Shown here in pieces: positions 1 through 64,000 of a stretch of 64,000 bases of DNA. This DNA comes from Promethearchaeota archaeon (GTDB lineage: Archaea; Asgardarchaeota; Lokiarchaeia; Sigyniarchaeales; SOKP01). The stretch spans positions 10,635 through 74,634 of the forward strand of contig JAUVXW010000013.1 in the NCBI GenBank assembly GCA_030603385.1, in the 5' to 3' direction. Position numbers and translations under genes: made by a program. Numbering within the stretch: position 1 is the stretch's first letter; every line of letters starts with the position of its first letter. The notes below the pieces were generated by a model. The model saw only the letters and a program-made list of their open reading frames with translations, searched no databases and was not told the DNA's origin.

Positions 1-1430
1 TATTTCCATGCATTACGGGTACAGAAAAATATAAAGCTGTAATGGTTGATGTAAGTGCCAGAGGTATATACGTTGGTAACGACGTCTCACGAATGAGGGG
101 TGTACTTAAAATCAAACATCCAATAGAAAGGGGCGCAATCATGGATTGGGATAGCTTCTACGAAATCCTCAACTATATCTTCTACACTTTGCTTCGAATT
201 GAAGATTTATCCGATTATCCAATATTTTACTGTGAATCACCTTTCATGAATAAAGAAACTAAAGAATACATCGCAAGACTTTTATTTGAAACTCATAAAA
301 TTAAAAGTCTAATTATGATGCCAACACCCTTATTGTCATTATTCAGTGTAGGACTAACAACAGGATTAGTCATAGAGTCAGGAGACGGTCTAACTTGGGT
401 AGTCCCTATTATAAATGGTCAAATGATTCAACATTCCGTACAAAAGCTTCCCCTAGCTGGTGTTGACGTCAATCACAATCTGAAAAATCTTTTAATGAGG
501 GAAGGAATAAATATAGCATCAAGTGCAGTCGATGAAATTATTCAAGAAATTAAAGAAAAAAATTGTTATTTTGTTTTAGATCCGAACAATCCCCCCAAAA
601 CGAATGAGATGTTCAGTACTCCAATGCCAGACGGCTCTACTATAAAAATGCCTAATTATATTCTCTCTCAAGCACCAGAAGTTATGTTTAATCCAGGTAT
701 GTTAGGTTATAGCTCTGTTATGAATTTACCTGATGCTGTAATAGCTAGCTTAAGAGTATTAGATAATAATTACTGGCACGAATTATTATCTCATATTGTA
801 ATTTCAGGAGGAAATCTTTCATATAGCGGTTTTGAGGAAAGATTCGAATCTGAGATGAATGCTGTACTTCCTCAATTAGGTTCAATTCCACGACCAAAAC
901 CAACACTAACTACTGTAAAAAATGAATTAATTCAACTCCAAGCAACTGAAATGTCCAAGAAAAAACATGATACATGTAGTCATTGTGGAGCATTCGTAGA
1001 TTTATCCTCTGGTATTGAATATTGTCCTTCATGTGGAGGGAGATTAGTTTTGCCTGAAATAAAAATCGATTTATCTCCCCAAAGTGGAAAAAGAGCACTA
1101 AAAAAAGGGAATTGTCCCTTCTGTAATAAAGAGATTGCAGATATGTCATCCTCCTTTTGTCCTTATTGTGGAAGATCAATAGAAAGTTTAGAGAAAACTG
1201 ATATTCCCGAAGTTGTAAAAACAAAGACACCTGCTCAAGAATTTACTGAATACATGGAGGCTTCTAGCAAAGTTTTGAAACTCTTTGTGCCTGACAATCT
1301 ACAATTTACTATTTTCAATGGAGCAGCTATTCTAGGAAGTTTACCCTCGTTTCAGAATCTTTTTATCACCTATGAGCAATTTCAATCTAATAAAGATCTG
1401 TTATATAGGGATATAAGCGAAATTCTTTAA
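1..1430 (+). CDS. Actin-family protein (eukaryote/Asgard-like actin fold), 5' end outside window, with internal double zinc-ribbon insertion
   Basis: Frame is open from nt 3 (FPCITGTEKYKAV precedes the first Met at 42). Collinear by eye with actin: YVGND..RG.L.IKHPIERG.I.DWD, ESGDGLTWVVPI (actin DSGDGVTHTVPI), LPLAG.D, IKEKNCYFVLD (actin IKEKLCYVALD), ISGGN.SY.GF..R, FNGAAILGSL (actin [10 protein letters not shown]). Confidence 0.85.
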   Translation, partial: FPCITGTEKYKAVMVDVSARGIYVGNDVSRMRGVLKIKHPIERGAIMDWDSFYEILNYIFYTLLRIEDLSDYPIFYCESPFMNKETKEYIARLLFETHKIKSLIMMPTPLLSLFSVGLTTGLVIESGDGLTWVVPIINGQMIQHSVQKLPLAGVDVNHNLKNLLMREGINIASSAVDEIIQEIKEKNCYFVLDPNNPPKTNEMFSTPMPDGSTIKMPNYILSQAPEVMFNPGMLGYSSVMNLPDAVIASLRVLDNNYWHELLSHIVISGGNLSYSGFEERFESEMNAVLPQLGSIPRPKPTLTTVKNELIQLQATEMSKKKHDTCSHCGAFVDLSSGIEYCPSCGGRLVLPEIKIDLSPQSGKRALKKGNCPFCNKEIADMSSSFCPYCGRSIESLEKTDIPEVVKTKTPAQEFTEYMEASSKVLKLFVPDNLQFTIFNGAAILGSLPSFQNLFITYEQFQSNKDLLYRDISEIL

Positions 1431-1581
1431 AATTAAAGGATTTTTGATAAAAAATTAATAAAAACCCATTTTGTCTTTTTTTTTAGGATATCTAATTAAT
1501 AAGTGCCATTGATAGATAATTTTTAATTTCAAGGTAAATTTAAAATATTAAAATTTTATTCATTTAGCTTAGGTTTTTTAT

Positions 1582-2670
1582 TTGAAGAGCAAATTTCGGT
1601 ATTTCACTATTCTATTCCTAGTGTTTTTTTTTACATTGAATATAATTCCGATTGTATTAGGTAAAACACGAAATGCATATTTAATCGATTTTCTTTTTAG
1701 CACTGAGATTGAAGGTGAAGGATTTAAAAATGGGATTGAAGGGGAAGGACCCAGTAATGAGGCAACGGCTTATGCTTTAGAGATTTTAGACTATTATGGT
1801 CGAACAGCTCATGACGTTACTGATCTCGAAACATACTTAGAAACAGAATTAGAGACTATGTTTGACGATGATGAAATTGTACTTTATGAATTATACTACT
1901 TACTTAAATCCTTAAATGTATTAGATTTTAATTATTCAAGTTTAAAAAATAGAATCCATCAGTTTATTAATGGAACTGAACAAATTGGCGGAGGATTTTC
2001 ATTTTCAAATACATCTACATTAGCAAGTATGAGCTCAACATACTTTGTTGTTCAAGTTTTTAATTTAATAGAAGAATCTATACCAAATAAAACTGTTCAT
2101 AGAGATTGGATTATATTATGTAATAATAGTGATGGTGGATACGGTGGTAATAGAAGTTTATCTTCTACTTTACTTACCACATATTATGCCGTTTATCTTT
2201 TGGATGTATTAAGCTCATTTAATGATTTAGCAGATATAAATCTGACTTCAACCTATTTAAATTCTTTTTACATACAGAATCCATCAGATACGAATAATTT
2301 TGGGGGGTGTAAACCTGACCTCACAGCTAATTACGCCTTGATAAGCAGTACGTATCACTGTGTAAGTGCGATTTATATCATTAATGAAAGTATGCTTAAT
2401 AGTGGTCAAACTACAAAATGGATATTATCTCGTCAATATTTTCAAGATGGAGGTTTTGCAGATATAACAGAGGGAACCAGCCAGCGAATCTCATCTGTAA
2501 TTTCATCGTATTATGCCTTTGAAACTTTAGATTTATTTGGTTCATTGGGAAAATTGTCAGCAGCAGTATTTATGGTAGAATTTGACTACTGGATTTTAAT
2601 AATCATATTGGGGAGCATTGGCTTAGTTGCGGCTATAGGTGTAATTCTTTGGCGAAGAAGAAGAATTTAA
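1582..2670 (+). CDS. Secreted, C-terminally anchored protein with prenyltransferase/terpene-cyclase-like (alpha-alpha toroid) repeats
   Basis: TTG start; N-terminal hydrophobic signal-like segment (FTILFLVFFFTLNIIPIVLG); recurring G-G-aromatic repeat cores (IGGGFSFSN, SDGGYGGN, QDGGFADI); C-terminal TM helix followed by RRRRI. Confidence 0.4.
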   Translation: MKSKFRYFTILFLVFFFTLNIIPIVLGKTRNAYLIDFLFSTEIEGEGFKNGIEGEGPSNEATAYALEILDYYGRTAHDVTDLETYLETELETMFDDDEIVLYELYYLLKSLNVLDFNYSSLKNRIHQFINGTEQIGGGFSFSNTSTLASMSSTYFVVQVFNLIEESIPNKTVHRDWIILCNNSDGGYGGNRSLSSTLLTTYYAVYLLDVLSSFNDLADINLTSTYLNSFYIQNPSDTNNFGGCKPDLTANYALISSTYHCVSAIYIINESMLNSGQTTKWILSRQYFQDGGFADITEGTSQRISSVISSYYAFETLDLFGSLGKLSAAVFMVEFDYWILIIILGSIGLVAAIGVILWRRRRI

Positions 2671-2762
2671 TATTTTTTTACTAAAAAATAAAAGAAAATT
2701 CAAATGAGTCTTTCTTATTTTAATATGACTATAATTCTAGATTTAAAAATATATATCAAATT

Positions 2763-3629
2763 ATGAATGATAAAATATTAGATGGAAAGTCATTAGCAGA
2801 AAAACTAAATTTGGCATTGAAAGTTAAAATTAAGGAAGCAGTAGATAGAATAGGTATTAAACCTAAAATAGTTACTATATTAGTTGGAGAAGATCCCGCT
2901 TCAAAAGTCTATTTGAATATGAAGAAGAGAACCAGTGCTTTTGTAGGTATAGAATCAGAAATTTTAGAATTAGATGAACATATTTCAAAAGAGAAAATTA
3001 CAGAAAAAATCAATAAACTTAACACAAATGATAATGTACATGGTATTTTACTACAACTACCTCTTCCAAAATCCCAAGCTTCTAATACACTAAAGTATAT
3101 TGAAAATATATCCCCAAAAAAGGACGTAGACGGATTAACTCCTGTAAATAAAGGTAGACTTTACGATTATAACGAAAACCTAGCACCATGTACTCCTACA
3201 GGAATTATTACATTACTAGAATATTATAACATTGAACTAAAAGGGAAAGAAGTAGTTATCATTAATCGTTCAAATCTTGTCGGTAAACCTTTAATCTTTA
3301 TGATGCTTAAACGGAATGCTACTGTTTCAGTTTGTCATACATCCACAATAAATATTGAAAACCATATGAGAAGAGCAGATATCTTAGTTGTAGCTGTTAG
3401 GCATCCAAATTTTGTAACTAAAGAAAAAATAAAAAAGGGTGCAATAATAATCGATGTAGGTATCAATAGAGTCAATGGAAAATTATGTGGAGATGTAAAT
3501 TTTGAAGATGTTTTTGAAAAAAGTGGTAAAATTGCTCCTTCTCCTGGGGGTATTGGCCCACTAACTGTTCACTTTTTGCTACAAAATACTTTTACAGCAT
3601 ATAAAAATCAATTAGGAATTAATTTTTGA
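2763..3629 (+). CDS. folD: Bifunctional methylene-tetrahydrofolate dehydrogenase / methenyl-THF cyclohydrolase
   Basis: ILDGKSLAEKL start, VGEDPASKVYLNMK, HGILLQLPLP, DVDGLTP.N.G, PCTP.GI, NRSNLVGKP, PGGIGPLTV; size 288 aa typical of FolD. Confidence 0.85.
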   Translation: MNDKILDGKSLAEKLNLALKVKIKEAVDRIGIKPKIVTILVGEDPASKVYLNMKKRTSAFVGIESEILELDEHISKEKITEKINKLNTNDNVHGILLQLPLPKSQASNTLKYIENISPKKDVDGLTPVNKGRLYDYNENLAPCTPTGIITLLEYYNIELKGKEVVIINRSNLVGKPLIFMMLKRNATVSVCHTSTINIENHMRRADILVVAVRHPNFVTKEKIKKGAIIIDVGINRVNGKLCGDVNFEDVFEKSGKIAPSPGGIGPLTVHFLLQNTFTAYKNQLGINF

Positions 3630-3795
3630 CTAAAGTATAATTCTATAATAACCTTTTATAAAATTAAAAACAATTAAAATTATATTTAATTGAAATTTTA
3701 AAAAAAGATAGTAATAAAAACTTTCATTATTACTATAAAACAAGATAACGAACATTAATAATATCTTAGAGTTAGAACAAAGTTCCTTATAAAAA

Positions 3796-4251
3796 ATGGC
3801 AATATTAGAAGTTGGAATCAATATCGGAATGAAAAGCTTAATTGAGATTAAGTATTATTCATCTTCGGATAATTTATTAGATCCAGATTTGCGTGCTGGA
3901 TTTCTAACTGCATTGGAAAGTTTTACTAGTGAAGTTTTTGGTGACGATATTAACGTAATCTCTCTTGCAAGCTTTAAGTTAGTCTGCTATTGTGAAATGA
4001 TACAAATGCCCAGCAATGATGCTGAAAATACACAACCATTATTATCGTTTGCCATTATTGAAAAAGGAACAGAAGTTCCGGTAGTTAAAGATCAATTAAA
4101 CGAAATTGTTACTTATTTTCTAAACCGATATTCATTGAATGATATTTTTTCTAAAAAACCTAAATATTTTAAAGATTTTGAAACTCGTATAAATGAAATC
4201 TTAGGAGACTTAAAACTAAAAACAGAGGATCGTTTTAGATCCATATTTTAG
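3796..4251 (+). CDS. Hypothetical small protein, possible longin-like alpha/beta fold
   Basis: 151 aa. Apparent beta-beta-alpha-beta-beta-beta-alpha pattern (SLIEIKYY / DPDLRAGFLTALESFTSEVFG / INVISLASFKLVCYCEM / LLSFAIIEKG / VVKDQLNEIVTYFLNRY). Sits directly upstream of the DRG-like GTPase. Fold call is by eye only. Confidence 0.35.
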   Translation: MAILEVGINIGMKSLIEIKYYSSSDNLLDPDLRAGFLTALESFTSEVFGDDINVISLASFKLVCYCEMIQMPSNDAENTQPLLSFAIIEKGTEVPVVKDQLNEIVTYFLNRYSLNDIFSKKPKYFKDFETRINEILGDLKLKTEDRFRSIF

Positions 4252-4318
4252 AGGGACTCTTGAAGTTCCACGTATCAAGATGGAAAGATATGTAAATAAC
4301 TTTTACAGGGATTGATTT

Positions 4319-5515
4319 TTGAGTTCGAATATTGGAGCACCAGCTAAAGCGAAGTACCAAGAATATTTAGATGCGGGATCTTTAGAGCAAAAAATAAAAC
4401 TACTGGGGGAATTCATTTCTTTAGTTCCTAAACATAAAGCAACAGAGAAGATTATAGCACTAAATAAATCTCGTGTTGCTAAGATGAAACGTGAGATTGA
4501 AGACCGAATACAGCAGCAGAAGATTACTCAAAAGGTTGTCAGCCCCTTTTCAATCAAAAAAGAAGGAATTCAAATAATATTGATAAGTGCGTATTATACA
4601 CCTGGAGTTGGTAAAACTTCTCTTTTAAACTTTTTAACTGGTGCTGCGGAAGAAAAAATTGGTAAATTTACTGCTCTTCCTGAAATAGGAATCTATCAAT
4701 ATAACAAAATTCGATTTCAAATCGTAGAAATGCCTTCCATCATGAGAGGAGCATCAGAGGGTATAGGAAATGGAAAAGAAATATTATCTCAACTTAGATC
4801 TTGCGATTTAATTTGTATATGTGTGGATCTATCGAGAAGTTTTGAAGAGCAGATGAGTTTACTTTTAGAAGAATTATCTAAAGCTGAAATTAGAATAAAT
4901 ATACCTCCTCCTCCTCTAAAAATTCAAAAGACAGGTTCAAATAAAATTCAAGTCCTGTATTTAACAAGTGATGCCAAAAATGTCGAGGATATTAAAGACT
5001 TTACTGAAAAAATTAAAGAAATTATACTTGAAAATGGGATAAGAAATGCTATAGTAAAAGTTTATGGAGCTATTTCTTTTGATGATCTTGTAGATGCTTT
5101 AAATCCTTCTGTTGTCTATAAAAAAGCTATGGTTATAGCAACTAAAGGTGATCTCCCCCACACCGAGGAACCATTCGAAAAATTAAAACGGGAGTATTCT
5201 GATAAATTTTCAAAAATAATAGGGACTAGTGTACATAAAAGAAACGTCCCTCAAGATTTTGGTGAAGTAATTCTAAGATTTTTAAAGAAAATACGAATAT
5301 ATACAATGAGCGTTGGAGGAGATATAGCAGAGAAACCATTAATAATGGAGGAAAATTCAACTATTAAAGATGCTGCAATTAAGATTCATAAAAGTTTCTA
5401 TGAATCTTTTGATCACGCGATAGTTATAAGGCAAGACGCTCGTCAAAAACGTAAAAGGGTTGGACTAGATTACGAATTACATGATATGGATATAATTGAA
5501 ATCTCTACTATGTGA
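4319..5515 (+). CDS. DRG/Obg-family GTPase homologue with C-terminal TGS-like domain and divergent G motifs
   Basis: TTG start. N-terminal KHKATEKIIALNKSRVAKMKREIE resembles the DRG N-terminal helix. P-loop YTPGVGKT, G4-like TKGD. C-terminal IRIYTMSVGG..KPLIMEENSTIKDAAIKIHKSF resembles TGS. G3 position reads EMPS instead of DxPG. Confidence 0.65.
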   Translation: MSSNIGAPAKAKYQEYLDAGSLEQKIKLLGEFISLVPKHKATEKIIALNKSRVAKMKREIEDRIQQQKITQKVVSPFSIKKEGIQIILISAYYTPGVGKTSLLNFLTGAAEEKIGKFTALPEIGIYQYNKIRFQIVEMPSIMRGASEGIGNGKEILSQLRSCDLICICVDLSRSFEEQMSLLLEELSKAEIRINIPPPPLKIQKTGSNKIQVLYLTSDAKNVEDIKDFTEKIKEIILENGIRNAIVKVYGAISFDDLVDALNPSVVYKKAMVIATKGDLPHTEEPFEKLKREYSDKFSKIIGTSVHKRNVPQDFGEVILRFLKKIRIYTMSVGGDIAEKPLIMEENSTIKDAAIKIHKSFYESFDHAIVIRQDARQKRKRVGLDYELHDMDIIEISTM

Positions 5516-5542
5516 TTTTCTTTATTTTATAATTAGGTCTAT

Positions 5543-8212
5543 TCAATATTTTATCTGTTCGATTAAATTAGGAATCTCTTGGATCTCCAATTTATATTTT
5601 GAATCTAAATCGAAAATTCCTTCTAATATATTTTTTATACTCTCTAAACTATAGATTAAATTTTCTAGATAACCGATCATATCACCTTTGTGAATTACTA
5701 TTTTATATTCTTCCACAAAATAATTACAAATTTCCTCTATTGTTAATTTATGCTCTACTCGTAAATTTAATATGATTTTCTCAAGGTTTAATCGTCCACA
5801 ATCGCAATATGGTGAATCTTTACAACTACAATTGAAAATTTCACTAATCCATTTCGAAATGAATTCTATAAATTCCTGAGAAAATGTTTTTCTTTTTCTT
5901 ACATAATCTGCATTCAAAAGAGAAAGAACGCTACCACTAAATAAATTATTACTAAGATACCTCATATTCACATTTTTAGCTAAATCTGCTACAATTCCTT
6001 TAGACAAATATACGTTTTTAATAGGTTTAAGGTCAAGAGCAATTGTAATTACTGTCTTCTCCTTATTCTTTATTATTTCCACAATTTCTAAACATTGTTC
6101 TGTAGTTAGGAATGACTTTGCGATAGCTTGCCCTAAATGAGTGGATTTATAGACAAAATTTTCTTTTATTCTTATTGTCCTCATCAGATTTAATTTTTTC
6201 AAAAATGAATCTAACTCATATTTGTTATTAATTAAAAGTTCGAAATATTTATAGATTATCTCTTTTTTAATGCCTTGATTAAACATAGATATAAAGGCTA
6301 ATAATTCTGTTAAACTTTTACTTTCATTTGGGAGTAATTCAAAATCTTTAATTTTTCCATTTAATAATTTAATAGCTATTACTTCTTCAGTTTCTTTCAT
6401 TTTAGGAGAATAAACCTTTTCTGGCTCCACAAGTAAATATGCATAACCTAAATCATGCTTTCCTAGCCTTCCACTGCGTCCTAACATCTGTTCAAATTCT
6501 GCTACGCTTAGCCATTTAATACCCATAGCTAAGGATTCAAAGATTACTTGACTTGCTGGAAGATCCACACCAGCAGCTAATGCAGCAGTCGCGATTACTC
6601 CGGCAATTTTTTGAGCTCTAAAGTCACCTTCAATTGCTTTTCGTTCCTCATTAGTTAACCCAGAATGGTATGAAGATACATTGATTCCTCTTTCTTGCAA
6701 GTGAGCGGTGATAATTTCACATTTGTTCCTAGTGTTGGTAAAAATTATCGACTGACCTTTAAAACCATATTTAGATTTTTTAAAGTAAGCCGCTTTAACT
6801 AATTTTGAAATTCGTTTGTATTTTTGAACTTCATTAAGGCATAGTATTAGATGTCTCTCAATGGGAACAGGTCTGTTGTTATACATAATCAACTTGCAAT
6901 CTAATTTTTCAGCTAAAAGTTTTGGTTCTCCTAACGTTGCACTTAAATATAAAAATTGAGCTTCATTATAAAGCAACTTCATACGAGCAATGAATCCATC
7001 TAATAAGTAACCTCTCTCTAAATCAATCATGGTTTGAATCTCGTCAACAATAATCGTACTAATATTTCCTAGTAGTGACTTTTTGCCACTTCTTAAAACA
7101 TAATCTATTGCTTCATATGTAGCTATAATTATATCTGCATTGATTAAATCCTCTTGGGCTGTTTCTTCACTTTTTTCAAATAAAGATGCCCCTACTTTTT
7201 TTAATATTTTTAAGTTTAAAGATTTATATCTTTCCTTAAATTCTTCAGTTCTTAAATTAGCTAAAGCTACAATTGGTACAAGATAAAGTATTTTTGCACT
7301 TCTATTCTTTAAAACTTTCGAGACACCTGCTAATTCTCCTACTAATGTTTTCCCTCCTGAAGTTGGCGCTATTATTAATTGGTTTGAAGATTCACTTATT
7401 AAACCTTTTTCAATAGCTAGAGCTTGTATTGGCAACAATAAATTTAGATTAAATTGCTTTAATACCTTTTTAAAAGGCTGCGGGATCTCTAAGTCCTCAA
7501 TTTTTTTATTAAGATATTTTTTATTAATTGGAGATTTTTTTTCAATATCGTAAAGTGTAATATCTCTATTGGTTGCAGGATTAAAATCCGCTTGAAATGC
7601 GGTTAAAATTTTTTTTATATTTTTAAATTTTAGAATCATATGTGTAAAAAAGCTTTTTAACTTTGGATTAATCCGACCTTGATTAACTAAACCTCTATGT
7701 CTTAGTTCCCTAGAAATGATATTATATGCACATTCAGAGCATAATATTTGATTTTTAAATGATAATATTTGAGATCCCTCGTTTAAAATTGTGAATTTCT
7801 GAGTACTTAAGCAAGATTTACAAAAAGTTAAATTCTTTATTTTATTTTCATCAAATTGAAAGTTTTTAAGCATTTCATTTATAATGGTGAGATTTTCAAG
7901 AGAAGATTGGCTTGAAAATGCAATAAATCTGTTTTTATCAGAAAGTAAAAATTTTTTAAAGAGGTGAGGGTTAATTGGAGCGACATTTCCATCTTTTTCA
8001 ATTTTATTAAAACTTAATGGACGAATTCTATTTTTGAAATCTAAACCAAAAAGAACAATCCCCCTAAAAAAAGGTTCGTTGATATAGGAAAATTTGAAAC
8101 CTTTTTCCTTAAACTTTTTGATATAAAAGAAATTAACATTAAAAATCAGATCTTTCTTAGATTTTTCTTTACGATCTAAAACAATAAAAAAATCCCTTGA
8201 AGATATGCTCAA
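5543..8212 (-). CDS. Superfamily-2 (Ski2/Hel308-like) DEAD/DEAH-box helicase with Cys-rich N- and C-terminal modules
   Basis: APTSGGKTLVGELA (motif I), VDEIQ (II), SATL (III), TAALAAGVDLPA (V), QMLGRSGR (VI); Cys clusters CKSC..CSEC near the N-terminus and CSCKDSPYCDCG near the C-terminus. Confidence 0.8.
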   Translation of the reverse strand: MSISSRDFFIVLDRKEKSKKDLIFNVNFFYIKKFKEKGFKFSYINEPFFRGIVLFGLDFKNRIRPLSFNKIEKDGNVAPINPHLFKKFLLSDKNRFIAFSSQSSLENLTIINEMLKNFQFDENKIKNLTFCKSCLSTQKFTILNEGSQILSFKNQILCSECAYNIISRELRHRGLVNQGRINPKLKSFFTHMILKFKNIKKILTAFQADFNPATNRDITLYDIEKKSPINKKYLNKKIEDLEIPQPFKKVLKQFNLNLLLPIQALAIEKGLISESSNQLIIAPTSGGKTLVGELAGVSKVLKNRSAKILYLVPIVALANLRTEEFKERYKSLNLKILKKVGASLFEKSEETAQEDLINADIIIATYEAIDYVLRSGKKSLLGNISTIIVDEIQTMIDLERGYLLDGFIARMKLLYNEAQFLYLSATLGEPKLLAEKLDCKLIMYNNRPVPIERHLILCLNEVQKYKRISKLVKAAYFKKSKYGFKGQSIIFTNTRNKCEIITAHLQERGINVSSYHSGLTNEERKAIEGDFRAQKIAGVIATAALAAGVDLPASQVIFESLAMGIKWLSVAEFEQMLGRSGRLGKHDLGYAYLLVEPEKVYSPKMKETEEVIAIKLLNGKIKDFELLPNESKSLTELLAFISMFNQGIKKEIIYKYFELLINNKYELDSFLKKLNLMRTIRIKENFVYKSTHLGQAIAKSFLTTEQCLEIVEIIKNKEKTVITIALDLKPIKNVYLSKGIVADLAKNVNMRYLSNNLFSGSVLSLLNADYVRKRKTFSQEFIEFISKWISEIFNCSCKDSPYCDCGRLNLEKIILNLRVEHKLTIEEICNYFVEEYKIVIHKGDMIGYLENLIYSLESIKNILEGIFDLDSKYKLEIQEIPNLIEQIKY

Positions 8213-8329
8213 ATATGAGACCTTTTAAAATGTTAAGTTGTAATTAAAATGAATGAAAAAAGCCACTTCAATTTTACTATTTACAATACGTAAATACAAT
8301 GAAATAAGTTATTAAAAAAGAATAGAAAT

Positions 8330-8491
8330 TTAAAAACCAAAAACTTGTTTGATTTTATCATAGACTTCCTTAATCTGTCTTAGCTTTCCTTCATCTCCTT
8401 GATTTAAAAAATGCTCGACCCATTGCCCAAAAGCGCCGCCTTTAATCCATTCAAGGAAAAATTCAACTGATTGACGTTCCTCTGCAGACAT
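8330..8491 (-). CDS. Small hypothetical protein (53 aa), below the ORF-track cutoff
   Basis: Hand translation of the minus strand: MSAEERQSVEFFLEWIKGGAFGQWVEHFLNQGDEGKLRQIKEVYDKIKQVFGF, ATG to TAA. Locally G+C-richer than the flanking spacer. No recognisable family. Confidence 0.3.
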   Translation of the reverse strand: MSAEERQSVEFFLEWIKGGAFGQWVEHFLNQGDEGKLRQIKEVYDKIKQVFGF

Positions 8492-8645
8492 TTTATATTC
8501 GTTTTTTTTTCTAATTTGGTTTTTTATTTTTAATTTGCTTCTATATAAAAGTTATAAATTATTCTATTTTATATTTTTATAATTTCAAATTTGAATAAAA
8601 TAAAGTTATTGAAATTTTAAAATAAATTTTTAAGATGATAAGAAA

Positions 8646-9605
8646 ATGCCCGATATAAGAATAAAAACACCATCATTGGATTTAATTTTCGAAAAATGGA
8701 AACAAAAGGCTGCAAGAACTGATCGCAAAAGGATGGAGAAAGAATTTGGAACAAAAGGAGCAGTTTTTTCATTAGATGCTGTTAGCGGTGCAGAATATGT
8801 AAAGGATACGATGAAAGAAGTAGCAATATATTTTGCTGTTAAGAAATCTCTTGGTCCCGCACCAAAAGGAAAGGAAGAAAATACGGTGACTGCTCCAAGG
8901 GTAAGTAGAGAGCAGTTCTATTCATTTAAAGGATCAGGTAAGATTAATAAAGAGGAATGGAAAGGAAACGAAATTGTCCCTCAGTTTGAATCGATCCAAG
9001 CAGTTTCCTGTAAGACATGCAGAGGAAAAGGATACATTGAAAATAAATGCAAAATGTGTAAAGGTACCGGAAAAATTGAAGAAACATTTACTGTATTAGT
9101 TGGTGAAGAACAAAATAAAGAGAAAAAACCGTTTACTTATCCATGTGGCGCTTGTTATGGGACTGGAAATAGAACAGAACCGTGTAAAGAATGTGAAGGT
9201 CATAAAAATCTGTACAAATATGAGGAGCTTCCTGTTCCATTTCAAACAGTGGTTACAGGGGTCCCTATTCTTCAATCTAGTGCCCAAACGAAATATGAAA
9301 AAGAGATTGGAGACGATCTCCATAAAATGATTGAAGATATCGAAGGTATAAGATTTAACAATTTTAAAGAATTAGAAACAAAAGCAGAGGCGTCATTAGG
9401 ATATTGGAATAAAAATATTAAAAAAACCATAAGTTCAGCTGGCAGCGATTATAAATCTTACGAAAAAGATAAAGATGCTCAAATTACTACACAAATCTAT
9501 CTTTTCCCTATGATACAGATGTATGCTGAAACAAAACGAGGCAAAAAATTTGAAATATATAGTCTTGGTTCAGGAACTAAATTTATGGTATATTCCAACT
9601 TTTAA
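8646..9605 (+). CDS. Hypothetical protein with DnaJ-type CxxCxGxG zinc-finger module (no J domain)
   Basis: Four knuckles: CKTCRGKG, CKMCKGTG, CGACYGTG, CKECEGHK. No HPD/J-domain sequence seen. Confidence 0.5.
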   Translation: MPDIRIKTPSLDLIFEKWKQKAARTDRKRMEKEFGTKGAVFSLDAVSGAEYVKDTMKEVAIYFAVKKSLGPAPKGKEENTVTAPRVSREQFYSFKGSGKINKEEWKGNEIVPQFESIQAVSCKTCRGKGYIENKCKMCKGTGKIEETFTVLVGEEQNKEKKPFTYPCGACYGTGNRTEPCKECEGHKNLYKYEELPVPFQTVVTGVPILQSSAQTKYEKEIGDDLHKMIEDIEGIRFNNFKELETKAEASLGYWNKNIKKTISSAGSDYKSYEKDKDAQITTQIYLFPMIQMYAETKRGKKFEIYSLGSGTKFMVYSNF

Positions 9606-9756
9606 TTCATTTTTTTTTATTTTAATCCTAAATTTTATTTTTTCTTTACTTGATATTAGATTAGCACAAATTAAAAAACATGTCAAAAATTAATAAATAT
9701 GCATTTTAATATAAGAAAATTTTAAAAACAAAAAAAACAAAACATTGATTAGGATT

Positions 9757-10344
9757 ATGGAAAAAAAAAATCAAAAATCAAGTTATGCTTTTAAAGGTTA
9801 TTTTTTACCAAATAATTCACTAATAATCTCTATAATAGGTATTTTTGCGGCATTAATTTGCGTGTTTACTTTGCTAATAAGGATACCTGTTCCTGCTACA
9901 ACGGGCTATATAAACATTGGAGATTTTGGAGTAATGTTCACAGGATTACTTTTTGGCCCTATTATTGGAGGAATTGCTGGAGGATTAGGTTCTGCTATTG
10001 CAGATATTATAGGATTCCCACAATTTGCTATACCAACATTAATTATTAAAGGTTTAGAAGGATTTTTTGTAGGATTAATTGCTAATCCAAAGAGAGAAAG
10101 TTCTAGAATTGGTTTTAGGTATATTATTGCTGTATTAATAGGTGGGTCAATAATGGTTATCGGATATTTTGTTGTTGAAATTTTCATGTATGGATTGAGT
10201 GCAGCTCTTATTGAAGTTCCTGGTAATCTATTTCAATTATTATTTGGAATAGTAACGTCATTGATTCTTATAACAACTGCTAGAAAACCCATTGTTAATA
10301 ATCTACCTCAAGTATTTGATAAAATCTTTATTAAATTAGAGTAA
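9757..10344 (+). CDS. ECF-transporter S-component-like integral membrane protein
   Basis: About 5-6 TM helices; Gly-rich INIGDFGVMFTGLLFGPIIGGIAGGLGSAIADIIG typical of ECF substrate-capture subunits. ATG at 9757 preferred over the track's TTG at 9745. Confidence 0.45.
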   Translation: MEKKNQKSSYAFKGYFLPNNSLIISIIGIFAALICVFTLLIRIPVPATTGYINIGDFGVMFTGLLFGPIIGGIAGGLGSAIADIIGFPQFAIPTLIIKGLEGFFVGLIANPKRESSRIGFRYIIAVLIGGSIMVIGYFVVEIFMYGLSAALIEVPGNLFQLLFGIVTSLILITTARKPIVNNLPQVFDKIFIKLE

Positions 10345-10464
10345 AATGAGAAAAAATTGTAATAAAGTACTATTACATTATTTTTAAAAATTTACGATCC
10401 TTCGTAAACTTTAAATTAGCATTAATACTATTTTTTACAGTTTAAAATTCAATAGAAGTGATAA

Positions 10465-11226
10465 AAAATTCTATTATGGATAATTTTATTTAGTATATTA
10501 GGTAGTGTTGGGGCTATAATAGTAGCAGGTGCTTTTGTTTTTTTAGGTGAAAAATATCAAGAAATACTCATCCCGATCCTTATTTCATTTGCTACAGGAA
10601 TTCTCCTAGCAGCAGCATTTTTAGGATTAATTCCAGAGGCTATTGAAGAATTGGGTGGAGAGGCACATTTGATTATGCCATATGTTTTAGGAGGGATTTT
10701 GTTTTTCTTTTTTATGGAGAAGTTAATCATTTGGAGAAATTGTAGAAATAAAGAATGTGAGGTTCATTCTCATGCTTCAGGTCCTATTATACTTATAGGC
10801 GATTCACTGCATAATCTAACAGACGGAATTGTGATTGCGACTGCTTTTTTAACAAGTACAAGCCTTGGTATAAGTGCAGGATTAACAATTTTGGTTCATG
10901 AACTTGCTCATGAAACTGGAGATTTCGGTATTTTACTTCATTCAGGATATTCAAAGAAAAAGGCATTTATGTATAATCTTGTTTCGAGTTCTACAACAAT
11001 ACCCGCTGCAATATTAGGTTATTTTATATTAGGTGCTATTTCTTCAGTAGTTCCTTTCATCTTAGCAATCTCCGCATCTAGTTTCATATATATTTCTTTA
11101 TCTGATTTAACACCTGATCTTCATCAGCATAGTGATTTAAAATATAGCATTCAGCAATTGTTTTTCATTATCGTTGGAATTCTCTTAATGTATTTATTAC
11201 TAACATTGGGGGGCCATAATCATTAA
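10465..11226 (+). CDS. ZIP-family (ZupT-like) divalent metal transporter; start codon unresolved
   Basis: HELAHETGDFGILL signature. The frame is open from 10465 and encodes typical ZIP N-terminal helices (ILGSVGAIIVAGAFVFLG...ATGILLAAAFLGLIPEA) upstream of the track's TTG at 10651. No in-frame ATG/GTG/TTG in that extension. Confidence 0.7.
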   Translation, partial: KILLWIILFSILGSVGAIIVAGAFVFLGEKYQEILIPILISFATGILLAAAFLGLIPEAIEELGGEAHLIMPYVLGGILFFFFMEKLIIWRNCRNKECEVHSHASGPIILIGDSLHNLTDGIVIATAFLTSTSLGISAGLTILVHELAHETGDFGILLHSGYSKKKAFMYNLVSSSTTIPAAILGYFILGAISSVVPFILAISASSFIYISLSDLTPDLHQHSDLKYSIQQLFFIIVGILLMYLLLTLGGHNH

Positions 11227-11237
11227 AATATTATATC

Positions 11238-11663
11238 TTGATTGAAATGTTAGAATTAGATTATAAGGTTCTGAAGAAGATATATCATTCTTCAAAATAT
11301 TTAAAGGTTGGAGATCTTGCCAAAATTCTTCGTTTTCCCCATTCTACAATTGGGAGTTGCATCAAGAGATTAGAAGAGAACGGATATGTTATATATGAGC
11401 GATATAAGCCAGTTTTTTTATCAAAGGAAGGAGAAGGTCTTGCTGCTGAACTAACACGTCATGCCCGACTTCTTGAATTGCTATTGCACAATGAATTGGG
11501 ATTGACCCCTAAAGATGCTCATAATGAAAGTGAGAAATTCTATTTACTTTTCTCTTGTAATACGATTAATAGAATCTGTGCTAAATATTCTCACCCAAAA
11601 ATGTGTCCTTGCGGAGAAGAAATTTTAAACTCTTCAGAATGTTTTTGTGAGAAAAAAAATTAA
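11238..11663 (+). CDS. DtxR/MntR-family metal-dependent transcriptional repressor
   Basis: N-terminal wHTH (VGDLAKILRFPHSTIGSCIKRLEENGYV), then RHARLLELLLHNELGL dimerisation/metal-site helix. Immediately downstream of the ZIP transporter gene. Confidence 0.7.
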   Translation: MIEMLELDYKVLKKIYHSSKYLKVGDLAKILRFPHSTIGSCIKRLEENGYVIYERYKPVFLSKEGEGLAAELTRHARLLELLLHNELGLTPKDAHNESEKFYLLFSCNTINRICAKYSHPKMCPCGEEILNSSECFCEKKN

Positions 11664-11667
11664 GGTC

Positions 11668-12144
11668 TTATTTTATAATATCATTCGAAGCATATGCAGT
11701 TAATATTTTTCCATAAAAATAGTGATGACTAGTCATATTTGATTCGCTAGAATGAATAATCCTACATTCATAACTTAAGATACAGTCTTTTATAGTAGGC
11801 ACTTTTATATTTTTTCCGGGGATCGTTATCAATCCAGCTTTATTTAATTTATCAGTATTTCTCCCTGAATAAAATCCTGCAATATCTATAGCATGGTAAG
11901 TTTTCTCTGAGGGGATATTAATAGTAAAATCATTCATACCCTCAATTAATAAAGTATATGTATATCGACTATAGGCTACTTGAGCTCTAATAACAGGGAT
12001 ACCCTTAAATTCAGTGATTTTTTTCCAATCTAATGCCATAACATTACAATTTCCTTTTTTATCCATTGTTACCATTAATGCCGTATTTCCATTAAATTGT
12101 TCAATATATTCATATGGTCCTATTTCTTTCCTATTATACGACAT
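11668..12144 (-). CDS. Flavin reductase-like (FMN-binding split-barrel) protein
   Basis: 158 aa. ALMVTMDKKGNCNVMALDW and FTINIP..., ECRIIHS...HHYFYGKIL pattern resembles the Flavin_Reduct family. Confidence 0.5.
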   Translation of the reverse strand: MSYNRKEIGPYEYIEQFNGNTALMVTMDKKGNCNVMALDWKKITEFKGIPVIRAQVAYSRYTYTLLIEGMNDFTINIPSEKTYHAIDIAGFYSGRNTDKLNKAGLITIPGKNIKVPTIKDCILSYECRIIHSSESNMTSHHYFYGKILTAYASNDIIK

Positions 12145-12197
12145 TTTTCTAAGCTTATTATTTAGTTTTAATGTGATTTATATAAACAAATTAATGA

Positions 12198-13043
12198 TCA
12201 AGGAAGCCCAGTTCCTGGTACCTCCACTTTCACATATTCAATTTTTCCACCCACTCTTTCAGAGGTAGATGTAGTTATAAAGAGTATATCACGATTAGGT
12301 CCACCAAGCATACAAGAGTATGCATCTGTTTCGATTTTTACTTTATGTGTAATTTTACCACCCTCAAGAACACGAACTACCCTATGTCGACCTGGAGAAG
12401 CAACCCAAATAGCACCTTCAGTATCTAAACAAATTCCATCTGGTGCGATGGATTTCAGGTTTGCCCACACTCGACGATTTAATAAAGAACCATCTTCAAT
12501 GATATTAAATGCAGTAAGACGAGCTGCGTAAGTTTCTGCAACAATAAGATTAGTCTCATCTGGTGTAATAATAGTTCCATTTGGAAAAGCCATATCGCCA
12601 GCTACAATTTTAGAATCCCCATTTGGTTCTACAAGCACAATTTCAGCAGGTTTAAAAGGTTTAGTATTAAAAAAATCGAAACCAAAATTCCCAACATATG
12701 CTCTCCCTTTATTATCAACTACCATATCATTACAATGAAAAGTTGCTAGGCCGTTTAAGTCAGCATGTTCCGTTACTCCTTTAGGATCAAGACGAAGTAA
12801 TCGACAATCCTCCATTGAAACTATTAATAATCTACCATCAGGCAACCATCCTAAACCAGAAGGTCTATTTGGTATTTCTAATACGGTTCCTATATTTCCA
12901 TCAAGATCTACCGTCATTACCTTATGAGTGTCCATATCAGAAAACCAGAGTCTATCATCATGCCAACGTGGGCTTTCTGGGAATAACAAACCATCAATAA
13001 GCACTTTTGTTTCTAGCATTACCATTGTTCTTATAATTATCAA
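12198..13043 (-). CDS. SMP-30/gluconolactonase/LRE-like six-bladed beta-propeller protein
   Basis: LLFPESPRWHDDRLWFSD, PSGLGWLPDGRLL, NDMVVDNKGRAYVGNFG, FPNG, PDGICLDTEGAIWVA. Visibly G+C-richer than its neighbours. Confidence 0.7.
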   Translation of the reverse strand: MIIIRTMVMLETKVLIDGLLFPESPRWHDDRLWFSDMDTHKVMTVDLDGNIGTVLEIPNRPSGLGWLPDGRLLIVSMEDCRLLRLDPKGVTEHADLNGLATFHCNDMVVDNKGRAYVGNFGFDFFNTKPFKPAEIVLVEPNGDSKIVAGDMAFPNGTIITPDETNLIVAETYAARLTAFNIIEDGSLLNRRVWANLKSIAPDGICLDTEGAIWVASPGRHRVVRVLEGGKITHKVKIETDAYSCMLGGPNRDILFITTSTSERVGGKIEYVKVEVPGTGLP

Positions 13044-13046
13044 TAA

Positions 13047-13337
13047 TTATGGTTCAAATTTTTTATCGTGAATCGCCTTATCTATCGCGAGAAGGCAAGC
13101 CTCTTCCCAATCACCGTTAGGATCAATACTTTCACAGCAATCAGGGCACCAATCCTCAGAATAACCATCATCAAAATCACCAGCTTCCATATCACCATTT
13201 AGGATGCTACCACAATAAAAACAAACACCTTCATCATACCTATCTAAAATTTCAGAAATTAATTTGATTTTTTTTTTTGCATTCATCTTTACAAGAGAAT
13301 TTTTATTTAAAATATTATAGAATAAGAAAAGAAACAA
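13047..13337 (-). CDS. Small acidic Cys-rich (putative zinc-binding) protein
   Basis: CFYCGS ... CPDCCES motifs within an acidic sequence. The real start may be the internal MNAKKK. Confidence 0.4.
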   Translation of the reverse strand: MFLFLFYNILNKNSLVKMNAKKKIKLISEILDRYDEGVCFYCGSILNGDMEAGDFDDGYSEDWCPDCCESIDPNGDWEEACLLAIDKAIHDKKFEP

Positions 13338-13505
13338 TATAAGTATTTAATGTAATTTCTAATAAAATTGATAGTATAAGAACCGGAAATAATAAAAAGT
13401 TTTTATCCTTTTGAAAAAGAGTTTTTAGAAAGGATTAATTATTGAAACCAAGTTATATTTATTTTTTGATTTAGATATTATGGTTCAACTCTATAGATTA
13501 GCTAA

Positions 13506-13726
13506 ATAAATTTAAATATATGTATCCTATTTTGTTTTTAAGAATTAAATTGCATTTAATAAATAATTGAGGACATTTTTCAAATTTTTTATAAAGATAT
13601 TTCTATTGTTATTCTAATAAATTTAAATATATGTATCCTATTTTGTTTTTAAGAAATAAATTGCATTTAATATATAATTGAGATCTTTTTCAAATTTTCT
13701 ATAAAGATATTTCTAATGTTATTCTA
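13506..13726. repeat. Tandem direct duplication (2 x ~110 bp) of the intergenic region just upstream of the small GTPase gene
   Basis: 13506-13616 and 13617-13726 align almost base for base (ataaatttaaatatatgtatcctattttgtttttaaga...ataaagatatttcta.tgttattcta) with a handful of substitutions and one 1-nt indel. Each copy carries TATA-like tttaaatata. Confidence 0.85.
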
Positions 13727-13739
13727 GGCGATATAATAA

Positions 13740-14309
13740 TTGGATGACATAATTAACCTGAAGCTAATTGTTCTTGGAGAAGGAGAAGTAGGAAAATCAT
13801 CAATAATAAACGCATTTATGGGAGAAGAAATTTCTGAGAGATATATGCCTACAATCGGGAGTGTTACGTTTAGAAAAGAATATACATTAAAAGAAATATC
13901 AAAAATTATTAGACTGACTATCTGGGATCTTGGTGGTCAAAAATCCTTCAATCCTTATAATCCCGCCTATTACGCCAATGCCGATTTAGCTCTATTAGTT
14001 TTTGATGTAACCAAACCAGAAATCACATTGAAGAACCTTAAAAAAGAATTTGAGGAAAAAATGAGTATTTCATCAGAAGAATGTATATCTATCTTTGTAG
14101 GAAATAAAATGGACCTGCTTGATGTAGATAAAGGGTTTAAAAACACACTCCAAGACTTTTTTAATAATAGGGATCATTTTATTTTACTATCTGCTAAAAC
14201 TGGTTTAAATATTAAAGAGAGTTTTGAACTATTAATTTTTACATATCTACAGAGAGCAGAATTATTAGCTCCTGAACTTGTTCAAGAAAACTCTGCAAAA
14301 ATTTTTTAA
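13740..14309 (+). CDS. Ras/Rab-like small GTPase
   Basis: All five G motifs: GEGEVGKS (G1), YMPTIG (G2 Thr), WDLGGQ (G3), GNKMD (G4), LSAK (G5). 189 aa, TTG start, no C-terminal Cys lipidation motif. Confidence 0.8.
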   Translation: MDDIINLKLIVLGEGEVGKSSIINAFMGEEISERYMPTIGSVTFRKEYTLKEISKIIRLTIWDLGGQKSFNPYNPAYYANADLALLVFDVTKPEITLKNLKKEFEEKMSISSEECISIFVGNKMDLLDVDKGFKNTLQDFFNNRDHFILLSAKTGLNIKESFELLIFTYLQRAELLAPELVQENSAKIF

Positions 14310-14776
14310 AATCAATAGGGAGAGATGAGAAGTCTTTAAAGAGTAAAATAGTAAATTTAAAATCCATTGATTCAGCTTTAGAAAAGCTCAAGTCAATACC
14401 TAAAGCCGAAGTAGAACTTTCCACTGAAAATGACACAAGTGAATTAAAGTATCATGAATTTATTCAACAGGAATTACATAAAGTTGGATATCAGAAAGAT
14501 AATATACTTGATCAGTTTTTAATAAATTTATCTGAATTAGAAAAAGCTTTGACTCACGTAAGGAAATCTCATATCAAATCGACTGGTGACGTGATTGATA
14601 ACTTACGAGATCTATTAACTACTTCAAAAAAGGATTTTGAACAAAATCTTGAATTAATCCAAAAATTGAATAGAGAGGAGAATGAATTAATGATAATCAG
14701 CTCCAAACTCAAAAACGAAAATCTAGAAGTAAATAATGAAGATCCAGATCATCAAAATAAAATTTATAATGTTTAA
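14309..14776 (+). CDS. Coiled-coil protein; start codon unresolved (first canonical in-frame start is TTG at 14549)
   Basis: Frame open from 14276 to 14776 (167 codons in an AT-rich genome). Helical, charged sequence throughout (KSLKSKIVNLKSIDSALEKLKSIPKAEVELS...). Overlaps the end of the GTPase gene in the -1 frame. Confidence 0.5.
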   Translation, partial: KSIGRDEKSLKSKIVNLKSIDSALEKLKSIPKAEVELSTENDTSELKYHEFIQQELHKVGYQKDNILDQFLINLSELEKALTHVRKSHIKSTGDVIDNLRDLLTTSKKDFEQNLELIQKLNREENELMIISSKLKNENLEVNNEDPDHQNKIYNV

Positions 14777-14786
14777 TAAGATATAG

Positions 14787-15707
14787 GTGATTAAAATTTC
14801 AAATACCGAAGAAACACCAACAAAAGATTTACAGAATTTAAAAGAGCAAATAAAGAAAATTGATCAGAAATTGAATCAACAGATAAAAACGTTTGACCAG
14901 AAAACACTTGATCATGTGAACAAATCTGATAAGAAATTTACTGATCAATTGAAGAAAATAGGACAGAAAATTGATGATGATGTAAAGAAACTTGATCAAA
15001 CTATAACTAACCAAATTAGTAAACTAGAGCAAGGTTCAAGGGAGAAAATAGGCAAACTTGATAAGAGTTTAGATGAACAAATTAATAGTATCAATAAAAA
15101 AATTGAAGATATTACTAATCTTTTCGATCAAGAGTTAGAAGATAAATTCAATACTCTCAATAATAAAATAGAAGGAAATAACAAAGCATTAATTGAAGAA
15201 TTGGAGAGTGCATCCAGCAAACTTGATAAGAATCTTAATGATCAAATCTCTAATGTAGAAGATAAAATTAAAATCATAATTGATAGTATAAAAGCGGTAA
15301 ATGACGATTTTTCCCTAAAATTTCAGAGATTGAAAGAGGAATTTGATACAAAGGAAGAAGTTCTTAGTGATATGTTAAAGAAATTTGAAGAAGAAACTAT
15401 TGAATTTAAAAACAGCCTCAAACCAGAGTTAGAAGATCTTAAAAGTCAACAAGATTTGGTCAAAATAACAGTAGATATACTTAAAAAGCAAATTTTTGAA
15501 AGTGCTAGAGAATGGATTAATGATGAGATTAAATTAGCATGTAAAAATAAAGAAAGAGAAATCTTAATGAATTTATGGATTGATGAGCTAAAAGAAGTTA
15601 TTGGGGATTTAGATAAATTAAAAAAAACAAATCCTAAAGAATTAAAAATTCATATAAATGAAATTTCAACTACTATTGAATCATTTCGCCAAAAGTTTGT
15701 CAAATAA
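14787..15707 (+). CDS. Coiled-coil protein built from ~16 consecutive 11-residue (hendecad) repeats
   Basis: GTG start. Residues ~14-189 parse without gaps into 11-mers (IDQKLNQQIKT / FDQKTLDHVNK / SDKKFTDQLKK / IGQKIDDDVKK / LDQTITNQISK / LEQGSREKIGK / LDKSLDEQINS ...). Confidence 0.6.
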   Translation: MIKISNTEETPTKDLQNLKEQIKKIDQKLNQQIKTFDQKTLDHVNKSDKKFTDQLKKIGQKIDDDVKKLDQTITNQISKLEQGSREKIGKLDKSLDEQINSINKKIEDITNLFDQELEDKFNTLNNKIEGNNKALIEELESASSKLDKNLNDQISNVEDKIKIIIDSIKAVNDDFSLKFQRLKEEFDTKEEVLSDMLKKFEEETIEFKNSLKPELEDLKSQQDLVKITVDILKKQIFESAREWINDEIKLACKNKEREILMNLWIDELKEVIGDLDKLKKTNPKELKIHINEISTTIESFRQKFVK

Positions 15708-15883
15708 AATATTAATTCTAATTTTTCTTACTAAATTTTCTTAGTCTGGCAAAAATAATTCTTACTACTTTTTTTTTATCCGGCAAATTGTCTATAAGTT
15801 ACTCATAAATCATATACCTAATTTTATTACCTTTAGAATTTAATATATAGAATAATAAATTTAGAAAAAACTTAGTACAAGGA

Positions 15884-16855
15884 ATGATATCACAAATGAC
15901 TCCAGATATAATTTCACTTGGAGAATTATTAGTTGAAATTATGCGAACAGATTTAAATACTCCACATGGAGTAACTGGTGCTAATTATCGGGGACCATTT
16001 CCTAGTGGAGCACCAGCAATTTTTATTGACTCTGCCTCTCGTATGGGAAAGCCATTTGATTTCACTACAGGGTTTATTGGTGTTATAGGAAATGATGAAT
16101 TTGGGGCTAGTATAATTAAGAAGTTGGAAAAAGATGGTGTTGATGTATCGCAAATTAGAAGTTCGGATACTGAGACTACTGGAATTGCTTTCAATCAATA
16201 CAATTCGGATGGTTCTCGTAAATTCATATTCGCGGCAGGTGCAGCAGGCGCAACAACTCCCGATGATGTAAAGGAAGATTATTTTAAAGATATTAAAAAT
16301 CTGCATATTACTGGAAGTGCCCTTTCAATTAGTAAAAATTCACGTGAAGCATGTTATAAGGCGATAAAAATAGCTAAAGAAAAAAACCCTAGTGTCTTAA
16401 TTTCATTTGATCCAAATTTAAGACCTGAATTACTCGATTTAGAAGTTATACTTAAAATCTGCAAGCCTGTTTTAGAAATGACAGAAATATTGTTTCCAAG
16501 TGGGGAAGAAGCTGAAATGTTGGCAGGTATTAATGATCCAATTGAAGCCTGTCAAAAATTGCTAGAAAAAGGTCCAAAGATCATAGTATTGAAACGAGGG
16601 AAAAGAGGATGTACAATCTTTACCAAAGATAATCTTAAGGGCGCTAATATAGAGGGATTCAAAGTTAATGAAGTGGATCCAACAGGAGCAGGGGATTCTT
16701 TTGGTGGTGCTTTTATTGTAGGCTATTTAGCTGGATGGAACTTGAAAAAGACAGCTAAATTTGCAAATATTATTGGAGCAAAAAAGGTAGAGCATTTTGG
16801 ACCTATGTCGGATACAACTTATGAAGAAGTTATTGAATTAATGAAGAAAGATTGA
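15884..16855 (+). CDS. PfkB-family carbohydrate kinase (ribokinase/KDG-kinase-like)
   Basis: N-terminal GELLVE... sugar-binding region and C-terminal DPTGAGDSFGGAF signature; 323 aa. Confidence 0.8.
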   Translation: MISQMTPDIISLGELLVEIMRTDLNTPHGVTGANYRGPFPSGAPAIFIDSASRMGKPFDFTTGFIGVIGNDEFGASIIKKLEKDGVDVSQIRSSDTETTGIAFNQYNSDGSRKFIFAAGAAGATTPDDVKEDYFKDIKNLHITGSALSISKNSREACYKAIKIAKEKNPSVLISFDPNLRPELLDLEVILKICKPVLEMTEILFPSGEEAEMLAGINDPIEACQKLLEKGPKIIVLKRGKRGCTIFTKDNLKGANIEGFKVNEVDPTGAGDSFGGAFIVGYLAGWNLKKTAKFANIIGAKKVEHFGPMSDTTYEEVIELMKKD

Positions 16856-17421
16856 TTTTAATTCAATTAGAAGTGTGGTAAAACTGACCTGAAAGAAAAC
16901 AAGTAAATTTTATTAATGATTAGAAGCATAAAATCTTAAATTACAACCTCATATTAACTATATCCAACAGAAATAATATGCTTTATGTTTTGATAAGAAA
17001 AACAACAGATTTAGTAATTCTTTTAAAGGTAAGTAAACTTAGGAGTGGTAATTGAGTCTGTTATAACGCGAATCTTAGATAAAGTTTTATTGTTATCATA
17101 CAATCCGACCAATAGACTTCAAAGACCCCACTTTAGAAAGATTCCAAATAAAAATTAAAATAAGTGCTTATTTAAACTTTTTTATTGATTCTGTGATTTT
17201 CCAGAGAAGTAAAAGAGAAAAGATTAAAATTTAAATATCTGAATTAAGTATATTTCATAAGATACTTATTAGTATTAGATGTGGGAATAAATGATCGATT
17301 ATTTAAATCGACAAATATTTAAGCAAATTTGCAATCACAATAATTAAATTTTATAATTTCTAATTCTAATTTTATATTATTATAAAGATATTATAAATCC
17401 AATATTCAGAAACGTGAAATA

Positions 17422-18882
17422 ATGACTAACGAATTTAATGGAGAAGATAAGGAAAGTAAACCAGACAAGGAAAGCGAGAGGATAGATAAGGAATTTTTAA
17501 CTAAAGCAAAAAATTCCAGAGATATGATAGATAAAAAATTGAGAACTTTTGAGAATAGTATAGAAGATATCTCAGAAACAATTACTAACGGCGAAACAGA
17601 AGAAGAAAAAGAAAAAAGTAAAAAAGAAGTAGAAGAAATTAGTGAAGAGATAAAAGAAGCACAACTAAAACTTGATACGGTTTCAAAGAAAATTGATGAT
17701 AAAGAAGAATATTTAACTGCTCTTGAAGAAACTATATCTGCTCTTGAAGAAAAGTATAATCGGAAAACAGAAGAAATGAAAAATCTGGAAGAACGATTTG
17801 AAATTATAAAAGAGAGCAAAGATAATCTAGAAGATGATTATAAAGAACTCTTAAGAAATAACGAACAATTAGTAAAAACATATGAAAGTAGACAAGTTGA
17901 TTTAATTGTTCTTACAGATTCTGTAAAAGAGAAAGTTTCATCTCAGGATGAACTGAGAAATCAAATCTCAAAATTAAATCAAGAAATATCAGAAAAGGAA
18001 GCAAAACTGGAGAAACAAAGGGAAGAATCAGAGGTTCTAGAGAAAAAAATAAAAAGCCAGAGTGCTGAAAACGAAACTTTAAGATTTTATCTTAATAAAA
18101 ATAAAGTTGAATTAGAGCATTCTAATTCTGAAATTGAAGCAAAAGAAGAGGAAAGAAAACTTTTAACAGAACAAATTGAAAAAAAAGAAATAAGAATAAA
18201 GGAAGTAGAACAAAAAATTGAAGAATATCATGATGGATTTCCTGAAATGGAAAAACAAAGAGAAACATATGAGGAACTTCTTGCTAAGTATAAAGTTCAA
18301 CTAACTGATAAACAACAACAATTAATTGACATGGAATCTCGAATTCAAGAGCTCAAAGACGCAACTGAATCCTTAGATGAACAAACAAACGCCAAACAAA
18401 ATTTAATTGATGCGAATGAAAAAAGGATTGAAGACTTAAAACAAGATATAGAAACGTCAAATACAGAATATCTTGAGAGAGAAGAACGGCTCGACGCCAT
18501 AACAGAGAAATTGACACGTATGGAATCAGATCATGAAAAATTAAAAAAAGCTAAAGAAGCAATTGAGGGTAGTACTAATGACTCTCGAATTATACTTCAA
18601 CAATTGAAAGAAGAATTAGAAAATCAAGAAAAGGAAATTAGAGATAAAGAGAGTCGGATCCACAGATTAGAAATATTATCCGCTATTTATAGAGCTTCGA
18701 AATTCTTCGGCGGAATTTTAATAGGTGCGGGAATATTTTTTATAATTTGGTCAATAGGAATATTTACTAATACAATAGATTTAGGGGATGTAAATATAAA
18801 TACATTTTTAATGGTTATATTCCTGTTAGTTGGAGCTATATTATCAATTATTTCTGGAATATTCCACCTTGAGAAATCATAA
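17422..18882 (+). CDS. Long coiled-coil protein with two C-terminal transmembrane helices
   Basis: About 420 aa of E/K-rich heptad-like sequence followed by FFGGILIGAGIFFIIWSIGIF and FLMVIFLLVGAILSIISGIF. Confidence 0.6.
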   Translation: MTNEFNGEDKESKPDKESERIDKEFLTKAKNSRDMIDKKLRTFENSIEDISETITNGETEEEKEKSKKEVEEISEEIKEAQLKLDTVSKKIDDKEEYLTALEETISALEEKYNRKTEEMKNLEERFEIIKESKDNLEDDYKELLRNNEQLVKTYESRQVDLIVLTDSVKEKVSSQDELRNQISKLNQEISEKEAKLEKQREESEVLEKKIKSQSAENETLRFYLNKNKVELEHSNSEIEAKEEERKLLTEQIEKKEIRIKEVEQKIEEYHDGFPEMEKQRETYEELLAKYKVQLTDKQQQLIDMESRIQELKDATESLDEQTNAKQNLIDANEKRIEDLKQDIETSNTEYLEREERLDAITEKLTRMESDHEKLKKAKEAIEGSTNDSRIILQQLKEELENQEKEIRDKESRIHRLEILSAIYRASKFFGGILIGAGIFFIIWSIGIFTNTIDLGDVNINTFLMVIFLLVGAILSIISGIFHLEKS

Positions 18883-18951
18883 TTTACCCTTCTATTAATT
18901 CACGAATATATTTGAAATTTAAATTAATAATACTATTTTAATGATTTAGGT

Positions 18952-20814
18952 TTGACTGAAAAAGAACAAGAAGCAGTTGTCCGTAAAAGAACGATTAAGT
19001 TATCATCGGGAATCCTTTACGGAATTGGATGTGGAATTGGGGGTTCAGTTTTTATATTATTAGGCACAGCTATTGGACAAGCACAATCTGGTGTTTTTAT
19101 TAGCTTAATCTTAGGTGGAATTTTAATTTTCATCACTGCTTTGAATTATAGTGAATTATCAACTAGTTTACCCGTTTCTGGAGGAGCTTATAACTTTAGT
19201 AAGGAAGCATTGGGTGGATTTTTAGCATTTATAATAGGTTTCTTCTTATGGATTGCTAGCATTGCTACATTCTCTTTTTCTGCTCAAGCTTTTGTTGTTG
19301 TTATTGAAGCCTTTTTTCCATTACCTATAATGAAAAATTTATTCATTCTTATTGCATTATTATCAATATTATTTACTACTATAGTTGTTTTTAGAACTCA
19401 GATATTAGCACTAAGGACTATAATTTCTTTAACAATTATATTATTAATTATATTTGGTATCTTTATCATAACGGGGTTCCTAATTTCTCCAATTACTAAT
19501 ACTTCAAATTTTAATACAGATTTTCTAACCTCGGATACGAATTTTCTTAGTGTAATCCTTATGTTTTCATTCTTGTTTATTTTTTTTACTAGTATCACTT
19601 CAAATTTAGCTTATCTAAATGCTGATCTAAAAAATCCTTCTAAGAATATCCCTAAAGCAAATATTTTTGCGATACTAATTACACTTCTTATCTATTTATT
19701 AATAACAACTGTATCTATGATTAATATTGGTAATAATCCAAATGAATCTCCAATTTTATTAGCTTTAATCCTAAATGATGTATTAGGATTTTCAGGGTAT
19801 TTGTTAATGGGTATAGCAGCCACAATCTCGACCTTTATTGCAATGAATGCGGCTTTGGGATCAGCAGTCGCCGTAATGCATGCATTGGCAAGAGATCACT
19901 ATGTTTCACAGAAGCTCTTGAAAGTAAATAAAAAAACAAATGCACCTACTTTCATATTAATAATTACAACTGGAATTGCCATATTATTTACAATTTTGGC
20001 AATACTATTCGCTGATATAGGTTTCACAGCGAATATAACAACTTTTATTTATTTTGTTGGATTAGCTTTCGTTAATTTTGCTGCTGTTAATCTTAGATAC
20101 AAGAGAAAAGAATTAGATCGCCCATTTAAAGCTCCATTTTTTCCTTACTTACCATTAATTGTTGGTTCCAGTTGCCTAGTTTTTGCTTTTGCTTTAAATA
20201 TTAATGCTATTCTTTTAGGTCTAATTATTTTTATTATTGGGGTTACCTATTATTTATTGACGATTACAGATCGACATTCAATAGTCTTTACGTTAGCAGG
20301 CTTGAAATTTTTTGCGCTTGTTCTTGTCGGTATTTTTATTTGGATCATAAATAATTTAGGTACAATATATTCTCCCATTTTTTCTTTTATACTGCTCCGT
20401 ATCTTAATATTTATTTGCATTTTTTCAATTGGTACGATTTTCTTTGATATATTTCCACTCAAAGAATTAGTTTATTATTTTATAAAAAAAGTAAACAAAA
20501 AGGAAGTAGCAATTGATATTGGAATTGGTACTATAATAGAGTTGAAAAAAGCTAAGGCGAAAAGCATCTATTATATTAATATAATGATTAGTATTATTCA
20601 AATAGCATCTTCATTTTTTATTTTTTCTTTAATCACATTATTTACTTCAGACATTATTTCAATAGAAAATATCATCATTGGCAGTACCCTAATTTCACAA
20701 AAAACAGCCGAATTTCTTTTCATTTCATTTTTATTGTTTTTTGGGACAACATTATTGTTTGGGGGTACAATTAGTTTGTATGTAAATCGAGAAACAAAAA
20801 CCCTTGGAATTTAA
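18952..20814 (+). CDS. APC-superfamily amino acid/polyamine permease with extra C-terminal TM region
   Basis: TTG start; 12+ TM helices; GCGIGGSVFILLG, NYSELS..PVSGGAYNF typical of APC transporters. Confidence 0.65.
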   Translation: MTEKEQEAVVRKRTIKLSSGILYGIGCGIGGSVFILLGTAIGQAQSGVFISLILGGILIFITALNYSELSTSLPVSGGAYNFSKEALGGFLAFIIGFFLWIASIATFSFSAQAFVVVIEAFFPLPIMKNLFILIALLSILFTTIVVFRTQILALRTIISLTIILLIIFGIFIITGFLISPITNTSNFNTDFLTSDTNFLSVILMFSFLFIFFTSITSNLAYLNADLKNPSKNIPKANIFAILITLLIYLLITTVSMINIGNNPNESPILLALILNDVLGFSGYLLMGIAATISTFIAMNAALGSAVAVMHALARDHYVSQKLLKVNKKTNAPTFILIITTGIAILFTILAILFADIGFTANITTFIYFVGLAFVNFAAVNLRYKRKELDRPFKAPFFPYLPLIVGSSCLVFAFALNINAILLGLIIFIIGVTYYLLTITDRHSIVFTLAGLKFFALVLVGIFIWIINNLGTIYSPIFSFILLRILIFICIFSIGTIFFDIFPLKELVYYFIKKVNKKEVAIDIGIGTIIELKKAKAKSIYYINIMISIIQIASSFFIFSLITLFTSDIISIENIIIGSTLISQKTAEFLFISFLLFFGTTLLFGGTISLYVNRETKTLGI

Positions 20815-20852
20815 ATGATTTATTAATTCATTCCACAAAAGAGAAATTATAT

Positions 20853-21620
20853 ATGAAAAAAAATTTACCTCGAATTAACCTTCATATTCATTCAAATTTC
20901 TCTGACGGAAAAAATAGTATTAGACAAATTGTTGATAGAGCTTTAAAAATGAACCTGGACTTCATTGCAATAACAGATCATTTTACTGATTCATGGAAGG
21001 AATGGGTTTCTAAATTAAAAGATGAGGATAAAATTTCAGAATATTTAGCAGAAATAACGTTATGCCAAAATTATTTAAGAGATAAAGGAAAAAAATTAAC
21101 TGTCTTTAAAGGTCTTGAAGTAGATCTCTCGAGTTCTGAACAATTTATTAAAAAGATTAAACCTTATAAATTTGACTTGATCTTATTTGAATATCTCCAA
21201 GGTATAGAAACTATTGCATTTGTAAAAAACATATTTAACTTCTGGAGAGGAACATCAAGAAATATGGGCAAATTCCCTATTTTAGGATTAGCACATTTCG
21301 ATCCTTCCTATTTTATTTATGAAAATCTTGATATTCTAGTTTCATTTCTTAAGGAATATAATATCTACTTTGAATTCAACCCAAGTTACCCTAATTTTTA
21401 TGCGCGTAAAAATCAAATATTCTTCGATAAACTAAGAGAAACTAATATTCCTGTGGCGATAGGATGTGATTCTCATAGTATAACGAGTTTAAATAATATA
21501 GAAGAACCACTTGAAGTAATACGTTATTACAATTTAGAAGATAATCTTCAGATCCTAATAAGAGCCCTGAAAAATAATTTTAACCTTGATTTCGGTAATA
21601 ATAGTCAAGGAAAAACTTAA
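20853..21620 (+). CDS. PHP-domain metal-dependent phosphoesterase
   Basis: INLHIHSNFSDG, DFIAITDH, later GLAHFD and GCDSH metal-ligand motifs. Confidence 0.6.
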   Translation: MKKNLPRINLHIHSNFSDGKNSIRQIVDRALKMNLDFIAITDHFTDSWKEWVSKLKDEDKISEYLAEITLCQNYLRDKGKKLTVFKGLEVDLSSSEQFIKKIKPYKFDLILFEYLQGIETIAFVKNIFNFWRGTSRNMGKFPILGLAHFDPSYFIYENLDILVSFLKEYNIYFEFNPSYPNFYARKNQIFFDKLRETNIPVAIGCDSHSITSLNNIEEPLEVIRYYNLEDNLQILIRALKNNFNLDFGNNSQGKT

Positions 21621-22065
21621 AGGCTTTTTCAAATGAAATATCAATTAAAATCTCATTCTTGTCTTTAGGATCTGAAAGCATTTCCTTTACCATTTTTTTC
21701 CCAATACAAAAGATTTCTTTTACAGCATTTAAACCTTTTCCAATTGGCATATCAGAAATTACGGTAATACTACTCTTATTTCTAATTTCCCATTCTCTTA
21801 AAGCTTTCAATGCTGTACCTTTCATAGCCAGCTCTGGTATGTTTATAAAATCACAGATAATTTTTGTTATCCCTCGAATTAACTTTGATTGTACTTCTGA
21901 ACATGTATCTTTTCTATAATCTTGTTCGATATTCTTAAGAGTTATTTCATCAAAATTTACTGTATATGAGAAAATAATCCTCAACTCCTTATTTTCTAAA
22001 TATGATATCATATAATTGTTATTTAAACTTATATTAAAGCAAAATCCTTTATTTGTAAAGCTCAA
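21580..22065 (-). CDS. Hypothetical protein
   Basis: 161-aa ORF with TTG start, converging on and overlapping the PHP gene end by ~40 nt. No recognisable motif. Confidence 0.35.
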   Translation of the reverse strand: MSFTNKGFCFNISLNNNYMISYLENKELRIIFSYTVNFDEITLKNIEQDYRKDTCSEVQSKLIRGITKIICDFINIPELAMKGTALKALREWEIRNKSSITVISDMPIGKGLNAVKEIFCIGKKMVKEMLSDPKDKNEILIDISFEKAFKFFLDYYYRNQG

Positions 22066-22207
22066 ATGGTCATCTAATATTTCGATCGATTTTTCGTCTA
22101 TATCAACTTATTTAAACTCCTTTATTTTCATAGTTCTAGCGCGTCTTAAACTTAATATCTAAATTGATATATTAATTTCAAAAATCTTTTTAAATCCTCT
22201 TTATTTA

Positions 22208-22975
22208 ATGTTTTTTATGAATTTAGAAGAAAAAATTAATCTAGCGGCTAAATGGATAGCTGAATCAGAAAGATTAGTTGTGTTTACGGGGGCAGGATGT
22301 TCAACGGGTAGCGGTATACCAGACTTTCGTGGGCCAGATGGTCTTTGGACTAGAAGAGATAAAGGTTTAGCGCCTAAAAAACCAAAAGTCCCTTGGGATC
22401 AAGCTAAACCGAACCCTAATCATTATGCTATTGCAGAGTTAATGGAAATGGGAAGGTTAAATTATCTCATTTCTCAAAATATAGATGGATTACACGCTAA
22501 ATCAGGTATTCCATTTGAAATGCTAGCCGAGCTTCATGGTAACCAATTCTTTATGAAATGCTTATCGTGCAATAAAAAAATGTTATTTGAGGAAGCAAAA
22601 TGGGATAAGAAGATTTGGGGTCGAGGATTTAGAAAAGACCCAGTTCGAGAAGATCAGCCAACTTGTCCCCATTGTGGGGGAAGAATCATTAATAGCATAG
22701 TTGATTTTGGAGATCCTTTACCATATGATGAACTTCAAGAATCAATGATACGATCTCAAAATTCAGATGTGTTTTTAGTAATTGGATCATCGCTGGTCGT
22801 TACGCCAGCCGCTAATATGCCTGGTATTGCCAATCAGAATGGAGCAAAATTGATTATCATAAATAAAGGTGATACTCCTTATGATATGGTGACAGATATA
22901 AAATTTGACGATAAAATTGAAGACGTTCTCCCACCCATAATGGAAAAAGTAAAAGAAATGACAAAAAGTAGTTAG
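22208..22975 (+). CDS. Sir2-family NAD-dependent protein deacylase (sirtuin), paralogue 1
   Basis: FTGAGCSTGSGIPDFRGPDGLW, QNIDGLH, ELHGN catalytic His, zinc ribbon CLSC...CPHCGG. Confidence 0.85.
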   Translation: MFFMNLEEKINLAAKWIAESERLVVFTGAGCSTGSGIPDFRGPDGLWTRRDKGLAPKKPKVPWDQAKPNPNHYAIAELMEMGRLNYLISQNIDGLHAKSGIPFEMLAELHGNQFFMKCLSCNKKMLFEEAKWDKKIWGRGFRKDPVREDQPTCPHCGGRIINSIVDFGDPLPYDELQESMIRSQNSDVFLVIGSSLVVTPAANMPGIANQNGAKLIIINKGDTPYDMVTDIKFDDKIEDVLPPIMEKVKEMTKSS

Positions 22976-23072
22976 CGTATTTTTTTACTATTTATTTATT
23001 ACTATAATATTTCTTAATTTCATTACGACATGGTAATTATCTTTTTATAATCAAGATCGTTATTTTTATAAT

Positions 23073-23828
23073 ATGGACTTAAAAGATAAAATTGATCTAG
23101 CGGCTAAATGGATAGCTGAGTCTAAAAGATTAGTTGTGTTTACCGGTGCAGGAATCTCCACTGAAAGTGGTATACCTGATTTTCGAGGACCTGATGGATT
23201 GTGGACGAGAAGAGATAAAGGACTTCCTCCTCCTAAGAGCCCTCCCTGGGATCAGGTAAAACCAAACCCTGGACATTATGCAATTGTTGAATTATTAAAA
23301 ATGGGTAAATTGGATTATCTTATATCTCAAAATGTTGATGGTTTACATGCTAAATCTGGAGTTTCATTTGAAAAATTAGCCGAACTTCATGGAAATATGT
23401 ATTTCATGAAATGTTTAAGTTGCGGTAAGAAAATGTTGTTTGAAGAAGTTGGTTGGGATCAAGAAACTTGGGGGAAAGGATATAGGTCCAGCCCAGTCAA
23501 GAAAGGACAGCCACCGTGTCCCAATTGTGGGGAACGAGTTATTAATAGCATAGTCAATTTTGGTGATCCGTTACCAGAAGATGATTTATCTGAATCCATA
23601 AGAAGATCTGAAAGAAGCGATGTTTTTTTTGTAGTAGGCTCCTCACTTGTGGTTGTCCCTGCTGCTAATATGCCATTATATGCAAAACAGCATGGTGCGA
23701 AATTAATAATTTTGAATAAGGGAGAGACTCCTTATGATGGAATAGCTGATTTAAGGTTTTCTGATCAAATCGGAGATGTGTTACCACCTATAGTTGAGAA
23801 AGTAAAACGATTGATGAATGTAGAATAA
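23073..23828 (+). CDS. Sir2-family NAD-dependent protein deacylase (sirtuin), paralogue 2
   Basis: FTGAGISTESGIPDFRGPDGLW, QNVDGLH, ELHGN, CLSC...CPNCG. Collinear with paralogue 1 over its full length. Confidence 0.85.
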   Translation: MDLKDKIDLAAKWIAESKRLVVFTGAGISTESGIPDFRGPDGLWTRRDKGLPPPKSPPWDQVKPNPGHYAIVELLKMGKLDYLISQNVDGLHAKSGVSFEKLAELHGNMYFMKCLSCGKKMLFEEVGWDQETWGKGYRSSPVKKGQPPCPNCGERVINSIVNFGDPLPEDDLSESIRRSERSDVFFVVGSSLVVVPAANMPLYAKQHGAKLIILNKGETPYDGIADLRFSDQIGDVLPPIVEKVKRLMNVE

Positions 23829-23857
23829 TATCATTGAATCAAATTAATTTTTAACTT

Positions 23858-25567
23858 TTATTTTTTCCTTGCATAGATCTCTTTATTTCTATCAATTTCT
23901 TTAAGAATTTTTCTTCCTTCTTTATTAAATAATGATAGATTTATTTCACTTTTTCTACTTAATGAACCTGTAAAAATTTCTTCTTGATTAGCAAATATTA
24001 TTATATTCTGACTTGCATACAACGGCGCAGCTCTTAAGATAATTCTATCTTTCCCTACTTCAAGGTCAAGATTAATCCTTTCCTTTTTTGATTTACCGGT
24101 TCGATAAGTGGATAGATTAGTATATTGATCTGATCTAAATTTTGATTTTTTAGGTGCTATTGGATTAATTACAATATCTTGTCCAAATGAATAAATTTCG
24201 AACTCTAATTTACGTGTTTTATAATCTCGTACTTCAACTACCGGACGAGCTAAATCTTTATCTCTAAATCCTGATGGAACTTTAACTGTCATTTTTATAA
24301 CTAATACTGCAGAAATGTCACCACCCTCTATGAAGATTATTGTATCTATTATTGAAGGCAACATACCAAGTTCTATTCGACCCATAAACCTTTGGAGTGC
24401 ATCTATTGCAGAAGAGGAGTGAACAACACCAACCATTCCTACACCAGACAAACGAAAATCAGCATATACTTCGAAATCTTTGGTAGTTCTTACCTCATCA
24501 AAAATTGTAAAGTCTGGTCTAACGAGTAGGAGAATATCAGCAGAATTTTCAAGACTTCCTTCTAATTTTGTATATTGAGTAATTTCTGGGCTTACCTGTA
24601 AATCTCTCACACTTTCTAATGTTTTTACTACTTTATTTTGACTTAAATAAAAGTTTGCTAATGCGGCGCAAAATGTACTTTTTCCTGCTCCGGGAGATCC
24701 ACATACTAAAATACCTTCTGCTGTTTCTAACCTGTTTTGTAATTTCGCATCAATTGAATAGTCAGATAGCTTCAAACTCACAAGTGGTCGAACTGCGGTA
24801 ATCTCAACATCATTAGAAAAGGGAGGTCTTGTAATAACTATTCTAAATTCTCTTAGTTGAGCAACTACCGCTCCAATTTTCTCAATCTCAATAAAAGAGT
24901 GATCGTCTTCCCTTACATTCTCAATTACTTCAAGAGCAATATCTTCAATGAGCTTAGGTGTAATCACTTCATTATCAATTTTTTCTAATCGCCAATTTCC
25001 GGGTGATCCTCTCTTCGCATAGGCAGGTAGATTCCTTTTGAGATGTACACTCATTGTCTTATCGTCAAAATAATCTAATAGTTTAAGAGAGAGAGCTTCT
25101 TTTGTTTTATGGATCCCTCTTTCTTTTACATAAAAAACATCTAACCCTTCAAAAATCCCTACATCACCCTGAATTCTATCAGCAGTTATTAATACAGCGT
25201 TGTTTTTCAGTGTGGTTTCCCTTATCAGAGCATCAAGTTCTCCTCCTGGTGCCATTTTTATTTCTTCTCTAGTAGGACGTTTTCCTACTATTTCCAACTT
25301 TATTTTATTTTCTGCATTTAATTCACGTAATGATTTTAGAACATTTAAGCCAAAGAATCCAATTTCTTTATGGATATTTGTCCTATATTCAATTTCAGCA
25401 ATAACAATGTTGGGAATTAAAATTTCTGGTTCTTCCCCTAACTCTCCATCTTCAATTAAATCAAGGATTAAACCGTTAAATATTACAGACGTGTCACAAA
25501 CGAATTTATCTGATCGCTCCTTAACCAAACCCTCCCCGGGCGTTAATTTCCTTATATTATTCACCAT
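23858..25567 (-). CDS. PIN-domain + P-loop ATPase (PilT-like archaeal ATPase, COG1855-type architecture)
   Basis: N-terminal PIN-like segment (FVCDTSVIFNG...ADRIQGD), Walker A GSPGAGKSTF, Walker B-like FTIFDEVR, then a C-terminal extension. Confidence 0.7.
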   Translation of the reverse strand: MVNNIRKLTPGEGLVKERSDKFVCDTSVIFNGLILDLIEDGELGEEPEILIPNIVIAEIEYRTNIHKEIGFFGLNVLKSLRELNAENKIKLEIVGKRPTREEIKMAPGGELDALIRETTLKNNAVLITADRIQGDVGIFEGLDVFYVKERGIHKTKEALSLKLLDYFDDKTMSVHLKRNLPAYAKRGSPGNWRLEKIDNEVITPKLIEDIALEVIENVREDDHSFIEIEKIGAVVAQLREFRIVITRPPFSNDVEITAVRPLVSLKLSDYSIDAKLQNRLETAEGILVCGSPGAGKSTFCAALANFYLSQNKVVKTLESVRDLQVSPEITQYTKLEGSLENSADILLLVRPDFTIFDEVRTTKDFEVYADFRLSGVGMVGVVHSSSAIDALQRFMGRIELGMLPSIIDTIIFIEGGDISAVLVIKMTVKVPSGFRDKDLARPVVEVRDYKTRKLEFEIYSFGQDIVINPIAPKKSKFRSDQYTNLSTYRTGKSKKERINLDLEVGKDRIILRAAPLYASQNIIIFANQEEIFTGSLSRKSEINLSLFNKEGRKILKEIDRNKEIYARKK

Positions 25568-26159
25568 TCTTTTCTTTGTTTAAAATTTGAAATTTCTTAA
25601 CACTGTAATATATCGGCTTGCTTAAGCGATCTACTGTTGCTACGATTAAGTCTTTACGAGAACTTAAAGCTACTCGAGACATTTTATCCAAGTCTCTTAG
25701 CTCTATAGGGGCACCTTCAAATACGGGGAATATTAAAAATTTTGCAGTATCCTTTTCAAAATCAGCCCCTCTCTTATAAACACGAAATTCTATTCCATTT
25801 CCATACCCTGTTCTTACGATATACCCCCGTTTTCTTAAGTCCATGTATATAATGTATTTATGCCATAAGCGTTCGTCAAACTGAGTGAAATAAATCAATA
25901 AACTTTCAAAATCGTGCAATCCTTTATTCTTATCATTATCTTCCCATAATAGTATTCTATTTCTTTCACTTAGGAGTAATATTTCAATAGCATTAAAAAC
26001 TAAAATGTCTTGTTTATCACTATTTTGCTCAATAGTTCCAATATAAGAAGTATTATAAAATTCTTCTAATCCTTTACTATCACTGATAATAACTTTATCC
26101 TTTTTGATTATTCCCTCTAACTGAATCTTTTCAGTTTTCTCATTTGATTCTTCAGTCAT
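25557..26159 (-). CDS. endA: tRNA-splicing endonuclease (EndA) homologue
   Basis: Collinear by eye with M. jannaschii EndA: YMDLRKRGYIVRTGYGNGIEFRVYKRGA (Mj YKDLRTRGYIVKTGLKYGADFRLYERGA), ALSSRKDLIVATVD (Mj AHSVRKKLLIAIVD). Overlaps the start of the PIN-ATPase gene by 11 nt. Confidence 0.65.
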   Translation of the reverse strand: MTEESNEKTEKIQLEGIIKKDKVIISDSKGLEEFYNTSYIGTIEQNSDKQDILVFNAIEILLLSERNRILLWEDNDKNKGLHDFESLLIYFTQFDERLWHKYIIYMDLRKRGYIVRTGYGNGIEFRVYKRGADFEKDTAKFLIFPVFEGAPIELRDLDKMSRVALSSRKDLIVATVDRLSKPIYYSVKKFQILNKEKNGE

Positions 26160-26356
26160 GTAATATTAATAAAAAATTCATAATAATTAATGAATTTAAC
26201 CCTTCTCTTCTTAATTTTAAAAAACAAGAAAAAAAGTAAAATGATTCATAAAAATAATTATCCCGTTTGTATTTATTTTTATTTAAGATAAGATTATAAA
26301 TTTGAGTGAGTATCTATTAATCATTCATTTCACATAAATAATGTTTACAGTTTGTT

Positions 26357-26926
26357 ATGAAGGAACTACTAAATAAAATATTAGATAAATTAAAGGATTC
26401 TTCAAAAATCGCTTTCATGGGCATAGGGGAAGAGAAATTAGCTGATGATGCAGTTGGAATTTACATAATCAGCGAGTTATTAAAATATTCAAATGATAAA
26501 TTCTTGTTTATTAATGCGGGTATTGATCCTATGAGTAGAATTGATGAGATTATAGATTTTCAATCATCTCATCTTGTTCTTTTAGATACTTGCACTCTAG
26601 ATAAACCACCAGGAACTATTGCAATAATAGAGCGTGAAAACATTCATGAATACGTTCCAATTTCATCACATACGATTCCAATTCATATTGTAATTGATTT
26701 ACTAGCTGAGAAATTACCAGATATAAATGTCTTTATGATCGGATTTGTACCTGAAAGTCTTGAGGGATTCACTCAATTAAAGCTATATAAAGAAAATGAG
26801 TTCTCTTTTGAAGAAAGGAGTGAGAATGAGGATCTACCTTTTTTTGATTTTAATCTAACAGATACTATTCAAAAAGCAGCAGAAAGCGTAATAAAGATTT
26901 TAAAGGATATAATTACCATATTGTAG
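26357..26926 (+). CDS. Hydrogenase maturation endopeptidase-like protein (HycI/FrhD family)
   Basis: IAFMGIGEEKLADDAVG (family GxGNxxxxDDxxG), LVLLDT, SSHTIP metal-ligand His. Confidence 0.55.
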   Translation: MKELLNKILDKLKDSSKIAFMGIGEEKLADDAVGIYIISELLKYSNDKFLFINAGIDPMSRIDEIIDFQSSHLVLLDTCTLDKPPGTIAIIERENIHEYVPISSHTIPIHIVIDLLAEKLPDINVFMIGFVPESLEGFTQLKLYKENEFSFEERSENEDLPFFDFNLTDTIQKAAESVIKILKDIITIL

Positions 26927-26929
26927 TTT

Positions 26930-27127
26930 TTATTTTCCTTCCTCAGAAAGTTTCGAAATAAAATTCATAATTATTTCTATAACTTTGGTTACATGTGCCT
27001 GTTCATCATGATTTAACTTATCTTTTAATTCTTCAAGAAATTCTATGACCTCATCAGCTTTTCTTATTTTTCTCAAATAATCAGAACCTTCTTTATTAAG
27101 TGACCCTCCCCATACCATTATATACAC
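26930..27127 (-). CDS. Small hypothetical helical protein
   Basis: 65-aa ORF, charged and helical, no motif. Confidence 0.3.
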   Translation of the reverse strand: MYIMVWGGSLNKEGSDYLRKIRKADEVIEFLEELKDKLNHDEQAHVTKVIEIIMNFISKLSEEGK

Positions 27128-27594
27128 TATATTTCAATAATTAATTAAATTAATATGAAAAATGAACATTATGAGTTTAAATAATTCATGAATACTTAAC
27201 TAATTAGTCATTCATCTAATTAAATAATCTTTCATTTATAGTTTTTTTATAAAAAATAGTCTAAAATCGAAATTTTAATGACTCTATAAACCAAGTTTTG
27301 TCTGAAAACATTTATTTTAGGTCAATTCTGAAAAAATGATATGTTGAAAATCAAACTAACACTTTCTATGAAATTATAACAATTCTATCTCATAATTGCT
27401 ATCTCAACTTAAGATTTTAATAAAAATTACATGAATTTTTAATAATATCTTTTTGAATTTAATACTTCTGATAGTGTGTTTTCATGTAATAATTTTATAA
27501 ATGAATTTTTGATAAAAATAACTAATCGTTTAATTTAATAATTAAAGATTTATTTTATTAGAATTTGAACTGTTTTAAAATAGAGTGATTCGCT

Positions 27595-28647
27595 ATGGTA
27601 ATAGAAACAAATATTACAAGTATGTTAGGGATTAAACATCCAATTCTAAGTGCTCCAATGGGACCTTTCTATACTACTAAATTAACAGTTGCCGTATCAG
27701 AAGCGGGAGGGTTAGGTGTTTTAAGCCATGTTACTATACATGGAACTGTAACTATAGATGAAATGAAAAAAAGTATGGAATATGTTGTAGAACATACTGA
27801 TAAACCTTTTGGATTTAATATAAGAACAGCTAGATTGCAACCAGATGCTATAAAACTTTGCAGACAACTTCCGAGATTTATTATGGAGAATCCAAAAATA
27901 AAAGAACAATGTGTTTATTTAATTACAAGTGCGGGTTCTCCAAGATTGATATATAATAAACACTTTGAAAAATTAAAAGAAAGTGGTTCAAACATCAAAC
28001 ATTTCCATGTCGCACCTTCATTATATCTCGCTGAAAAATTGTTAAATAGTGGTGTCGATGGGCTGGTTATTACTGGAACTGAAGGTGGTGGGCATCAATC
28101 ATATGAAAACATAAGTACATTGGTGCTATTACAACAAATAAGAAAACATATACCAGAAGTTCCTATTATCGCCTCAGGGGGTTATGCTACTGGTGAAGGG
28201 TTAGCTTCTGCTTTATCTATGGGAGTGGGAGCTATTGCTATGGGTTCTAGATTTATTTCTTCTAAAGAATGTGAATTTCACGAAAATTATAAAAAAATGG
28301 TTGTTGAATCAACTGCTTCAGATACTGAGCTAATAACCGGGATTTTTGGACGCGCCAGGGTTTGGAAAAATAAAATGTCTGAAAAGCATAGCCTTGTTGA
28401 AAGTAAAGAAGAAAAGCAAGCTGAGGAGACTTCAATGTCAAAAATAGAAAGAGAGTTAGCTGATCTAGAAAAAACTTATGAAGGAAACATTGAGGAAGGT
28501 ATAGCTTATTTAGGTCAAAGTGTCGAACTCATCGACAGCGTAGAATATGTGTCTGATATAATAAAAACTATTGTAAATGATGCTGAAAAGTGTTTAACAG
28601 CTGCTTTTAACAACATCAGAAAAATTCCAATTGAACAAATTGCTTAA
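27595..28647 (+). CDS. Nitronate monooxygenase / NPD-family FMN oxidoreductase (FabK-like), paralogue 1
   Basis: GIKHPILSAPMGPF, AVSEAGGLGVL, TGTEGGGHQS, IASGGYATGEG, GAIAMGSRF. Confidence 0.75.
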   Translation: MVIETNITSMLGIKHPILSAPMGPFYTTKLTVAVSEAGGLGVLSHVTIHGTVTIDEMKKSMEYVVEHTDKPFGFNIRTARLQPDAIKLCRQLPRFIMENPKIKEQCVYLITSAGSPRLIYNKHFEKLKESGSNIKHFHVAPSLYLAEKLLNSGVDGLVITGTEGGGHQSYENISTLVLLQQIRKHIPEVPIIASGGYATGEGLASALSMGVGAIAMGSRFISSKECEFHENYKKMVVESTASDTELITGIFGRARVWKNKMSEKHSLVESKEEKQAEETSMSKIERELADLEKTYEGNIEEGIAYLGQSVELIDSVEYVSDIIKTIVNDAEKCLTAAFNNIRKIPIEQIA

Positions 28648-28986
28648 ATTAGATTCTAATTATTCAAATTTTTTATTATTACAAATAACTGTCTTTTCCC
28701 CTCTGGGATATACACAACCTGAAATCCTTGAAACATAAGGTGTTCCATTATATCAGCTCAAGATGAAAATAAAGGGGAATCAATGAAAAACTTTAGAAAT
28801 TGAAAGTATATGGAGATTAAATGATCTTAAGAAATTTTTATAATATCTCAAATATTTCAATAATTGTTAAAGTGTGTTTTCATGTAAAAACTTTATAAAA
28901 TAAACTTTTGATAAAAATAACTAATCATTTGATTTTATTTAAAGTTTTAATCTATTAAATTTTCGCAATAAGAAATGTGATCGAGA

Positions 28987-30021
28987 ATGGTTATAGAAAC
29001 GAATGTTACCAAGATGTTGGGCATTAAACACCCAATTTTAAGTGCCCCAATGGGTCCATTTTATACTACTAAGTTAACAGTCGCAGTATCGGAAGCTGGT
29101 GGTTTAGGTGTTTTAAGTCATATAAATTTAACTGGGAAAAATAGTTTGGATGAATTAAAAAAGGCTATGGAATACGTTGTTGAACACACAGAGAAAAATT
29201 TTGGTTTTAATATTAGAACTGCAAGATTACAACCCGATGCAATAAAGTTATGTAGACAAATTCCAAGGTTTATCATGGAAAATCCAAAAATAAAAGAGCA
29301 ATGCACGTACTTGATTACCAGTGCTGGTTCTCCAAGATTGATATATAATAAACACTTTGAAAAATTAAAAGAAAGCGGTTCAAACATCAAACATTTCCAT
29401 GTCGCGCCTTCATTATATCTTGCTGAAAAGTGCGTAAATAGTGGTGTCGATGGGCTGGTTATTACTGGAAGTGAAGGTGGAGGGCACCAATCATATGAAA
29501 ATATAAGCACATTAGTCCTATTACAACGAATTAGAAAGAAATTACCAGATGTCCCTATAATTGCGTGTGGAGGATATGCTACTGGTGAAGGTCTCGCTTC
29601 TGCTTTATCTATGGGAGTGGGTGCTATTGCGATGGGTTCAAGATTTATTTCATCAAAAGAGTGTCAATTTCATGATAATATTAAAAATGTTATTATAAAA
29701 TCAGAAGCATCTGATACTGAGTTAGTTACAGGTGTTTTTGGGCCTATAAGGGTCCTAATAAATGAATTTTCCCAAAAACATGGGCTTGTTTCTAATAAAG
29801 CAGAGAAATTATCTGAAGAAACTTTAGCTTCAGAGATAGTTGATGAAGTAAAGCACTTGGAAATGTCTTACGAAGGAAACATCAAAGATGGCGCTGTTCT
29901 TTTAGGACAAAGTATTGGAATTATAGAAAATGTAGAAGGTGTATCAGATATTATTAATTCGATAGTCAATGATGCTGAAAAATGTTTAACAACTGCTTTT
30001 AACAACATATTGAACAAATAG
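28987..30021 (+). CDS. Nitronate monooxygenase / NPD-family FMN oxidoreductase (FabK-like), paralogue 2
   Basis: Same motif set as paralogue 1 (TGSEGGGHQS, IACGGYATGEG). Upstream spacer also partly duplicated. Confidence 0.75.
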   Translation: MVIETNVTKMLGIKHPILSAPMGPFYTTKLTVAVSEAGGLGVLSHINLTGKNSLDELKKAMEYVVEHTEKNFGFNIRTARLQPDAIKLCRQIPRFIMENPKIKEQCTYLITSAGSPRLIYNKHFEKLKESGSNIKHFHVAPSLYLAEKCVNSGVDGLVITGSEGGGHQSYENISTLVLLQRIRKKLPDVPIIACGGYATGEGLASALSMGVGAIAMGSRFISSKECQFHDNIKNVIIKSEASDTELVTGVFGPIRVLINEFSQKHGLVSNKAEKLSEETLASEIVDEVKHLEMSYEGNIKDGAVLLGQSIGIIENVEGVSDIINSIVNDAEKCLTTAFNNILNK

Positions 30022-30309
30022 GTTAATAATCATTTTTATTGTATTCTTCTCTTTTTTATTAAATTTTTTTATTCAGGCAACCATCTACTTGATTTTTTTA
30101 GGGTATTAATATATAATCATCAAATTTTAAGGGAAATTATCCCCCTAATAAGGTTATTTTGAAGTAAATAAATTCTAGAATAAAAGTTTAAAAATCAATT
30201 GTCCCATAAGTTATGTGAAAATCATTCAGAGTTACAGTTTCTTAACATTTATAAACTCAGCAAGAATATCCAAAAATTATCTAAATAACAAATTAATAAC
30301 CAGGTCAAA

Positions 30310-30735
30310 ATGATCCAAGAGTTAATGATTATTAATAAGGCAGGTATAGCTTTATTTTATCATAATTTTGTAGATGTAAATAATTTCGATGATCAACAAT
30401 CATTAGCAAGTTATTTTGATATTATTTGTCGTTTTACAAAAAACAGTTTTAAAGAAAGTTTAAGAATGTTAACTTTGGATAGCGTTATATTTTTCTTTTA
30501 TACTCATAAATCTAATTATCACTTAGTTTTAAAATGTTTGAATAAAGAAATTAACAGAAAATTGTTAGAAGATGCTGCTGAAAGTATAATCGAAAGTTTT
30601 TTTAAAAAATATAGTGAGAAATTAAAAGATTTCAACGGAGAAGTCTCTCATTTCAAATCATTTGCGAAAATTGTTCAGGATATTGTCTCAACAAAATTAA
30701 CAGATTTTAAGGAGGCTATTTCTGTAGAACACTGA
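30310..30735 (+). CDS. Hypothetical small protein, longin / adaptor-sigma-like candidate
   Basis: MIQELMIINKAGIALFYHNF resembles the N-terminal beta-hairpin of sigma-adaptin/longin domains (MI..ILI.N..GK.RL.K.Y). Overall beta-beta-alpha-beta-beta-beta-alpha pattern; 141 aa. Confidence 0.4.
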   Translation: MIQELMIINKAGIALFYHNFVDVNNFDDQQSLASYFDIICRFTKNSFKESLRMLTLDSVIFFFYTHKSNYHLVLKCLNKEINRKLLEDAAESIIESFFKKYSEKLKDFNGEVSHFKSFAKIVQDIVSTKLTDFKEAISVEH

Positions 30736-30852
30736 GGATAATATTAAATTATATGGAAAAAGATAAAAAAAAAAAATAAGAGAGAAAAATTAAAAGATGA
30801 TTTAATGGAATTCTATATTATCAAAAGTTAGTTAATCTTTTGATCTATAGTC

Positions 30853-32151
30853 CTAAATTTCTTTGAGATGGTTTAATATTAAATCCCTTTTTTCATTAAT
30901 TACAAAGATATATGGTAATTCTTTCATGGATCTCGGTACTATTTCAGTTTCGAATAAATCAGTAAATCTATAAGTTTCATCATCGATCAAAATGTAAATA
31001 TGGCTGGATTCACCAGGATTAAATGGCTTATACTTAGCAATCACAACATATAATTCATCCTCATTTAAAGAGAGTTGTGATTTTAATTTTTTCTCAAGGT
31101 CAAATTTTGCTTGAGCTAAAATATTATCTTGCTGATCTGGAGTTAAAATGTTTTTAAATTCAAAAGGTGTTTTCCAAAGTGGTTTTAAGTATTGTCTATT
31201 AAGAATTTGGTCAAAAAGCTTTTTTGTATGTTCATCCTTATTTTTATGTAATTTAAATAACGATATTATATCATTATCATCAATATGATCTTCATTGATT
31301 GCTTTAAAAGAAAAATAATTGCTTTTAACACTAACATCTAATTCAATTAAATATTCAATAAAGCGTTGGATTAAACTGGTATAATAAGTGACTACATGGT
31401 GATTGTAAACCCATCTAAACATGGCATTTCTTCCATATATTAAATTAGAAATAACACTAAGTGATTTAGAAGATAGTACTAATCTTTTATTGTGAATTAC
31501 ATAAGATTGAACTATTCTATCTGTATCTAAATTTATCCCATAAAATCCAGTCATTTTACTATCTCGTAGAATATAATCTAACTTGTCAACATCAATATAG
31601 GAATTTAATAGACTAATAAGTGGATTAAATTCACTCCCTTCTAAATCCCTCTCATATTCAACTCCTAAAATCATTCTACAAAATAGTTCTTTATCAATTT
31701 TCAATTTGGTAAATTCATCGTCAAAATTTCCTAACGCTACGATGCAACTCATCAGCTCATGAGGAGCAGATGTTAAATTATCAACATCAAAAGAAAATTG
31801 GTGTTCTTTTAATTTACTTTTACACTCATCTTCATCAAAAAAATCCTCGGTTGCATGGGAAAAAGGAGCATGTCCAATATCATGAAGTAGACAAGCATAT
31901 TTTACAGTATTATCGAGATTAATATTATCTCTCGTAGGAAACTCCGAATTGATTAAACCAAAGATTTTAAACCCCAAATGCATAACACCTATCGAGTGTT
32001 CAAATCGGGAGTGTGTGGCATTAGGGTAAACTACATGAACGGATGTTTGTTTAATTCTTTTCAATCTTTGGAATAGTGGTGTATCAATAAATAAGAGATC
32101 ATTCTCGTTTATCGATATATAACCGTGCGTTAAGTCTCTTATTATTTTCAT
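30853..32151 (-). CDS. HD-domain phosphohydrolase of the SAMHD1/dNTP-triphosphohydrolase-like type (COG1078-like)
   Basis: IRDLTHGYISI, FQRLKRIKQTS, THSRFEHSIGVMHLG, LLHDIGHAPFSH, DVDKLDYILRDS. Confidence 0.75.
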   Translation of the reverse strand: MKIIRDLTHGYISINENDLLFIDTPLFQRLKRIKQTSVHVVYPNATHSRFEHSIGVMHLGFKIFGLINSEFPTRDNINLDNTVKYACLLHDIGHAPFSHATEDFFDEDECKSKLKEHQFSFDVDNLTSAPHELMSCIVALGNFDDEFTKLKIDKELFCRMILGVEYERDLEGSEFNPLISLLNSYIDVDKLDYILRDSKMTGFYGINLDTDRIVQSYVIHNKRLVLSSKSLSVISNLIYGRNAMFRWVYNHHVVTYYTSLIQRFIEYLIELDVSVKSNYFSFKAINEDHIDDNDIISLFKLHKNKDEHTKKLFDQILNRQYLKPLWKTPFEFKNILTPDQQDNILAQAKFDLEKKLKSQLSLNEDELYVVIAKYKPFNPGESSHIYILIDDETYRFTDLFETEIVPRSMKELPYIFVINEKRDLILNHLKEI

Positions 32152-32579
32152 TATTCAGACAAACTGTCAATTGTAGAATTAATGGTTTCTCTTAGAATCA
32201 TCTTGGTCTGGTTTGAAAGGCTTTGATTAATTTCAGAATCCAATTTTTCCTTACAAAATAGAATTCTCGCTTTTTCAGTAAACTCTACTAGAATTTTATT
32301 TTCCTCAACACTTTTTTGATTTATAAAACCGTTTGAAATCCAATACCATAACTCATTAGATATTGTTTCTCCTCTTATATTCCCATCTTTCCTACACCCA
32401 TGAAAGACAATATTTCCAATTACTTTTTTCTTATTTAAAGAAATAAAAATCTCATCTAAAGCAAGTAATAATTTGTCATAATCTTGTCTTCCCCCTACAA
32501 GACATAGATAATTTAGAAGTAATTGTGATGCATTTATAAATTTATTTTCAGATGGCATACTATTATTTAATTCATTCAT
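32151..32579 (-). CDS. Hypothetical protein, translationally coupled to the HD phosphohydrolase gene
   Basis: 142 aa. Its TAA stop shares one base with the ATG of the downstream HD gene (TAATG). No recognisable motif. Confidence 0.5.
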   Translation of the reverse strand: MNELNNSMPSENKFINASQLLLNYLCLVGGRQDYDKLLLALDEIFISLNKKKVIGNIVFHGCRKDGNIRGETISNELWYWISNGFINQKSVEENKILVEFTEKARILFCKEKLDSEINQSLSNQTKMILRETINSTIDSLSE

Positions 32580-33097
32580 AGATCCTCAATTTTTTTAATA
32601 ATTTCCATTATTAATATAAGTGCACAATGTTTCTATTAAATTTTATTACATATTTCTTTGTTCATGAGAGAATATTTTCTAATTAACAACTAAAGAAGTT
32701 AAATTGGACTCCTTTTATTATGATATATATTATGTTCTTTATTCAAAAATAGTATAAAAATGATATAACACATATTATTTATTAAATTCACCTAATTAGT
32801 GAAACAAATTAGAAGCTATTTTTTTTTTCTATAAAAAAAATCCTATTCAATATAGGATTAGAGGTATTCTTTTTATTTTTATATTCATAACCCTAACTTA
32901 TTTTAATTCAATATATCTGAACTCATAGCATATTTGTATGATTTCGTTGTTGTACTAGTGAAAAAAATAATAGAATTACGCTTTTAGTTCAAGAACCTTA
33001 GTTTTAAATTCTCCCTACTTTTTCAATAACCCATTTCAAGAAAATTTAAAATGTTTTTAGTTACAAATTTCTTGCTTATGAAATGTCTAATATCAAT

Positions 33098-34654
33098 TTA
33101 AAAAAAGATAAAATCTAGATCCTCAGATTCACAAAACCTATTTAGCTTTCCGGGAAGGTCATTGTTAGATAAATCGATGTATTGTAATGAATTAAGCTCT
33201 TTTTGCTCCTTGAACTTAATAATTTGATTATTTTCTAAGCTAACTCCTTGTAATCTCCTTAGCCCATCTAATCCTTCCAGAATAGTGATCTTATTATTTT
33301 TAAGTCGAAGGTATCTTAAATCATGTAATAATTTTAAACCTTTTATTTTTGTTATTTGATTATAGCTTAAGTCTAAATCATTTAGATTCTTAAGCGTTTC
33401 CAACCCTTTAATCTCTGTAATGCGATTTTTCTCCAATCTTAAACTTTGTAAGTTCTCAAGATATGCCAATCCTTCAATATTATAGATGCCGTTCTTGTTT
33501 AGATTTAACCCCTGTAATTTATGTAAATTACTCAATCCTGTGATTCTTTCAATATTATTATAACTTAAAATTAATCGTTCCAAATTTTTTAAATTTTCTA
33601 AACCTTTAATTTTATGAATAGAATTGAAATAAATATCTAATTTTTTTAGGTTTTGAAGATAATCAAGCCCTTTAATTTCATTAATTTTATTACTTGCAAG
33701 ATATAACTCCTCCAAGTTTTTTAAATTCTCAAGTCCAGAAATCTCTTCGATCTTATTAGATGATAAATTAAGGAACTTCAAGTTTGTTAATGCGCTTAAT
33801 CCATTTATAGCCTTGATTTTATTTCGATCTAAATTCAACCTTTCCAAGCTTTTTAGATTCTCAAGATTATCAATAAAAGTTAGTGATTCTTGTGAAATAT
33901 TTAATCCTTTTAATCCGGAAAGCTTACTCAGACCTTTTATATCGCTTATTCTCTCAACATTCTTAACAGTTAGTGTTCCATTTTTCATGAAAGCCTTTTT
34001 TCCCTTGCACAAGACATATTGATAATTCAATAATTCTTTTTCGGGGCACATTACTTGCATATAATCAAATAACTTATCCTTCATTTCATAAAGTGTTTTT
34101 GTGTTGTTGAATTTCTCAATGAAAAAGTCTTTGATCCTATCTTTTTCGTCTAAAGCTAAGTTCTGAAAAAGGGAATGGAATTCTTCATGAGTCAAAAAAT
34201 TATAATACTTCTCTTCTAATAAAAATTGAATTGTGCTCCAGTTTTTGCTTGATAATTTTTTCGCAATCTCTTCTTTAAAAACTTTTTTGGCTAATGGGTC
34301 TCCTACTTCTGTTAATTTTTTTAGTAATGGGAAGGCAAGGTTTGAATGTATAAGGTTTGTATTATAATCTTCCTCGTACCACACTTGAAGATTACTGCTA
34401 TGTCCCAAAAACTCTAATTCAGGTGAGATTCTCTTTGATTTATTATTGTAAGAAGGATCTAAAGACATATCGAGTTTTACAGCAACTTCATCAATAGATC
34501 CAACGTCGTCTAAAAGGTAGATCTCGTCTACAGAAATATCCAATAATAAAAATTTACATTGGTCAAATCTCTCCCCGTTTACATATATGATAGTTTCTTT
34601 TCCTTCAAGCTTTAAGGCAATATATTCATTTACCTTGAACTCTTTAGTATCCAT
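33098..34654 (-). CDS. Leucine-rich-repeat protein (about 12 SDS22-type 22-residue LRRs) with a conserved N-terminal domain
   Basis: Repeats LENLKSLERLNLDRNKIKAING / LSALTNLKFLNLSSNKIEEISG / LENLKNLEELYLASNKINEIKG ... . The N-terminal ~170 aa are shared with the ORF at 36829-38349. Confidence 0.8.
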   Translation of the reverse strand: MDTKEFKVNEYIALKLEGKETIIYVNGERFDQCKFLLLDISVDEIYLLDDVGSIDEVAVKLDMSLDPSYNNKSKRISPELEFLGHSSNLQVWYEEDYNTNLIHSNLAFPLLKKLTEVGDPLAKKVFKEEIAKKLSSKNWSTIQFLLEEKYYNFLTHEEFHSLFQNLALDEKDRIKDFFIEKFNNTKTLYEMKDKLFDYMQVMCPEKELLNYQYVLCKGKKAFMKNGTLTVKNVERISDIKGLSKLSGLKGLNISQESLTFIDNLENLKSLERLNLDRNKIKAINGLSALTNLKFLNLSSNKIEEISGLENLKNLEELYLASNKINEIKGLDYLQNLKKLDIYFNSIHKIKGLENLKNLERLILSYNNIERITGLSNLHKLQGLNLNKNGIYNIEGLAYLENLQSLRLEKNRITEIKGLETLKNLNDLDLSYNQITKIKGLKLLHDLRYLRLKNNKITILEGLDGLRRLQGVSLENNQIIKFKEQKELNSLQYIDLSNNDLPGKLNRFCESEDLDFIFF

Positions 34655-34747
34655 TACTATTATAATTATATATCTCCCTTTTAAATCTTAGGTGGATAAT
34701 AATTTTTTAAACCACTTTAATTGGTTATGTTATCATGACAATAGTTC

Positions 34748-34797
34748 AAAAAAAAAGAATATTAATTATGGGAAAATAACGTCAAGGTTCTTTCCCG
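34748..34797 (-). terminator. Hairpin plus oligo-T tract downstream of the ubiquitin-like gene
   Basis: On the minus strand, GGGAAAG..13 nt..TTTTCCC stem-loop (34796-34770) followed by a T9 run (34757-34749). Oligo-T is the usual archaeal termination signal. Confidence 0.35.
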
Positions 34798-34839
34798 TTT
34801 TTACCCGGTGTCCCGAATATCTCTTATGAGATCGCTTAA

Positions 34840-35097
34840 TTACAGGAATCCGCCTGCTTGCGTAGCCATTACTGTTATAACGTCTTTCTTTGGATGAATT
34901 CCTATTTTAGTGAATTTTAATTGATCAGGTAATACTTTTCCTTTAAATATGAATTGTATAGCTAGGATAGGGTTCAACTTATATTCACGTTGTACAGTTT
35001 TCTTAATCTCTGCTATTGAATTATTAGGATCAAGTTCAATTAGTTTAATTGCTTGATCAGGGGGTACACCAGTAAGTCTAAATCTATATTGAGTCAT
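34840..35097 (-). CDS. Ubiquitin-like beta-grasp protein ending ...QAGG-FL
   Basis: 85 aa. Collinear by eye with ubiquitin: RLTG (Ub TLTG), IAEIKKTVQ (Ub IENVKAKIQ), FIFKGKVLPD (Ub LIFAGKQLED), C-terminal GG followed by two residues. Confidence 0.6.
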   Translation of the reverse strand: MTQYRFRLTGVPPDQAIKLIELDPNNSIAEIKKTVQREYKLNPILAIQFIFKGKVLPDQLKFTKIGIHPKKDVITVMATQAGGFL

Positions 35098-35248
35098 TTT
35101 AAATCATAACTTTTTTTTTAATTAATTCTTTCTATATATTATTAAAAAGATATTGGGTAATTTTCTACTTAAGGTCTTTGGTATTTTTTTGTTGACTCTG
35201 GTATACTTAAATCAATGTTAAATGTTTAATATTATCAATGGACATTTT

Positions 35249-35449
35249 TTAGTCTTTTTTAAATCGAAAAGGTTCTAGTGGAGGCCCTGGTGGACCAGGT
35301 GGAGATGGAATGGGTCCAGGTTGTGGGCGTGGTGGAAAGCGTCCTAATCTACTTTCTATATAGGATATACGTTGTTCTAATTTATTTAATCTCTCTTCAA
35401 TCACCTTTATTCTCTTTAATATGTTTGGATCTTCAATCGACATTTGCAA
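35249..35449 (-). CDS. Small protein: N-terminal coiled coil plus C-terminal proline-rich tail
   Basis: ILKRIKVIEERLNKLEQRISYIESRL followed by RFPPRPQPGPIPSPPGPPGPPLEPF. The proline tract makes a local G+C-rich patch. Confidence 0.4.
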   Translation of the reverse strand: MQMSIEDPNILKRIKVIEERLNKLEQRISYIESRLGRFPPRPQPGPIPSPPGPPGPPLEPFRFKKD

Positions 35450-35639
35450 TAAAATTCTTAAATAATTATGATTACTATATCAAGTTTTAAAATTAATTCC
35501 TAAGTTATTAAAATTTTATGTTAGATTAATTTTTAAACAAAATATACTCAATTTAATGCGATTAGTATTTCACCAGTTTTTTAGTATAAGTATAATAAAA
35601 AAGTATACTTTTTTATAGTTATACTAATATTATATTATT

Positions 35640-36749
35640 ATGGAAACCTGGAACATTTCAAAAAAATTAAAGAGTGAGCTATTAAAAAAATCTAGCAATA
35701 TCGAGGATAATAGTAGGAGAATATTATTTATTCTTAGAAATTTAGGTCCACAAAGATTCACTAATTTAATAAAATATTCAAATTTAAGCAGATCGACCGT
35801 ATCTAAATATCTTAATTTTCATAGAAAAAATAAAAACGTAGAACAAAGATTATTTACAGATAAACAAACAAATAAGCAATATCGTGGTTACGTGATTACT
35901 GAAAGGGGCATCGAAAAACTTGGAGAAGGACCTTTAAAATTAAAAGATGAGTTATTTTTAGTTAATGAATTAAAAGAAAATGTCAGAAAACTCGAAGATC
36001 TAATAGATTTTTATAAGGAAATAAATGTAGTAGATGCATTTATAATCCATATAGTAAGAATTATATCTAAAATAGGTGATAATTTTTTTGAGCTACAGCA
36101 AGATAGAGATCTGTATTTATCACTTTTTTACATCTTTTATAACTCGATCTTAGGACAAGGTGCTTTTGCAAGAATTTATTGGCATTTTGATAAGTCTAGT
36201 TCTCAAAAATTTGTTGGCTATAAATTAAATTTAGATCAATTTTGTGAAGTTTATAAGGTTTCAAGAGAGGCAATTAATTATTTAGCTAGGTCTAAGTTGA
36301 TAAAGAGTAATTTTGGGTTTTATTTAATTCAAAGAGAAGATACAGATTTCTTTTTTCACGAGGAAGATTTGTTGGGAACAACAACTCTTAGGCTCATTAA
36401 AGACAAATTAATTGATGAGATCATTAATCTTCAAGAAGGCATTTACGATATGATTTATGATTTAGACATTATGGCTGAAGAAATTACAAACCAATTAAAA
36501 GAAATGGGTTTAATATGGGATGCAATTCAAGCACAATTTCAGTTATTGGTCTTAAATCAAATTATTAAGAACGCAATAGAAATGGGTTTTTTAGATATAG
36601 AAAGAGAAAAATTAATGGAAGGAATTACCCAATCAAAAAAATTGTTAATGTCTAAAGAAGGTAAAATGCTTAAGAAATCCATTTTTAATGGCTTTAATAT
36701 TGATTTAAATTTGAATACCCTTACTTTAACGTCAAATCAAGAATCTTAA
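35640..36749 (+). CDS. Putative winged-helix DNA-binding protein with a large C-terminal helical domain
   Basis: N-terminal ILFILRNLGPQRFTNLIKYSNLSRSTVSKYLNFH resembles ArsR/MarR-type wHTH. Remainder unassigned. Confidence 0.45.
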   Translation: METWNISKKLKSELLKKSSNIEDNSRRILFILRNLGPQRFTNLIKYSNLSRSTVSKYLNFHRKNKNVEQRLFTDKQTNKQYRGYVITERGIEKLGEGPLKLKDELFLVNELKENVRKLEDLIDFYKEINVVDAFIIHIVRIISKIGDNFFELQQDRDLYLSLFYIFYNSILGQGAFARIYWHFDKSSSQKFVGYKLNLDQFCEVYKVSREAINYLARSKLIKSNFGFYLIQREDTDFFFHEEDLLGTTTLRLIKDKLIDEIINLQEGIYDMIYDLDIMAEEITNQLKEMGLIWDAIQAQFQLLVLNQIIKNAIEMGFLDIEREKLMEGITQSKKLLMSKEGKMLKKSIFNGFNIDLNLNTLTLTSNQES

Positions 36750-36828
36750 CGACTGTGGTATTTTAAAAGGATTGGGATTTTAATTAAATACATCTTCAAA
36801 CCAACAAAAATCCTAACTCGTTTGGAAT

Positions 36829-38349
36829 ATGCTTGAATTTCAATTATATGGTGTGTTAATTATCCCATTAGTTATCTTTTTCATAGCGATTAGACAATTA
36901 AATCAAAAAAAAGAATTTAAAATTAACCAATATCTCAAATTAAAACTTGAGGGCGGAAGAACTAATGTATATGTAAATAATCGACGATTTATGCAATGTA
37001 TGTACCTGTTATTAAATATTGCCGTTGATAGAATTGAGGAATATGATGAGATTGGATCAATCGATGAAGCTGCTGTAAAATTAGATCGTTCTATGGAAAG
37101 AAATCATCGTAAAGTTCCACCAGAAACAGAATTTTGGGGGCATTGTTCTAATATACAAGCTTGGGCTGACAATGAATATGATACAAGAATTCTTCATCGA
37201 AATATAGCTTTCCCTTTACTAAAAGCACTTGTTGATGCGGGAGATCCTATTGCTAAACGAAAATTTAAAGAAGAAATTGCGTTAAGATATGCAACAGGAC
37301 ACCCTACTGTTATTAGATTCTTAACCCAAAATGGTTATTTACATTACTTAACCGAAGATGAATTTGAAAGTCTGTTAATTGATATAGACTTTCCAAGTAT
37401 TGATGAATATTCCAGAAAAATCATACCAAAACTAGATAAAGCTTTAGATCCTGAATCTATCAAACTAATAAGACAACATACTTCTACCTTCATAAATAAA
37501 TTTCGATTTAAATATAAATATCTAATTTTATTGAAGGTTTTAGAGAAAGTGCCGGATAAAAGACAAGAGTTTGTAGAAATTATTTATAATAAATATAAGA
37601 ATGTTAGAAGCTTTCCTATACTTAAATTTTTGAATAAGGCTCAAATCAATTTCAACAAATTGGACCTTAAAATTATTTCTTATAATGAAAGATTAATTGG
37701 TCTAATTTTAGATTCAAAAACTAACTTAAAAAACAAAATGATTGAAAAAATAGAAGATATCAAAGGATTTGAAGAATTTTCTGAAGATATTGAAGAAATA
37801 GATTTGAGTAATAATAGGATAAATAAAATAATAGGACTTGAGAATCTTAAAAACCTAAAGAAATTATATTTAAAAAACAACTACATTGAAAAAATCGAAG
37901 GGTTGGAAAACCTAACTAATTTGGAATTTTTAGATCTTTCGGGAAATATTAATATCGAAGAAATTCCGGAATGTTTAAATAAATTATCTAGCCTAAAAAC
38001 TGTTAAATTAACAGGATGTAGAATTGGAAAATTCTCTGAATCAACATCACGATTTTTTTGGATGGGACAAAATTTTAGATATTTTACAAAATATACAAGC
38101 GAAGACATTAAATATTATGAAGAAACTCATGCTTCAAGGGCAGGAGTTAATGGAAGACTTTATAAAAATTTTGTGAAATGGTTATTTAAAATAAGGAAAA
38201 TGATGAAGAAATGTAATTTCAATTATGACGATATCAAAAATTTCGAAAAGAAAACCAATTTACAAGCAATTTATTCCGGAAAACCAACAAAAACTTTCTT
38301 GAAGCACCTTGATGACAAAAAACAAATAAGAATAACAAAATTTATGTAA
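36829..38349 (+). CDS. Membrane-anchored LRR protein (4-5 LRRs), paralogue of the 33098-34654 N-terminal domain
   Basis: N-terminal TM helix (YGVLIIPLVIFFIAI). Shared domain (GSIDEAAVKLD, NIAFPLLKALVDAGDPIAKRKFKEEIA). LRRs IEEIDLSNNRINKIIGLENLKNLKKLYLKNNYIEKIEGLENLTNLEFLDLSGN. Confidence 0.75.
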   Translation: MLEFQLYGVLIIPLVIFFIAIRQLNQKKEFKINQYLKLKLEGGRTNVYVNNRRFMQCMYLLLNIAVDRIEEYDEIGSIDEAAVKLDRSMERNHRKVPPETEFWGHCSNIQAWADNEYDTRILHRNIAFPLLKALVDAGDPIAKRKFKEEIALRYATGHPTVIRFLTQNGYLHYLTEDEFESLLIDIDFPSIDEYSRKIIPKLDKALDPESIKLIRQHTSTFINKFRFKYKYLILLKVLEKVPDKRQEFVEIIYNKYKNVRSFPILKFLNKAQINFNKLDLKIISYNERLIGLILDSKTNLKNKMIEKIEDIKGFEEFSEDIEEIDLSNNRINKIIGLENLKNLKKLYLKNNYIEKIEGLENLTNLEFLDLSGNINIEEIPECLNKLSSLKTVKLTGCRIGKFSESTSRFFWMGQNFRYFTKYTSEDIKYYEETHASRAGVNGRLYKNFVKWLFKIRKMMKKCNFNYDDIKNFEKKTNLQAIYSGKPTKTFLKHLDDKKQIRITKFM

Positions 38350-38384
38350 AAAATAAATTTTCTATTCTTTCCATAACATTTCCT

Positions 38385-39329
38385 TTAAGAATACTCCAAC
38401 ATCTTTTCAATTGGTTTTTTTGCCCGCTTTGCTACATTAGGGGGAACTTTCACCTCGAAAGCTTCATCATCTAGATTCTCCAAGATGTATTTAATCAGTT
38501 CGAGATTATGCTTCTTCATATTATGGCAAACGAGCTTTTCCTTTGCCAAATAGAACTTATTGGTGGGAAAATCTTGAGCCATTCTTTCTAAAAGACCTAC
38601 TTCTGTTCCAATGATGAATTCAATAACTTTTGATGAATTCTCTTTAACATAATTGTACATCCGAGCAGTTGATCCAACAATATCTGCTAGTTCTCTAACA
38701 CCTCTTATACATTCTGGGTGAACAAGAAGTTTTGCGTTAGGGTATTTCTTCTTTATTTCTACAATATCATCAACAGTGATCTGGGAATGAACATAACAAT
38801 GACCATGTGAGGGCATCTGCCAACATTTTATACCTGATTCTTGTTCTGCATAATCGGCCAAATTCGCATCTGGACCAAATAAAACTTCCTTAGTACTAAA
38901 TTCTTTGCTAATTCTCTTTACAATTTCTACTGCGTTTGATGAAGTGCAACATATATCTGATTCTGCTTTCACAGCCGCAGTTGAATTGACGTACACTATA
39001 ACGGGTAATCCAGGATGTTTTTCTTTATATTCTCTAACCATTTCAGGAGTAAGGAATGCGGCCATAGGACAACATGATTCATAATTCGGAATCATTATAT
39101 GTTTATCCTGATTCAAGATAGAAGCAGTCTCACACATAAAATCAACACCAGCAAATATAATATAATCTGTATTTGCTTTTTCTTTAGTTGTTCGAGATAA
39201 TCCGAGAGAGTCTCCTAAATAATCAGCAATTTCTTGAATTTCAATTGGTTGATAATAATGAGCTAAAATAATAACGTTTTTTTGCTTTTTTAGTGTTAAA
39301 ATTTCTTCTTGCAGTTGTTTGACAGTCAT
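38385..39329 (-). CDS. nadA: Quinolinate synthase
   Basis: ILAHYYQ..EIQEIADY.GDSL.LSR, FAGVDFM.E.A.IL, VYVNS.A.VKA..D.CCTSSNA, HPEC; 314 aa. Confidence 0.85.
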   Translation of the reverse strand: MTVKQLQEEILTLKKQKNVIILAHYYQPIEIQEIADYLGDSLGLSRTTKEKANTDYIIFAGVDFMCETASILNQDKHIMIPNYESCCPMAAFLTPEMVREYKEKHPGLPVIVYVNSTAAVKAESDICCTSSNAVEIVKRISKEFSTKEVLFGPDANLADYAEQESGIKCWQMPSHGHCYVHSQITVDDIVEIKKKYPNAKLLVHPECIRGVRELADIVGSTARMYNYVKENSSKVIEFIIGTEVGLLERMAQDFPTNKFYLAKEKLVCHNMKKHNLELIKYILENLDDEAFEVKVPPNVAKRAKKPIEKMLEYS

Positions 39330-39568
39330 TTTTACAAAAAGGAATCAGTTTTTACTATATTATATAAGGATTTAAGAAAAGATAAGTTGTTTGATTATAA
39401 AAAATTTGAACAGTGTAATTAAATAGAGATTAATCAAGAATTATTTGAATTAGTAAAATTATTATATTCTGGTAATTATAATGCGAAAAAAGGTCAAACT
39501 TTCAAATAATTTTTTGACCAAAATTCATAATAAGGAAAACCTATATTTACTTATTTTTTTCTTTTTGA

Positions 39569-40309
39569 TTATTTAGAGCAAAAACAACTTTCATTCTTAA
39601 CAATATCTATAATATTAAACCTTAAATCTATTAAATTAACCATCAGAACTTTATTTTCCAGATTCGGGAGACCTAAGGCTGTTTTTATTACTTCTAAAGC
39701 TTCTAATGTACCTAAAATACCAGGAGTCACACCAATTACTGGTAAAGGACCTTCCTCTGGAGGGGCTTCTATAGGTTCTGAAAAAACACATTGATAACAA
39801 GCAGTCTTTTTTGGATTTATTGTGATAATTTGTCCGTAAAAATCTTTGATCCCCGAAATAACACATCTTAAATTGTTTTCAATAGCTATTTTGTTAACTA
39901 GGAATTTAGTTTCAAAATTGTCACTACAATCGACTATAAAATCATAATCCTTTTCTTCTAAATATTTCTTTATCGATTTTTCATCAATAAAATCTTTATA
40001 TACATTAATTTGAACATCTGAATTAAGTTTTGATAATACTTCTTTAGCAGAATTCACCTTGTCTTTTCCAATTTGAGATTCATTATAAAGAATTTGTCTT
40101 TGCAGATTTGAAAGATCTAAAACATCATTATCTATTATTGTTAATTCTTTAATCCCTGCTGCCGTTAAATACAGTGAAAAGGGCGAACCCAAGCCTCCAC
40201 AACCTATCTGTAGGATTTTTAACTTTGAAATCTTTTCTTGTCCTTTTTCTCCAATTTCTGGAGATATAATTTGGCGTGAATATCTCTCCTTTTGCTTTTC
40301 AGTTAATAT
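39569..40309 (-). CDS. ThiF/MoeB/E1-like adenylyltransferase; start codon unresolved
   Basis: The frame is open up to 40312 and encodes the canonical N-terminus ILTEKQKERYSRQIISPEIGEKGQEKISKLKILQIGCGGLGSP upstream of the track's TTG at 40192. Also DNDVLDLSNLQRQ, CYQC and C.C zinc site near the C-terminus. No in-frame ATG/GTG/TTG in the extension. Confidence 0.75.
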   Translation of the reverse strand: MLTEKQKERYSRQIISPEIGEKGQEKISKLKILQIGCGGLGSPFSLYLTAAGIKELTIIDNDVLDLSNLQRQILYNESQIGKDKVNSAKEVLSKLNSDVQINVYKDFIDEKSIKKYLEEKDYDFIVDCSDNFETKFLVNKIAIENNLRCVISGIKDFYGQIITINPKKTACYQCVFSEPIEAPPEEGPLPVIGVTPGILGTLEALEVIKTALGLPNLENKVLMVNLIDLRFNIIDIVKNESCFCSK

Positions 40310-40315
40310 AAACTA

Positions 40316-40690
40316 TCACCTATTTATTATTTTTTTTACGTTTTTAATTGTTTCTTCAATTTCTATGAATATTAAACCTAAATTAGTATTCAAATTTAAT
40401 AATGAAACCAAAATTAGTTGTTCATCAGCCCCCATAATAATAAGTTGAAAATCGTTAAATTCTACTGTTAGATTCTCAACAAACTTGCTTCCTATTGTTG
40501 AAGCTGCTGTTTCAATAGCACCAAACATAGTGGCGGCCATAGCACAAAATTTCCGATCATCGATATCTCTAGGTAATTTTGAAGCAATCAATAAACCATT
40601 ACGGTTAACAAGAGCCGTACCTACAATATCGCTTATACCTTCCAGTTTTTCTAATTCTTTATGGAGATTTTGAACTTTTAAGCTATTCAT
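40316..40690 (-). CDS. Roadblock/LC7 (MglB-like) domain protein
   Basis: 124 aa. LEGISDIVGTALVNRNGLLIAS, AAMAATMFGAIETA, LILVSLLN pattern typical of Roadblock/LC7. Confidence 0.7.
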   Translation of the reverse strand: MNSLKVQNLHKELEKLEGISDIVGTALVNRNGLLIASKLPRDIDDRKFCAMAATMFGAIETAASTIGSKFVENLTVEFNDFQLIIMGADEQLILVSLLNLNTNLGLIFIEIEETIKNVKKIINR

Positions 40691-40825
40691 TTCTATTCAG
40701 AAGTTAGCTTCATGTTAATTTCAATTAAGATATGAATTATATAAAGATATCTATTTGAAATTTTAAATCATTAATAATTACTATCCAAACTTGAAGAAAA
40801 AGAATCTTAAAAAAATTGCTTATAA

Positions 40826-41047
40826 CTAAGCCGTAGCTTTTTTTCTATTGCGGTAAAATGATTTCTGGCCATTAAATGCTCGTGTTCTATTCCTCCACCC
40901 TGGCTGACGTAATTTCGCAGATTTACCAAAACCGCAACTGGCACAAAATTTCTTTCTTCTGTGATATGAATGGTTTCCACAACGACGACATGTTTTATGG
41001 CTAGCTGCCTTATTTTTCTTTCCTTTGCTTGGTGTACCTTTTCCCAT
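40826..41047 (-). CDS. rpl37e: Ribosomal protein L37e
   Basis: [13 protein letters not shown]...[22 protein letters not shown] zinc-ribbon signature of eL37. Confidence 0.85.
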
Positions 41048-41052
41048 CTTGC

Positions 41053-41379
41053 TTAAACCTCTTCAGTTTCTTCTCGATGCATTAAATTCTCTTCTGGATC
41101 GCCTGCGAAAACTAAACTTTCACGATCCTGGGCTACAAAGATAACGCTGGCACCCCTGATCATCACTGTGCCTAAATTCTTGCTTCTTTTTCCACCACGA
41201 CCAAAATATATTTCTTTAGCGTCTTCAACAATTAAATTCATATAATTATCGAATTTTACAAGCTTCCCCGTTAAAAATGTGTTCCAAATCTTTAATTTGA
41301 TGTTTACTTCATCTTTCAGGATAGCCTTTGACAAGGTCCTAGATATCGTGTGTTGTGTGTGTTGTGTGTGTTGCGACAT
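41053..41379 (-). CDS. Sm-like (LSm) archaeal protein with short QHT-repeat N-terminus
   Basis: Sm1/Sm2-like [21 protein letters not shown] ... [14 protein letters not shown]. Conserved archaeal LSm-L37e gene order. Confidence 0.75.
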
Positions 41380-41494
41380 TGAAATGAAATCTCTTGAAAA
41401 TTATTCTACGTTATGTTTTTAATTACTTAATCAAATAAATATTTTTTTAAATATATAAGAATTTAAATGAAATATTATTAGATAAGGGATATAA

Positions 41495-42532
41495 ATGAAA
41501 AAAATCGCATATTTTGATGCATGTGTTGAAACTCCCGAAGAGATTATCCTTGCTGCCGATATGCTCCCTATTAGACTTTTTGGCGATCCAGAAATCGGAA
41601 TAGATAAAGCGAATGAACATGTACCTCCAACTCATTGCGTTTGGGCAAGAAATATCCTTGAACAAGCTATTAATGGGTTGGATGATAACATTAAAGGAGT
41701 CATTACAACACACGGATGTGATTGTACTAATAGAGAGTTTGATATTTGGTTAGAATGTGTAAATCTAGAGTTCCTTTTTTTTCTCAATGCTCCATTGAAG
41801 CGAAATGAGACTGCCTTAAACTTCTTTATGAACGATATTAAAGAATTAATTAGTCAATTGGAGGAAAAATTTAATGTTAATATAACCTCTGAAAAGATTA
41901 ATGAAGCCATAAAAAAAATGAATAAAATTAGGAAATTATTAAGAGAAATATCAAGTTTTCGAGTAGATATGAAATTAAAGGGTTCTGAATTCCATGCTCT
42001 AGTTAAAAAAGTTCAACAATCTGATAAAAGTAAAATGATTGAAATTCTTGAATTAAAATTGGCAGAAATTAAAGAAAGAAAACCTTTTCCAAATGCTAAC
42101 CTCAAAAAAGTATTGTTAACAGGTTCAGTAATAGATGATACCGAATTCATTAAGTTTCTCGAAGAAGTTGGTTTTCAAATCGTAATTGATGATTTATGTA
42201 TAGGGACCAAATATTTTTGGAATAGCGTTGATGAAGATGGAGACCCAATAAAAGGTTTAGCTGAATTTCATTTAAGCAAGCCAATCTATTCTACTAAATT
42301 TCCTTCATATGAGCGATTTAGAGTATTAAAGAATTTAGCAGAAAAATATAAAGTTGATGGGGTAATCAATATCGCACAAAAGTTTTGCGAGCCAGTTTTG
42401 TATGACCATCCATATTTTAATAAAAAATTTAAAGAATTAGAAATTCCATATCTTTTTGTTGAGATGGAATACAATAGAGAATCATATAAACAATTAACAA
42501 CCAGATTTGAAGCATTTAGAGAAATAATTTAA
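41495..42532 (+). CDS. 2-hydroxyacyl-CoA dehydratase / benzoyl-CoA reductase B/C-family subunit (small)
   Basis: HGD-D family features: conserved Cys (HGCDCTNREFD), C-terminal DGVINIAQKFCEP. Confidence 0.6.
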   Translation: MKKIAYFDACVETPEEIILAADMLPIRLFGDPEIGIDKANEHVPPTHCVWARNILEQAINGLDDNIKGVITTHGCDCTNREFDIWLECVNLEFLFFLNAPLKRNETALNFFMNDIKELISQLEEKFNVNITSEKINEAIKKMNKIRKLLREISSFRVDMKLKGSEFHALVKKVQQSDKSKMIEILELKLAEIKERKPFPNANLKKVLLTGSVIDDTEFIKFLEEVGFQIVIDDLCIGTKYFWNSVDEDGDPIKGLAEFHLSKPIYSTKFPSYERFRVLKNLAEKYKVDGVINIAQKFCEPVLYDHPYFNKKFKELEIPYLFVEMEYNRESYKQLTTRFEAFREII

Positions 42533-42547
42533 AGGAGGGCTACAATA

Positions 42548-43810
42548 ATGTCAAAAGTGAAGAAAACTGGAAAGATGTTAAACGCAACTAATAAATTAAG
42601 AAATGAAATGGGAAGACATTTTTTAGCTATTGAGCAAGCTTTTCGAGAAGGAAAACCAACTGCTTGGGCCACGGCGGGAACTCCTGTTGAACTTTTATAT
42701 TCTATGGGTGTTCAACCAATGCTTCCTGAAAATTCAGCTACAATTTCAGCGGCTCTTAAAAAATCTCAAAATTTTATTGAACTTGCTGAAGATCAAGGAT
42801 ATTCCTATGATCTATGTTCATATTTCAAGACGAATGTTGGGGCTGTGCTTAGTAATGCTGAAATGAGCGAGGGTGGTACAAGAAAACCGACTTTTATGCT
42901 GTCAAGCGACGTAATATGTGATACTCATGTCAATTGGTTTCAAGTACAATCTGAAAGAATGGGTGGTGTGCCCCACTTTACAATTGATATACCACATGTG
43001 GTAAGTAATACAAATAACAGGCAACGAGAATATTTCAAAAAATATATTAGAGAACAGCTCTGGGAGTTATTGGATTTTATAACTGAAGTTACTGGAAACG
43101 AATATAATGAAGAAAAGGCACGAGAGGTTGCTCAGAATTCGTATGAAATGGGAAAAATTTGGCAAGAAGTCTTCGAGTTAAGAAAGAATATTCCTTGTCC
43201 TGTATCCACAAGGGATACTTTTGGAGGATTATTCCCTTTATTCACTATGACAGGATTAAAATCACCAATAAAACTTTACAAAAGAATGTATAGAGAAGCC
43301 AAAGAACGCGTAGATAATGGAATTGGAGCGTTAGAGCAAGAAGATTACCGTTTACTTTTTGAAGGTATCCCTTTCTGGCATAACCTGAAATTCTTCGCTA
43401 ACTTAGAACGTTGGAACGCTATTATAGTGTATGAACCATACGTATACGCTTTCACTAAATATACAAATCCAAATATTACCAAAGAACATGTTTTAAATAA
43501 CCCCGTAGAGTCAATGGCAGAACTGATACTTAGTTTTTGGTATGTCTATGACTTAGAGACTCGCGTTCAAAAATTCAAGGAAACAGTAAGAGATTGGAAA
43601 ATTGATGGTGTGATCTTGCATAATAATATGTCATGTCGTCCAAATGCATGTGGTATGTATGATTTGAAACGTAGATTAATGGAAGAAGCTGATATTCCCT
43701 GTTTAATTGTGGACGGAGATATGAATGACCCACGTAAGCTGAATGAGACTCAAGTCCTAAACCAAATCGAAAGTTTCATAGAAATTCTCAGAAAGAGGAA
43801 GAAGAAATAA
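42548..43810 (+). CDS. 2-hydroxyacyl-CoA dehydratase / benzoyl-CoA reductase B/C-family subunit (large)
   Basis: GKPTAWATAGTPVELLYSMG, DLCSYFK, DVICDTH, DGVILHNNMSCRP. Adjacent to and co-oriented with the small subunit. Confidence 0.6.
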   Translation: MSKVKKTGKMLNATNKLRNEMGRHFLAIEQAFREGKPTAWATAGTPVELLYSMGVQPMLPENSATISAALKKSQNFIELAEDQGYSYDLCSYFKTNVGAVLSNAEMSEGGTRKPTFMLSSDVICDTHVNWFQVQSERMGGVPHFTIDIPHVVSNTNNRQREYFKKYIREQLWELLDFITEVTGNEYNEEKAREVAQNSYEMGKIWQEVFELRKNIPCPVSTRDTFGGLFPLFTMTGLKSPIKLYKRMYREAKERVDNGIGALEQEDYRLLFEGIPFWHNLKFFANLERWNAIIVYEPYVYAFTKYTNPNITKEHVLNNPVESMAELILSFWYVYDLETRVQKFKETVRDWKIDGVILHNNMSCRPNACGMYDLKRRLMEEADIPCLIVDGDMNDPRKLNETQVLNQIESFIEILRKRKKK

Positions 43811-43875
43811 TTTATTTTTTACTAAGTTTAACTTTAATATATATAAAATTTAAGGTATCACTTAGGTGAATTTTA

Positions 43876-45390
43876 TTGAAAAAAACAGGAATTGTTGAGA
43901 TAAGTACTGGAAAATTACAAGGTTATATTGATAAAGGTATAGAAGTGTATAAAGGAGTTCCGTATGCTGAACCTCCTGTTGGAGATTTAAGATTCAATGC
44001 ACCAGAACCAAAAAAATCATGGGGTCATGTGTTAGATGCAACAAGATTCGGTCCTGTGGCACCACAGCCACCTAGTCCTTTCACACCACAGCCACCCCCT
44101 CCACAAAGTGAAGAAGACTGTCTTACACTTAATATTTGGACACCTGCACCTGATGACAAAAAACGTCCTGTCATGTTCTGGATTCACGGAGGTTCATATA
44201 AGACAGGAGGTGCAACTAATTATGATGGAATACCTTTAGCAACTCGCGGAGATGTAGTCATAGTTATAATTAATTATAGATTAGGACCTTTAGGTTTTCT
44301 CTATCTTCCCGATGCCCCTAATTTTTCAGCAAATGTTGGATTGCTCGATCAAATCGAAGCGTTAAAATGGGTTAAAGAAAATATCGTGAACTTCGGGGGA
44401 GATCCAGAAAATGTTACTGTGTTTGGAGAATCTGCTGGTGCGGGAGCAATTTGTTGTCTACTTGGCATGCCTGCAGCTAAAGGTTTATTTAATCGCATTA
44501 TCCCACAATCTGGAAGTACAAGCCCACTTGGTTACCAAAAGGGTAGGGCAATAGCAACTGCACAAAGGTTAGCTTCGCTTCTGGAAATCGAAAAAGATGA
44601 TATTGACCGCTTAAGAAAAATTTCATCAGAGAAGATTATCAAGGCTCAGACAAAGATGGATCAACAAGTATTAGAAGGAGGAACTGCATTTGCCTTAGGA
44701 TATTCTCCCCTAGTTGATAAGAATACCATGCCAAACCATCCTTTAAAAGCTGTGCTTGATGGTGAAACAAAAAACATTGAAGTTTTACATGGTACTAACA
44801 AGGATGAAATGAGATTGTGGGAATTGTGGTATCCTGGTGTAAAAAACTCGGAAGAACTGTTCAATAGACTGAATGTAATGACGAAACCAATGGGACAATC
44901 CGAAGAAAAAGTTCGTGAAATAATCAATATTTATAGTGAAACGAGGGAAAATCCTACTGAGATATTTAATGCTATAATAACCGATACATTTTTCCGAGTA
45001 CCTTCCATAAGATTAGCAAAAATGCAATCTAGAGTACAACCTGACACCTATATGTATATGTTTACTTATCCCTCACCTATACGTGATGGATCCTTAGGAG
45101 CTGTCCACGCAATCGAAATCCCCTTTGTGTTTGGTACATTAGATATGCCCCGGATCTTTGAATTATTCCCTGTTTCCAACAAAGAAACTGAAAAACTCAG
45201 TGCAAAAATGATGGATAGTTGGATTTCATTCGCTCGAAGTGGGAATCCAAATCATAAAGAAATCCCAAAATGGGAGCAATATGGAAATGATAGGGCAACA
45301 ATGATGTTCGGAAAAGACGTAAAAGCAATAAATGATCCTTACGGCAAAGAAAGATCCGTGTGGGATGATGTCATAACTTTTAAGGGATGA
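43876..45390 (+). CDS. Type-B carboxylesterase (para-nitrobenzyl-esterase-like)
   Basis: GVPYAEPPVGDLRF, EDCLTLNIW, FWIHGGS, nucleophile elbow GESAGA. TTG start. Visibly G+C-richer than its surroundings. Confidence 0.8.
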   Translation: MKKTGIVEISTGKLQGYIDKGIEVYKGVPYAEPPVGDLRFNAPEPKKSWGHVLDATRFGPVAPQPPSPFTPQPPPPQSEEDCLTLNIWTPAPDDKKRPVMFWIHGGSYKTGGATNYDGIPLATRGDVVIVIINYRLGPLGFLYLPDAPNFSANVGLLDQIEALKWVKENIVNFGGDPENVTVFGESAGAGAICCLLGMPAAKGLFNRIIPQSGSTSPLGYQKGRAIATAQRLASLLEIEKDDIDRLRKISSEKIIKAQTKMDQQVLEGGTAFALGYSPLVDKNTMPNHPLKAVLDGETKNIEVLHGTNKDEMRLWELWYPGVKNSEELFNRLNVMTKPMGQSEEKVREIINIYSETRENPTEIFNAIITDTFFRVPSIRLAKMQSRVQPDTYMYMFTYPSPIRDGSLGAVHAIEIPFVFGTLDMPRIFELFPVSNKETEKLSAKMMDSWISFARSGNPNHKEIPKWEQYGNDRATMMFGKDVKAINDPYGKERSVWDDVITFKG

Positions 45391-45425
45391 CATGAATGAA
45401 TATCATATTATGAAAAATTATATAG

Positions 45426-47009
45426 GTGTTAAAAATTAGCGAGAAACTGAATTTTTTATTTATTTTTACAGATCAGCAGAGAGCTGATCATTTAAGTTGT
45501 TATAATAACAAAATGGTATTAAAAACGCCAAATATAGATCTTATCGCTAACGAAGGAATTAAATTTACCAATTTTTACTGTAATAATCCAATTTGTATGC
45601 CTAATAGAAGTACTATTTTTACAGGGCAATATCCTTCAGTTCATGGAGTCACTACGAATGGAAGAAATTTACCAGAGAAAACGAGAACATTTATCGATGT
45701 TTTTTTAGAATCCGGTTTGTACCACACGGCAAGCTTTGGAAAAATACATTTAAATTACTTTGGGGAATATTCTGGCAAATTTCAAAATCCAAATAAAAGT
45801 CAAGAATTTATTCGCGTTAAAAACTATCCTAAATTAACGAATCTTACACCATATTTTGGATTAGAAGAAGTTAAACTCATTTCGGGGCATGGAACTTTTT
45901 GTGGGCATCCAGATTACATTAATTGGGTAAAAAGAAAAATTGAAGATAACATATCATTAGCAAAACCTCTTAGGATACGACTGAAAGATCCTATTGGTAG
46001 TTTTCAAAATAAACTTAATCTATGTTTTGATATCTCATATCCATTCATAAAATTACAAGTAATAAAACATCAACTACCTGAGGAACTTTATTCAACAACA
46101 TTTGTTAAAGAAAACACTATTAGCTTTTTAAAGAGATTTGCTGAAGGACAGTATTCAAAACCAAATTTTTTCGCATTTTGTTCCTTTCCTGATCCACATC
46201 ATCCATTTTCTCCACCAGGTAAATATTTTGATATGTACAAACCCGAAGATGTAATTCTACCTAATAGTTTTAATGATACCCATGCTAAGAGTTCCTTATT
46301 CAATAAAAAACATTATAATGAGATTTTAAATACTGAAGGAACTGTAAAAGGTATATTTCCAAAACCTAAAGATTTGACAGAAGAGGATGCTAAACGTGCA
46401 ATTGCTGCTTCATATGGAATGGAAAAAATGATAGATGATGCCATCGGTGAAATTTTTGAAACTTTGGAGAAAAATAATTTAATAGATAATACTGTGGTTA
46501 TTTATACATCTGATCATGGTGATTTAGGTGGAGATCACAGGTTCTTTTTTAAAGGTCCATTTCTATATCAAGGTTTAATTAAGATCCCATTTTTAATTAG
46601 AATTCCTAATGGAATAAGTAATCAAGTATGTAATTCCCTAGTGAGCTCAATTGATATTCCTGAAACAATTCTAGAATTAGCTGGATTTGAAATTCCAGAT
46701 ACAATGCAAGGAAAGAGCATGGTTCCAATTTTAAAGAATCAAGATGAGATAATAAATGAAGATATCTTAATCGAGATGGATGATGATCACAACAATGAAA
46801 AAACTAGGACACTAATTAGAGACAACTGGAGAATTACTATTTTTCGTGAACATGGAGAATTGTATAATTTAAAGGAAGATCCAGACGAAATGAATAATTT
46901 GTGGAACCATAAACCTTTCTCAGAAAAAAAGGATGAGCTACTTCTAAGGATATTTAAAAAGTGTATACGAAATCAACCAAAAAGAATTAAAAGGGATTGT
47001 GGTTTCTAA
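45426..47009 (+). CDS. Cys-type sulfatase (arylsulfatase family)
   Basis: FIFTDQQRAD, formylglycine motif C-M-P-N-R-S-T, later YTSDHGD. GTG start. Confidence 0.8.
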   Translation: MLKISEKLNFLFIFTDQQRADHLSCYNNKMVLKTPNIDLIANEGIKFTNFYCNNPICMPNRSTIFTGQYPSVHGVTTNGRNLPEKTRTFIDVFLESGLYHTASFGKIHLNYFGEYSGKFQNPNKSQEFIRVKNYPKLTNLTPYFGLEEVKLISGHGTFCGHPDYINWVKRKIEDNISLAKPLRIRLKDPIGSFQNKLNLCFDISYPFIKLQVIKHQLPEELYSTTFVKENTISFLKRFAEGQYSKPNFFAFCSFPDPHHPFSPPGKYFDMYKPEDVILPNSFNDTHAKSSLFNKKHYNEILNTEGTVKGIFPKPKDLTEEDAKRAIAASYGMEKMIDDAIGEIFETLEKNNLIDNTVVIYTSDHGDLGGDHRFFFKGPFLYQGLIKIPFLIRIPNGISNQVCNSLVSSIDIPETILELAGFEIPDTMQGKSMVPILKNQDEIINEDILIEMDDDHNNEKTRTLIRDNWRITIFREHGELYNLKEDPDEMNNLWNHKPFSEKKDELLLRIFKKCIRNQPKRIKRDCGF

Positions 47010-47024
47010 TCCACAAATTAAGAA

Positions 47025-47366
47025 TTAATTTGCTATTTTTATATGAGTATTAGGTGTAAGTATTAGGTAATGATCACCAAGACGTCCCATTGAACCCCCA
47101 TTTTCTCTTAAAAATACCTTTAATTCTTCTATACCTCTCTTAAGCTCAGAGATTTCTACGTTCTCTAAAATTTCTTTTGCATTAATTAATAGTATTCTTC
47201 GTCCAAGCAACTGTTTTTTTATATCTTCCACTTGATTAAGATTAGAGAAATCATACTTCTTTATTATAAAATTATGAAGAAGTGACGAATACTCTTTAGA
47301 AAATCCCATGGTTTCTTGTGGTGAGCCTAAAAGCTCGTTATCCTTACGGTTTCGAAACTTACCCAT
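47025..47366 (-). CDS. sepF: SepF-like cell-division protein
   Basis: 113 aa. C-terminal RILLINAKEI...ELKRGIEELKVFLRENGGSMGRLGDHYLILTPNTHIKI matches the archaeal SepF core pattern (I.I.D......EL.R.I..L......GG...R.....I.TP..V.I). Confidence 0.5.
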   Translation of the reverse strand: MGKFRNRKDNELLGSPQETMGFSKEYSSLLHNFIIKKYDFSNLNQVEDIKKQLLGRRILLINAKEILENVEISELKRGIEELKVFLRENGGSMGRLGDHYLILTPNTHIKIAN

Positions 47367-47646
47367 ATATCAAAATCAACCTCTTATTAAAATTAAAAAT
47401 CAAATAGCACTATTTTCACTAATATAGAGATTTTGAATGATTTTAAATAGAAGAATCATTGTGATACATATTCTCATGTTATGCAGATATTATTCAAGCA
47501 ATATGCAATACAAGGTTATTATACAACAAACTAAAATTAATATCACAAATCAATAGATACAACCCTAATTTTTATCTTAAAATTTGCCTTACTTTTTTTT
47601 CATCTTAGATAAACTTTAAATTAATTAGTTCACCAATGTTTTTAAT

Positions 47647-48183
47647 ATGGAACTAATAAAAAATGAATTTATAGAATTCATAAAAGAAAGAAAGAGCGTT
47701 AGGAGCTTTATTTATAAAAAGATAAGAAAAGAAGTCATACTTGACATACTTGAGGCTGGTCGTTGGGCACCTTCTGGAAATAATAGTCAGCCATGGCGAG
47801 TTTGTGTTGTCATTCATCCTACAGTCAAAAGGATGCTTTCTGAGCTCACTAAATACGGTGGAATACTTGAGGATGCTTATGTGGATCTTGTAATATTTTT
47901 GGATCTAGAAAGAGGTTATGATAGAACAAAAGATATACAAGCAATTGGAGCCTTTGTACAAAACATCCTTTTAGGTGTTCATGCTCAAGAGGATCTTGGT
48001 GCGGTGTGGATAGGTGAAATTTTGAATCGAAAAGAAGATGTCAATCAAATTTTTAAGTTTCCCGTAGAAAAGTTTGAATTAATGGGGGTTGTTGCAATAG
48101 GAATGATTGATGACGCGCGAGAAAAAGCACGGAAAGAATCAAGAGAACGACGCCCAGTAGATAAGTTTATTGATTGGTATTAG
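47647..48183 (+). CDS. Nitroreductase-family FMN oxidoreductase
   Basis: RKSVRSF, ILEAGRWAPSGNNSQPWR. Confidence 0.75.
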   Translation: MELIKNEFIEFIKERKSVRSFIYKKIRKEVILDILEAGRWAPSGNNSQPWRVCVVIHPTVKRMLSELTKYGGILEDAYVDLVIFLDLERGYDRTKDIQAIGAFVQNILLGVHAQEDLGAVWIGEILNRKEDVNQIFKFPVEKFELMGVVAIGMIDDAREKARKESRERRPVDKFIDWY

Positions 48184-48214
48184 AGATTTCTAGCTAAGAG
48201 CCTAACATATTTTT

Positions 48215-49537
48215 TTATTGACTTTTCTTATCTTCTAGCGATTCTACCACTCTCGGGTTTAGAATCCATATCCCAAAAACGAAAAATGGAATCAAAGCCC
48301 ATTCAACCAAGATTGAAATAATAAAAGGCGTTGTGTGGCTAATTTCATAAACAAGACCACCCAAAATAGGACCTATAATAAATCCCATTGAGTCGAAAGA
48401 AGTAATTAATCCGAAGATTTTTCCTCGATGTTTTACCGAAATACGGCTGAGGAAATTTATAAAAACGAAACCTACCGTAAGCATAATTGTATTATCAATT
48501 ACGAGCAGTAAAGAAAAAATCCATAGGTTTTTAGTTAAAAAGACAATAACCCATGTTAAAATACCTCCAACAATACTTGCTATTGAGATAACAAGATAAG
48601 GATTAATTTTATCCGCAATAACACCTAATTTGGGAGCAACTAATGTTCCTACTATCATTGCTGGAAGATAGAACCAACTAATTAAAGCAGGGGGTTCCTT
48701 CATATTTTCGAAGATAATTGGTAATATAAATGGTCTATATATGCCTGCATTGATAGCACCTAATATAAGAGCAAAAAACAGCAATATTATGCCTAATATA
48801 TATAAATGTACTGATCTTTCAGTTGATGTAGTATCATTGATTTTCAGTTCTGAGAGATCATCAATTTCATCAATTGATTCGCTAGGATATTGAAATTTCT
48901 TATCCTCATCGACACTTAGAAAAAACCTAATTCCTGCATAAAAATTTGCTATCCCAAATATAGGAATTCCACTAAAGATAAGAAAGACGTTATCAGGAGT
49001 AAAATAACTAGCTAATCCAAAAATTGAAAAACCGACTATTGTCCCTATTACTTGACCAATACCTAACGCAAATCTTCTGCGTCCGAAAGCTGAAGAACGG
49101 TGATGTTTGGAGGATTTTTCAGAGATAAGGGTGTCTAACGGGACCCAAAAAAGCATCGCACCAAGACCTAAAAGAAACGAGCTAATATAAATTCCAGGTA
49201 GTGATTGTAGAATTATAGAAGAATAAAGACCGAAGTATGACAATCCTCGTCCGAACGATCCTATCATAACTAATTTCTGTTTAGAGACGTGATCTGTTAG
49301 ATAGCCAATAAATAGAGAGCTAATTAGACCCCCAAAAGTTAAAAATGCTGGAAAAAGACCAATTGCTAAGCCAGGTCCTTCCCAAACCTGACTTATCATA
49401 TAGATCATAATGAAATCTACAAAAAAAAATCCAAGTGAATTCCAGATAACTATAAAAATGACTGAATCGAAATCTGAGGTAAATTTATGACTCGGTGGCA
49501 CCGATTGCTTTTTTAATTTCTTTAAGGGTGATTGCAT
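48215..49537 (-). CDS. MFS transporter
   Basis: 12 predicted TM helices in two bundles of six separated by an acidic loop; 440 aa. Confidence 0.6.
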   Translation of the reverse strand: MQSPLKKLKKQSVPPSHKFTSDFDSVIFIVIWNSLGFFFVDFIMIYMISQVWEGPGLAIGLFPAFLTFGGLISSLFIGYLTDHVSKQKLVMIGSFGRGLSYFGLYSSIILQSLPGIYISSFLLGLGAMLFWVPLDTLISEKSSKHHRSSAFGRRRFALGIGQVIGTIVGFSIFGLASYFTPDNVFLIFSGIPIFGIANFYAGIRFFLSVDEDKKFQYPSESIDEIDDLSELKINDTTSTERSVHLYILGIILLFFALILGAINAGIYRPFILPIIFENMKEPPALISWFYLPAMIVGTLVAPKLGVIADKINPYLVISIASIVGGILTWVIVFLTKNLWIFSLLLVIDNTIMLTVGFVFINFLSRISVKHRGKIFGLITSFDSMGFIIGPILGGLVYEISHTTPFIISILVEWALIPFFVFGIWILNPRVVESLEDKKSQ

Positions 49538-49667
49538 GATAACTAGTATAAAAAAGGGGCAAAGAAAAAAAATTTTTGGTTTAGTAATTCAATTAATTTC
49601 TTTTTTAAATGTGTTTGATGTTTTACTTAATTCTACTTCACGTTCCTTCAATATGGAGGTCGTTTTT

Positions 49668-50387
49668 CTATAGCCAAAAATGGAAAATCTCTGAGAAAAC
49701 AGGTCCAACCCAATAATAGAATTTGATCCAATAGATGTAAGTAACCCCAAGATACAATAAAGAGTACAAAATACCAAAAATAAAACCAAAAATTACATCA
49801 ATTGGAAAATGAACACCTAAAATAAGCCTTGAAATAGCTATAACTATGTCTAAAATAATAAAAATAGTTAAAACAATCCAACTTTGAAAGTGAAAGGTAA
49901 AAATGATACCAAAAAGTAGAAAGAAAGCAACGTGTCCACTTGGAAAGGATTGTTTTTCCGATTCTCGCATAAGGTACGGAATTTTAAGAAAATCATCATG
50001 TTTCTTTACCCCATCTTTCTTCAACTTGATATACGGTCGATTTCTCCGAATTATCTTATATCTAATCAGACTATGAATAATAATTGATTGCTCAAATCCA
50101 CTCGTAAATAAGACTAAAAGGTAATAGTTTTTTGTTATATACCCATAAATAAACCATATTAACCATATTAACCCCCAAAAATATAAGGAGCCAAGAAAAC
50201 TAATAACTATTGCAAACTTTTTTGTTCTTTTACTAAAATCACTTTTGTAAATATTAAGGAATGCCTTATGATCCCATTCTTCTAATTTTTCAAGATATTC
50301 CGACAATAGCGACATAAAATTAACAAGGTGTGGATTTGAGTTAATGTGTAAAAATAGATATATATAGTTTTTCCTATTAATAATCAT
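49668..50387 (-). CDS. PAP2-superfamily lipid phosphatase
   Basis: Tripartite motif KIIRRNRP ... PSGH ... SRLILGVHFPID; multiple TM helices. Confidence 0.7.
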   Translation of the reverse strand: MIINRKNYIYLFLHINSNPHLVNFMSLLSEYLEKLEEWDHKAFLNIYKSDFSKRTKKFAIVISFLGSLYFWGLIWLIWFIYGYITKNYYLLVLFTSGFEQSIIIHSLIRYKIIRRNRPYIKLKKDGVKKHDDFLKIPYLMRESEKQSFPSGHVAFFLLFGIIFTFHFQSWIVLTIFIILDIVIAISRLILGVHFPIDVIFGFIFGILYSLLYLGVTYIYWIKFYYWVGPVFSEIFHFWL

Positions 50388-50555
50388 CTTGATTGATTCT
50401 ATTGATAAGAATATAATTAGTATTACCTTTAAGAAATTGGTGATTTCAAGCGATCTAATTGCTATGTAGAAACAACAAATATAAAAATGTTATAAAATAT
50501 TATTAAATTAAAAACCACGTTTCATTATCTGAATATACGTCCTTACATATTTATC

Positions 50556-51071
50556 GTGATAATTATGAGTGTAAATTCAGGATTTTCAGAAGAAAGCCTT
50601 AGAAAAATTGCTGCACAGAAAGTTAGTTTTAGGTTCTCTGTGAAGATTCACGTAGCAATTTTTATTGTTGTAAATGTATTGCTCTTAATGGTTAATTTTT
50701 TCTATACACCAGAACTATATTGGGTTGTGTTCCCCTTCTTTTCATGGTTAATAGGAGTAAATATACATACATTATCTTATATTTTATATGCACGAGGAGT
50801 TTATCCAATGGCTAAACGAGGAATGATTTACCATTTAGATTCCTATATTTTTGTAATGCTTTTTTTGTTTATCATTAACTTAATAACACTTCCAGGGTTC
50901 TATTGGGTACTTTTACCAACACTTTTTTGGGGTACTGGAGTTATTGTTCATGTAATAATTTACGTTCTGTTTTATAGTGGAAAAAATAAGAAACCTGGCA
51001 AATTTGAATCAAGGATGGAAAGAGCAATTGAAAAAGAAATGAATAAAATGAGGAAAAAACAGAATAAATAA
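50556..51071 (+). CDS. Membrane protein with two 2TM-type repeats
   Basis: Two repeated helix pairs (KIHVAIFIVVNVLLLMVNFF..WVVFPFFSWLIGVNIH and a second similar unit), basic C-terminus. Confidence 0.45.
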   Translation: MIIMSVNSGFSEESLRKIAAQKVSFRFSVKIHVAIFIVVNVLLLMVNFFYTPELYWVVFPFFSWLIGVNIHTLSYILYARGVYPMAKRGMIYHLDSYIFVMLFLFIINLITLPGFYWVLLPTLFWGTGVIVHVIIYVLFYSGKNKKPGKFESRMERAIEKEMNKMRKKQNK

Positions 51072-51092
51072 AAAATAAAAGGTATCAAATTA

Positions 51093-51719
51093 ATGTGGTT
51101 AGGAAAATTCTTAGATCTTGAAGATGATATAAATGAATTAAGGTCTAGGATTAAGGAAGAACTTTTGAATAGTCTTCGTAAGAATAAGCTAACTCCTCTT
51201 GAATTTACAATAATAGAAAGCATCTTTAATAGTAAGCAGCTTTCTGGATATGATTTAATAAAAAATTTGAATAGACATTTTGCTGGAACTTGGGAAGCTC
51301 AATCTGGTACAGTTTATCCGATATTATCAAAACTAGAAAAAGATGGTTTTTTAAGCGCCCAAAAAGTTAAAAGTCCAATAGGCCCATTAAGAAAAGTATA
51401 CTCTTTAACTGAAGCTGGCGGAGAATTATTAAAGTATAAGGTAAATAAAAATTATCTTGATCAACTTAAATTTATTGAGAATTTCTTAGTAGAACTCTCT
51501 TCAATTTATATTCATTCTTTTCCTGAAGAAGAAAAGGAAGAAAGGATAGAGGAAATACGAGAAATTTTGCAATTAACTTTAAAAAATGTTATGAATAACA
51601 TTCCTGCTACTCTCGAATTTAAAACAATGTGTAATCAATGTGGATCTGAAATTGGTCGAGAAGTAGCATATTGTCCTACTTGTGGGGCCTCTTTATTTAA
51701 TAGTATAGAAAGCAAATAA
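51093..51719 (+). CDS. PadR-family transcriptional regulator with C-terminal zinc ribbon
   Basis: LSGYDLIKNL...QSGTVYPILSKLEKDGFL (PadR wHTH); C-terminal CNQCGSEIGREVAYCPTCG. Confidence 0.7.
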   Translation: MWLGKFLDLEDDINELRSRIKEELLNSLRKNKLTPLEFTIIESIFNSKQLSGYDLIKNLNRHFAGTWEAQSGTVYPILSKLEKDGFLSAQKVKSPIGPLRKVYSLTEAGGELLKYKVNKNYLDQLKFIENFLVELSSIYIHSFPEEEKEERIEEIREILQLTLKNVMNNIPATLEFKTMCNQCGSEIGREVAYCPTCGASLFNSIESK

Positions 51720-51759
51720 AAACTTAGAAAAAAAATTAAGTGAAATTTTTTAAAGCATT

Positions 51760-53019
51760 TTATTCAATTTCAATGTTATATTTCTTGAAAATTTTTTCGA
51801 GCTCATCGCTAGCTAGATGCTTTAAAATATCTACTAATGGGGCTAAAACTTCCTCTTGCTTTGCCTTTCTATTTTGGCTAATTCTTCCTTCTTTTACTTG
51901 AAAACTCGATTGTGCCCAACTATATTCATCATTAAATGTGAACCAGATTTCTTTATAAGCGCCTTCTTGTCCTCCATTTCCAGCTAATGGCTTCTTATCG
52001 ACAGGTACTTCAGGATCTTGTAGATAACACCAATCTAATATTACCCATTCGAGTTTCCTTGAAGATTCAGGTCTATCTGCTAAATAGATACAATACGCGT
52101 GGCCTCCTTCCTCAGATGAGGGGAATAATGGATTTGTCATTACCTGAGCTGCAGCTACTTTTACTCTCCATGAAGGAATTCCCGCATTTATCAATAGACC
52201 TGCTATTAAAATGGCACCATCTTCACAGTCACCAATTTCCGATTGAATAGATTCAAAAGGGAATTGCCAAAACTCAGGACATTCGACAGATTCATCATCT
52301 CCGATATATTTAAGAAAATCACACACGAACTTCTGAATTACCCTTGCAGTTTCGTTTGCAGTTTCTCGTCTTAATCCCGCTTGACTTATGACATGCCAAA
52401 GAATTGCATCATTATCTTTTATAAAGGTTTTTACATCAGCATCAATTTGTTTTTTATATGATTCACCTCTCAATGCCCTAGCTGTGTAAATGATTGGAGC
52501 TTTTTCCCATTTATCATTCCAGTATTTAAGACCATATTTGCCATAATCACCTTCAAATGGTGAAATTTCAATTAATTCTGGAGGTGTAATAATTTCTTCG
52601 TCTTTCTTCCCTTTCTTCTCTTTCTTTTCTGGTTCTCCTGAAAGAGATTTAGCATTTATAATCCATTTTTTTACTTCACTCTCTGTTGGAACCTTTGTAA
52701 GAACTTTTGGTTTTTCTTTTTTCAAATCCTTCAGTTTAGTTATAATACTTTTTGGATTTCTACGTGCGAATTCTTTTACAGAATCAATTCCAATTAGGTT
52801 TAGAGCATTTGCGATTTTTGGATTGACTCCATCAATCCTCATTAAATCTGCATGCTCTTGCCAGCTATCAAGAAGTTCAGCGGATACTCCAATCTTTTTC
52901 GCCAGTTTTTTGATTTGACTTGTTGTTAGAGGTAATAGGTCTTCAACGTTCCCAAATCCTTGTTTTTCCAAAAGACTAGCATGTACCTTATCAATTCCTA
53001 CAATTTCTATAATTTTCAT
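51760..53019 (-). CDS. Helix-hairpin-helix (DUF4332-like) + transglutaminase-like cysteine-protease-fold protein
   Basis: Two N-terminal HhH-like units (IVGIDKVHASLLEKQGF, IDGVNPKIANALNLIGI). C-terminal IGDCEDGAILIAGLLINAGIP ... GGHAYCIY ... ILDW, giving a Cys-His-Asp arrangement. Confidence 0.55.
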   Translation of the reverse strand: MKIIEIVGIDKVHASLLEKQGFGNVEDLLPLTTSQIKKLAKKIGVSAELLDSWQEHADLMRIDGVNPKIANALNLIGIDSVKEFARRNPKSIITKLKDLKKEKPKVLTKVPTESEVKKWIINAKSLSGEPEKKEKKGKKDEEIITPPELIEISPFEGDYGKYGLKYWNDKWEKAPIIYTARALRGESYKKQIDADVKTFIKDNDAILWHVISQAGLRRETANETARVIQKFVCDFLKYIGDDESVECPEFWQFPFESIQSEIGDCEDGAILIAGLLINAGIPSWRVKVAAAQVMTNPLFPSSEEGGHAYCIYLADRPESSRKLEWVILDWCYLQDPEVPVDKKPLAGNGGQEGAYKEIWFTFNDEYSWAQSSFQVKEGRISQNRKAKQEEVLAPLVDILKHLASDELEKIFKKYNIEIE

Positions 53020-53106
53020 GTTTAACGCTCTAAAATTTTATTCTAATGCAAATAAATCAGTATAACTATAAAAAGAAGATATTAAAATTCTATAAAAAAA
53101 TTTAGA

Positions 53107-53829
53107 CTAAAAATGAATAACAAATTTCTTTTTTCGTTGTTCTAACGAAACAGCTAAAAACGCCTTATTTTGTACTAAATTAAAAATCAACTCAGCAATT
53201 TCTTCATTATTCAGCTTAAGCGAACCACTGATTTCATAAAATAATTTTTCTAGCAAAAATCCGCCTTTAGTTTTATGAGCAAGGACTTTAGCGAATTGAA
53301 AAACTTTTTTAGATTTTGGAGATAATTTTTTTCCCTTCGTTGAGCCTAATTTATACGGTAAGGTTAAATATAGATGGAAAACATCTTCAATGATATCTTC
53401 TATACTCTGTTTTGATTTAGATTGCTTCCGAAAAATTGAAATGTCTCCTTGAAATTGGGTATATAATCCTAAAATTTCTCTTTTGTATTGACCCTCAAAT
53501 AATTCACAAAAAAATTTTAAAACCTCCCTTGTGAATAGAGTGGGTAAATTATTGAGAATTAAACTAATCCAGATCATTTTACCTGCCCGAGTAATTAGAT
53601 ATTTTCCCTCTAGAGTTGCTTGTTCAATTTCCCCTGGTTCTAATGGTAAATCTAAAATTTCATATTGAATTGAACTCCGAAATGTATCAAGAAAATCAAG
53701 ATCAAAACTACCCGCAGTTTTATAGTAAATGATCTCTCGAGATTCTCTATGAGTTATAATAACGTATTCAATTGATAATGCTAAAGATAAATATTCTGAA
53801 ATAAGAATTCTTACCTTCCACTGTGATTT
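53107..53829 (-). CDS. Hypothetical protein; first ATG at 53577, but the frame stays open through the repeat copy up to 53829
   Basis: Hand translation upstream of the ATG gives ...SQWKVRILISEYLSLALSIEYVIITHRESREIIYYKTAGSFDLDFLD...LITRAGK-MIWISL. This N-terminal stretch is the segment repeated at 56653-56830 and 58414-58604. No canonical start in the extension. Confidence 0.4.
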   Translation of the reverse strand, partial: KSQWKVRILISEYLSLALSIEYVIITHRESREIIYYKTAGSFDLDFLDTFRSSIQYEILDLPLEPGEIEQATLEGKYLITRAGKMIWISLILNNLPTLFTREVLKFFCELFEGQYKREILGLYTQFQGDISIFRKQSKSKQSIEDIIEDVFHLYLTLPYKLGSTKGKKLSPKSKKVFQFAKVLAHKTKGGFLLEKLFYEISGSLKLNNEEIAELIFNLVQNKAFLAVSLEQRKKKFVIHF

Positions 53830-53870
53830 CTATGTATATTGAATAGTGTCTTTTTTATTTATAATTTTGC
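53681..53870 (-). repeat. Copy 1 of a ~180 bp dispersed repeat (putative promoter + 5' coding fragment)
   Basis: Aligns by eye at roughly 90% with 56653-56830 and 58414-58604, e.g. cagttttatagtaaat.atc.ctc.agattctctatg.gttata and ctaaagataaatattctgaaata.gaattc.taccttccactgtgatttc. Confidence 0.85.
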
Positions 53871-54032
53871 GTGTTATTTCTTAAAATGTATCGTTAAATT
53901 CAGAATTTAAAAAAGCTATTGTTTTATGAGTTATGAGATAAAATTGTTCAAATTCCTTTGAGTACACAAAAGTATTAAATACTATATTATAAACAATTTA
54001 TTTAACAAACTTTAAAAAAATGGCGAAATATT

Positions 54033-56474
54033 ATGAAAAAGACAATAAAAAGAGTATTGGTTATACTATTAGGAAGTATTCTATGGTTATCAATTTTTAT
54101 AAGTAATGAATTTTTCAATGAAACTAACTTATATTCAAATATAAATAATCCTGTCCAATTCGCTAATGGCCCAATCCCACCATCAATGGGCCAATCACTT
54201 GTCTTTGGAACAATAGCGGGCCCTATAGATTTGGATCCGCACTTATGCTACGATTCATCTAGTCAAGCCGTAATTTCCCAAATTTGTGAGGGTCTCTATA
54301 AATTCAATACCACAGATCCTACATATCCAATAGTTCCGGTACTTGCAACAGCACTACCGACAATCTCACCAGATGGTTTAAATATAACCATTCCTCTTAG
54401 AACAGGTGTCACATTTACAGATGGAACGCCGTTTAATGCAACCGCTGTAAAATGGAATTTTGACAGATTAAACTATTTCTTAAATTATTCAGGGAACCAG
54501 TTTTTACCTGCTCCGTTTAATATACCACTTCCTTCAGATGGTTCTATCCAAAAAACTACAGCAGAAATGCTATTTACATTAAACAGCGTTCCCATTATTA
54601 ATAGAACAGAAGTTATCGGCCCATATACCATAAAAATTGTGATGAATGTACCAAAAGCATCCTTTATTAATCTGTTAACTTATCATTCCACCTTTTTCCA
54701 CTCACCTACATCTGCACAAGCCCAAGGGAAAGAACTTGACTATCTCACGTATGCCGATGCCGATACTTTAATTGGGACGGGTCCTTTTATCTTCCAATAT
54801 TATGCCACCAATATTGAAGTAAATTTTATTGGGAACCCGAATTATTGGCAGGGTGCTCCATTATTAACAGAGCTAATATTTTCAATTATTCAAGATACTA
54901 ATGCTTTGAATTTAGCGGTACTTGCAGGTGATATTGACTTATGTGATGCCCCAGCGTCAAGTTTCTTTGATACATTCAGAGCTGATCCAGACATAACCCT
55001 CCTGGAAGCCGGACCTACTGTATTAACTAGTTATATGGGATTTAATGGATATATGGTGAATACGACATTTCGGAAAGCAATCTCATATGCGATTAATTAT
55101 TCATATCTAATCGATGTAGTTTTGTCAGGTGAAGCATATAGATTGAAATCTCCAATCCCCGAAGGCATACCAATGTCGAACTATTCTTTCAATTATCCCG
55201 TATTTGACCGTGCATATGCACAATCAATCATGCAATCTATGGGATATGGAACAACCTTTACGACAGATGCTGATTGGACTACTCATGCGGATGGAGGAGG
55301 ATGGGGGTTTGGATGGAATATTACAGCCCAAACTGAAGGAGTAACCCGAAGAGACTTCGCTATACTTATTTCGGACAGTCTAAGATATCTCGGGATTAAT
55401 GCTCCCGTAGTACAGATCCCTTTTGGGGATTTACTCACATGCATACAAAATGATGTTGGGTTCTTAAGACGAGACAGAATCCCAATGTACATGCTTGGAT
55501 GGGGTCCTGATTATATAGATCCTGAGAATTACATTTCACCTTTATACAGTAATAGATCATCAATTTGGGTCAATACCTATGATTATGAATTAGAGCAATT
55601 AATGCTCGCGGGAGAAACAACAGTCGATATTCTTGCTAGACTAGCAATTTATAATGAAATTCAACGGAAATTGGTTGAAGAACTCTACTTTTTTGCTTGG
55701 ATCGCGACAGGCAAGAATTATGATGTTTATCAAAATTACGTTAAAGGATGGGTTCCTAATGCTATTAATGTAATCGATTTCTATCCTGTATATCTCGATA
55801 TACCAGATTTGATAGCACCAACGATCATTATATTTTTTCCAATTCTTAATCAAATATATAGTTATAATTCTCCCGACTTTGCTATTACTGTCAGTGATGT
55901 TTCTCCAATAAATTCTACATGGTATACTATAGATGGAGGATTAACAAATTACACCTTTTCCGGACTAGCAGGAACTATAAATCAAACAGCATGGGATAAT
56001 GAAAATAGTGGTCTGATTACTTTAAGATTCTACGCAAATGATTCGGCAGGAAATGTAGGTTTTACAGATAGAATTGTCATAAAAGATGTGTTAACACCAG
56101 AAATTACAATTAATTCCCCAATTGCAGGTGAGGAGTTCACGGAACCCCCTGATTTTACTATTTCTATTATTGAAGGGAATTTAGACTCCACTTGGTATAC
56201 GGTAGAAGGAAGCCTGACCCAATATCCATTCATAGGATTAACTGGAACAATCCATCAAAATGCATGGGATGACGCACCAGAAGGAGATGTTACTATAGCT
56301 TTTTATGCTGAAGATAGAGCAGGAAATATGGGATCTAAAAGTGTAGTAGTTAAGAAAAGAATCCCATCAAAAGGACCAGAAATTCCAGGATATAATGTAT
56401 TGATAATAACTGGTATTTCATTCATTGCTCTTTTCATTATAACGCAGAAGAGAAGAATAAATATAAAAAAATAA
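54033..56474 (+). CDS. Cell-surface family-5 solute-binding protein (DppA/OppA-like) fused to two Ig-like repeats and a PGF-CTERM-like anchor
   Basis: Signal/anchor helix, SBP_bac_5-like core (GPIDLDPHLCYDSSSQAVISQICEGLYKF ... MLGWGPDYIDPENY). Two ~95-aa tandem repeats (STWYTIDGGLTNYTFSGLAGTINQTAWDN / STWYTVEGSLTQYPFIGLTGTIHQNAWDD). C-terminal PEIPGYNVLIITGISFIALFIITQKRR. Confidence 0.7.
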   Translation: MKKTIKRVLVILLGSILWLSIFISNEFFNETNLYSNINNPVQFANGPIPPSMGQSLVFGTIAGPIDLDPHLCYDSSSQAVISQICEGLYKFNTTDPTYPIVPVLATALPTISPDGLNITIPLRTGVTFTDGTPFNATAVKWNFDRLNYFLNYSGNQFLPAPFNIPLPSDGSIQKTTAEMLFTLNSVPIINRTEVIGPYTIKIVMNVPKASFINLLTYHSTFFHSPTSAQAQGKELDYLTYADADTLIGTGPFIFQYYATNIEVNFIGNPNYWQGAPLLTELIFSIIQDTNALNLAVLAGDIDLCDAPASSFFDTFRADPDITLLEAGPTVLTSYMGFNGYMVNTTFRKAISYAINYSYLIDVVLSGEAYRLKSPIPEGIPMSNYSFNYPVFDRAYAQSIMQSMGYGTTFTTDADWTTHADGGGWGFGWNITAQTEGVTRRDFAILISDSLRYLGINAPVVQIPFGDLLTCIQNDVGFLRRDRIPMYMLGWGPDYIDPENYISPLYSNRSSIWVNTYDYELEQLMLAGETTVDILARLAIYNEIQRKLVEELYFFAWIATGKNYDVYQNYVKGWVPNAINVIDFYPVYLDIPDLIAPTIIIFFPILNQIYSYNSPDFAITVSDVSPINSTWYTIDGGLTNYTFSGLAGTINQTAWDNENSGLITLRFYANDSAGNVGFTDRIVIKDVLTPEITINSPIAGEEFTEPPDFTISIIEGNLDSTWYTVEGSLTQYPFIGLTGTIHQNAWDDAPEGDVTIAFYAEDRAGNMGSKSVVVKKRIPSKGPEIPGYNVLIITGISFIALFIITQKRRINIKK

Positions 56475-56652
56475 TTTTAATTAATTTTTTTTTAAAACCT
56501 AATCTTTGAACCTTACAGTGTCAGTTATTACTAAATATATAAGAAGAATTAATGAATAATACAGTATAGGTGAAAATCTATACATATACAAATCTAAAAT
56601 TAATAAAATTTGAATGGAAAAAAAAAATCTTTTCTTATCATATTAGGAATTA

Positions 56653-56830
56653 AATCAGAATCAAAATCATTAGCAGTTTTATAGTAAATGATCCCTCTAG
56701 ATTCTCTATGTGTTATAGTAATATACTCAATTGATATTGCTAAAGATAAATATTCTGAAATAGGAATTCCTACCTTCCACTGTGATTTCTTATGTATATT
56801 GAATAGTGCTCTATTTATTTATAATTTTGC
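56653..56830 (-). repeat. Copy 2 of the ~180 bp dispersed repeat (orphan fragment)
   Basis: Same sequence family as 53681-53870. The conserved minus-strand frame ends after ~60 codons (…YYKTANDFDSDLIPNMIRKDFFFPFKFY*). Confidence 0.85.
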
Positions 56831-56980
56831 TTGGCGTATTAATGATAAAATCAATTGATATTAAAAACAATTTAATTGTAATAATTGTAAATTTTAACAA
56901 CGGGATATCCTAAAACAATGGATGACCAATTAATTGATATGAAAACCTAAAATAGAAGAAAAAAAAAAAGCAAAGTAATC

Positions 56981-58342
56981 TTATTGGTTTTTTAAATGAT
57001 ATTTTTTAATCATTATTAGAACTGCGCAACTAAGTATTCCTATTATAATCCATAAATTGAACCCTGGAATTGTGCCACCGGTACCACCATTACCCTCTTT
57101 ACTTGGTATTAATAATTCCAAATTTTTGATTATAAAAGCATCCAAACCAGCAATTCCGGGTGTCCTTCCGACCATGTATACATTCCCAGATGTATCTACT
57201 TCGACATTATGTCCTATATTCCTACCTGCTGTAGTATTGCCTTTCCATGACCCTACTCGGAGTAAAGTACCATTTGAAGCAAATTTCATTAATAAAGCTG
57301 AACTCTCATAGTTGGCCATCTCAGTAGCACCTGTAATGAAAATGTTAGAATTATCATCTAATGTAATACCATAAGCCCATGAAGTGATATCTTGGTATGT
57401 GCTCTCCCAGAGTAACTCTCTTGATGGATTATATTTTCTTAAAAATAACGCCCCATTGGAATCCGTTCCATAAAATCCTGTAACATAGAAATTTCCCGAA
57501 GAATCTACTATAACATCCATAACTCGTCCGCTATAATATGCTGGCTCATCCCAAGTTATATTCCAGAATTGATAACCAGTAGTAGCATTAAAACAAGCAA
57601 TCAGAGGGATATCCTTACTTAGAGTATAGTTACGCTCTTGACCAACAACATAGATTAAATCGTTAAAAGTTGCAATTCCGTGAATGCTTTTCCTAGAATC
57701 ATCTTTTATACCAAAAGTTACGTTCCAAACTTCAGTTCCACCGGAATCGAGTTTTAGAATGAAATATTGATATGTATACGAAGGATGAGAACCATATGGC
57801 ATCTCTCCAATAAAATAAATGTCACCTGTTTGACTTAACGTCATATCTGAAGTATAACACCCGGTCGCTCCCGATTTAACCCATGTTCTATTCCATAGGT
57901 AATTTCCTAAACCGTCATACTTTCCTAGAAAACATTCATATCTTGAGGTACTTTGATTAAGGTAATTACTTCCTACATAAATTTCTGTTCCACTAACTGC
58001 AAGTGCTCTAAACTTATCTTGACTGCCACCGTCCCTGGTATCATTCCAAAGCTGTGTTCCTGTTTCGTCAAATTTAGCGACAAATTGATCTATAGTTGTA
58101 TTATACGTTTGCCCTCCAATAATTATATCATCGTTACTGTCAATGGCAACATCAAAAGCCATATCATCATTATCATCAAATCTACTCCATAATGAAATCC
58201 AATCATAAGGTGCTGATAAGTTAACAGATGTAGTCTCTGGAACATGAGTTCTTTGGTTTACCGTTAAATTTATTGGTTCAGTTATAAATAGAACAAGGCT
58301 GATAAATAATACTGTTTTAATTAATATTCGATTTATTTTCAT
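56981..58342 (-). CDS. Secreted beta-propeller-repeat (SBBP-like) protein with PGF-CTERM sorting signal
   Basis: Probable start at MKINRILIKTVLFISLVLFI (signal peptide). Recurring D.(S/T)GN.Y..G motifs (TGDIYFIGE, SGNFYVTGF, NSNIFITGA, SGNVYMVGR). C-terminal GGTGGTIPGFNLWIIIGILSCAVLIMIKK. Confidence 0.65.
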   Translation of the reverse strand: MKINRILIKTVLFISLVLFITEPINLTVNQRTHVPETTSVNLSAPYDWISLWSRFDDNDDMAFDVAIDSNDDIIIGGQTYNTTIDQFVAKFDETGTQLWNDTRDGGSQDKFRALAVSGTEIYVGSNYLNQSTSRYECFLGKYDGLGNYLWNRTWVKSGATGCYTSDMTLSQTGDIYFIGEMPYGSHPSYTYQYFILKLDSGGTEVWNVTFGIKDDSRKSIHGIATFNDLIYVVGQERNYTLSKDIPLIACFNATTGYQFWNITWDEPAYYSGRVMDVIVDSSGNFYVTGFYGTDSNGALFLRKYNPSRELLWESTYQDITSWAYGITLDDNSNIFITGATEMANYESSALLMKFASNGTLLRVGSWKGNTTAGRNIGHNVEVDTSGNVYMVGRTPGIAGLDAFIIKNLELLIPSKEGNGGTGGTIPGFNLWIIIGILSCAVLIMIKKYHLKNQ

Positions 58343-58413
58343 AATACAATATATATCGTAGGAAGTATAAAAAGAATTAATGTGCTTTACACAAAAATGT
58401 AAAAAATATACGA

Positions 58414-58604
58414 GATGAATCAAGAAAGTCAGGATCAAAATTACCCGCAGTTTTATAGTAAATTATCTCTCGAGATTCTCTATGTGTTATAATAATATAT
58501 TCAATTGATATTGCTAAAGATAAATATTCTGAAATAGGAATTCCTACCTTCCACTGTGATTTCTTATGTATATTGAATAGTACTCTATTTATTTATAATT
58601 TTGC
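58414..58604 (-). repeat. Copy 3 of the ~180 bp dispersed repeat, immediately 5' of the beta-propeller gene
   Basis: Same family. The conserved frame gives SQWKVGIPISEYLSLAISIEYIIITHRESREIIYYKTAGNFDPDFLDSSRIFFTFLCKAH* and stops just before the MKINR start. Confidence 0.85.
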
Positions 58605-58825
58605 CTAATATCAGTTAAAGAATTAATAACTTAATCTTGGGAATCATTATCATCAATATTGAGAATAAAAGTGCAGATGGCGCACTCAAAGGCACAAAGG
58701 AGTATATACTATTTACAAAAAAGTAAAAATATAAATAGCTACTTATTAATTTATATTTTACACCGAAATCTAATCTAAAAAAAAAAAAACTATAAAAAGA
58801 AATTATATAGAGGTGGTAATAAAAA

Positions 58826-59140
58826 ATGTTATTTATTTCATATTGGGAGTTAAACCCAGATTTTGATCCCTCAGAATTAGCTGAAATTACACAAATGCTC
58901 ATGAGTAAAAAACTCTACCCCGCTGAAGGAGTTAATGACATCGCTTTTCATGTAAGTACATCGGACTATTGGGGAATTAGTATAAGTGAATCCGACAGTG
59001 AAGAGGCAATGGCTAGAAGTACTAATATGTGGAGAATTGCCAAACCTGGCTACATAAAGCTTGTTAAAACCACACCTGCAATGGAAGTAGCTAAAGCACT
59101 ACCAGTAATAATGAAACTAAAAAAAGATATAAAAGGTTAA
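58826..59140 (+). CDS. Hypothetical protein
   Basis: 104-aa ORF with ATG start and normal composition; no motif recognised. Confidence 0.4.
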   Translation: MLFISYWELNPDFDPSELAEITQMLMSKKLYPAEGVNDIAFHVSTSDYWGISISESDSEEAMARSTNMWRIAKPGYIKLVKTTPAMEVAKALPVIMKLKKDIKG

Positions 59141-59247
59141 TATTAAACTGACTTCCATTCTTTCTTCATCAAGGATCAAGAGTAAAATTATTTATCAAAA
59201 TCTTAATTTTCTTTTTTTTTTGATTAGAACTGTTAATATAATTTTAA

Positions 59248-60210
59248 TTATCTATTTTGAGAATTTTTAGCAGCAAATTCATCGATTTCTTTCTGATCTT
59301 TACTATTATCATCATTTTTCTTGTTTTCTAAATATTCATAAATTTTATTCCCTGAAGCAAGTGGGAAAATATTTTTATCTTCTTTAAAAGTTTTAAGTGA
59401 TTTCATGCGTTTTTTAGACCAATACCCCCGGGGAGGTGTAGAAATTCCCCATTTCTTACACCATTTCTTAACTGTTTTATCTGATACTCCATAATTTTTG
59501 CCAATTTTAGTTAACGGTAATTGCCATACAAGTTCTTCCAGTTTTTTCTTTGTAATTTTGAATTTTTTTTTATTAGAACGCCAAGCATTAGCTTTAATTT
59601 TAGCTATTCTACTTTCCTCAGTCTCAAAATTATGTCTTTTACTCTGTAAGCTATTATGATAATTTGCTAGCATTTCATTGTATAATTCGATACCTAGACT
59701 CATAGAATATCCATGACCCTTAATTAATCTAGTTCCTATAAAACTCCGACTTCTTTTTTCATAGATTTTAAAAGGTAAATTAAAATGGCTCTTAATTTGT
59801 TCTAAAAATATTTTACTCCCAGTAATGATTCGAGTAGTACCAGTTTTCCCATCTCCATCATAGAATCCAAGAAGAAAAGCTAAATATAATTTACGGTTAC
59901 TTAGATTTGGTAATTCTATAATTTTTGATTTTCTAGGTACAACTCCCCATCTAACTAAATCTTTTACAATTTTTTTATTAACAAATTTAACTACCACAGT
60001 ATGATCTCTTTCTCTGTAATGCTTACGATTTGGATCAATATCTAGTGTTATAATAAACCGATCTATAAGTATCTCATCATCTTTACCAATTTCGATCCCC
60101 AATCTATAAGCCTTCTGATTTCTAGTTTCTATATAACCCTCAGCATAAAGAAATCCTAACCAATAAGATTTTTCTTTTATATCAATATCATCAAAATAAT
60201 TTTCCTTCAA
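59248..60210 (-). CDS. Free-standing double-motif LAGLIDADG homing-endonuclease-like protein with C-terminal HTH
   Basis: Two LAGLIDADG motifs (YWLGFLYAEGYI and LAFLLGFYDGDGK) ~100 aa apart. C-terminal LTKIGKNYGVSDKTVKKWCKKWGI HTH. TTG start 67 nt downstream of the tRNA-Leu 3' end, same strand. Confidence 0.75.
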   Translation of the reverse strand: MKENYFDDIDIKEKSYWLGFLYAEGYIETRNQKAYRLGIEIGKDDEILIDRFIITLDIDPNRKHYRERDHTVVVKFVNKKIVKDLVRWGVVPRKSKIIELPNLSNRKLYLAFLLGFYDGDGKTGTTRIITGSKIFLEQIKSHFNLPFKIYEKRSRSFIGTRLIKGHGYSMSLGIELYNEMLANYHNSLQSKRHNFETEESRIAKIKANAWRSNKKKFKITKKKLEELVWQLPLTKIGKNYGVSDKTVKKWCKKWGISTPPRGYWSKKRMKSLKTFKEDKNIFPLASGNKIYEYLENKKNDDNSKDQKEIDEFAAKNSQNR

Positions 60211-60277
60211 CCTATTTTAGATTTTAAAAATTAGATAATAAACTAAAAGAATTTTTTATATTCGAGTGAAATAAGTG

Positions 60278-60453
60278 TGGAGGGGGTGAGAATTTCTACT
60301 GCTTCCGATGTGACAAGCAATATTCGAACTCACGAATTAAGGCTCTTTACGGAAACCTTAAAGAGTGGCCTTTGCCACTGGATCTTAAGTCCAGCACCTT
60401 TAGTTGACCCATTTTGGCGTAAAATGGCTTTGACCAAGCTCGGTAACCCCTCC
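60278..60453 (-). tRNA. tRNA-Leu (anticodon UAA), class II, interrupted by three putative non-canonical introns
   Basis: Minus strand: GGAGGGG-TT-ACC-GAGCTTGGTCAAA-[~30 nt]-GGT-G-CTGGA-CTTAAGA-TCCAG-TGGCAAAGGCCACTC-[~29 nt]-GTGAG-TTCGAAT-[~31 nt]-CTCAC-CCCCTCC-A. Perfect 7-bp acceptor, 5-bp anticodon and T stems, 3-bp D stem. U8, GG in the D loop, U33, G37, TTCGAAT T-loop, A73 discriminator. No encoded CCA. Confidence 0.75.
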
Positions 60454-60717
60454 AACATTAGAAAATAGTTTCTGTTTTTTAAAAGCTCTAAAAATATAAT
60501 TAAAAGCTTTTAAGGGTGACAATAATTCAAAGTTATAATTTTAATTTAAATTTTTCTTAAGCTTCTGATATTAATGGTTAGATAAGGTTTAAAGAAAAAA
60601 CAAAAAGAAATAAATAATTGTAAAATATTAAAATAATATCGTACTCACAATTCATCAACATGTACTTATAGATTTAGATTATTATCTTAAAATAGATAAA
60701 TTATATGGTTAAATATC

Positions 60718-61095
60718 ATGCCTGTAGGTATTCTTGTAATTCGTTGGGATAACGAAATTGGCCCAATAAATGAAGGTTTTTATCCGGAGACTTTAAAGAT
60801 CACTAACAATCTACTCACGCAAGTTTATTCGAGTCACAGATACCAGAGTCTCAAACCCGGCTTCGCGAGCATCGCGCTCAAGAATAATAAAGTAGTATCA
60901 TTTTTCTCAGGAGTAGGACAAGATTTTATTTCAGTTGAGAATTATGTTGTGGCTCTTATACTTCGAAGAGATGAAAAACCTGGAAAATATCGAGAGGTAT
61001 TAAAGACAATTGCGGCTGAAATTCTTGAAAAAATCCCAGATGACTCATTTCGGGAGGTTTTACCTGGGCTTTATTACCAATTAGCCAAGGTATAA
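60718..61095 (+). CDS. Hypothetical small protein, possible longin-like fold
   Basis: 125 aa. MPVGILVIRWDNEIGPI / ITNNLLTQVYSSHRY / GFASIALKNNKVVSFF / NYVVALILRR / KYREVLKTIAAEILEKI, a beta-beta-alpha-beta-beta-beta-alpha pattern by eye. Confidence 0.35.
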   Translation: MPVGILVIRWDNEIGPINEGFYPETLKITNNLLTQVYSSHRYQSLKPGFASIALKNNKVVSFFSGVGQDFISVENYVVALILRRDEKPGKYREVLKTIAAEILEKIPDDSFREVLPGLYYQLAKV

Positions 61096-61153
61096 GGATC
61101 TTTTATTATTATCCTTTTTTTAAATTGCTTAAAATGAATTAAGATAAGTTAAA

Positions 61154-62161
61154 CTAACTATCTTCAATTTTTTGTTTAACAACGATTTTACCTTGTTCAT
61201 TAGTTTCAAGAATGCCTGCATTTTCTAAATCTTGAACATTTCTTTTGACTATAACTATAGGAGAACCAAGAGCGGCTCGGAGATCTTCTAAACTTATTGC
61301 TCCTACCTCTTCAACTATAAGAAAAGTTTTGAAAAGTACTTCTTTTTCCATTAACGGTTTTAGTTTATCAAAATATTGGATCTTTTCGATGTTGTCTTTA
61401 TGGAAATCTTGGATTTCCTTAATCTTTTTGTTTAAACGCTCTAGTTCTGCATTAGCTTCTCTATTTTTATCACTTAGTTCTCCAACTTTATTAATTAATT
61501 CTTCATGTTTATTTCTCATTTGTTGAAATCTAGAAACAGCATCTTTCGCTTCAGAGTCTTTTTCTGTAGAAACTAATTTACTATCCAATAATATTTGATC
61601 AAGTTGATTAAGTTTAGATTTTAATTCTTGTGTTTCTTTTATGTATTTTTCTTCCATTTGCGATATTATTTTAACTTGTTCTTCTTTAAACTTATCAGTA
61701 AATGCTTCTAATTCTTGTATTTTGTTTTCCAAAGATTTCTTTGATTCCTTTTGCAGAATAAATTCCGAACTTTTTTCAGCCATTTCTGCTCTTAAATTTC
61801 CCATAGTCTCATAAGATTCCTCTAACTTCTTTTGTGTAGGAATAATTTGTTTTTTCATTAATTCAAGTTCCTTTTGTGATTGAGCGATCTCTCCCTTAGC
61901 ATATTCTAACTCAAGCTCTTTCTCATTAAGTTGTTGTCTTTGCGCGCCAATTAATTCTTTTAATTCAAGAATATCTTCTGGAATATCGCTCATTTTAGAG
62001 ATCTTGGTTTTTTGGTCATCTATTATAGCCTCTTGTTCACTAACTACTCTTTTTTGACGTTCTACTAGTGCTGTTAACTTATCTACTTTTGATTGCAAAA
62101 TAGCAGTTTTCTTTTCACTAGATTCAATGCCATCTAATACATCTCTTAAATCTTTTGACAC
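61154..62161 (-). CDS. Coiled-coil protein with C-terminal winged-helix-like domain
   Basis: About 270 aa E/K/Q-rich coiled coil, then FLIVEEVGAISLEDLRAALGSPIVIVKRNVQDLENAGILETNEQGKIVV. Confidence 0.5.
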   Translation of the reverse strand: MSKDLRDVLDGIESSEKKTAILQSKVDKLTALVERQKRVVSEQEAIIDDQKTKISKMSDIPEDILELKELIGAQRQQLNEKELELEYAKGEIAQSQKELELMKKQIIPTQKKLEESYETMGNLRAEMAEKSSEFILQKESKKSLENKIQELEAFTDKFKEEQVKIISQMEEKYIKETQELKSKLNQLDQILLDSKLVSTEKDSEAKDAVSRFQQMRNKHEELINKVGELSDKNREANAELERLNKKIKEIQDFHKDNIEKIQYFDKLKPLMEKEVLFKTFLIVEEVGAISLEDLRAALGSPIVIVKRNVQDLENAGILETNEQGKIVVKQKIEDS

Positions 62162-62333
62162 AGTTAATTTAGCCTCAATTTTTAATTTAAAATAGAATAG
62201 TATAAAATGTTAATGTAGCAAATATATTTATTATTTTTTTTAATAGAAACTTATAACTAGTATGAGGGATTAGTTTTTTATAATTTTCGAAATTGAAAGA
62301 TAGTTCATCCTTCCTAGTAGTAAATTCTATAAG

Positions 62334-62915
62334 GTGATACAAATTTCTGCAATTTATTTTAAACCCACTCATTTAAACATTATCATACTTATAACTTTTG
62401 AAGATTTAGAGGAACAAAAGAAAATTAAGTTAAAAGAAATTCATTTTTTCAAAAATAAGACTGATGCTACTAATTTTGTTGGACGAGAAAAGCTTGAATT
62501 GATAGAAGATACTCATACAATTTCAAGAAACGATGTTCAAAATTTAATAGATTTAATCAACAATCACTTATCAGGAGGAAAAATCAATTTATTTGATAAG
62601 ATAAGTGAGTTAGGCATCCAATTGGATATACAAGAAAAATTCCCAACAAGTTTTTCTCAAGATGTTGTTAGAAGTCTCATTAACCTGAAACCTGGTGAAA
62701 TAACGACATATTCAAAAATCGGTAATGAAATTGGCTCAAAAGCCTATAGAGCTATAGGAAATGTCTGTAAATCAAATCCAATACCATTAGTTATTCCTTG
62801 TCACCGCGTTCTAAGAAAAAACGGAGAAATCGGTGGTTTTATGGGGAAATCAGATAAAACATGGGAGACAAATCTAAAAAAACAATTATTAAAAATAGAA
62901 GGATATCAAATATAG
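62334..62915 (+). CDS. ogt: Methylated-DNA-protein-cysteine methyltransferase
   Basis: Active-site IPCHRV motif preceded by PGEITTYSKIGNEIGSKAYRAIGNVCKSNP. GTG start. Confidence 0.75.
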   Translation: MIQISAIYFKPTHLNIIILITFEDLEEQKKIKLKEIHFFKNKTDATNFVGREKLELIEDTHTISRNDVQNLIDLINNHLSGGKINLFDKISELGIQLDIQEKFPTSFSQDVVRSLINLKPGEITTYSKIGNEIGSKAYRAIGNVCKSNPIPLVIPCHRVLRKNGEIGGFMGKSDKTWETNLKKQLLKIEGYQI

Positions 62916-62974
62916 AAATCCGGATTTCTAACAATCGAAATTAATATAAGAGCTTATATCTTTTATTAAATATT

Positions 62975-64000
62975 ATGGTACTTGTATCTCCACTTAAACC
63001 TTTTATTCCCATCAATCCCGCAGAATTTTGCACTAATCCTTATGATATAATTAGCAAGGAAGAGGAACAAGAATTAAAAAAGATTCTTAATTCATTGATA
63101 CATCTTATTTTACCTAGTGGTGTAGGAAATGAGATTTATGAAAATGCTGCTAAAGCGTATAACAATTTTAAAGAGAGAAAAATAATCGAACAAGAAAAAA
63201 CTCCAAGTATATTTATATATCGGCAAGAATCTGCTCATTTTAGTCATCAAGGATTAATAATTGGAATTTCTCTTAAAGATTATGAGGATGGCAATATTGT
63301 GAAACACGAACACACCCGAGAAAAACCACTTAAAGACAGAACAAATCATATTGTTACAACTAATGTCGCAGCGGGTTTAGTTTGGACTGTTTTTAAAGCA
63401 AATAATAAGATAAATCAGATGATTGAGCAAATTAAAGAAAAGAGACCTAAATTCAATTTTAATAAATATGGCTATAAGCATATATTGTGGCAAGAAACTA
63501 ATTCTACTATTATCAACAAATTAAAAGACTTATTTAAAAAAGAAAAAATATATATTGCTGATGGACATCACAGGGCGGCGAGTGCTGCTGAATATCGTAA
63601 AATTCAGTTGAAAAAATCTAATAAAGACGAAATATCTGAAGAACCATGGCAATACTTATTATCATATGTAGCTTCTGATGATCAAATTCGCATATTGCCA
63701 TATAATCGGGTTGTTAGAAAACTTCCAATATCAAAAACTGAATTCTTAAAGAATTTAGAAGAGATATTTAACATAGAATTAATAGAAAATGCTTTTAATC
63801 CAGTAGAGAAAAATGAGATTGCGATGTGTCTAATGTGTAAATGGTATAAACTAACAATTAAAAATAAAAAATTTAAATCCAAACGAGAATCTTTAGATGT
63901 TGCTATTCTTCAAGATAAGGTATTAGAGCCTATCCTAGGTATTAGTGATCCTCGTGCCGATGAAAATATCTTCTTTGTAGGAGGTATACGGGATCCTAAA
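62975..64000 (+). CDS. DUF1015-family protein (3' end outside window)
   Basis: Not in the ORF track because it has no stop in the window. ATG at 62975 and the frame stays open to 64000. PLKPFIP...NPYDIIS, HEHTREKPLKDR, IADGHHR, LDVAILQDKVLEPILGI are typical DUF1015 motifs. Confidence 0.7.
   Translation, partial: MVLVSPLKPFIPINPAEFCTNPYDIISKEEEQELKKILNSLIHLILPSGVGNEIYENAAKAYNNFKERKIIEQEKTPSIFIYRQESAHFSHQGLIIGISLKDYEDGNIVKHEHTREKPLKDRTNHIVTTNVAAGLVWTVFKANNKINQMIEQIKEKRPKFNFNKYGYKHILWQETNSTIINKLKDLFKKEKIYIADGHHRAASAAEYRKIQLKKSNKDEISEEPWQYLLSYVASDDQIRILPYNRVVRKLPISKTEFLKNLEEIFNIELIENAFNPVEKNEIAMCLMCKWYKLTIKNKKFKSKRESLDVAILQDKVLEPILGISDPRADENIFFVGGIRDPK

Follow-up and report, generated by a model that had tools for sequence, protein, structure and literature searches.

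To our knowledge, only Lokiactin has so far been located in cells, and the actin-related proteins (ARPs) of Asgard archaea are functionally blank. Several families of the actin/ASKHA fold have acquired small insertions with a function, including the membrane loop or helix of MreB, the C-terminal helix of FtsA, and the Cys-rich zinc motif of ROK kinases. These elements differ in position, sequence, and family from the insert described here. Eukaryotic ARPs with insertions, such as Arp3, the Arp4, Arp5, and Arp8 subunits of INO80, SWR1, and BAF, and Arp11 of dynactin, follow the same logic as the one proposed below: nucleotide binding is kept, the inserts form new surfaces, and free polymer behaviour is lost. 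We know of no eukaryotic Arp with a zinc ribbon. For Arp3, contacts both with filaments and with subunits other than actin are reportedly governed by the inserts (PMC4947185).

Pfam DZR and archaeal CPxCG ribbons likewise consist of two CxxC...CxxC knuckles with CPxCG-type motifs. Unlike in DZR, the ribbon pair described here sits within a loop of a different domain and is split by a linker of 20-30 residues. A functional analogy is provided by CdpC of Haloferax volcanii, an anchor of FtsZ1 that has two zinc ribbons with a disordered linker between them (bioRxiv 10.64898/2026.07.16.738847). One ribbon binds the polymer, the other end of the protein uses an amphipathic helix to bind the membrane, and the Cys residues are essential (bioRxiv 10.64898/2026.07.16.738847). 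CdpC is an archaeal cytoskeletal zinc-ribbon adaptor and a precedent for linking cytoskeleton and membrane. However, it is a protein in its own right whose target is a homologue of tubulin, whereas the ribbons described here are built into the actin-fold protein itself.

The locus lies at the start of a window of 64,000 nucleotides from a Promethearchaeota archaeon (contig JAUVXW010000013.1), and comprises the following features.

3..875, + strand: N-terminal part of the actin-fold core, covering subdomains 1, 2, and 4 and the larger share of 3, as far as the helix that corresponds to actin 309-320 (Pfam Actin and phmmer)
324..326, + strand: Thr (q108, codon ACA) at the position of the actin catalytic Gln137 (pairwise and family alignments)
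396..398, + strand: Trp (q132, codon TGG) at the position of actin His161; invariant W164 in the close-family alignment
876..974, + strand: insert pre-linker (LGSIPRPKP...LIQLQATEMSKKKHDT), without an actin counterpart; a short predicted amphipathic helix, then a Lys cluster
975..1034, + strand: predicted zinc ribbon 1 (CSHCG...14 aa...CPSCG), Cys q325/328/341/344; Zn_ribbon_3 and DZR matches; pLDDT 81-87
1035..1112, + strand: conserved strand (R)LVLPEIKI, then the variable inter-ribbon linker; LPEIKI is conserved across the family
1113..1169, + strand: predicted zinc ribbon 2 (CPFCNK...FCPYCG), Cys q371/374/386/389; Zn_Ribbon_1 match; pLDDT 78-83
1170..1268, + strand: insert post-linker, net acidic across the clade (median net charge -4); conservation 0.53
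1269..1430, + strand: C-terminal part of the actin-fold core and stop codon, with a subdomain 3 strand and the C-terminal helices of subdomain 1 (phmmer q421-463 = actin 318-359); pLDDT 93-94
1582..2670, + strand: alpha/alpha-toroid neighbour gene, whose product has a signal peptide, a prenyltransferase-type domain outside the cell, and a TM helix at the C terminus, followed by a basic tail of 5-8 residues (WRRRRI)
2763..3629, + strand: FolD (methylene-THF dehydrogenase/cyclohydrolase), as a rule third in the conserved gene order (Pfam names, tblastn)

The actin-like gene is an uninterrupted frame-3 ORF (nt 3-1430, + strand, stop codon at 1428-1430), whose 5' end is cut by the window edge. Its first listed ATG (nt 42) is internal. 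Full-length homologues extend the ORF by 32 residues at the N terminus, and a stretch of about this length, phosphate loop 1 among it, falls outside the window, upstream of nt 3. The whole protein has 507 aa, as against ~375 aa in conventional actin. Pfam Actin (PF00022) matches ORF residues 2-290 (E 3e-54; 184.6 bits, cut-off 27; positions 31-354 of the 410-position profile). The phmmer alignment to PDB actins is split, with q1-291 matching actin 31-323, q421-463 matching actin 318-359, and nothing aligned between the two. The insert is therefore assigned to q292-422, that is, 131 residues (nt 876-1268) between actin residues about 323 and 325, in the subdomain 3 loop 321-327 that is short and unbroken in conventional actins. 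The best PDB sequence match of the ORF is 9wc4, 'HC1 actin' from Hodarchaeales (E 5e-60, phmmer), while rabbit actin and the zinc-ribbon ARP are ~33% identical. These alignments agree with the initial annotation, which had described an actin homologue carrying ~130 residues without an actin counterpart at nt 876-1271, and had put two zinc-ribbon units joined by a linker exactly where they are now placed.

An AlphaFold model was made for P0001, a homologue 93% identical to the window fragment, from a diverse alignment (A4), with the fragment itself not being the modelled sequence. Overall pLDDT is 84, with values above 90 in the core, 78-87 in the ribbons, and 39-63 in the linkers; an earlier model from a family-only alignment (A1) had reached 63.5 and was superseded. 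The model has the four-subdomain actin fold and aligns to actin chains with a TM of 0.88-0.92, normalised by target length (Foldseek). Judged by profile matches and this model, the ORF product is an actin-family protein with an intact actin fold. The ribbons are predicted to be autonomous small knuckles on low-confidence, length-variable linkers, which is in line with the possibility, raised from the letters alone, of an autonomous domain projecting from subdomain 3.

Profile searches of the insert give consistent results. DZR (PF12773) matches ORF residues 325-390 with 28.4 bits against a curated cut-off of 27.3, and the isolated insert of P0001 scores above the cut-offs for Zn_Ribbon_1 (36.2 bits against 25), Zn_ribbon_3 (31.8 against 27), and DZR (30.9 against 27.3). 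All 26 isolated inserts are matched by Zn_ribbon_3, Zn_Ribbon_1, DZR, and DZR_2. Each ribbon has two CxxC pairs, as in the profiles PF12773, PF13248, and PF13240, spaced by 14-16 residues (18 in one member). The insert is thus predicted to carry two Cys4 zinc-binding ribbons. When its profile was compared with the PDB, only generic CxxC matches were returned, the top one being a designed C2H2 finger and a pattern artefact, and they therefore give no functional assignment. A stand-alone homologue or donor of the insert was not found by a word-index search of a 5.8-billion protein set, in which all matches were fragments of this ARP family; the negative is weak.

The linkers are variable. The pre-linker (pLDDT 49-53, helix at 334-341 in P0001 numbering, family conservation 0.69) varies in length and charge across the clade, and its amphipathic helix and KKK cluster are seen in the Loki-type subfamily. 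The middle of the inter-ribbon linker has a conservation of 0.32 and a pLDDT of 49-54. This linker had initially been called basic, which holds in the present subfamily and fails across the clade, where its net charge has a median of +1 (range -4 to +6). The post-linker (pLDDT 39-63) has a weak helix at 444-454 (P0001 numbering).

The insert noted in this window recurs in its orthologues. The same protein, 504-510 aa long, is found in more than 120 protein clusters and in 113 matching stretches of a species-representative genome collection, for which 80 full-length loci are listed, each from a different assembly. Among 120 homologues with 62-93% identity, all eight ribbon Cys are 99-100% conserved (100% in ribbon 1, 99-100% in ribbon 2). 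The ribbons, with a family conservation of 0.71-0.79, come close to the core (mean 0.83) in this respect, and are under purifying selection. Conservation extends to non-Cys residues (DTC, LPEIKI, FCPYCG.KIE), which fits the expectation for a binding surface.

In the wider clade (36-93% identity), ribbon 1 is always present and ribbon 2 usually so: the former was found in all ~60 ARPs scanned, and the latter in 62 of 80 members sampled, being missing from a single-ribbon subclade. In a rough neighbour-joining tree, built without labelled eukaryotic Arps, the ribbon-bearing ARPs are monophyletic with respect to plain actins; the best 60 PDB sequence matches are actins, with no Arp among them. 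According to the alignments and this tree, the single-ribbon form is a basal subclade and the double-ribbon form is that of the present protein, and the ribbon-bearing ARPs appear as a large, ancient, and slowly evolving Asgard clade of Lokiarchaeia type. Taxon labels of JBHL* MAGs (Hod-, Thor-, Odin-, and Hermodarchaeota) were not taken as a spread across Asgard classes, because the proteins of these MAGs are 62-90% identical and have identical synteny.

Given this distribution, an artefact has next to no chance of accounting for the insert, and only the a priori oddity of such a segment within an actin speaks for one. An assembly chimera is ruled out by the same architecture and length in the 80 listed independent assemblies and more than 120 clusters, together with conserved synteny. 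A frameshifted pseudogene is ruled out by the continuous frame and by ribbons that bear the marks of purifying selection. A recent mobile or intein-like insertion is ruled out by the in-frame position of the insert, its age, and its uniform composition (GC content 0.351, against 0.349 in the core).

With Lokiactin and eukaryotic actin, the zinc-ribbon ARP shares the four-subdomain fold (TM about 0.9), the motifs for phosphate 1, phosphate 2, and adenosine, the C-terminal cleft helices, and a D-loop like that of Lokiactin. It differs from them in its 131-residue insert at actin 323/324 and in the substitutions Gln137 to Thr, His161 to Trp, His73 to Arg, and Asp154 to Glu. The phosphate-2 (ESGDG) and adenosine (SGGN) motifs lie within the window; the phosphate-1 position lies outside it, and the motif is present in P0001 (DIGSAYVKIGFAG). 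D11, K18, G156, G158, G301, and G302 are kept in all 80 ribbon-bearing ARPs. However, the catalytic pair of conventional actins, Gln137 and His161, is lacking. The first position is occupied by Ser, Thr, or Ala in 80/80 ribbon-bearing ARPs, as against Gln in 29/42 plain actins, and the second by Trp, Phe, or Tyr in 64/80, as against His in 34/42 plain actins. His73 is replaced by Arg in 80/80. From these residues, we infer that the zinc-ribbon ARP binds ATP yet hydrolyses it poorly.

The surfaces used in actin polymers are unevenly conserved. Compared with the core mean, family conservation is high in the D-loop (0.90), subdomain 2 residues 61-65 (1.00), subdomain 4 (0.85-0.88), and the subdomain 1 cleft (0.89-0.99), and lowest in subdomain 3 residues 283-294 (0.66) and 318-328 (0.63). 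This contrast is modest. The D-loop (KYKAVMVDV) resembles that of the 9wc4 Hodarchaeales lokiactin (KYQGIMSDV), and the D-loop, hydrophobic plug region, subdomain 4 loops, and subdomain 1 cleft are all retained.

The gene order around the ARP is also conserved. The toroid gene (PF00432, E 5e-15) lies directly downstream in 78/78 Loki-type loci with downstream DNA, among the matches listed, and its homologues align over their full length (alignment A5). It adjoins the ARP in all six divergent loci (L086-L091) as well, although the other neighbours differ there. The toroid membrane protein is a candidate functional partner of the ARP. Since the invariably adjacent gene encodes a membrane-anchored surface protein, this neighbourhood suggests the cell envelope or the membrane as the cellular context, and not chromatin. 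Whether the two products bind directly, or the genes are co-transcribed, is nevertheless doubtful, given a cytoplasmic tail of only 5-8 residues and a spacer of ~150 nt with T-runs between the two genes. FolD is probably adjacent through synteny and not a functional part, and the ARP-toroid synteny may itself be historical, FolD being kept as well. The toroid adjacency is the sole comparative clue to the cellular context of the ARP.

The reading that we favour, with a probability of about 0.45, is that the protein is an ATP-binding, hydrolysis-impaired ARP whose tethered ribbons hook partners, and that it serves as an end-binding or non-polymerising adaptor rather than as a treadmilling polymer. 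Actin residues 322-325 are, as we take it from the F-actin literature (Holmes 1990 and later cryo-EM), a longitudinal filament contact. The zinc-ribbon module is inserted in the subdomain 3 loop between the 309-320 helix and the 328-332 strand of actin. It would exit the core at the surface of subdomain 3 which, in F-actin, contacts subdomain 4 of the next barbed-ward subunit, and actin-like elongation at the ARP's own barbed face would therefore be unlikely. As a general rule for actin-like polymers, subdomain IIa (subdomain 3) touches IIb (subdomain 4) of the next monomer (PMC5597319). The ARP might dock via its conserved Lokiactin-like D-loop, at the pointed face, and via its conserved hydrophobic cleft, and so act as a terminal, barbed-end-binding subunit or a non-polymerising adaptor. 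The tethered ribbons, at the barbed-end face of subdomain 3, could then capture a partner.

Two observations run counter to an adaptor. The linkers are long and flexible (28 or more and 30 or more residues), so that the ribbons could swing aside and permit polymerisation, and a protein that polymerises would be expected to retain the D-loop, hydrophobic plug, and cleft, as this one does. The ARP might thus be a filament-forming actin paralogue, present in a polymer of its own or in a co-polymer along Lokiactin, with ribbons as repeated docking, bundling, or membrane-attachment sites held clear of the interface by their linkers. The conservation of the D-loop, plug region, subdomain 4 loops, and subdomain 1 cleft is consistent with this, as are the amphipathic helix and KKK cluster of the Loki-type pre-linker. 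The bacterial proteins MreB and FtsA bind membrane by comparable elements. We nonetheless regard a filament as rather unlikely: Gln137 is lost in 80/80 members and His161 in most, which argues against an actin-like polymer driven by hydrolysis, conservation of the core is lowest at the insertion point and at the neighbouring 283-294 surface of subdomain 3, and the basic, amphipathic character of the pre-linker does not persist in the wider clade (net charge -16 to +8). Clearly less probable again is an ARP associated with nucleic acid, analogous to nuclear Arp4/5/8 of chromatin remodellers, whose ribbons would bind DNA or RNA. The nearest, weak and generic, PDB matches of the ribbons are those of RNA polymerase subunits P/M, NOB1, Nop10, and ribosomal proteins, an NCBIfam model named 'putative Zn-ribbon RNA-binding protein' matches weakly (E 0.0023, far below cut-off), the linkers are Lys-rich in the present subfamily, and genes for a DEAD/DUF5814 helicase and a DRG GTPase are no more than 5 kb away. 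However, the structural matches reflect a CxxC pattern also found in a designed finger, the linkers have no conserved charge (acidic in the post-linker, with a median of +1 between the ribbons), the helicase and GTPase are absent from the divergent loci, and the sole universally conserved neighbour encodes an exported membrane protein. The link of the filament system to nucleic acid or another protein that the initial annotation suggested is a hypothesis, and no result of the present analysis is specific to nucleic acid.

It is more improbable still that the Cys4 sites are a zinc or redox switch, in which the insert would be remodelled on losing its metal or being oxidised, and would gate the barbed face or cleft. 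Eight invariant Cys in a cytoplasmic protein of an anaerobe are compatible with such a switch. The insert also adjoins an interaction surface, and the recurrent acidic-aromatic A-x-E-F motif at its end (PAQEFTEY, nt 1236-1259, directly before core re-entry) could fold back on the core; a narrow regular expression matched this motif in 34/80 clade members. Yet nothing speaks for a switch specifically, and the conserved non-Cys ribbon residues are rather what a binding surface would be expected to show. Moreover, archaea use CPxCG ribbons everywhere as structural modules (bioRxiv 10.64898/2026.07.16.738847). The favoured adaptor could also be a dedicated end-anchor that caps or seeds Lokiactin via its pointed face, with ribbons coupling filament ends to membrane or surface machinery including the toroid protein. 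The odds are well against this narrower version, about as much as for nucleic-acid binding. If true, linkages from cytoskeleton to surface, such as adhesion or protrusion-tip complexes, would have a prokaryotic forerunner here.

Literature searches, which did not reach paywalled work, found no description of an actin or ARP with an embedded zinc ribbon, in agreement with what the initial annotation had stated. Beyond that annotation, the analysis adds the loss of Gln137 and His161, a large and apparently ancient clade with single- and double-ribbon forms, and a deeply conserved neighbour gene. The clade thereby gains a tractable handle (ribbons with invariant Cys), a catalytic signature (no Gln137), and a constant genomic partner, and these three features make the function of Asgard ARPs open to specific experiment. 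Should the ribbons couple filaments to the envelope, the protein would be the first candidate for an actin-membrane linker in archaea. The names 'centractin' and 'actin-related protein' used by JGI are automatic labels.

The window opens within a single unbroken reading frame that extends past its 5′ edge and encodes an actin-related protein (ARP) with a 131-residue insert in subdomain 3 (SD3). Pfam assigns residues 2–290 to Actin (PF00022, E 3e-54) and residues 325–390 to Double zinc ribbon (PF12773, 28.4 bits, cut-off 27.3). In a phmmer search of all PDB sequences, residues 1–291 aligned with actin 31–323 and residues 421–463 with actin 318–359, the best match being 9wc4, 'HC1 actin' (E 5e-60). 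No PDB sequence aligned to the stretch between these two parts, which therefore places the insert at residues 292–422. The initial annotation had read this sequence as an actin homologue interrupted by two zinc ribbons without an actin counterpart, and both its reading and its coordinates are correct.

Features of the ARP gene (window positions)
3–1430 (+), ARP reading frame, extending past the 5′ edge
876–1268 (+), insert, the gap between the phmmer actin alignments
975–1034 (+), Cys4 ribbon 1, inside the insert
1113–1169 (+), Cys4 ribbon 2, inside the insert
324–326 (+), Thr at the position of actin Gln137
396–398 (+), Trp at the position of actin His161

The ATG at position 42, the start given by a mechanical ORF list, is internal; full-length relatives (504–510 aa) begin 32 residues earlier, with an N-terminal start, MALPLPGTPIIIDIGSAYVKIGFAG, that is phosphate loop 1.

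The protein almost certainly belongs to a conserved clade of Asgard ARPs with an embedded zinc-ribbon module. The same ARP occurs in at least 120 clusters at the 90% level (62–93% identity), nearly all of 504–510 aa and nearly all bearing annotations for PF00022 as well as for a zinc-ribbon family. Scanning one genome per species yielded 113 matching stretches, of which 80 are listed; these loci are all full length, at 61–94% identity and all from different assemblies, and the closest relative listed is isolate ABR03 (94%). Each of the eight Cys of the insert is kept in 99–100% of 120 homologues, and GC content is 0.351 in the insert and 0.349 in the core. The orthologues that the initial annotation had proposed seeking in Asgard genomes thus exist, with the same insert and Cys pairs. 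A chimera, a pseudogene or a recent mobile insertion is excluded by the full-length homologues in many different assemblies, the conserved Cys and the uniform GC content, leaving an artefact with next to no probability.

The ARP belongs both to the actin family and to the generic zinc-ribbon/DZR families. Its sequences are already in databases under automatic names, such as 'zinc ribbon domain-containing protein', 'actin-related protein', 'centractin' and even 'rod shape-determining protein'. Full-text searches of non-paywalled literature, together with the L. ossiferum paper, the asCOG preprint and recent preprints on Asgard cell biology, turned up no account of an actin or ARP with a zinc ribbon, as had been supposed from the sequence. 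This protein offers a concrete, testable way into the biology of Asgard ARPs.

The core is ~33% identical to rabbit actin. It is no conventional actin or Lokiactin, because it lacks their catalytic residues and their short, uninterrupted SD3 loop.

Core residues in 80 ribbon-bearing sequences and 42 plain actins
D11, K18, G156, G158, G301, G302: retained in 80/80 ribbon-bearing; mostly retained in plain actins
K213: retained in 76/80 ribbon-bearing; 41/42 plain actins
E214: retained in 78/80 ribbon-bearing; 40/42 plain actins
Gln137 (catalytic): S/T/A in 80/80 ribbon-bearing; Gln in 29/42 plain actins
His161: W/F/Y in 64/80 ribbon-bearing; His in 34/42 plain actins
His73: Arg in 80/80 ribbon-bearing; His in 27/42 plain actins
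Asp154: Glu in 77/80 ribbon-bearing; Asp in 34/42 plain actins

The ARP fold should bind nucleotide without actin-like, polymerisation-coupled hydrolysis, because Q137 and H161, which position the attacking water in actin, are both replaced. Within the Loki-type subfamily, where core conservation averages 0.83, the pointed-end elements score above the mean (D-loop 0.90, residues 61–65 1.00, SD4 loops 0.85–0.88), as does the SD1 hydrophobic cleft (0.89–0.99). The least conserved core segments are on the SD3 barbed face (283–294 at 0.66 and 318–328 at 0.63); in F-actin, 322–325 (SD3) contacts 243–245 (SD4) of the next monomer. The ARP D-loop, KYKAVMVDV, is closer to the KYQGIMSDV of lokiactin 9wc4 (Hodarchaeales) than to the D-loop of eukaryotic actin.

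Structure was predicted for P0001, a full-length homologue 93% identical to the window protein. Aligning the family alone yielded a poor model (pLDDT 63.5); a 122-sequence alignment of the clade and plain actins reached pLDDT 84 and pTM 0.73. The core exceeds pLDDT 90 and matches actin chains in Foldseek (TM 0.88–0.92, target-length-normalised); ribbon 1 lies at 81–87 and ribbon 2 at 78–83. The linkers (P0001 residues 331–350, 381–400 and 421–450) lie at 39–63 overall, with a short predicted helix at 334–341 in the first and a weak one over PAQEFTEYMEA, directly ahead of core re-entry. Over the clade, linker lengths are 28–58, 20–30 and 30–95 residues, and the post-linker is mostly acidic with a recurrent A-x-E-F motif. 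The initial annotation had asked whether the insert is an autonomous domain projecting from SD3; the model depicts two autonomous Cys4 knuckles that would sit on flexible tethers, leaving and re-entering the core at one SD3 point. Conservation parallels the pLDDT, at 0.79 in ribbon 1, 0.71 in ribbon 2, 0.69 in the pre-linker, 0.32 in the mid linker and 0.53 in the post-linker.

Relatives beyond the Loki-type subfamily came from exhaustively searching 1.84 billion representative proteins with HMMER. The next are ARPs P0126, P0127, P0128, P0130, P0131 and P0134 (38–59% identity), with the insert in the same position, and beyond them rank ordinary actins of ~376 aa without it (P0142, for example). 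Searching with a profile of the divergent members added ~60 ARPs of 479–626 aa, all with CxxC...CxxC ~55–85 residues past the SGG adenosine motif; double-ribbon forms have ~500–626 aa and single-ribbon forms, some named 'Sigynarchaeum/Sigynarchaeota', 479–498 aa. A rough neighbour-joining tree (369 well-occupied columns, no bootstrap) separates the 80 ribbon-bearing sequences, as a monophyletic group, from the 42 plain actins. Within that group, 16 sequences form a single-ribbon clade whose sister is the 64-member double-ribbon clade; two members of the latter secondarily have one ribbon. Ribbon 1 (consensus D-T-C-P-x-C-G ... C-P-x-C-G) runs into a hydrophobic strand, for example LPEIKI; it is thus the ancestral, universal element of the clade. 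Nearly all records are labelled Promethearchaeota/Promethearchaeia (Lokiarchaeia-type Asgard). Among L006–L085, one MAG series (JBHL*) is labelled Hod-, Thor-, Odin- or Hermodarchaeota, and locus L073 (DATKTW01) 'Candidatus Nanopelagicaceae bacterium'. The former labels are regarded as unreliable, because the ARPs are 62–90% identical with identical synteny, and the discordantly labelled loci, L073 included, are probably mis-assigned bins.

The gene directly 3′ of the ARP is also conserved.

Downstream genes (window positions)
1582–2670 (+), toroid protein, ~365 aa
2560–2670, its C-terminal region: conserved FMVEF, transmembrane helix and a basic tail of 5–8 residues (WRRRRI)
3796–4251 (+), 151-aa ORF between FolD and the DRG-type GTPase
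4319–5515 (+), DRG-type GTPase (MMR_HSR1 + TGS)
5543–8212 (−), convergent 889-aa DEAD/Helicase_C/DUF5814 helicase

The toroid protein has a signal peptide and a prenyltransferase-type alpha/alpha-toroid domain (PF00432, E 5e-15), its nearest solved relatives being, by a weak match, farnesyltransferase beta repeats. Its C-terminal region recurs in L001–L091, always ending in I, L or V, and resembles exosortase/archaeosortase-type sorting signals (cf. PEF-CTERM); no NCBIfam model matched it. Cleavage of this signal, should it occur, would put the tail out of reach of the cytoplasmic ARP. The two genes adjoin in 78/78 Loki-type loci that extend far enough and in the six divergent loci examined (L086–L091), where the ARPs are 36–54% identical to P0127 (first sequence of the profile query), the toroid protein shares just 20–23% identity with that of the window, and the other neighbours are mostly different. 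The ~150-nt spacer between the ARP and toroid genes has T-runs along with an AT-rich segment resembling a promoter, and co-transcription is therefore not implied. The pair is the sole comparative hint at the cellular context of the ARP, and it points to the envelope.

FolD is usually the third gene; in the two loci without it, an MTD gene adjoins the pair on the opposite strand. The 151-aa ORF has no Pfam or NCBIfam match and keeps its position in the five Loki-type loci with gene calls examined (L001–L005). The GTPase and helicase are conserved beside the locus in the Loki-type lineage, and the helicase is also found in L089. Across deep divergence, a CBS-pair protein (128–144 aa) and a ModE-N-like wHTH protein (126–131 aa, GGxGGGG motif; 37% identity between L001 and L089, E 6e-19) recur near the ARP, at a position upstream of the window's 5′ edge, and may be regulators of the locus.

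CBS-pair and wHTH genes (locus positions)
L001: 7005–7382, 7493–7921
L087: 11497–11931
L088: 10998–11384
L089: 5547–5942
L090: 5482–5874
L091: 5358–5759

ESCRT genes lie 3–5 kb upstream of the ARP in L086 (2286–4487: Vps4, a 223-aa ORF, ESCRT-II) and L087 (2581–3937: two Snf7 genes), and are absent there in the window's lineage and L088–L091.

For function, the favoured proposal, to which we give a probability of about 0.45, is that the ARP would be ATP-binding and hydrolysis-impaired, with its zinc ribbons emerging from the SD3 face as tethered partner-binding hooks. It would most likely be an end-binding or non-polymerising adaptor that docks by the conserved pointed face and the cleft, with Lokiactin a plausible target. 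In actin-like polymers, SD3 as a general rule contacts SD4 of the next monomer (PMC5597319). The haloarchaeal dual zinc-ribbon protein CdpC, which ties FtsZ1 to the membrane (bioRxiv 10.64898/2026.07.16.738847), shows that archaeal ribbons can act as cytoskeletal adaptors of just this kind.

A self-polymerising paralogue decorated with ribbons is an unlikely reading; the conserved SD4 loops would favour it, but the replaced Gln137 and the SD3 barbed face, the most variable part of the core, argue against it. Such a paralogue might bind membranes through its amphipathic, basic pre-linker; linker charge is not conserved over the clade. Nucleic acid binding, one of two roles first suggested for the insert, appears improbable, and a zinc or redox switch built on the conserved Cys more improbable still.

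Elsewhere in the window are further genes of several kinds.

Other genes (window positions)
10651–11663 (+), ZIP zinc-transporter-like ORF, then directly a DtxR/iron-dependent-repressor-type metal regulator
13740–14309 (+), Ras/Roc/Arf-like small GTPase (E 2e-29)
14787–15707 (+) and 17422–18882 (+), two long coiled-coil proteins
22208–23828 (+) and 27595–30021 (+), tandem paralogue pairs

The ZIP-like ORF matches the C-terminal half of its Pfam profile alone (positions 177–322 of 323), and no link between it or the regulator and the ARP zinc ribbons is implied. The coiled-coil proteins, which follow the Ras/Roc/Arf-like GTPase, have weak, below-cut-off matches (Apolipoprotein, ATG16-like), and together with it are typical Asgard 'eukaryotic signature' content. 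One tandem pair encodes SIR2-family deacetylases, and the other consists of NMO-type (nitronate monooxygenase/enoyl reductase-like) genes.

Follow-up and report, generated by a model that had tools for sequence, protein, structure and literature searches.

A probable Asgard tRNA-Leu(UAA) gene with three short BHB-type introns, and variable intron content among its relatives

On the minus strand of the window (the whole 64-kb stretch of DNA that was analysed), positions 60453-60278 hold the elements of a class II tRNA-Leu(UAA), complete and in order, within a total of 176 nt. Judged from the sequence, this is very likely a functional single-copy Asgard tRNA-Leu(UAA) gene, whose pre-tRNA, of ~176 nt, would carry one short BHB-type intron each in D loop, variable region and T loop; ‘single-copy’ is judged here from the 64-kb window and from relatives, and a second gene with another anticodon stem may lie elsewhere in the genome. 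The parts of the gene, and a TATA-like box upstream of it, are as follows.

60278..60453, minus strand: whole tRNA-Leu(UAA) gene, 176 nt, from G1 (60453) to A73 (60278); the spliced product is tRNA-Leu(taa)
60430..60453, minus strand: exon 1, 24 nt, mature nt 1-24 (spliced alignment); acceptor 5' strand GGAGGGG, U8 U9, D stem ACC, D loop GAGCUUGGUCAA (to A21)
60400..60429, minus strand: intron 1, 30 nt; D loop, between A21 and A22 (21/22)
60367..60399, minus strand: exon 2, 33 nt, mature nt 25-57 (spliced alignment); A22, D stem GGU, G26, anticodon arm CUGGA-CUUAAGA-UCCAG, variable arm U-GGC-AAAG-GCC
60337..60366, minus strand: intron 2, 30 nt; variable region, between the 3' strand of the variable stem and the final UUC
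60323..60336, minus strand: exon 3, 14 nt, mature nt 58-71; UUC, T stem 5' strand GUGAG, T loop UUCGAA (54-59)
60292..60322, minus strand: intron 3, 31 nt; T loop, between A59 and U60 (59/60)
60278..60291, minus strand: exon 4, 14 nt, mature nt 72-85; U60, T stem 3' strand CUCAC, CCCCUCC, A73
60475..60484, minus strand: TATA-like box TTTTAAAAAA, -31 to -22 from G1; putative promoter

Gene structure and splice junctions

The 5' end of the gene reads GGAGGGG-TT-ACC-GAGCTTGGTCAA... and the 3' end ...CTCAC-CCCCTCC-A, giving a 7-bp acceptor stem (GGAGGGG...CCCCTCC) with an A73 discriminator. The D arm has an ACC/GGT stem and GG within its loop, the anticodon arm (CTGGA-CTTAAGA-TCCAG, with UAA in CUUAAGA) is uninterrupted, and the T arm combines a GTGAG/CTCAC stem with the loop sequence TTCGAAT. 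The long variable arm, A73, the 3-bp D stem with G13-A22 and the leucine anticodon are those of a class II tRNA-Leu. CCA is absent from the gene, A73 being followed directly by CAC, and the exons have a G+C content of 56% vs 30% for the window. A plus-strand 63-aa GTG orf (60277-60468) overlaps the tRNA gene exactly and is almost certainly spurious.

Standard tools passed over this locus. ARAGORN reported zero tRNAs across the 64-kb window and none in the precursor, with or without its intron mode, and Rfam gave zero matches across the whole window at the gathering threshold and at E<=1; at E<=10, a search of the locus returned just a 14-bit partial tRNA match over the anticodon arm. Removal of 30, 30 and 31 nt leaves a mature tRNA of 85 nt with the variable region U-GGC-AAAG-GCC-UUC, and ARAGORN called tRNA-Leu(taa) for each of three junction variants once the three blocks had been removed, bearing out the initial annotation of a three-intron tRNA-Leu(UAA) with none of its introns at 37/38. 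A structural scan of the window (acceptor stem plus interrupted T arm) recovered the locus and one further match, at the background level of shuffled windows (0-5 matches); this second match, at 1379-1231, lies within an orf and was rejected as a further hidden interrupted tRNA.

Every junction pair was scanned for a strict BHB, in which the 4-bp central helix is bordered by two 3-nt bulges, with an outer and an inner helix beyond them, and the cut falls after the second nucleotide of each bulge. The top ranks went to the junctions of introns 3 and 2, each accompanied by a neighbour shifted by one register. Both neighbours were rejected: the shifted 33-nt version of intron 3 would shorten the T loop, and the shifted 28-nt version of intron 2 conflicts with the empty-site junction GGCC|TTCG. 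The intron 2 motif, [AAGG](CC|A)CTCTTTA...TAAAGAG[CCTT](AA|T) (central-helix strands in square brackets, bulges in parentheses), has a complete central helix (4/4) and an inner helix of 7 bp; its score was equalled in 0/50 shuffles, and the mini-substrate folds with z = -2.9, its MFE structure favouring non-BHB pairings. Intron 3 lies within T stem (5 bp)-[TTCG](AA|T)ATTGCTT...AAGCAGT[AGAA](AT|T)-CTCAC, with an inner helix of 7 bp and 3/4 central pairs (G.A); the comparison with shuffles gave 1/50 (p 0.02), and the mini-substrate fold has a z of -3.06. The MFE structure of the whole precursor also favours non-BHB pairings.

Relatives L005 and L001, which are without introns 2 and 3, read GGCC|TTCG and TTCGAAT|CTC, and because such relatives with empty sites show the joined exons, the junctions of both introns are fixed exactly. 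Intron 2 had initially been placed at ~60362-60334 (~29 nt), which the empty-site relatives show to be off by 3-4 nt, the correct position being 60366-60337. The borders first given for introns 1 and 3 yield the same product as 60429-60400 and 60322-60292, with AAAG and T repeats at the junctions. Of the two alternative helices proposed earlier for intron 2, TTAAGG/CCTTAA belongs to the single-sequence MFE structure yet is unconserved; the conserved pairings are AAGG/CCTT and CTCTTTA/TAAAGAG.

Intron distribution and turnover among relatives

Public genomes and metagenomes were searched with an uninterrupted 21-mer from exon 2, which gave 98 + 117 loci (about 215), and a spliced aligner run over all of them yielded 143 distinct complete versions of the gene with 291 introns. 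None of the 143 is intron-free: 36 versions have one intron, 68 have two, 37 have three and 2 have four. The sites are listed below by position in the mature tRNA.

After mature nt 24 (21/22, D loop): 141/143 versions
After mature nt 71 (59/60, T loop): 66 versions
After mature nt 52 (variable loop): 27 versions
After mature nt 46 (43/44): 15 versions
After mature nt 15 (15/16): 14 versions
After mature nt 68 (T loop, poorly resolved): 10 versions
After mature nt 57 (the variable-arm site of the window's gene): 9 versions

ARAGORN recognised tRNA-Leu(taa) in 143/143 spliced products vs 2/143 unspliced ones. The products comprise 74 distinct mature sequences, in which changes in the acceptor and T stems are compensatory. 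In an alignment-free count, 78-92% of central- and inner-helix cells are paired in the BHB register at the five best-supported sites and 67% at 15/16; pairing drops to 24-52% once the 3' partner is slid by 1-3 nt. At any one inner-helix position, between two and five types of Watson-Crick pair occur.

The variable-arm site after nt 57 holds nine distinct introns from ~4 unrelated sequence families, all of which keep [AAGG](CC|A)...[CCTT](AA|T), and one relative has a compensatory change across exon and intron (GAGG/CCTC). At the T-loop site, a fixed-register alignment of 61 distinct introns (61-64 relatives) has 83.7% of cells paired vs 65.4% after shuffling (0/500), and a covariation score of 0.50 vs 0.19 in shuffles (0/500). 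Both sides change in all eight inner-helix pairs at this site, and slid registers reach 36-56% pairing vs 83.7% in the BHB register.

Uninterrupted copies with this anticodon arm were found only in Methanomicrobiales, other seemingly intron-free genes being cut by contig ends. Each relative genome has one anticodon-arm match, except for one MAG with two contigs, one of them cut by the contig end. The three introns of the window's gene have no copies outside tRNA-Leu genes in the 1.5 Mb of sequence searched.

Intron content varies over short evolutionary distances. A 125-aa protein encoded beside the tRNA gene (60718-61095) is identical in sequence on at least 23 other contigs, which carry the same tRNA gene with different intron sets, and contigs with 95-97% identical flanks differ in intron content. 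L002, for example, has an intron between 43 and 44 and is without the variable-arm intron, while the D-loop insert of L003 is 60 nt long and made up of two units. L003, L001 and L005 each have two abutting D-loop BHB introns at one position, and these share GACT, which serves as 3' central strand of the first (with exon GGTC) and as 5' strand of the second (with AGTT); because this strand is shared, both BHBs cannot form together. The 60 nt of L003 could be removed as a single intron instead, with 3/4 central pairs and an inner helix of 8 bp.

Differing intron content at 95-97% flank identity implies either fast intron turnover or exchange of gene segments. The 3' part of the window's gene (60278-60399, with introns 2 and 3 and the GTGAG/CTCAC T stem) is 94% identical to that of L014, whose flanks are 83-89% identical, and just 85% identical to that of L003, whose flanks are 97% identical; L003 has its T arm and T-loop intron in common with L002. 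This mosaic suggests recombination, or that lineages have exchanged segments of the tRNA gene. We tentatively regard tRNA-Leu(UAA) as a hotspot where BHB introns are still being gained, lost and exchanged, at ~eight sites, in natural Lokiarchaeota-like populations; the mosaic pattern fits segment exchange as well as transposition, and falls short of proving recent in-situ mobility. If turnover were recent and in situ, these loci would form a natural series of filled and empty sites for working out the mechanism of archaeal tRNA-intron mobility.

Intron 1, alternative explanations and proposed maturation

Intron 1 contains the hairpin CCATTTT-ACGCC-AAAATGG, which is not stacked on the central helix (the inner helix is non-contiguous), and its junction slides within AAAG with the product unchanged. 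In the register homologous to that of relatives, the central helix GGUC/AACU has 3/4 pairs, the BHB score is 9 (p ~0.16 vs shuffles) and the fold z is 0.07; an alternative register, TTGG/TCAA, has 4/4 pairs and gives the same product. The homologous D-loop junction GGTCAA|...|AGGT is found in 141/143 relatives, whose introns here end in a very conserved gggtcaagac(t/c)..at|AGGT. Relatives with an intact 3' strand have a complete central helix (4/4) and form strict BHBs, e.g. [GGTC](AA|t)ttgacc...ggtcaa[GACT](AT|A) and [GGTC](AA|a)ggtctt...aagacc[GATT](AT|A). Intron 1 of the window ends in gggtcaa--ctaa, with a 2-nt deletion in the conserved gggtcaagacta that no other version among the 143 has (the L117 copy is identical). 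Because this deletion takes part of the conserved 3' strand, the motif is only a relaxed one, and the intron 1 junction is the weak point of the gene. The initial annotation proposed to judge the three junction pairs by whether BHB-like structures can form there; good motifs are present at introns 2 and 3, and intron 1 has no strict BHB. A longer D loop, with GTCAACTAAA read as exon, was rejected, that stretch being the 3' BHB strand of the intron in relatives.

A disabled allele is the only serious rival to a functional gene. As an incipient pseudogene, it would owe to the 2-nt deletion a D-loop intron that cannot be removed, and no mature tRNA would come from it. The deletion is unique among 143 versions, all others keeping gggtcaagac(t/c), and intron 1 combines the lack of a strict BHB with a fold equal to that of shuffles; yet all exons are intact with perfect stems, and the same gene lies, identical, on an independent contig of a second assembly (L117). 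Three of the four central pairs are kept, the alternative TTGG/TCAA register leads to the same product with four, and a C.A mismatch at the same central-helix position occurs in five distinct relatives. The EndA type of Asgard archaea is, moreover, reported to take relaxed motifs (PMC5829648). The presence of one anticodon-arm match per relative genome (one MAG excepted) and the expected abundance of UUA codons at 30% GC also speak against loss of this tRNA, and we consider a disabled allele unlikely.

There is very little to recommend reading the inserts as elements of another kind, i.e. self-splicing introns, miniature mobile elements or retained segments of the tRNA. Intron content does vary among near-identical strains, as that of mobile DNA would, and the BHB does not always appear in MFE folds, but group I and II introns are far longer than 30-31 nt, and the inserts have no terminal inverted repeats and no target duplications beyond the 1-4 nt of junction ambiguity. 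What unrelated inserts conserve is exactly a 4-bp helix with a 3-nt bulge on either side, always in the same register relative to the junctions, and retention would destroy the D, variable and T arms. The idea that tRNA-like pieces came together by chance in AT-rich intergenic DNA, with which the silence of ARAGORN and Rfam and the 0-5 matches of the loose structural scan in shuffled windows would agree, can safely be dismissed given exons of 56% GC in a window of 30% GC, the same exons in ~215 contigs, 143/143 complete versions that splice to tRNA-Leu(taa), and strong covariation.

For the preferred reading, a functional gene with BHB-type introns, maturation may be pictured as follows. Transcription would start under control of the TATA-like box ~27 nt upstream; a similar motif, WTTWAWA, is enriched at this distance, with starts at -32 to -29 in 60/149 distinct upstream regions of orthologous genes. 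EndA would cut both 3-nt bulges of each BHB, and a ligase of RtcB type would then join the exons and circularise the introns. RNase P and RNase Z would trim the ends, and, because the gene is followed by CAC, CCA would be added post-transcriptionally, giving an 85-nt class II tRNA. Archaeal tRNA splicing by EndA and ligase has been reviewed (PMC4090602), and Asgard EndA, including that of a Lokiarchaeota genome, is of (alpha-beta)2 type with an L1 loop and has a broad substrate specificity that accepts relaxed motifs (PMC5829648). Splicing by a broad-specificity endonuclease, of the protein-spliced BHB type of archaea, as first proposed for this gene, can be counted as supported so far as the sequences go; the enzymes, splicing itself and the order of intron removal are inferred, and the weakened intron 1 motif may still be cut efficiently.

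Related systems, host lineage and neighbouring DNA

The three-intron architecture is already documented and is ordinary for Asgard archaea; the added value here is comparative and lies with the gene family more than with the window's gene alone. The rarity implied by likening the gene mainly to those of Crenarchaeota was overstated, multi-intron tRNAs of Asgard archaea, including a three-intron tRNA-Leu(TAA), having been published (PMC11291895; PMC5829648). Multi-intron tRNA genes are known from Atabeyarchaeia and Freyarchaeia (Valentin-Alvarado et al. 2024, PMC11291895), and those of Atabeyarchaeia include tRNA-Leu(TAA) genes that are 182-184 nt long and have three introns (PMC11291895, Supplementary Data 4). 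The window's gene shares with these the superphylum, the isoacceptor, the length class (176 vs 182-184 nt) and the number of introns, a likeness drawn at the level of the whole gene. It also shares non-canonical intron positions and the tendency to be missed or under-called by standard tRNA finders (PMC11291895), but comes from a Promethearchaeota/Lokiarchaeia-like class. That study is without strain-level intron presence or absence for one orthologous gene, and among open-access papers and preprints no literature was found on this gene family in Lokiarchaeia or on strain-level intron polymorphism.

In Crenarchaeota, three introns per tRNA and the positions 20/21, 22/23, 45/46, 56/57 and 59/60 have long been known (PMC4090602); tRNA-Pro of Pyrobaculum islandicum, as summarised in that review, has introns at 25/26, 37/38 and 56/57 (Sugahara 2007/2008, reviewed in PMC4090602). 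Thermoproteales resemble this system in having up to three BHB introns per gene, sites outside the canonical one (59/60 as well as neighbours of 21/22 and 45/46) and motifs relaxed to hBH/HBh'; their EndA is likewise (alpha-beta)2 and has an extra loop, and introns are gained rapidly (PMC4090602). The system described here differs in its Asgard host, in the absence of a canonical 37/38 intron from the window's gene and in a D-loop intron that nearly all versions of this gene carry across Asgard phyla, its 3' strand being conserved. To the extent that the review describes it, intron transposition in Thermoproteales (Fujishima et al. 2010, cited in PMC4090602) offers a further parallel: related strains differ in their introns, unrelated introns occupy the same site and one BHB rule holds at all sites. 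Unlike the introns of that system, those of the window are without copies outside tRNA-Leu genes, as noted above for 1.5 Mb.

Incomplete tRNA sets in Asgard genomes have been read as a sign of undetected disrupted genes (PMC5829648), and a gene type invisible to ARAGORN and Rfam probably explains part of this ‘missing tRNA’ problem (PMC5829648). A UUA-decoding tRNA should be heavily used in a genome of 30% GC, so that its maturation would depend on three or more endonuclease cuts per molecule. The set of 143 versions and 291 introns could serve the study of archaeal tRNA intron gain and loss. No known prokaryotes are more closely related to eukaryotes than Asgard archaea, whose intron-rich tRNA genes and (alpha-beta)2 endonuclease bear on the origin of eukaryotic tRNA splicing.

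By its closest matches, the host is an Asgard archaeon, Promethearchaeota/Lokiarchaeota-like (Promethearchaeota being the current name of the Lokiarchaeota phylum). Among the 80 matches listed of the 98 genome-contig loci, all but four come from Asgard MAGs (Promethearchaeota, Hermod-, Hod-, Thor- and Odinarchaeota) or from unnamed archaeal MAGs; the exceptions are three Methanomicrobiales and one bacterial MAG. The flanks in the window are 95-97% identical to those of L002 (GCA_019057975.1), L003, L144 and L006. A Thermoproteales-type crenarchaeon as the source, suggested by the parallel drawn initially, does not agree with these closest contigs, which belong to Promethearchaeota and other Asgard MAGs. 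Elsewhere in the window, LRR (internalin-like) orfs at 33098-34654 (minus strand) and 36829-38349 (plus strand), a PINA-type ATPase (23858-25567) and a Hel308-like helicase (5543-8212) fit an Asgard/Lokiarchaeial origin. A contig labelled Nanopelagicaceae bacterium (L008, DATKTW010000129.1) harbours a tRNA-Leu(UAA) of Asgard type, with introns in its D and T loops, and is probably a binning contaminant in an actinobacterium-labelled MAG.

Downstream of the tRNA gene, the window has three copies (75-93% identity) of a 179-nt non-coding element, at 53693-53871, 56652-56830 and 58426-58604. The element is single-copy in at least 39 related loci, on the same strand and downstream of tRNA-Leu at distances of ~130 nt to 6.7 kb. 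In L072 and similar relatives the tRNA is followed directly by the element, and the window therefore contains ~6.4 kb of extra DNA (53871-60277), made up of three blocks that each end in a 179-nt copy and contain the following orfs.

59248-60210 and 58826-59140: block 1
56981-58438: block 2
54033-56474: block 3

The 179-nt element starts with a TATA-like box and has no orf; it was also considered as a structured RNA, a possibility rejected on finding no consensus structure, and probably serves the downstream gene as promoter and leader. No integrase was seen in the gap between tRNA and element, which looks like an insertion hotspot or a cassette-like array. The 320-aa orf of block 1 (59248-60210, minus strand), directly 3' of the tRNA gene, has weak Pfam matches to LAGLIDADG_3 (E 5e-5) and RWP-RK (E 7.5e-4), and it may encode a protein of a mobile block, either DNA-binding or derived from a homing endonuclease.
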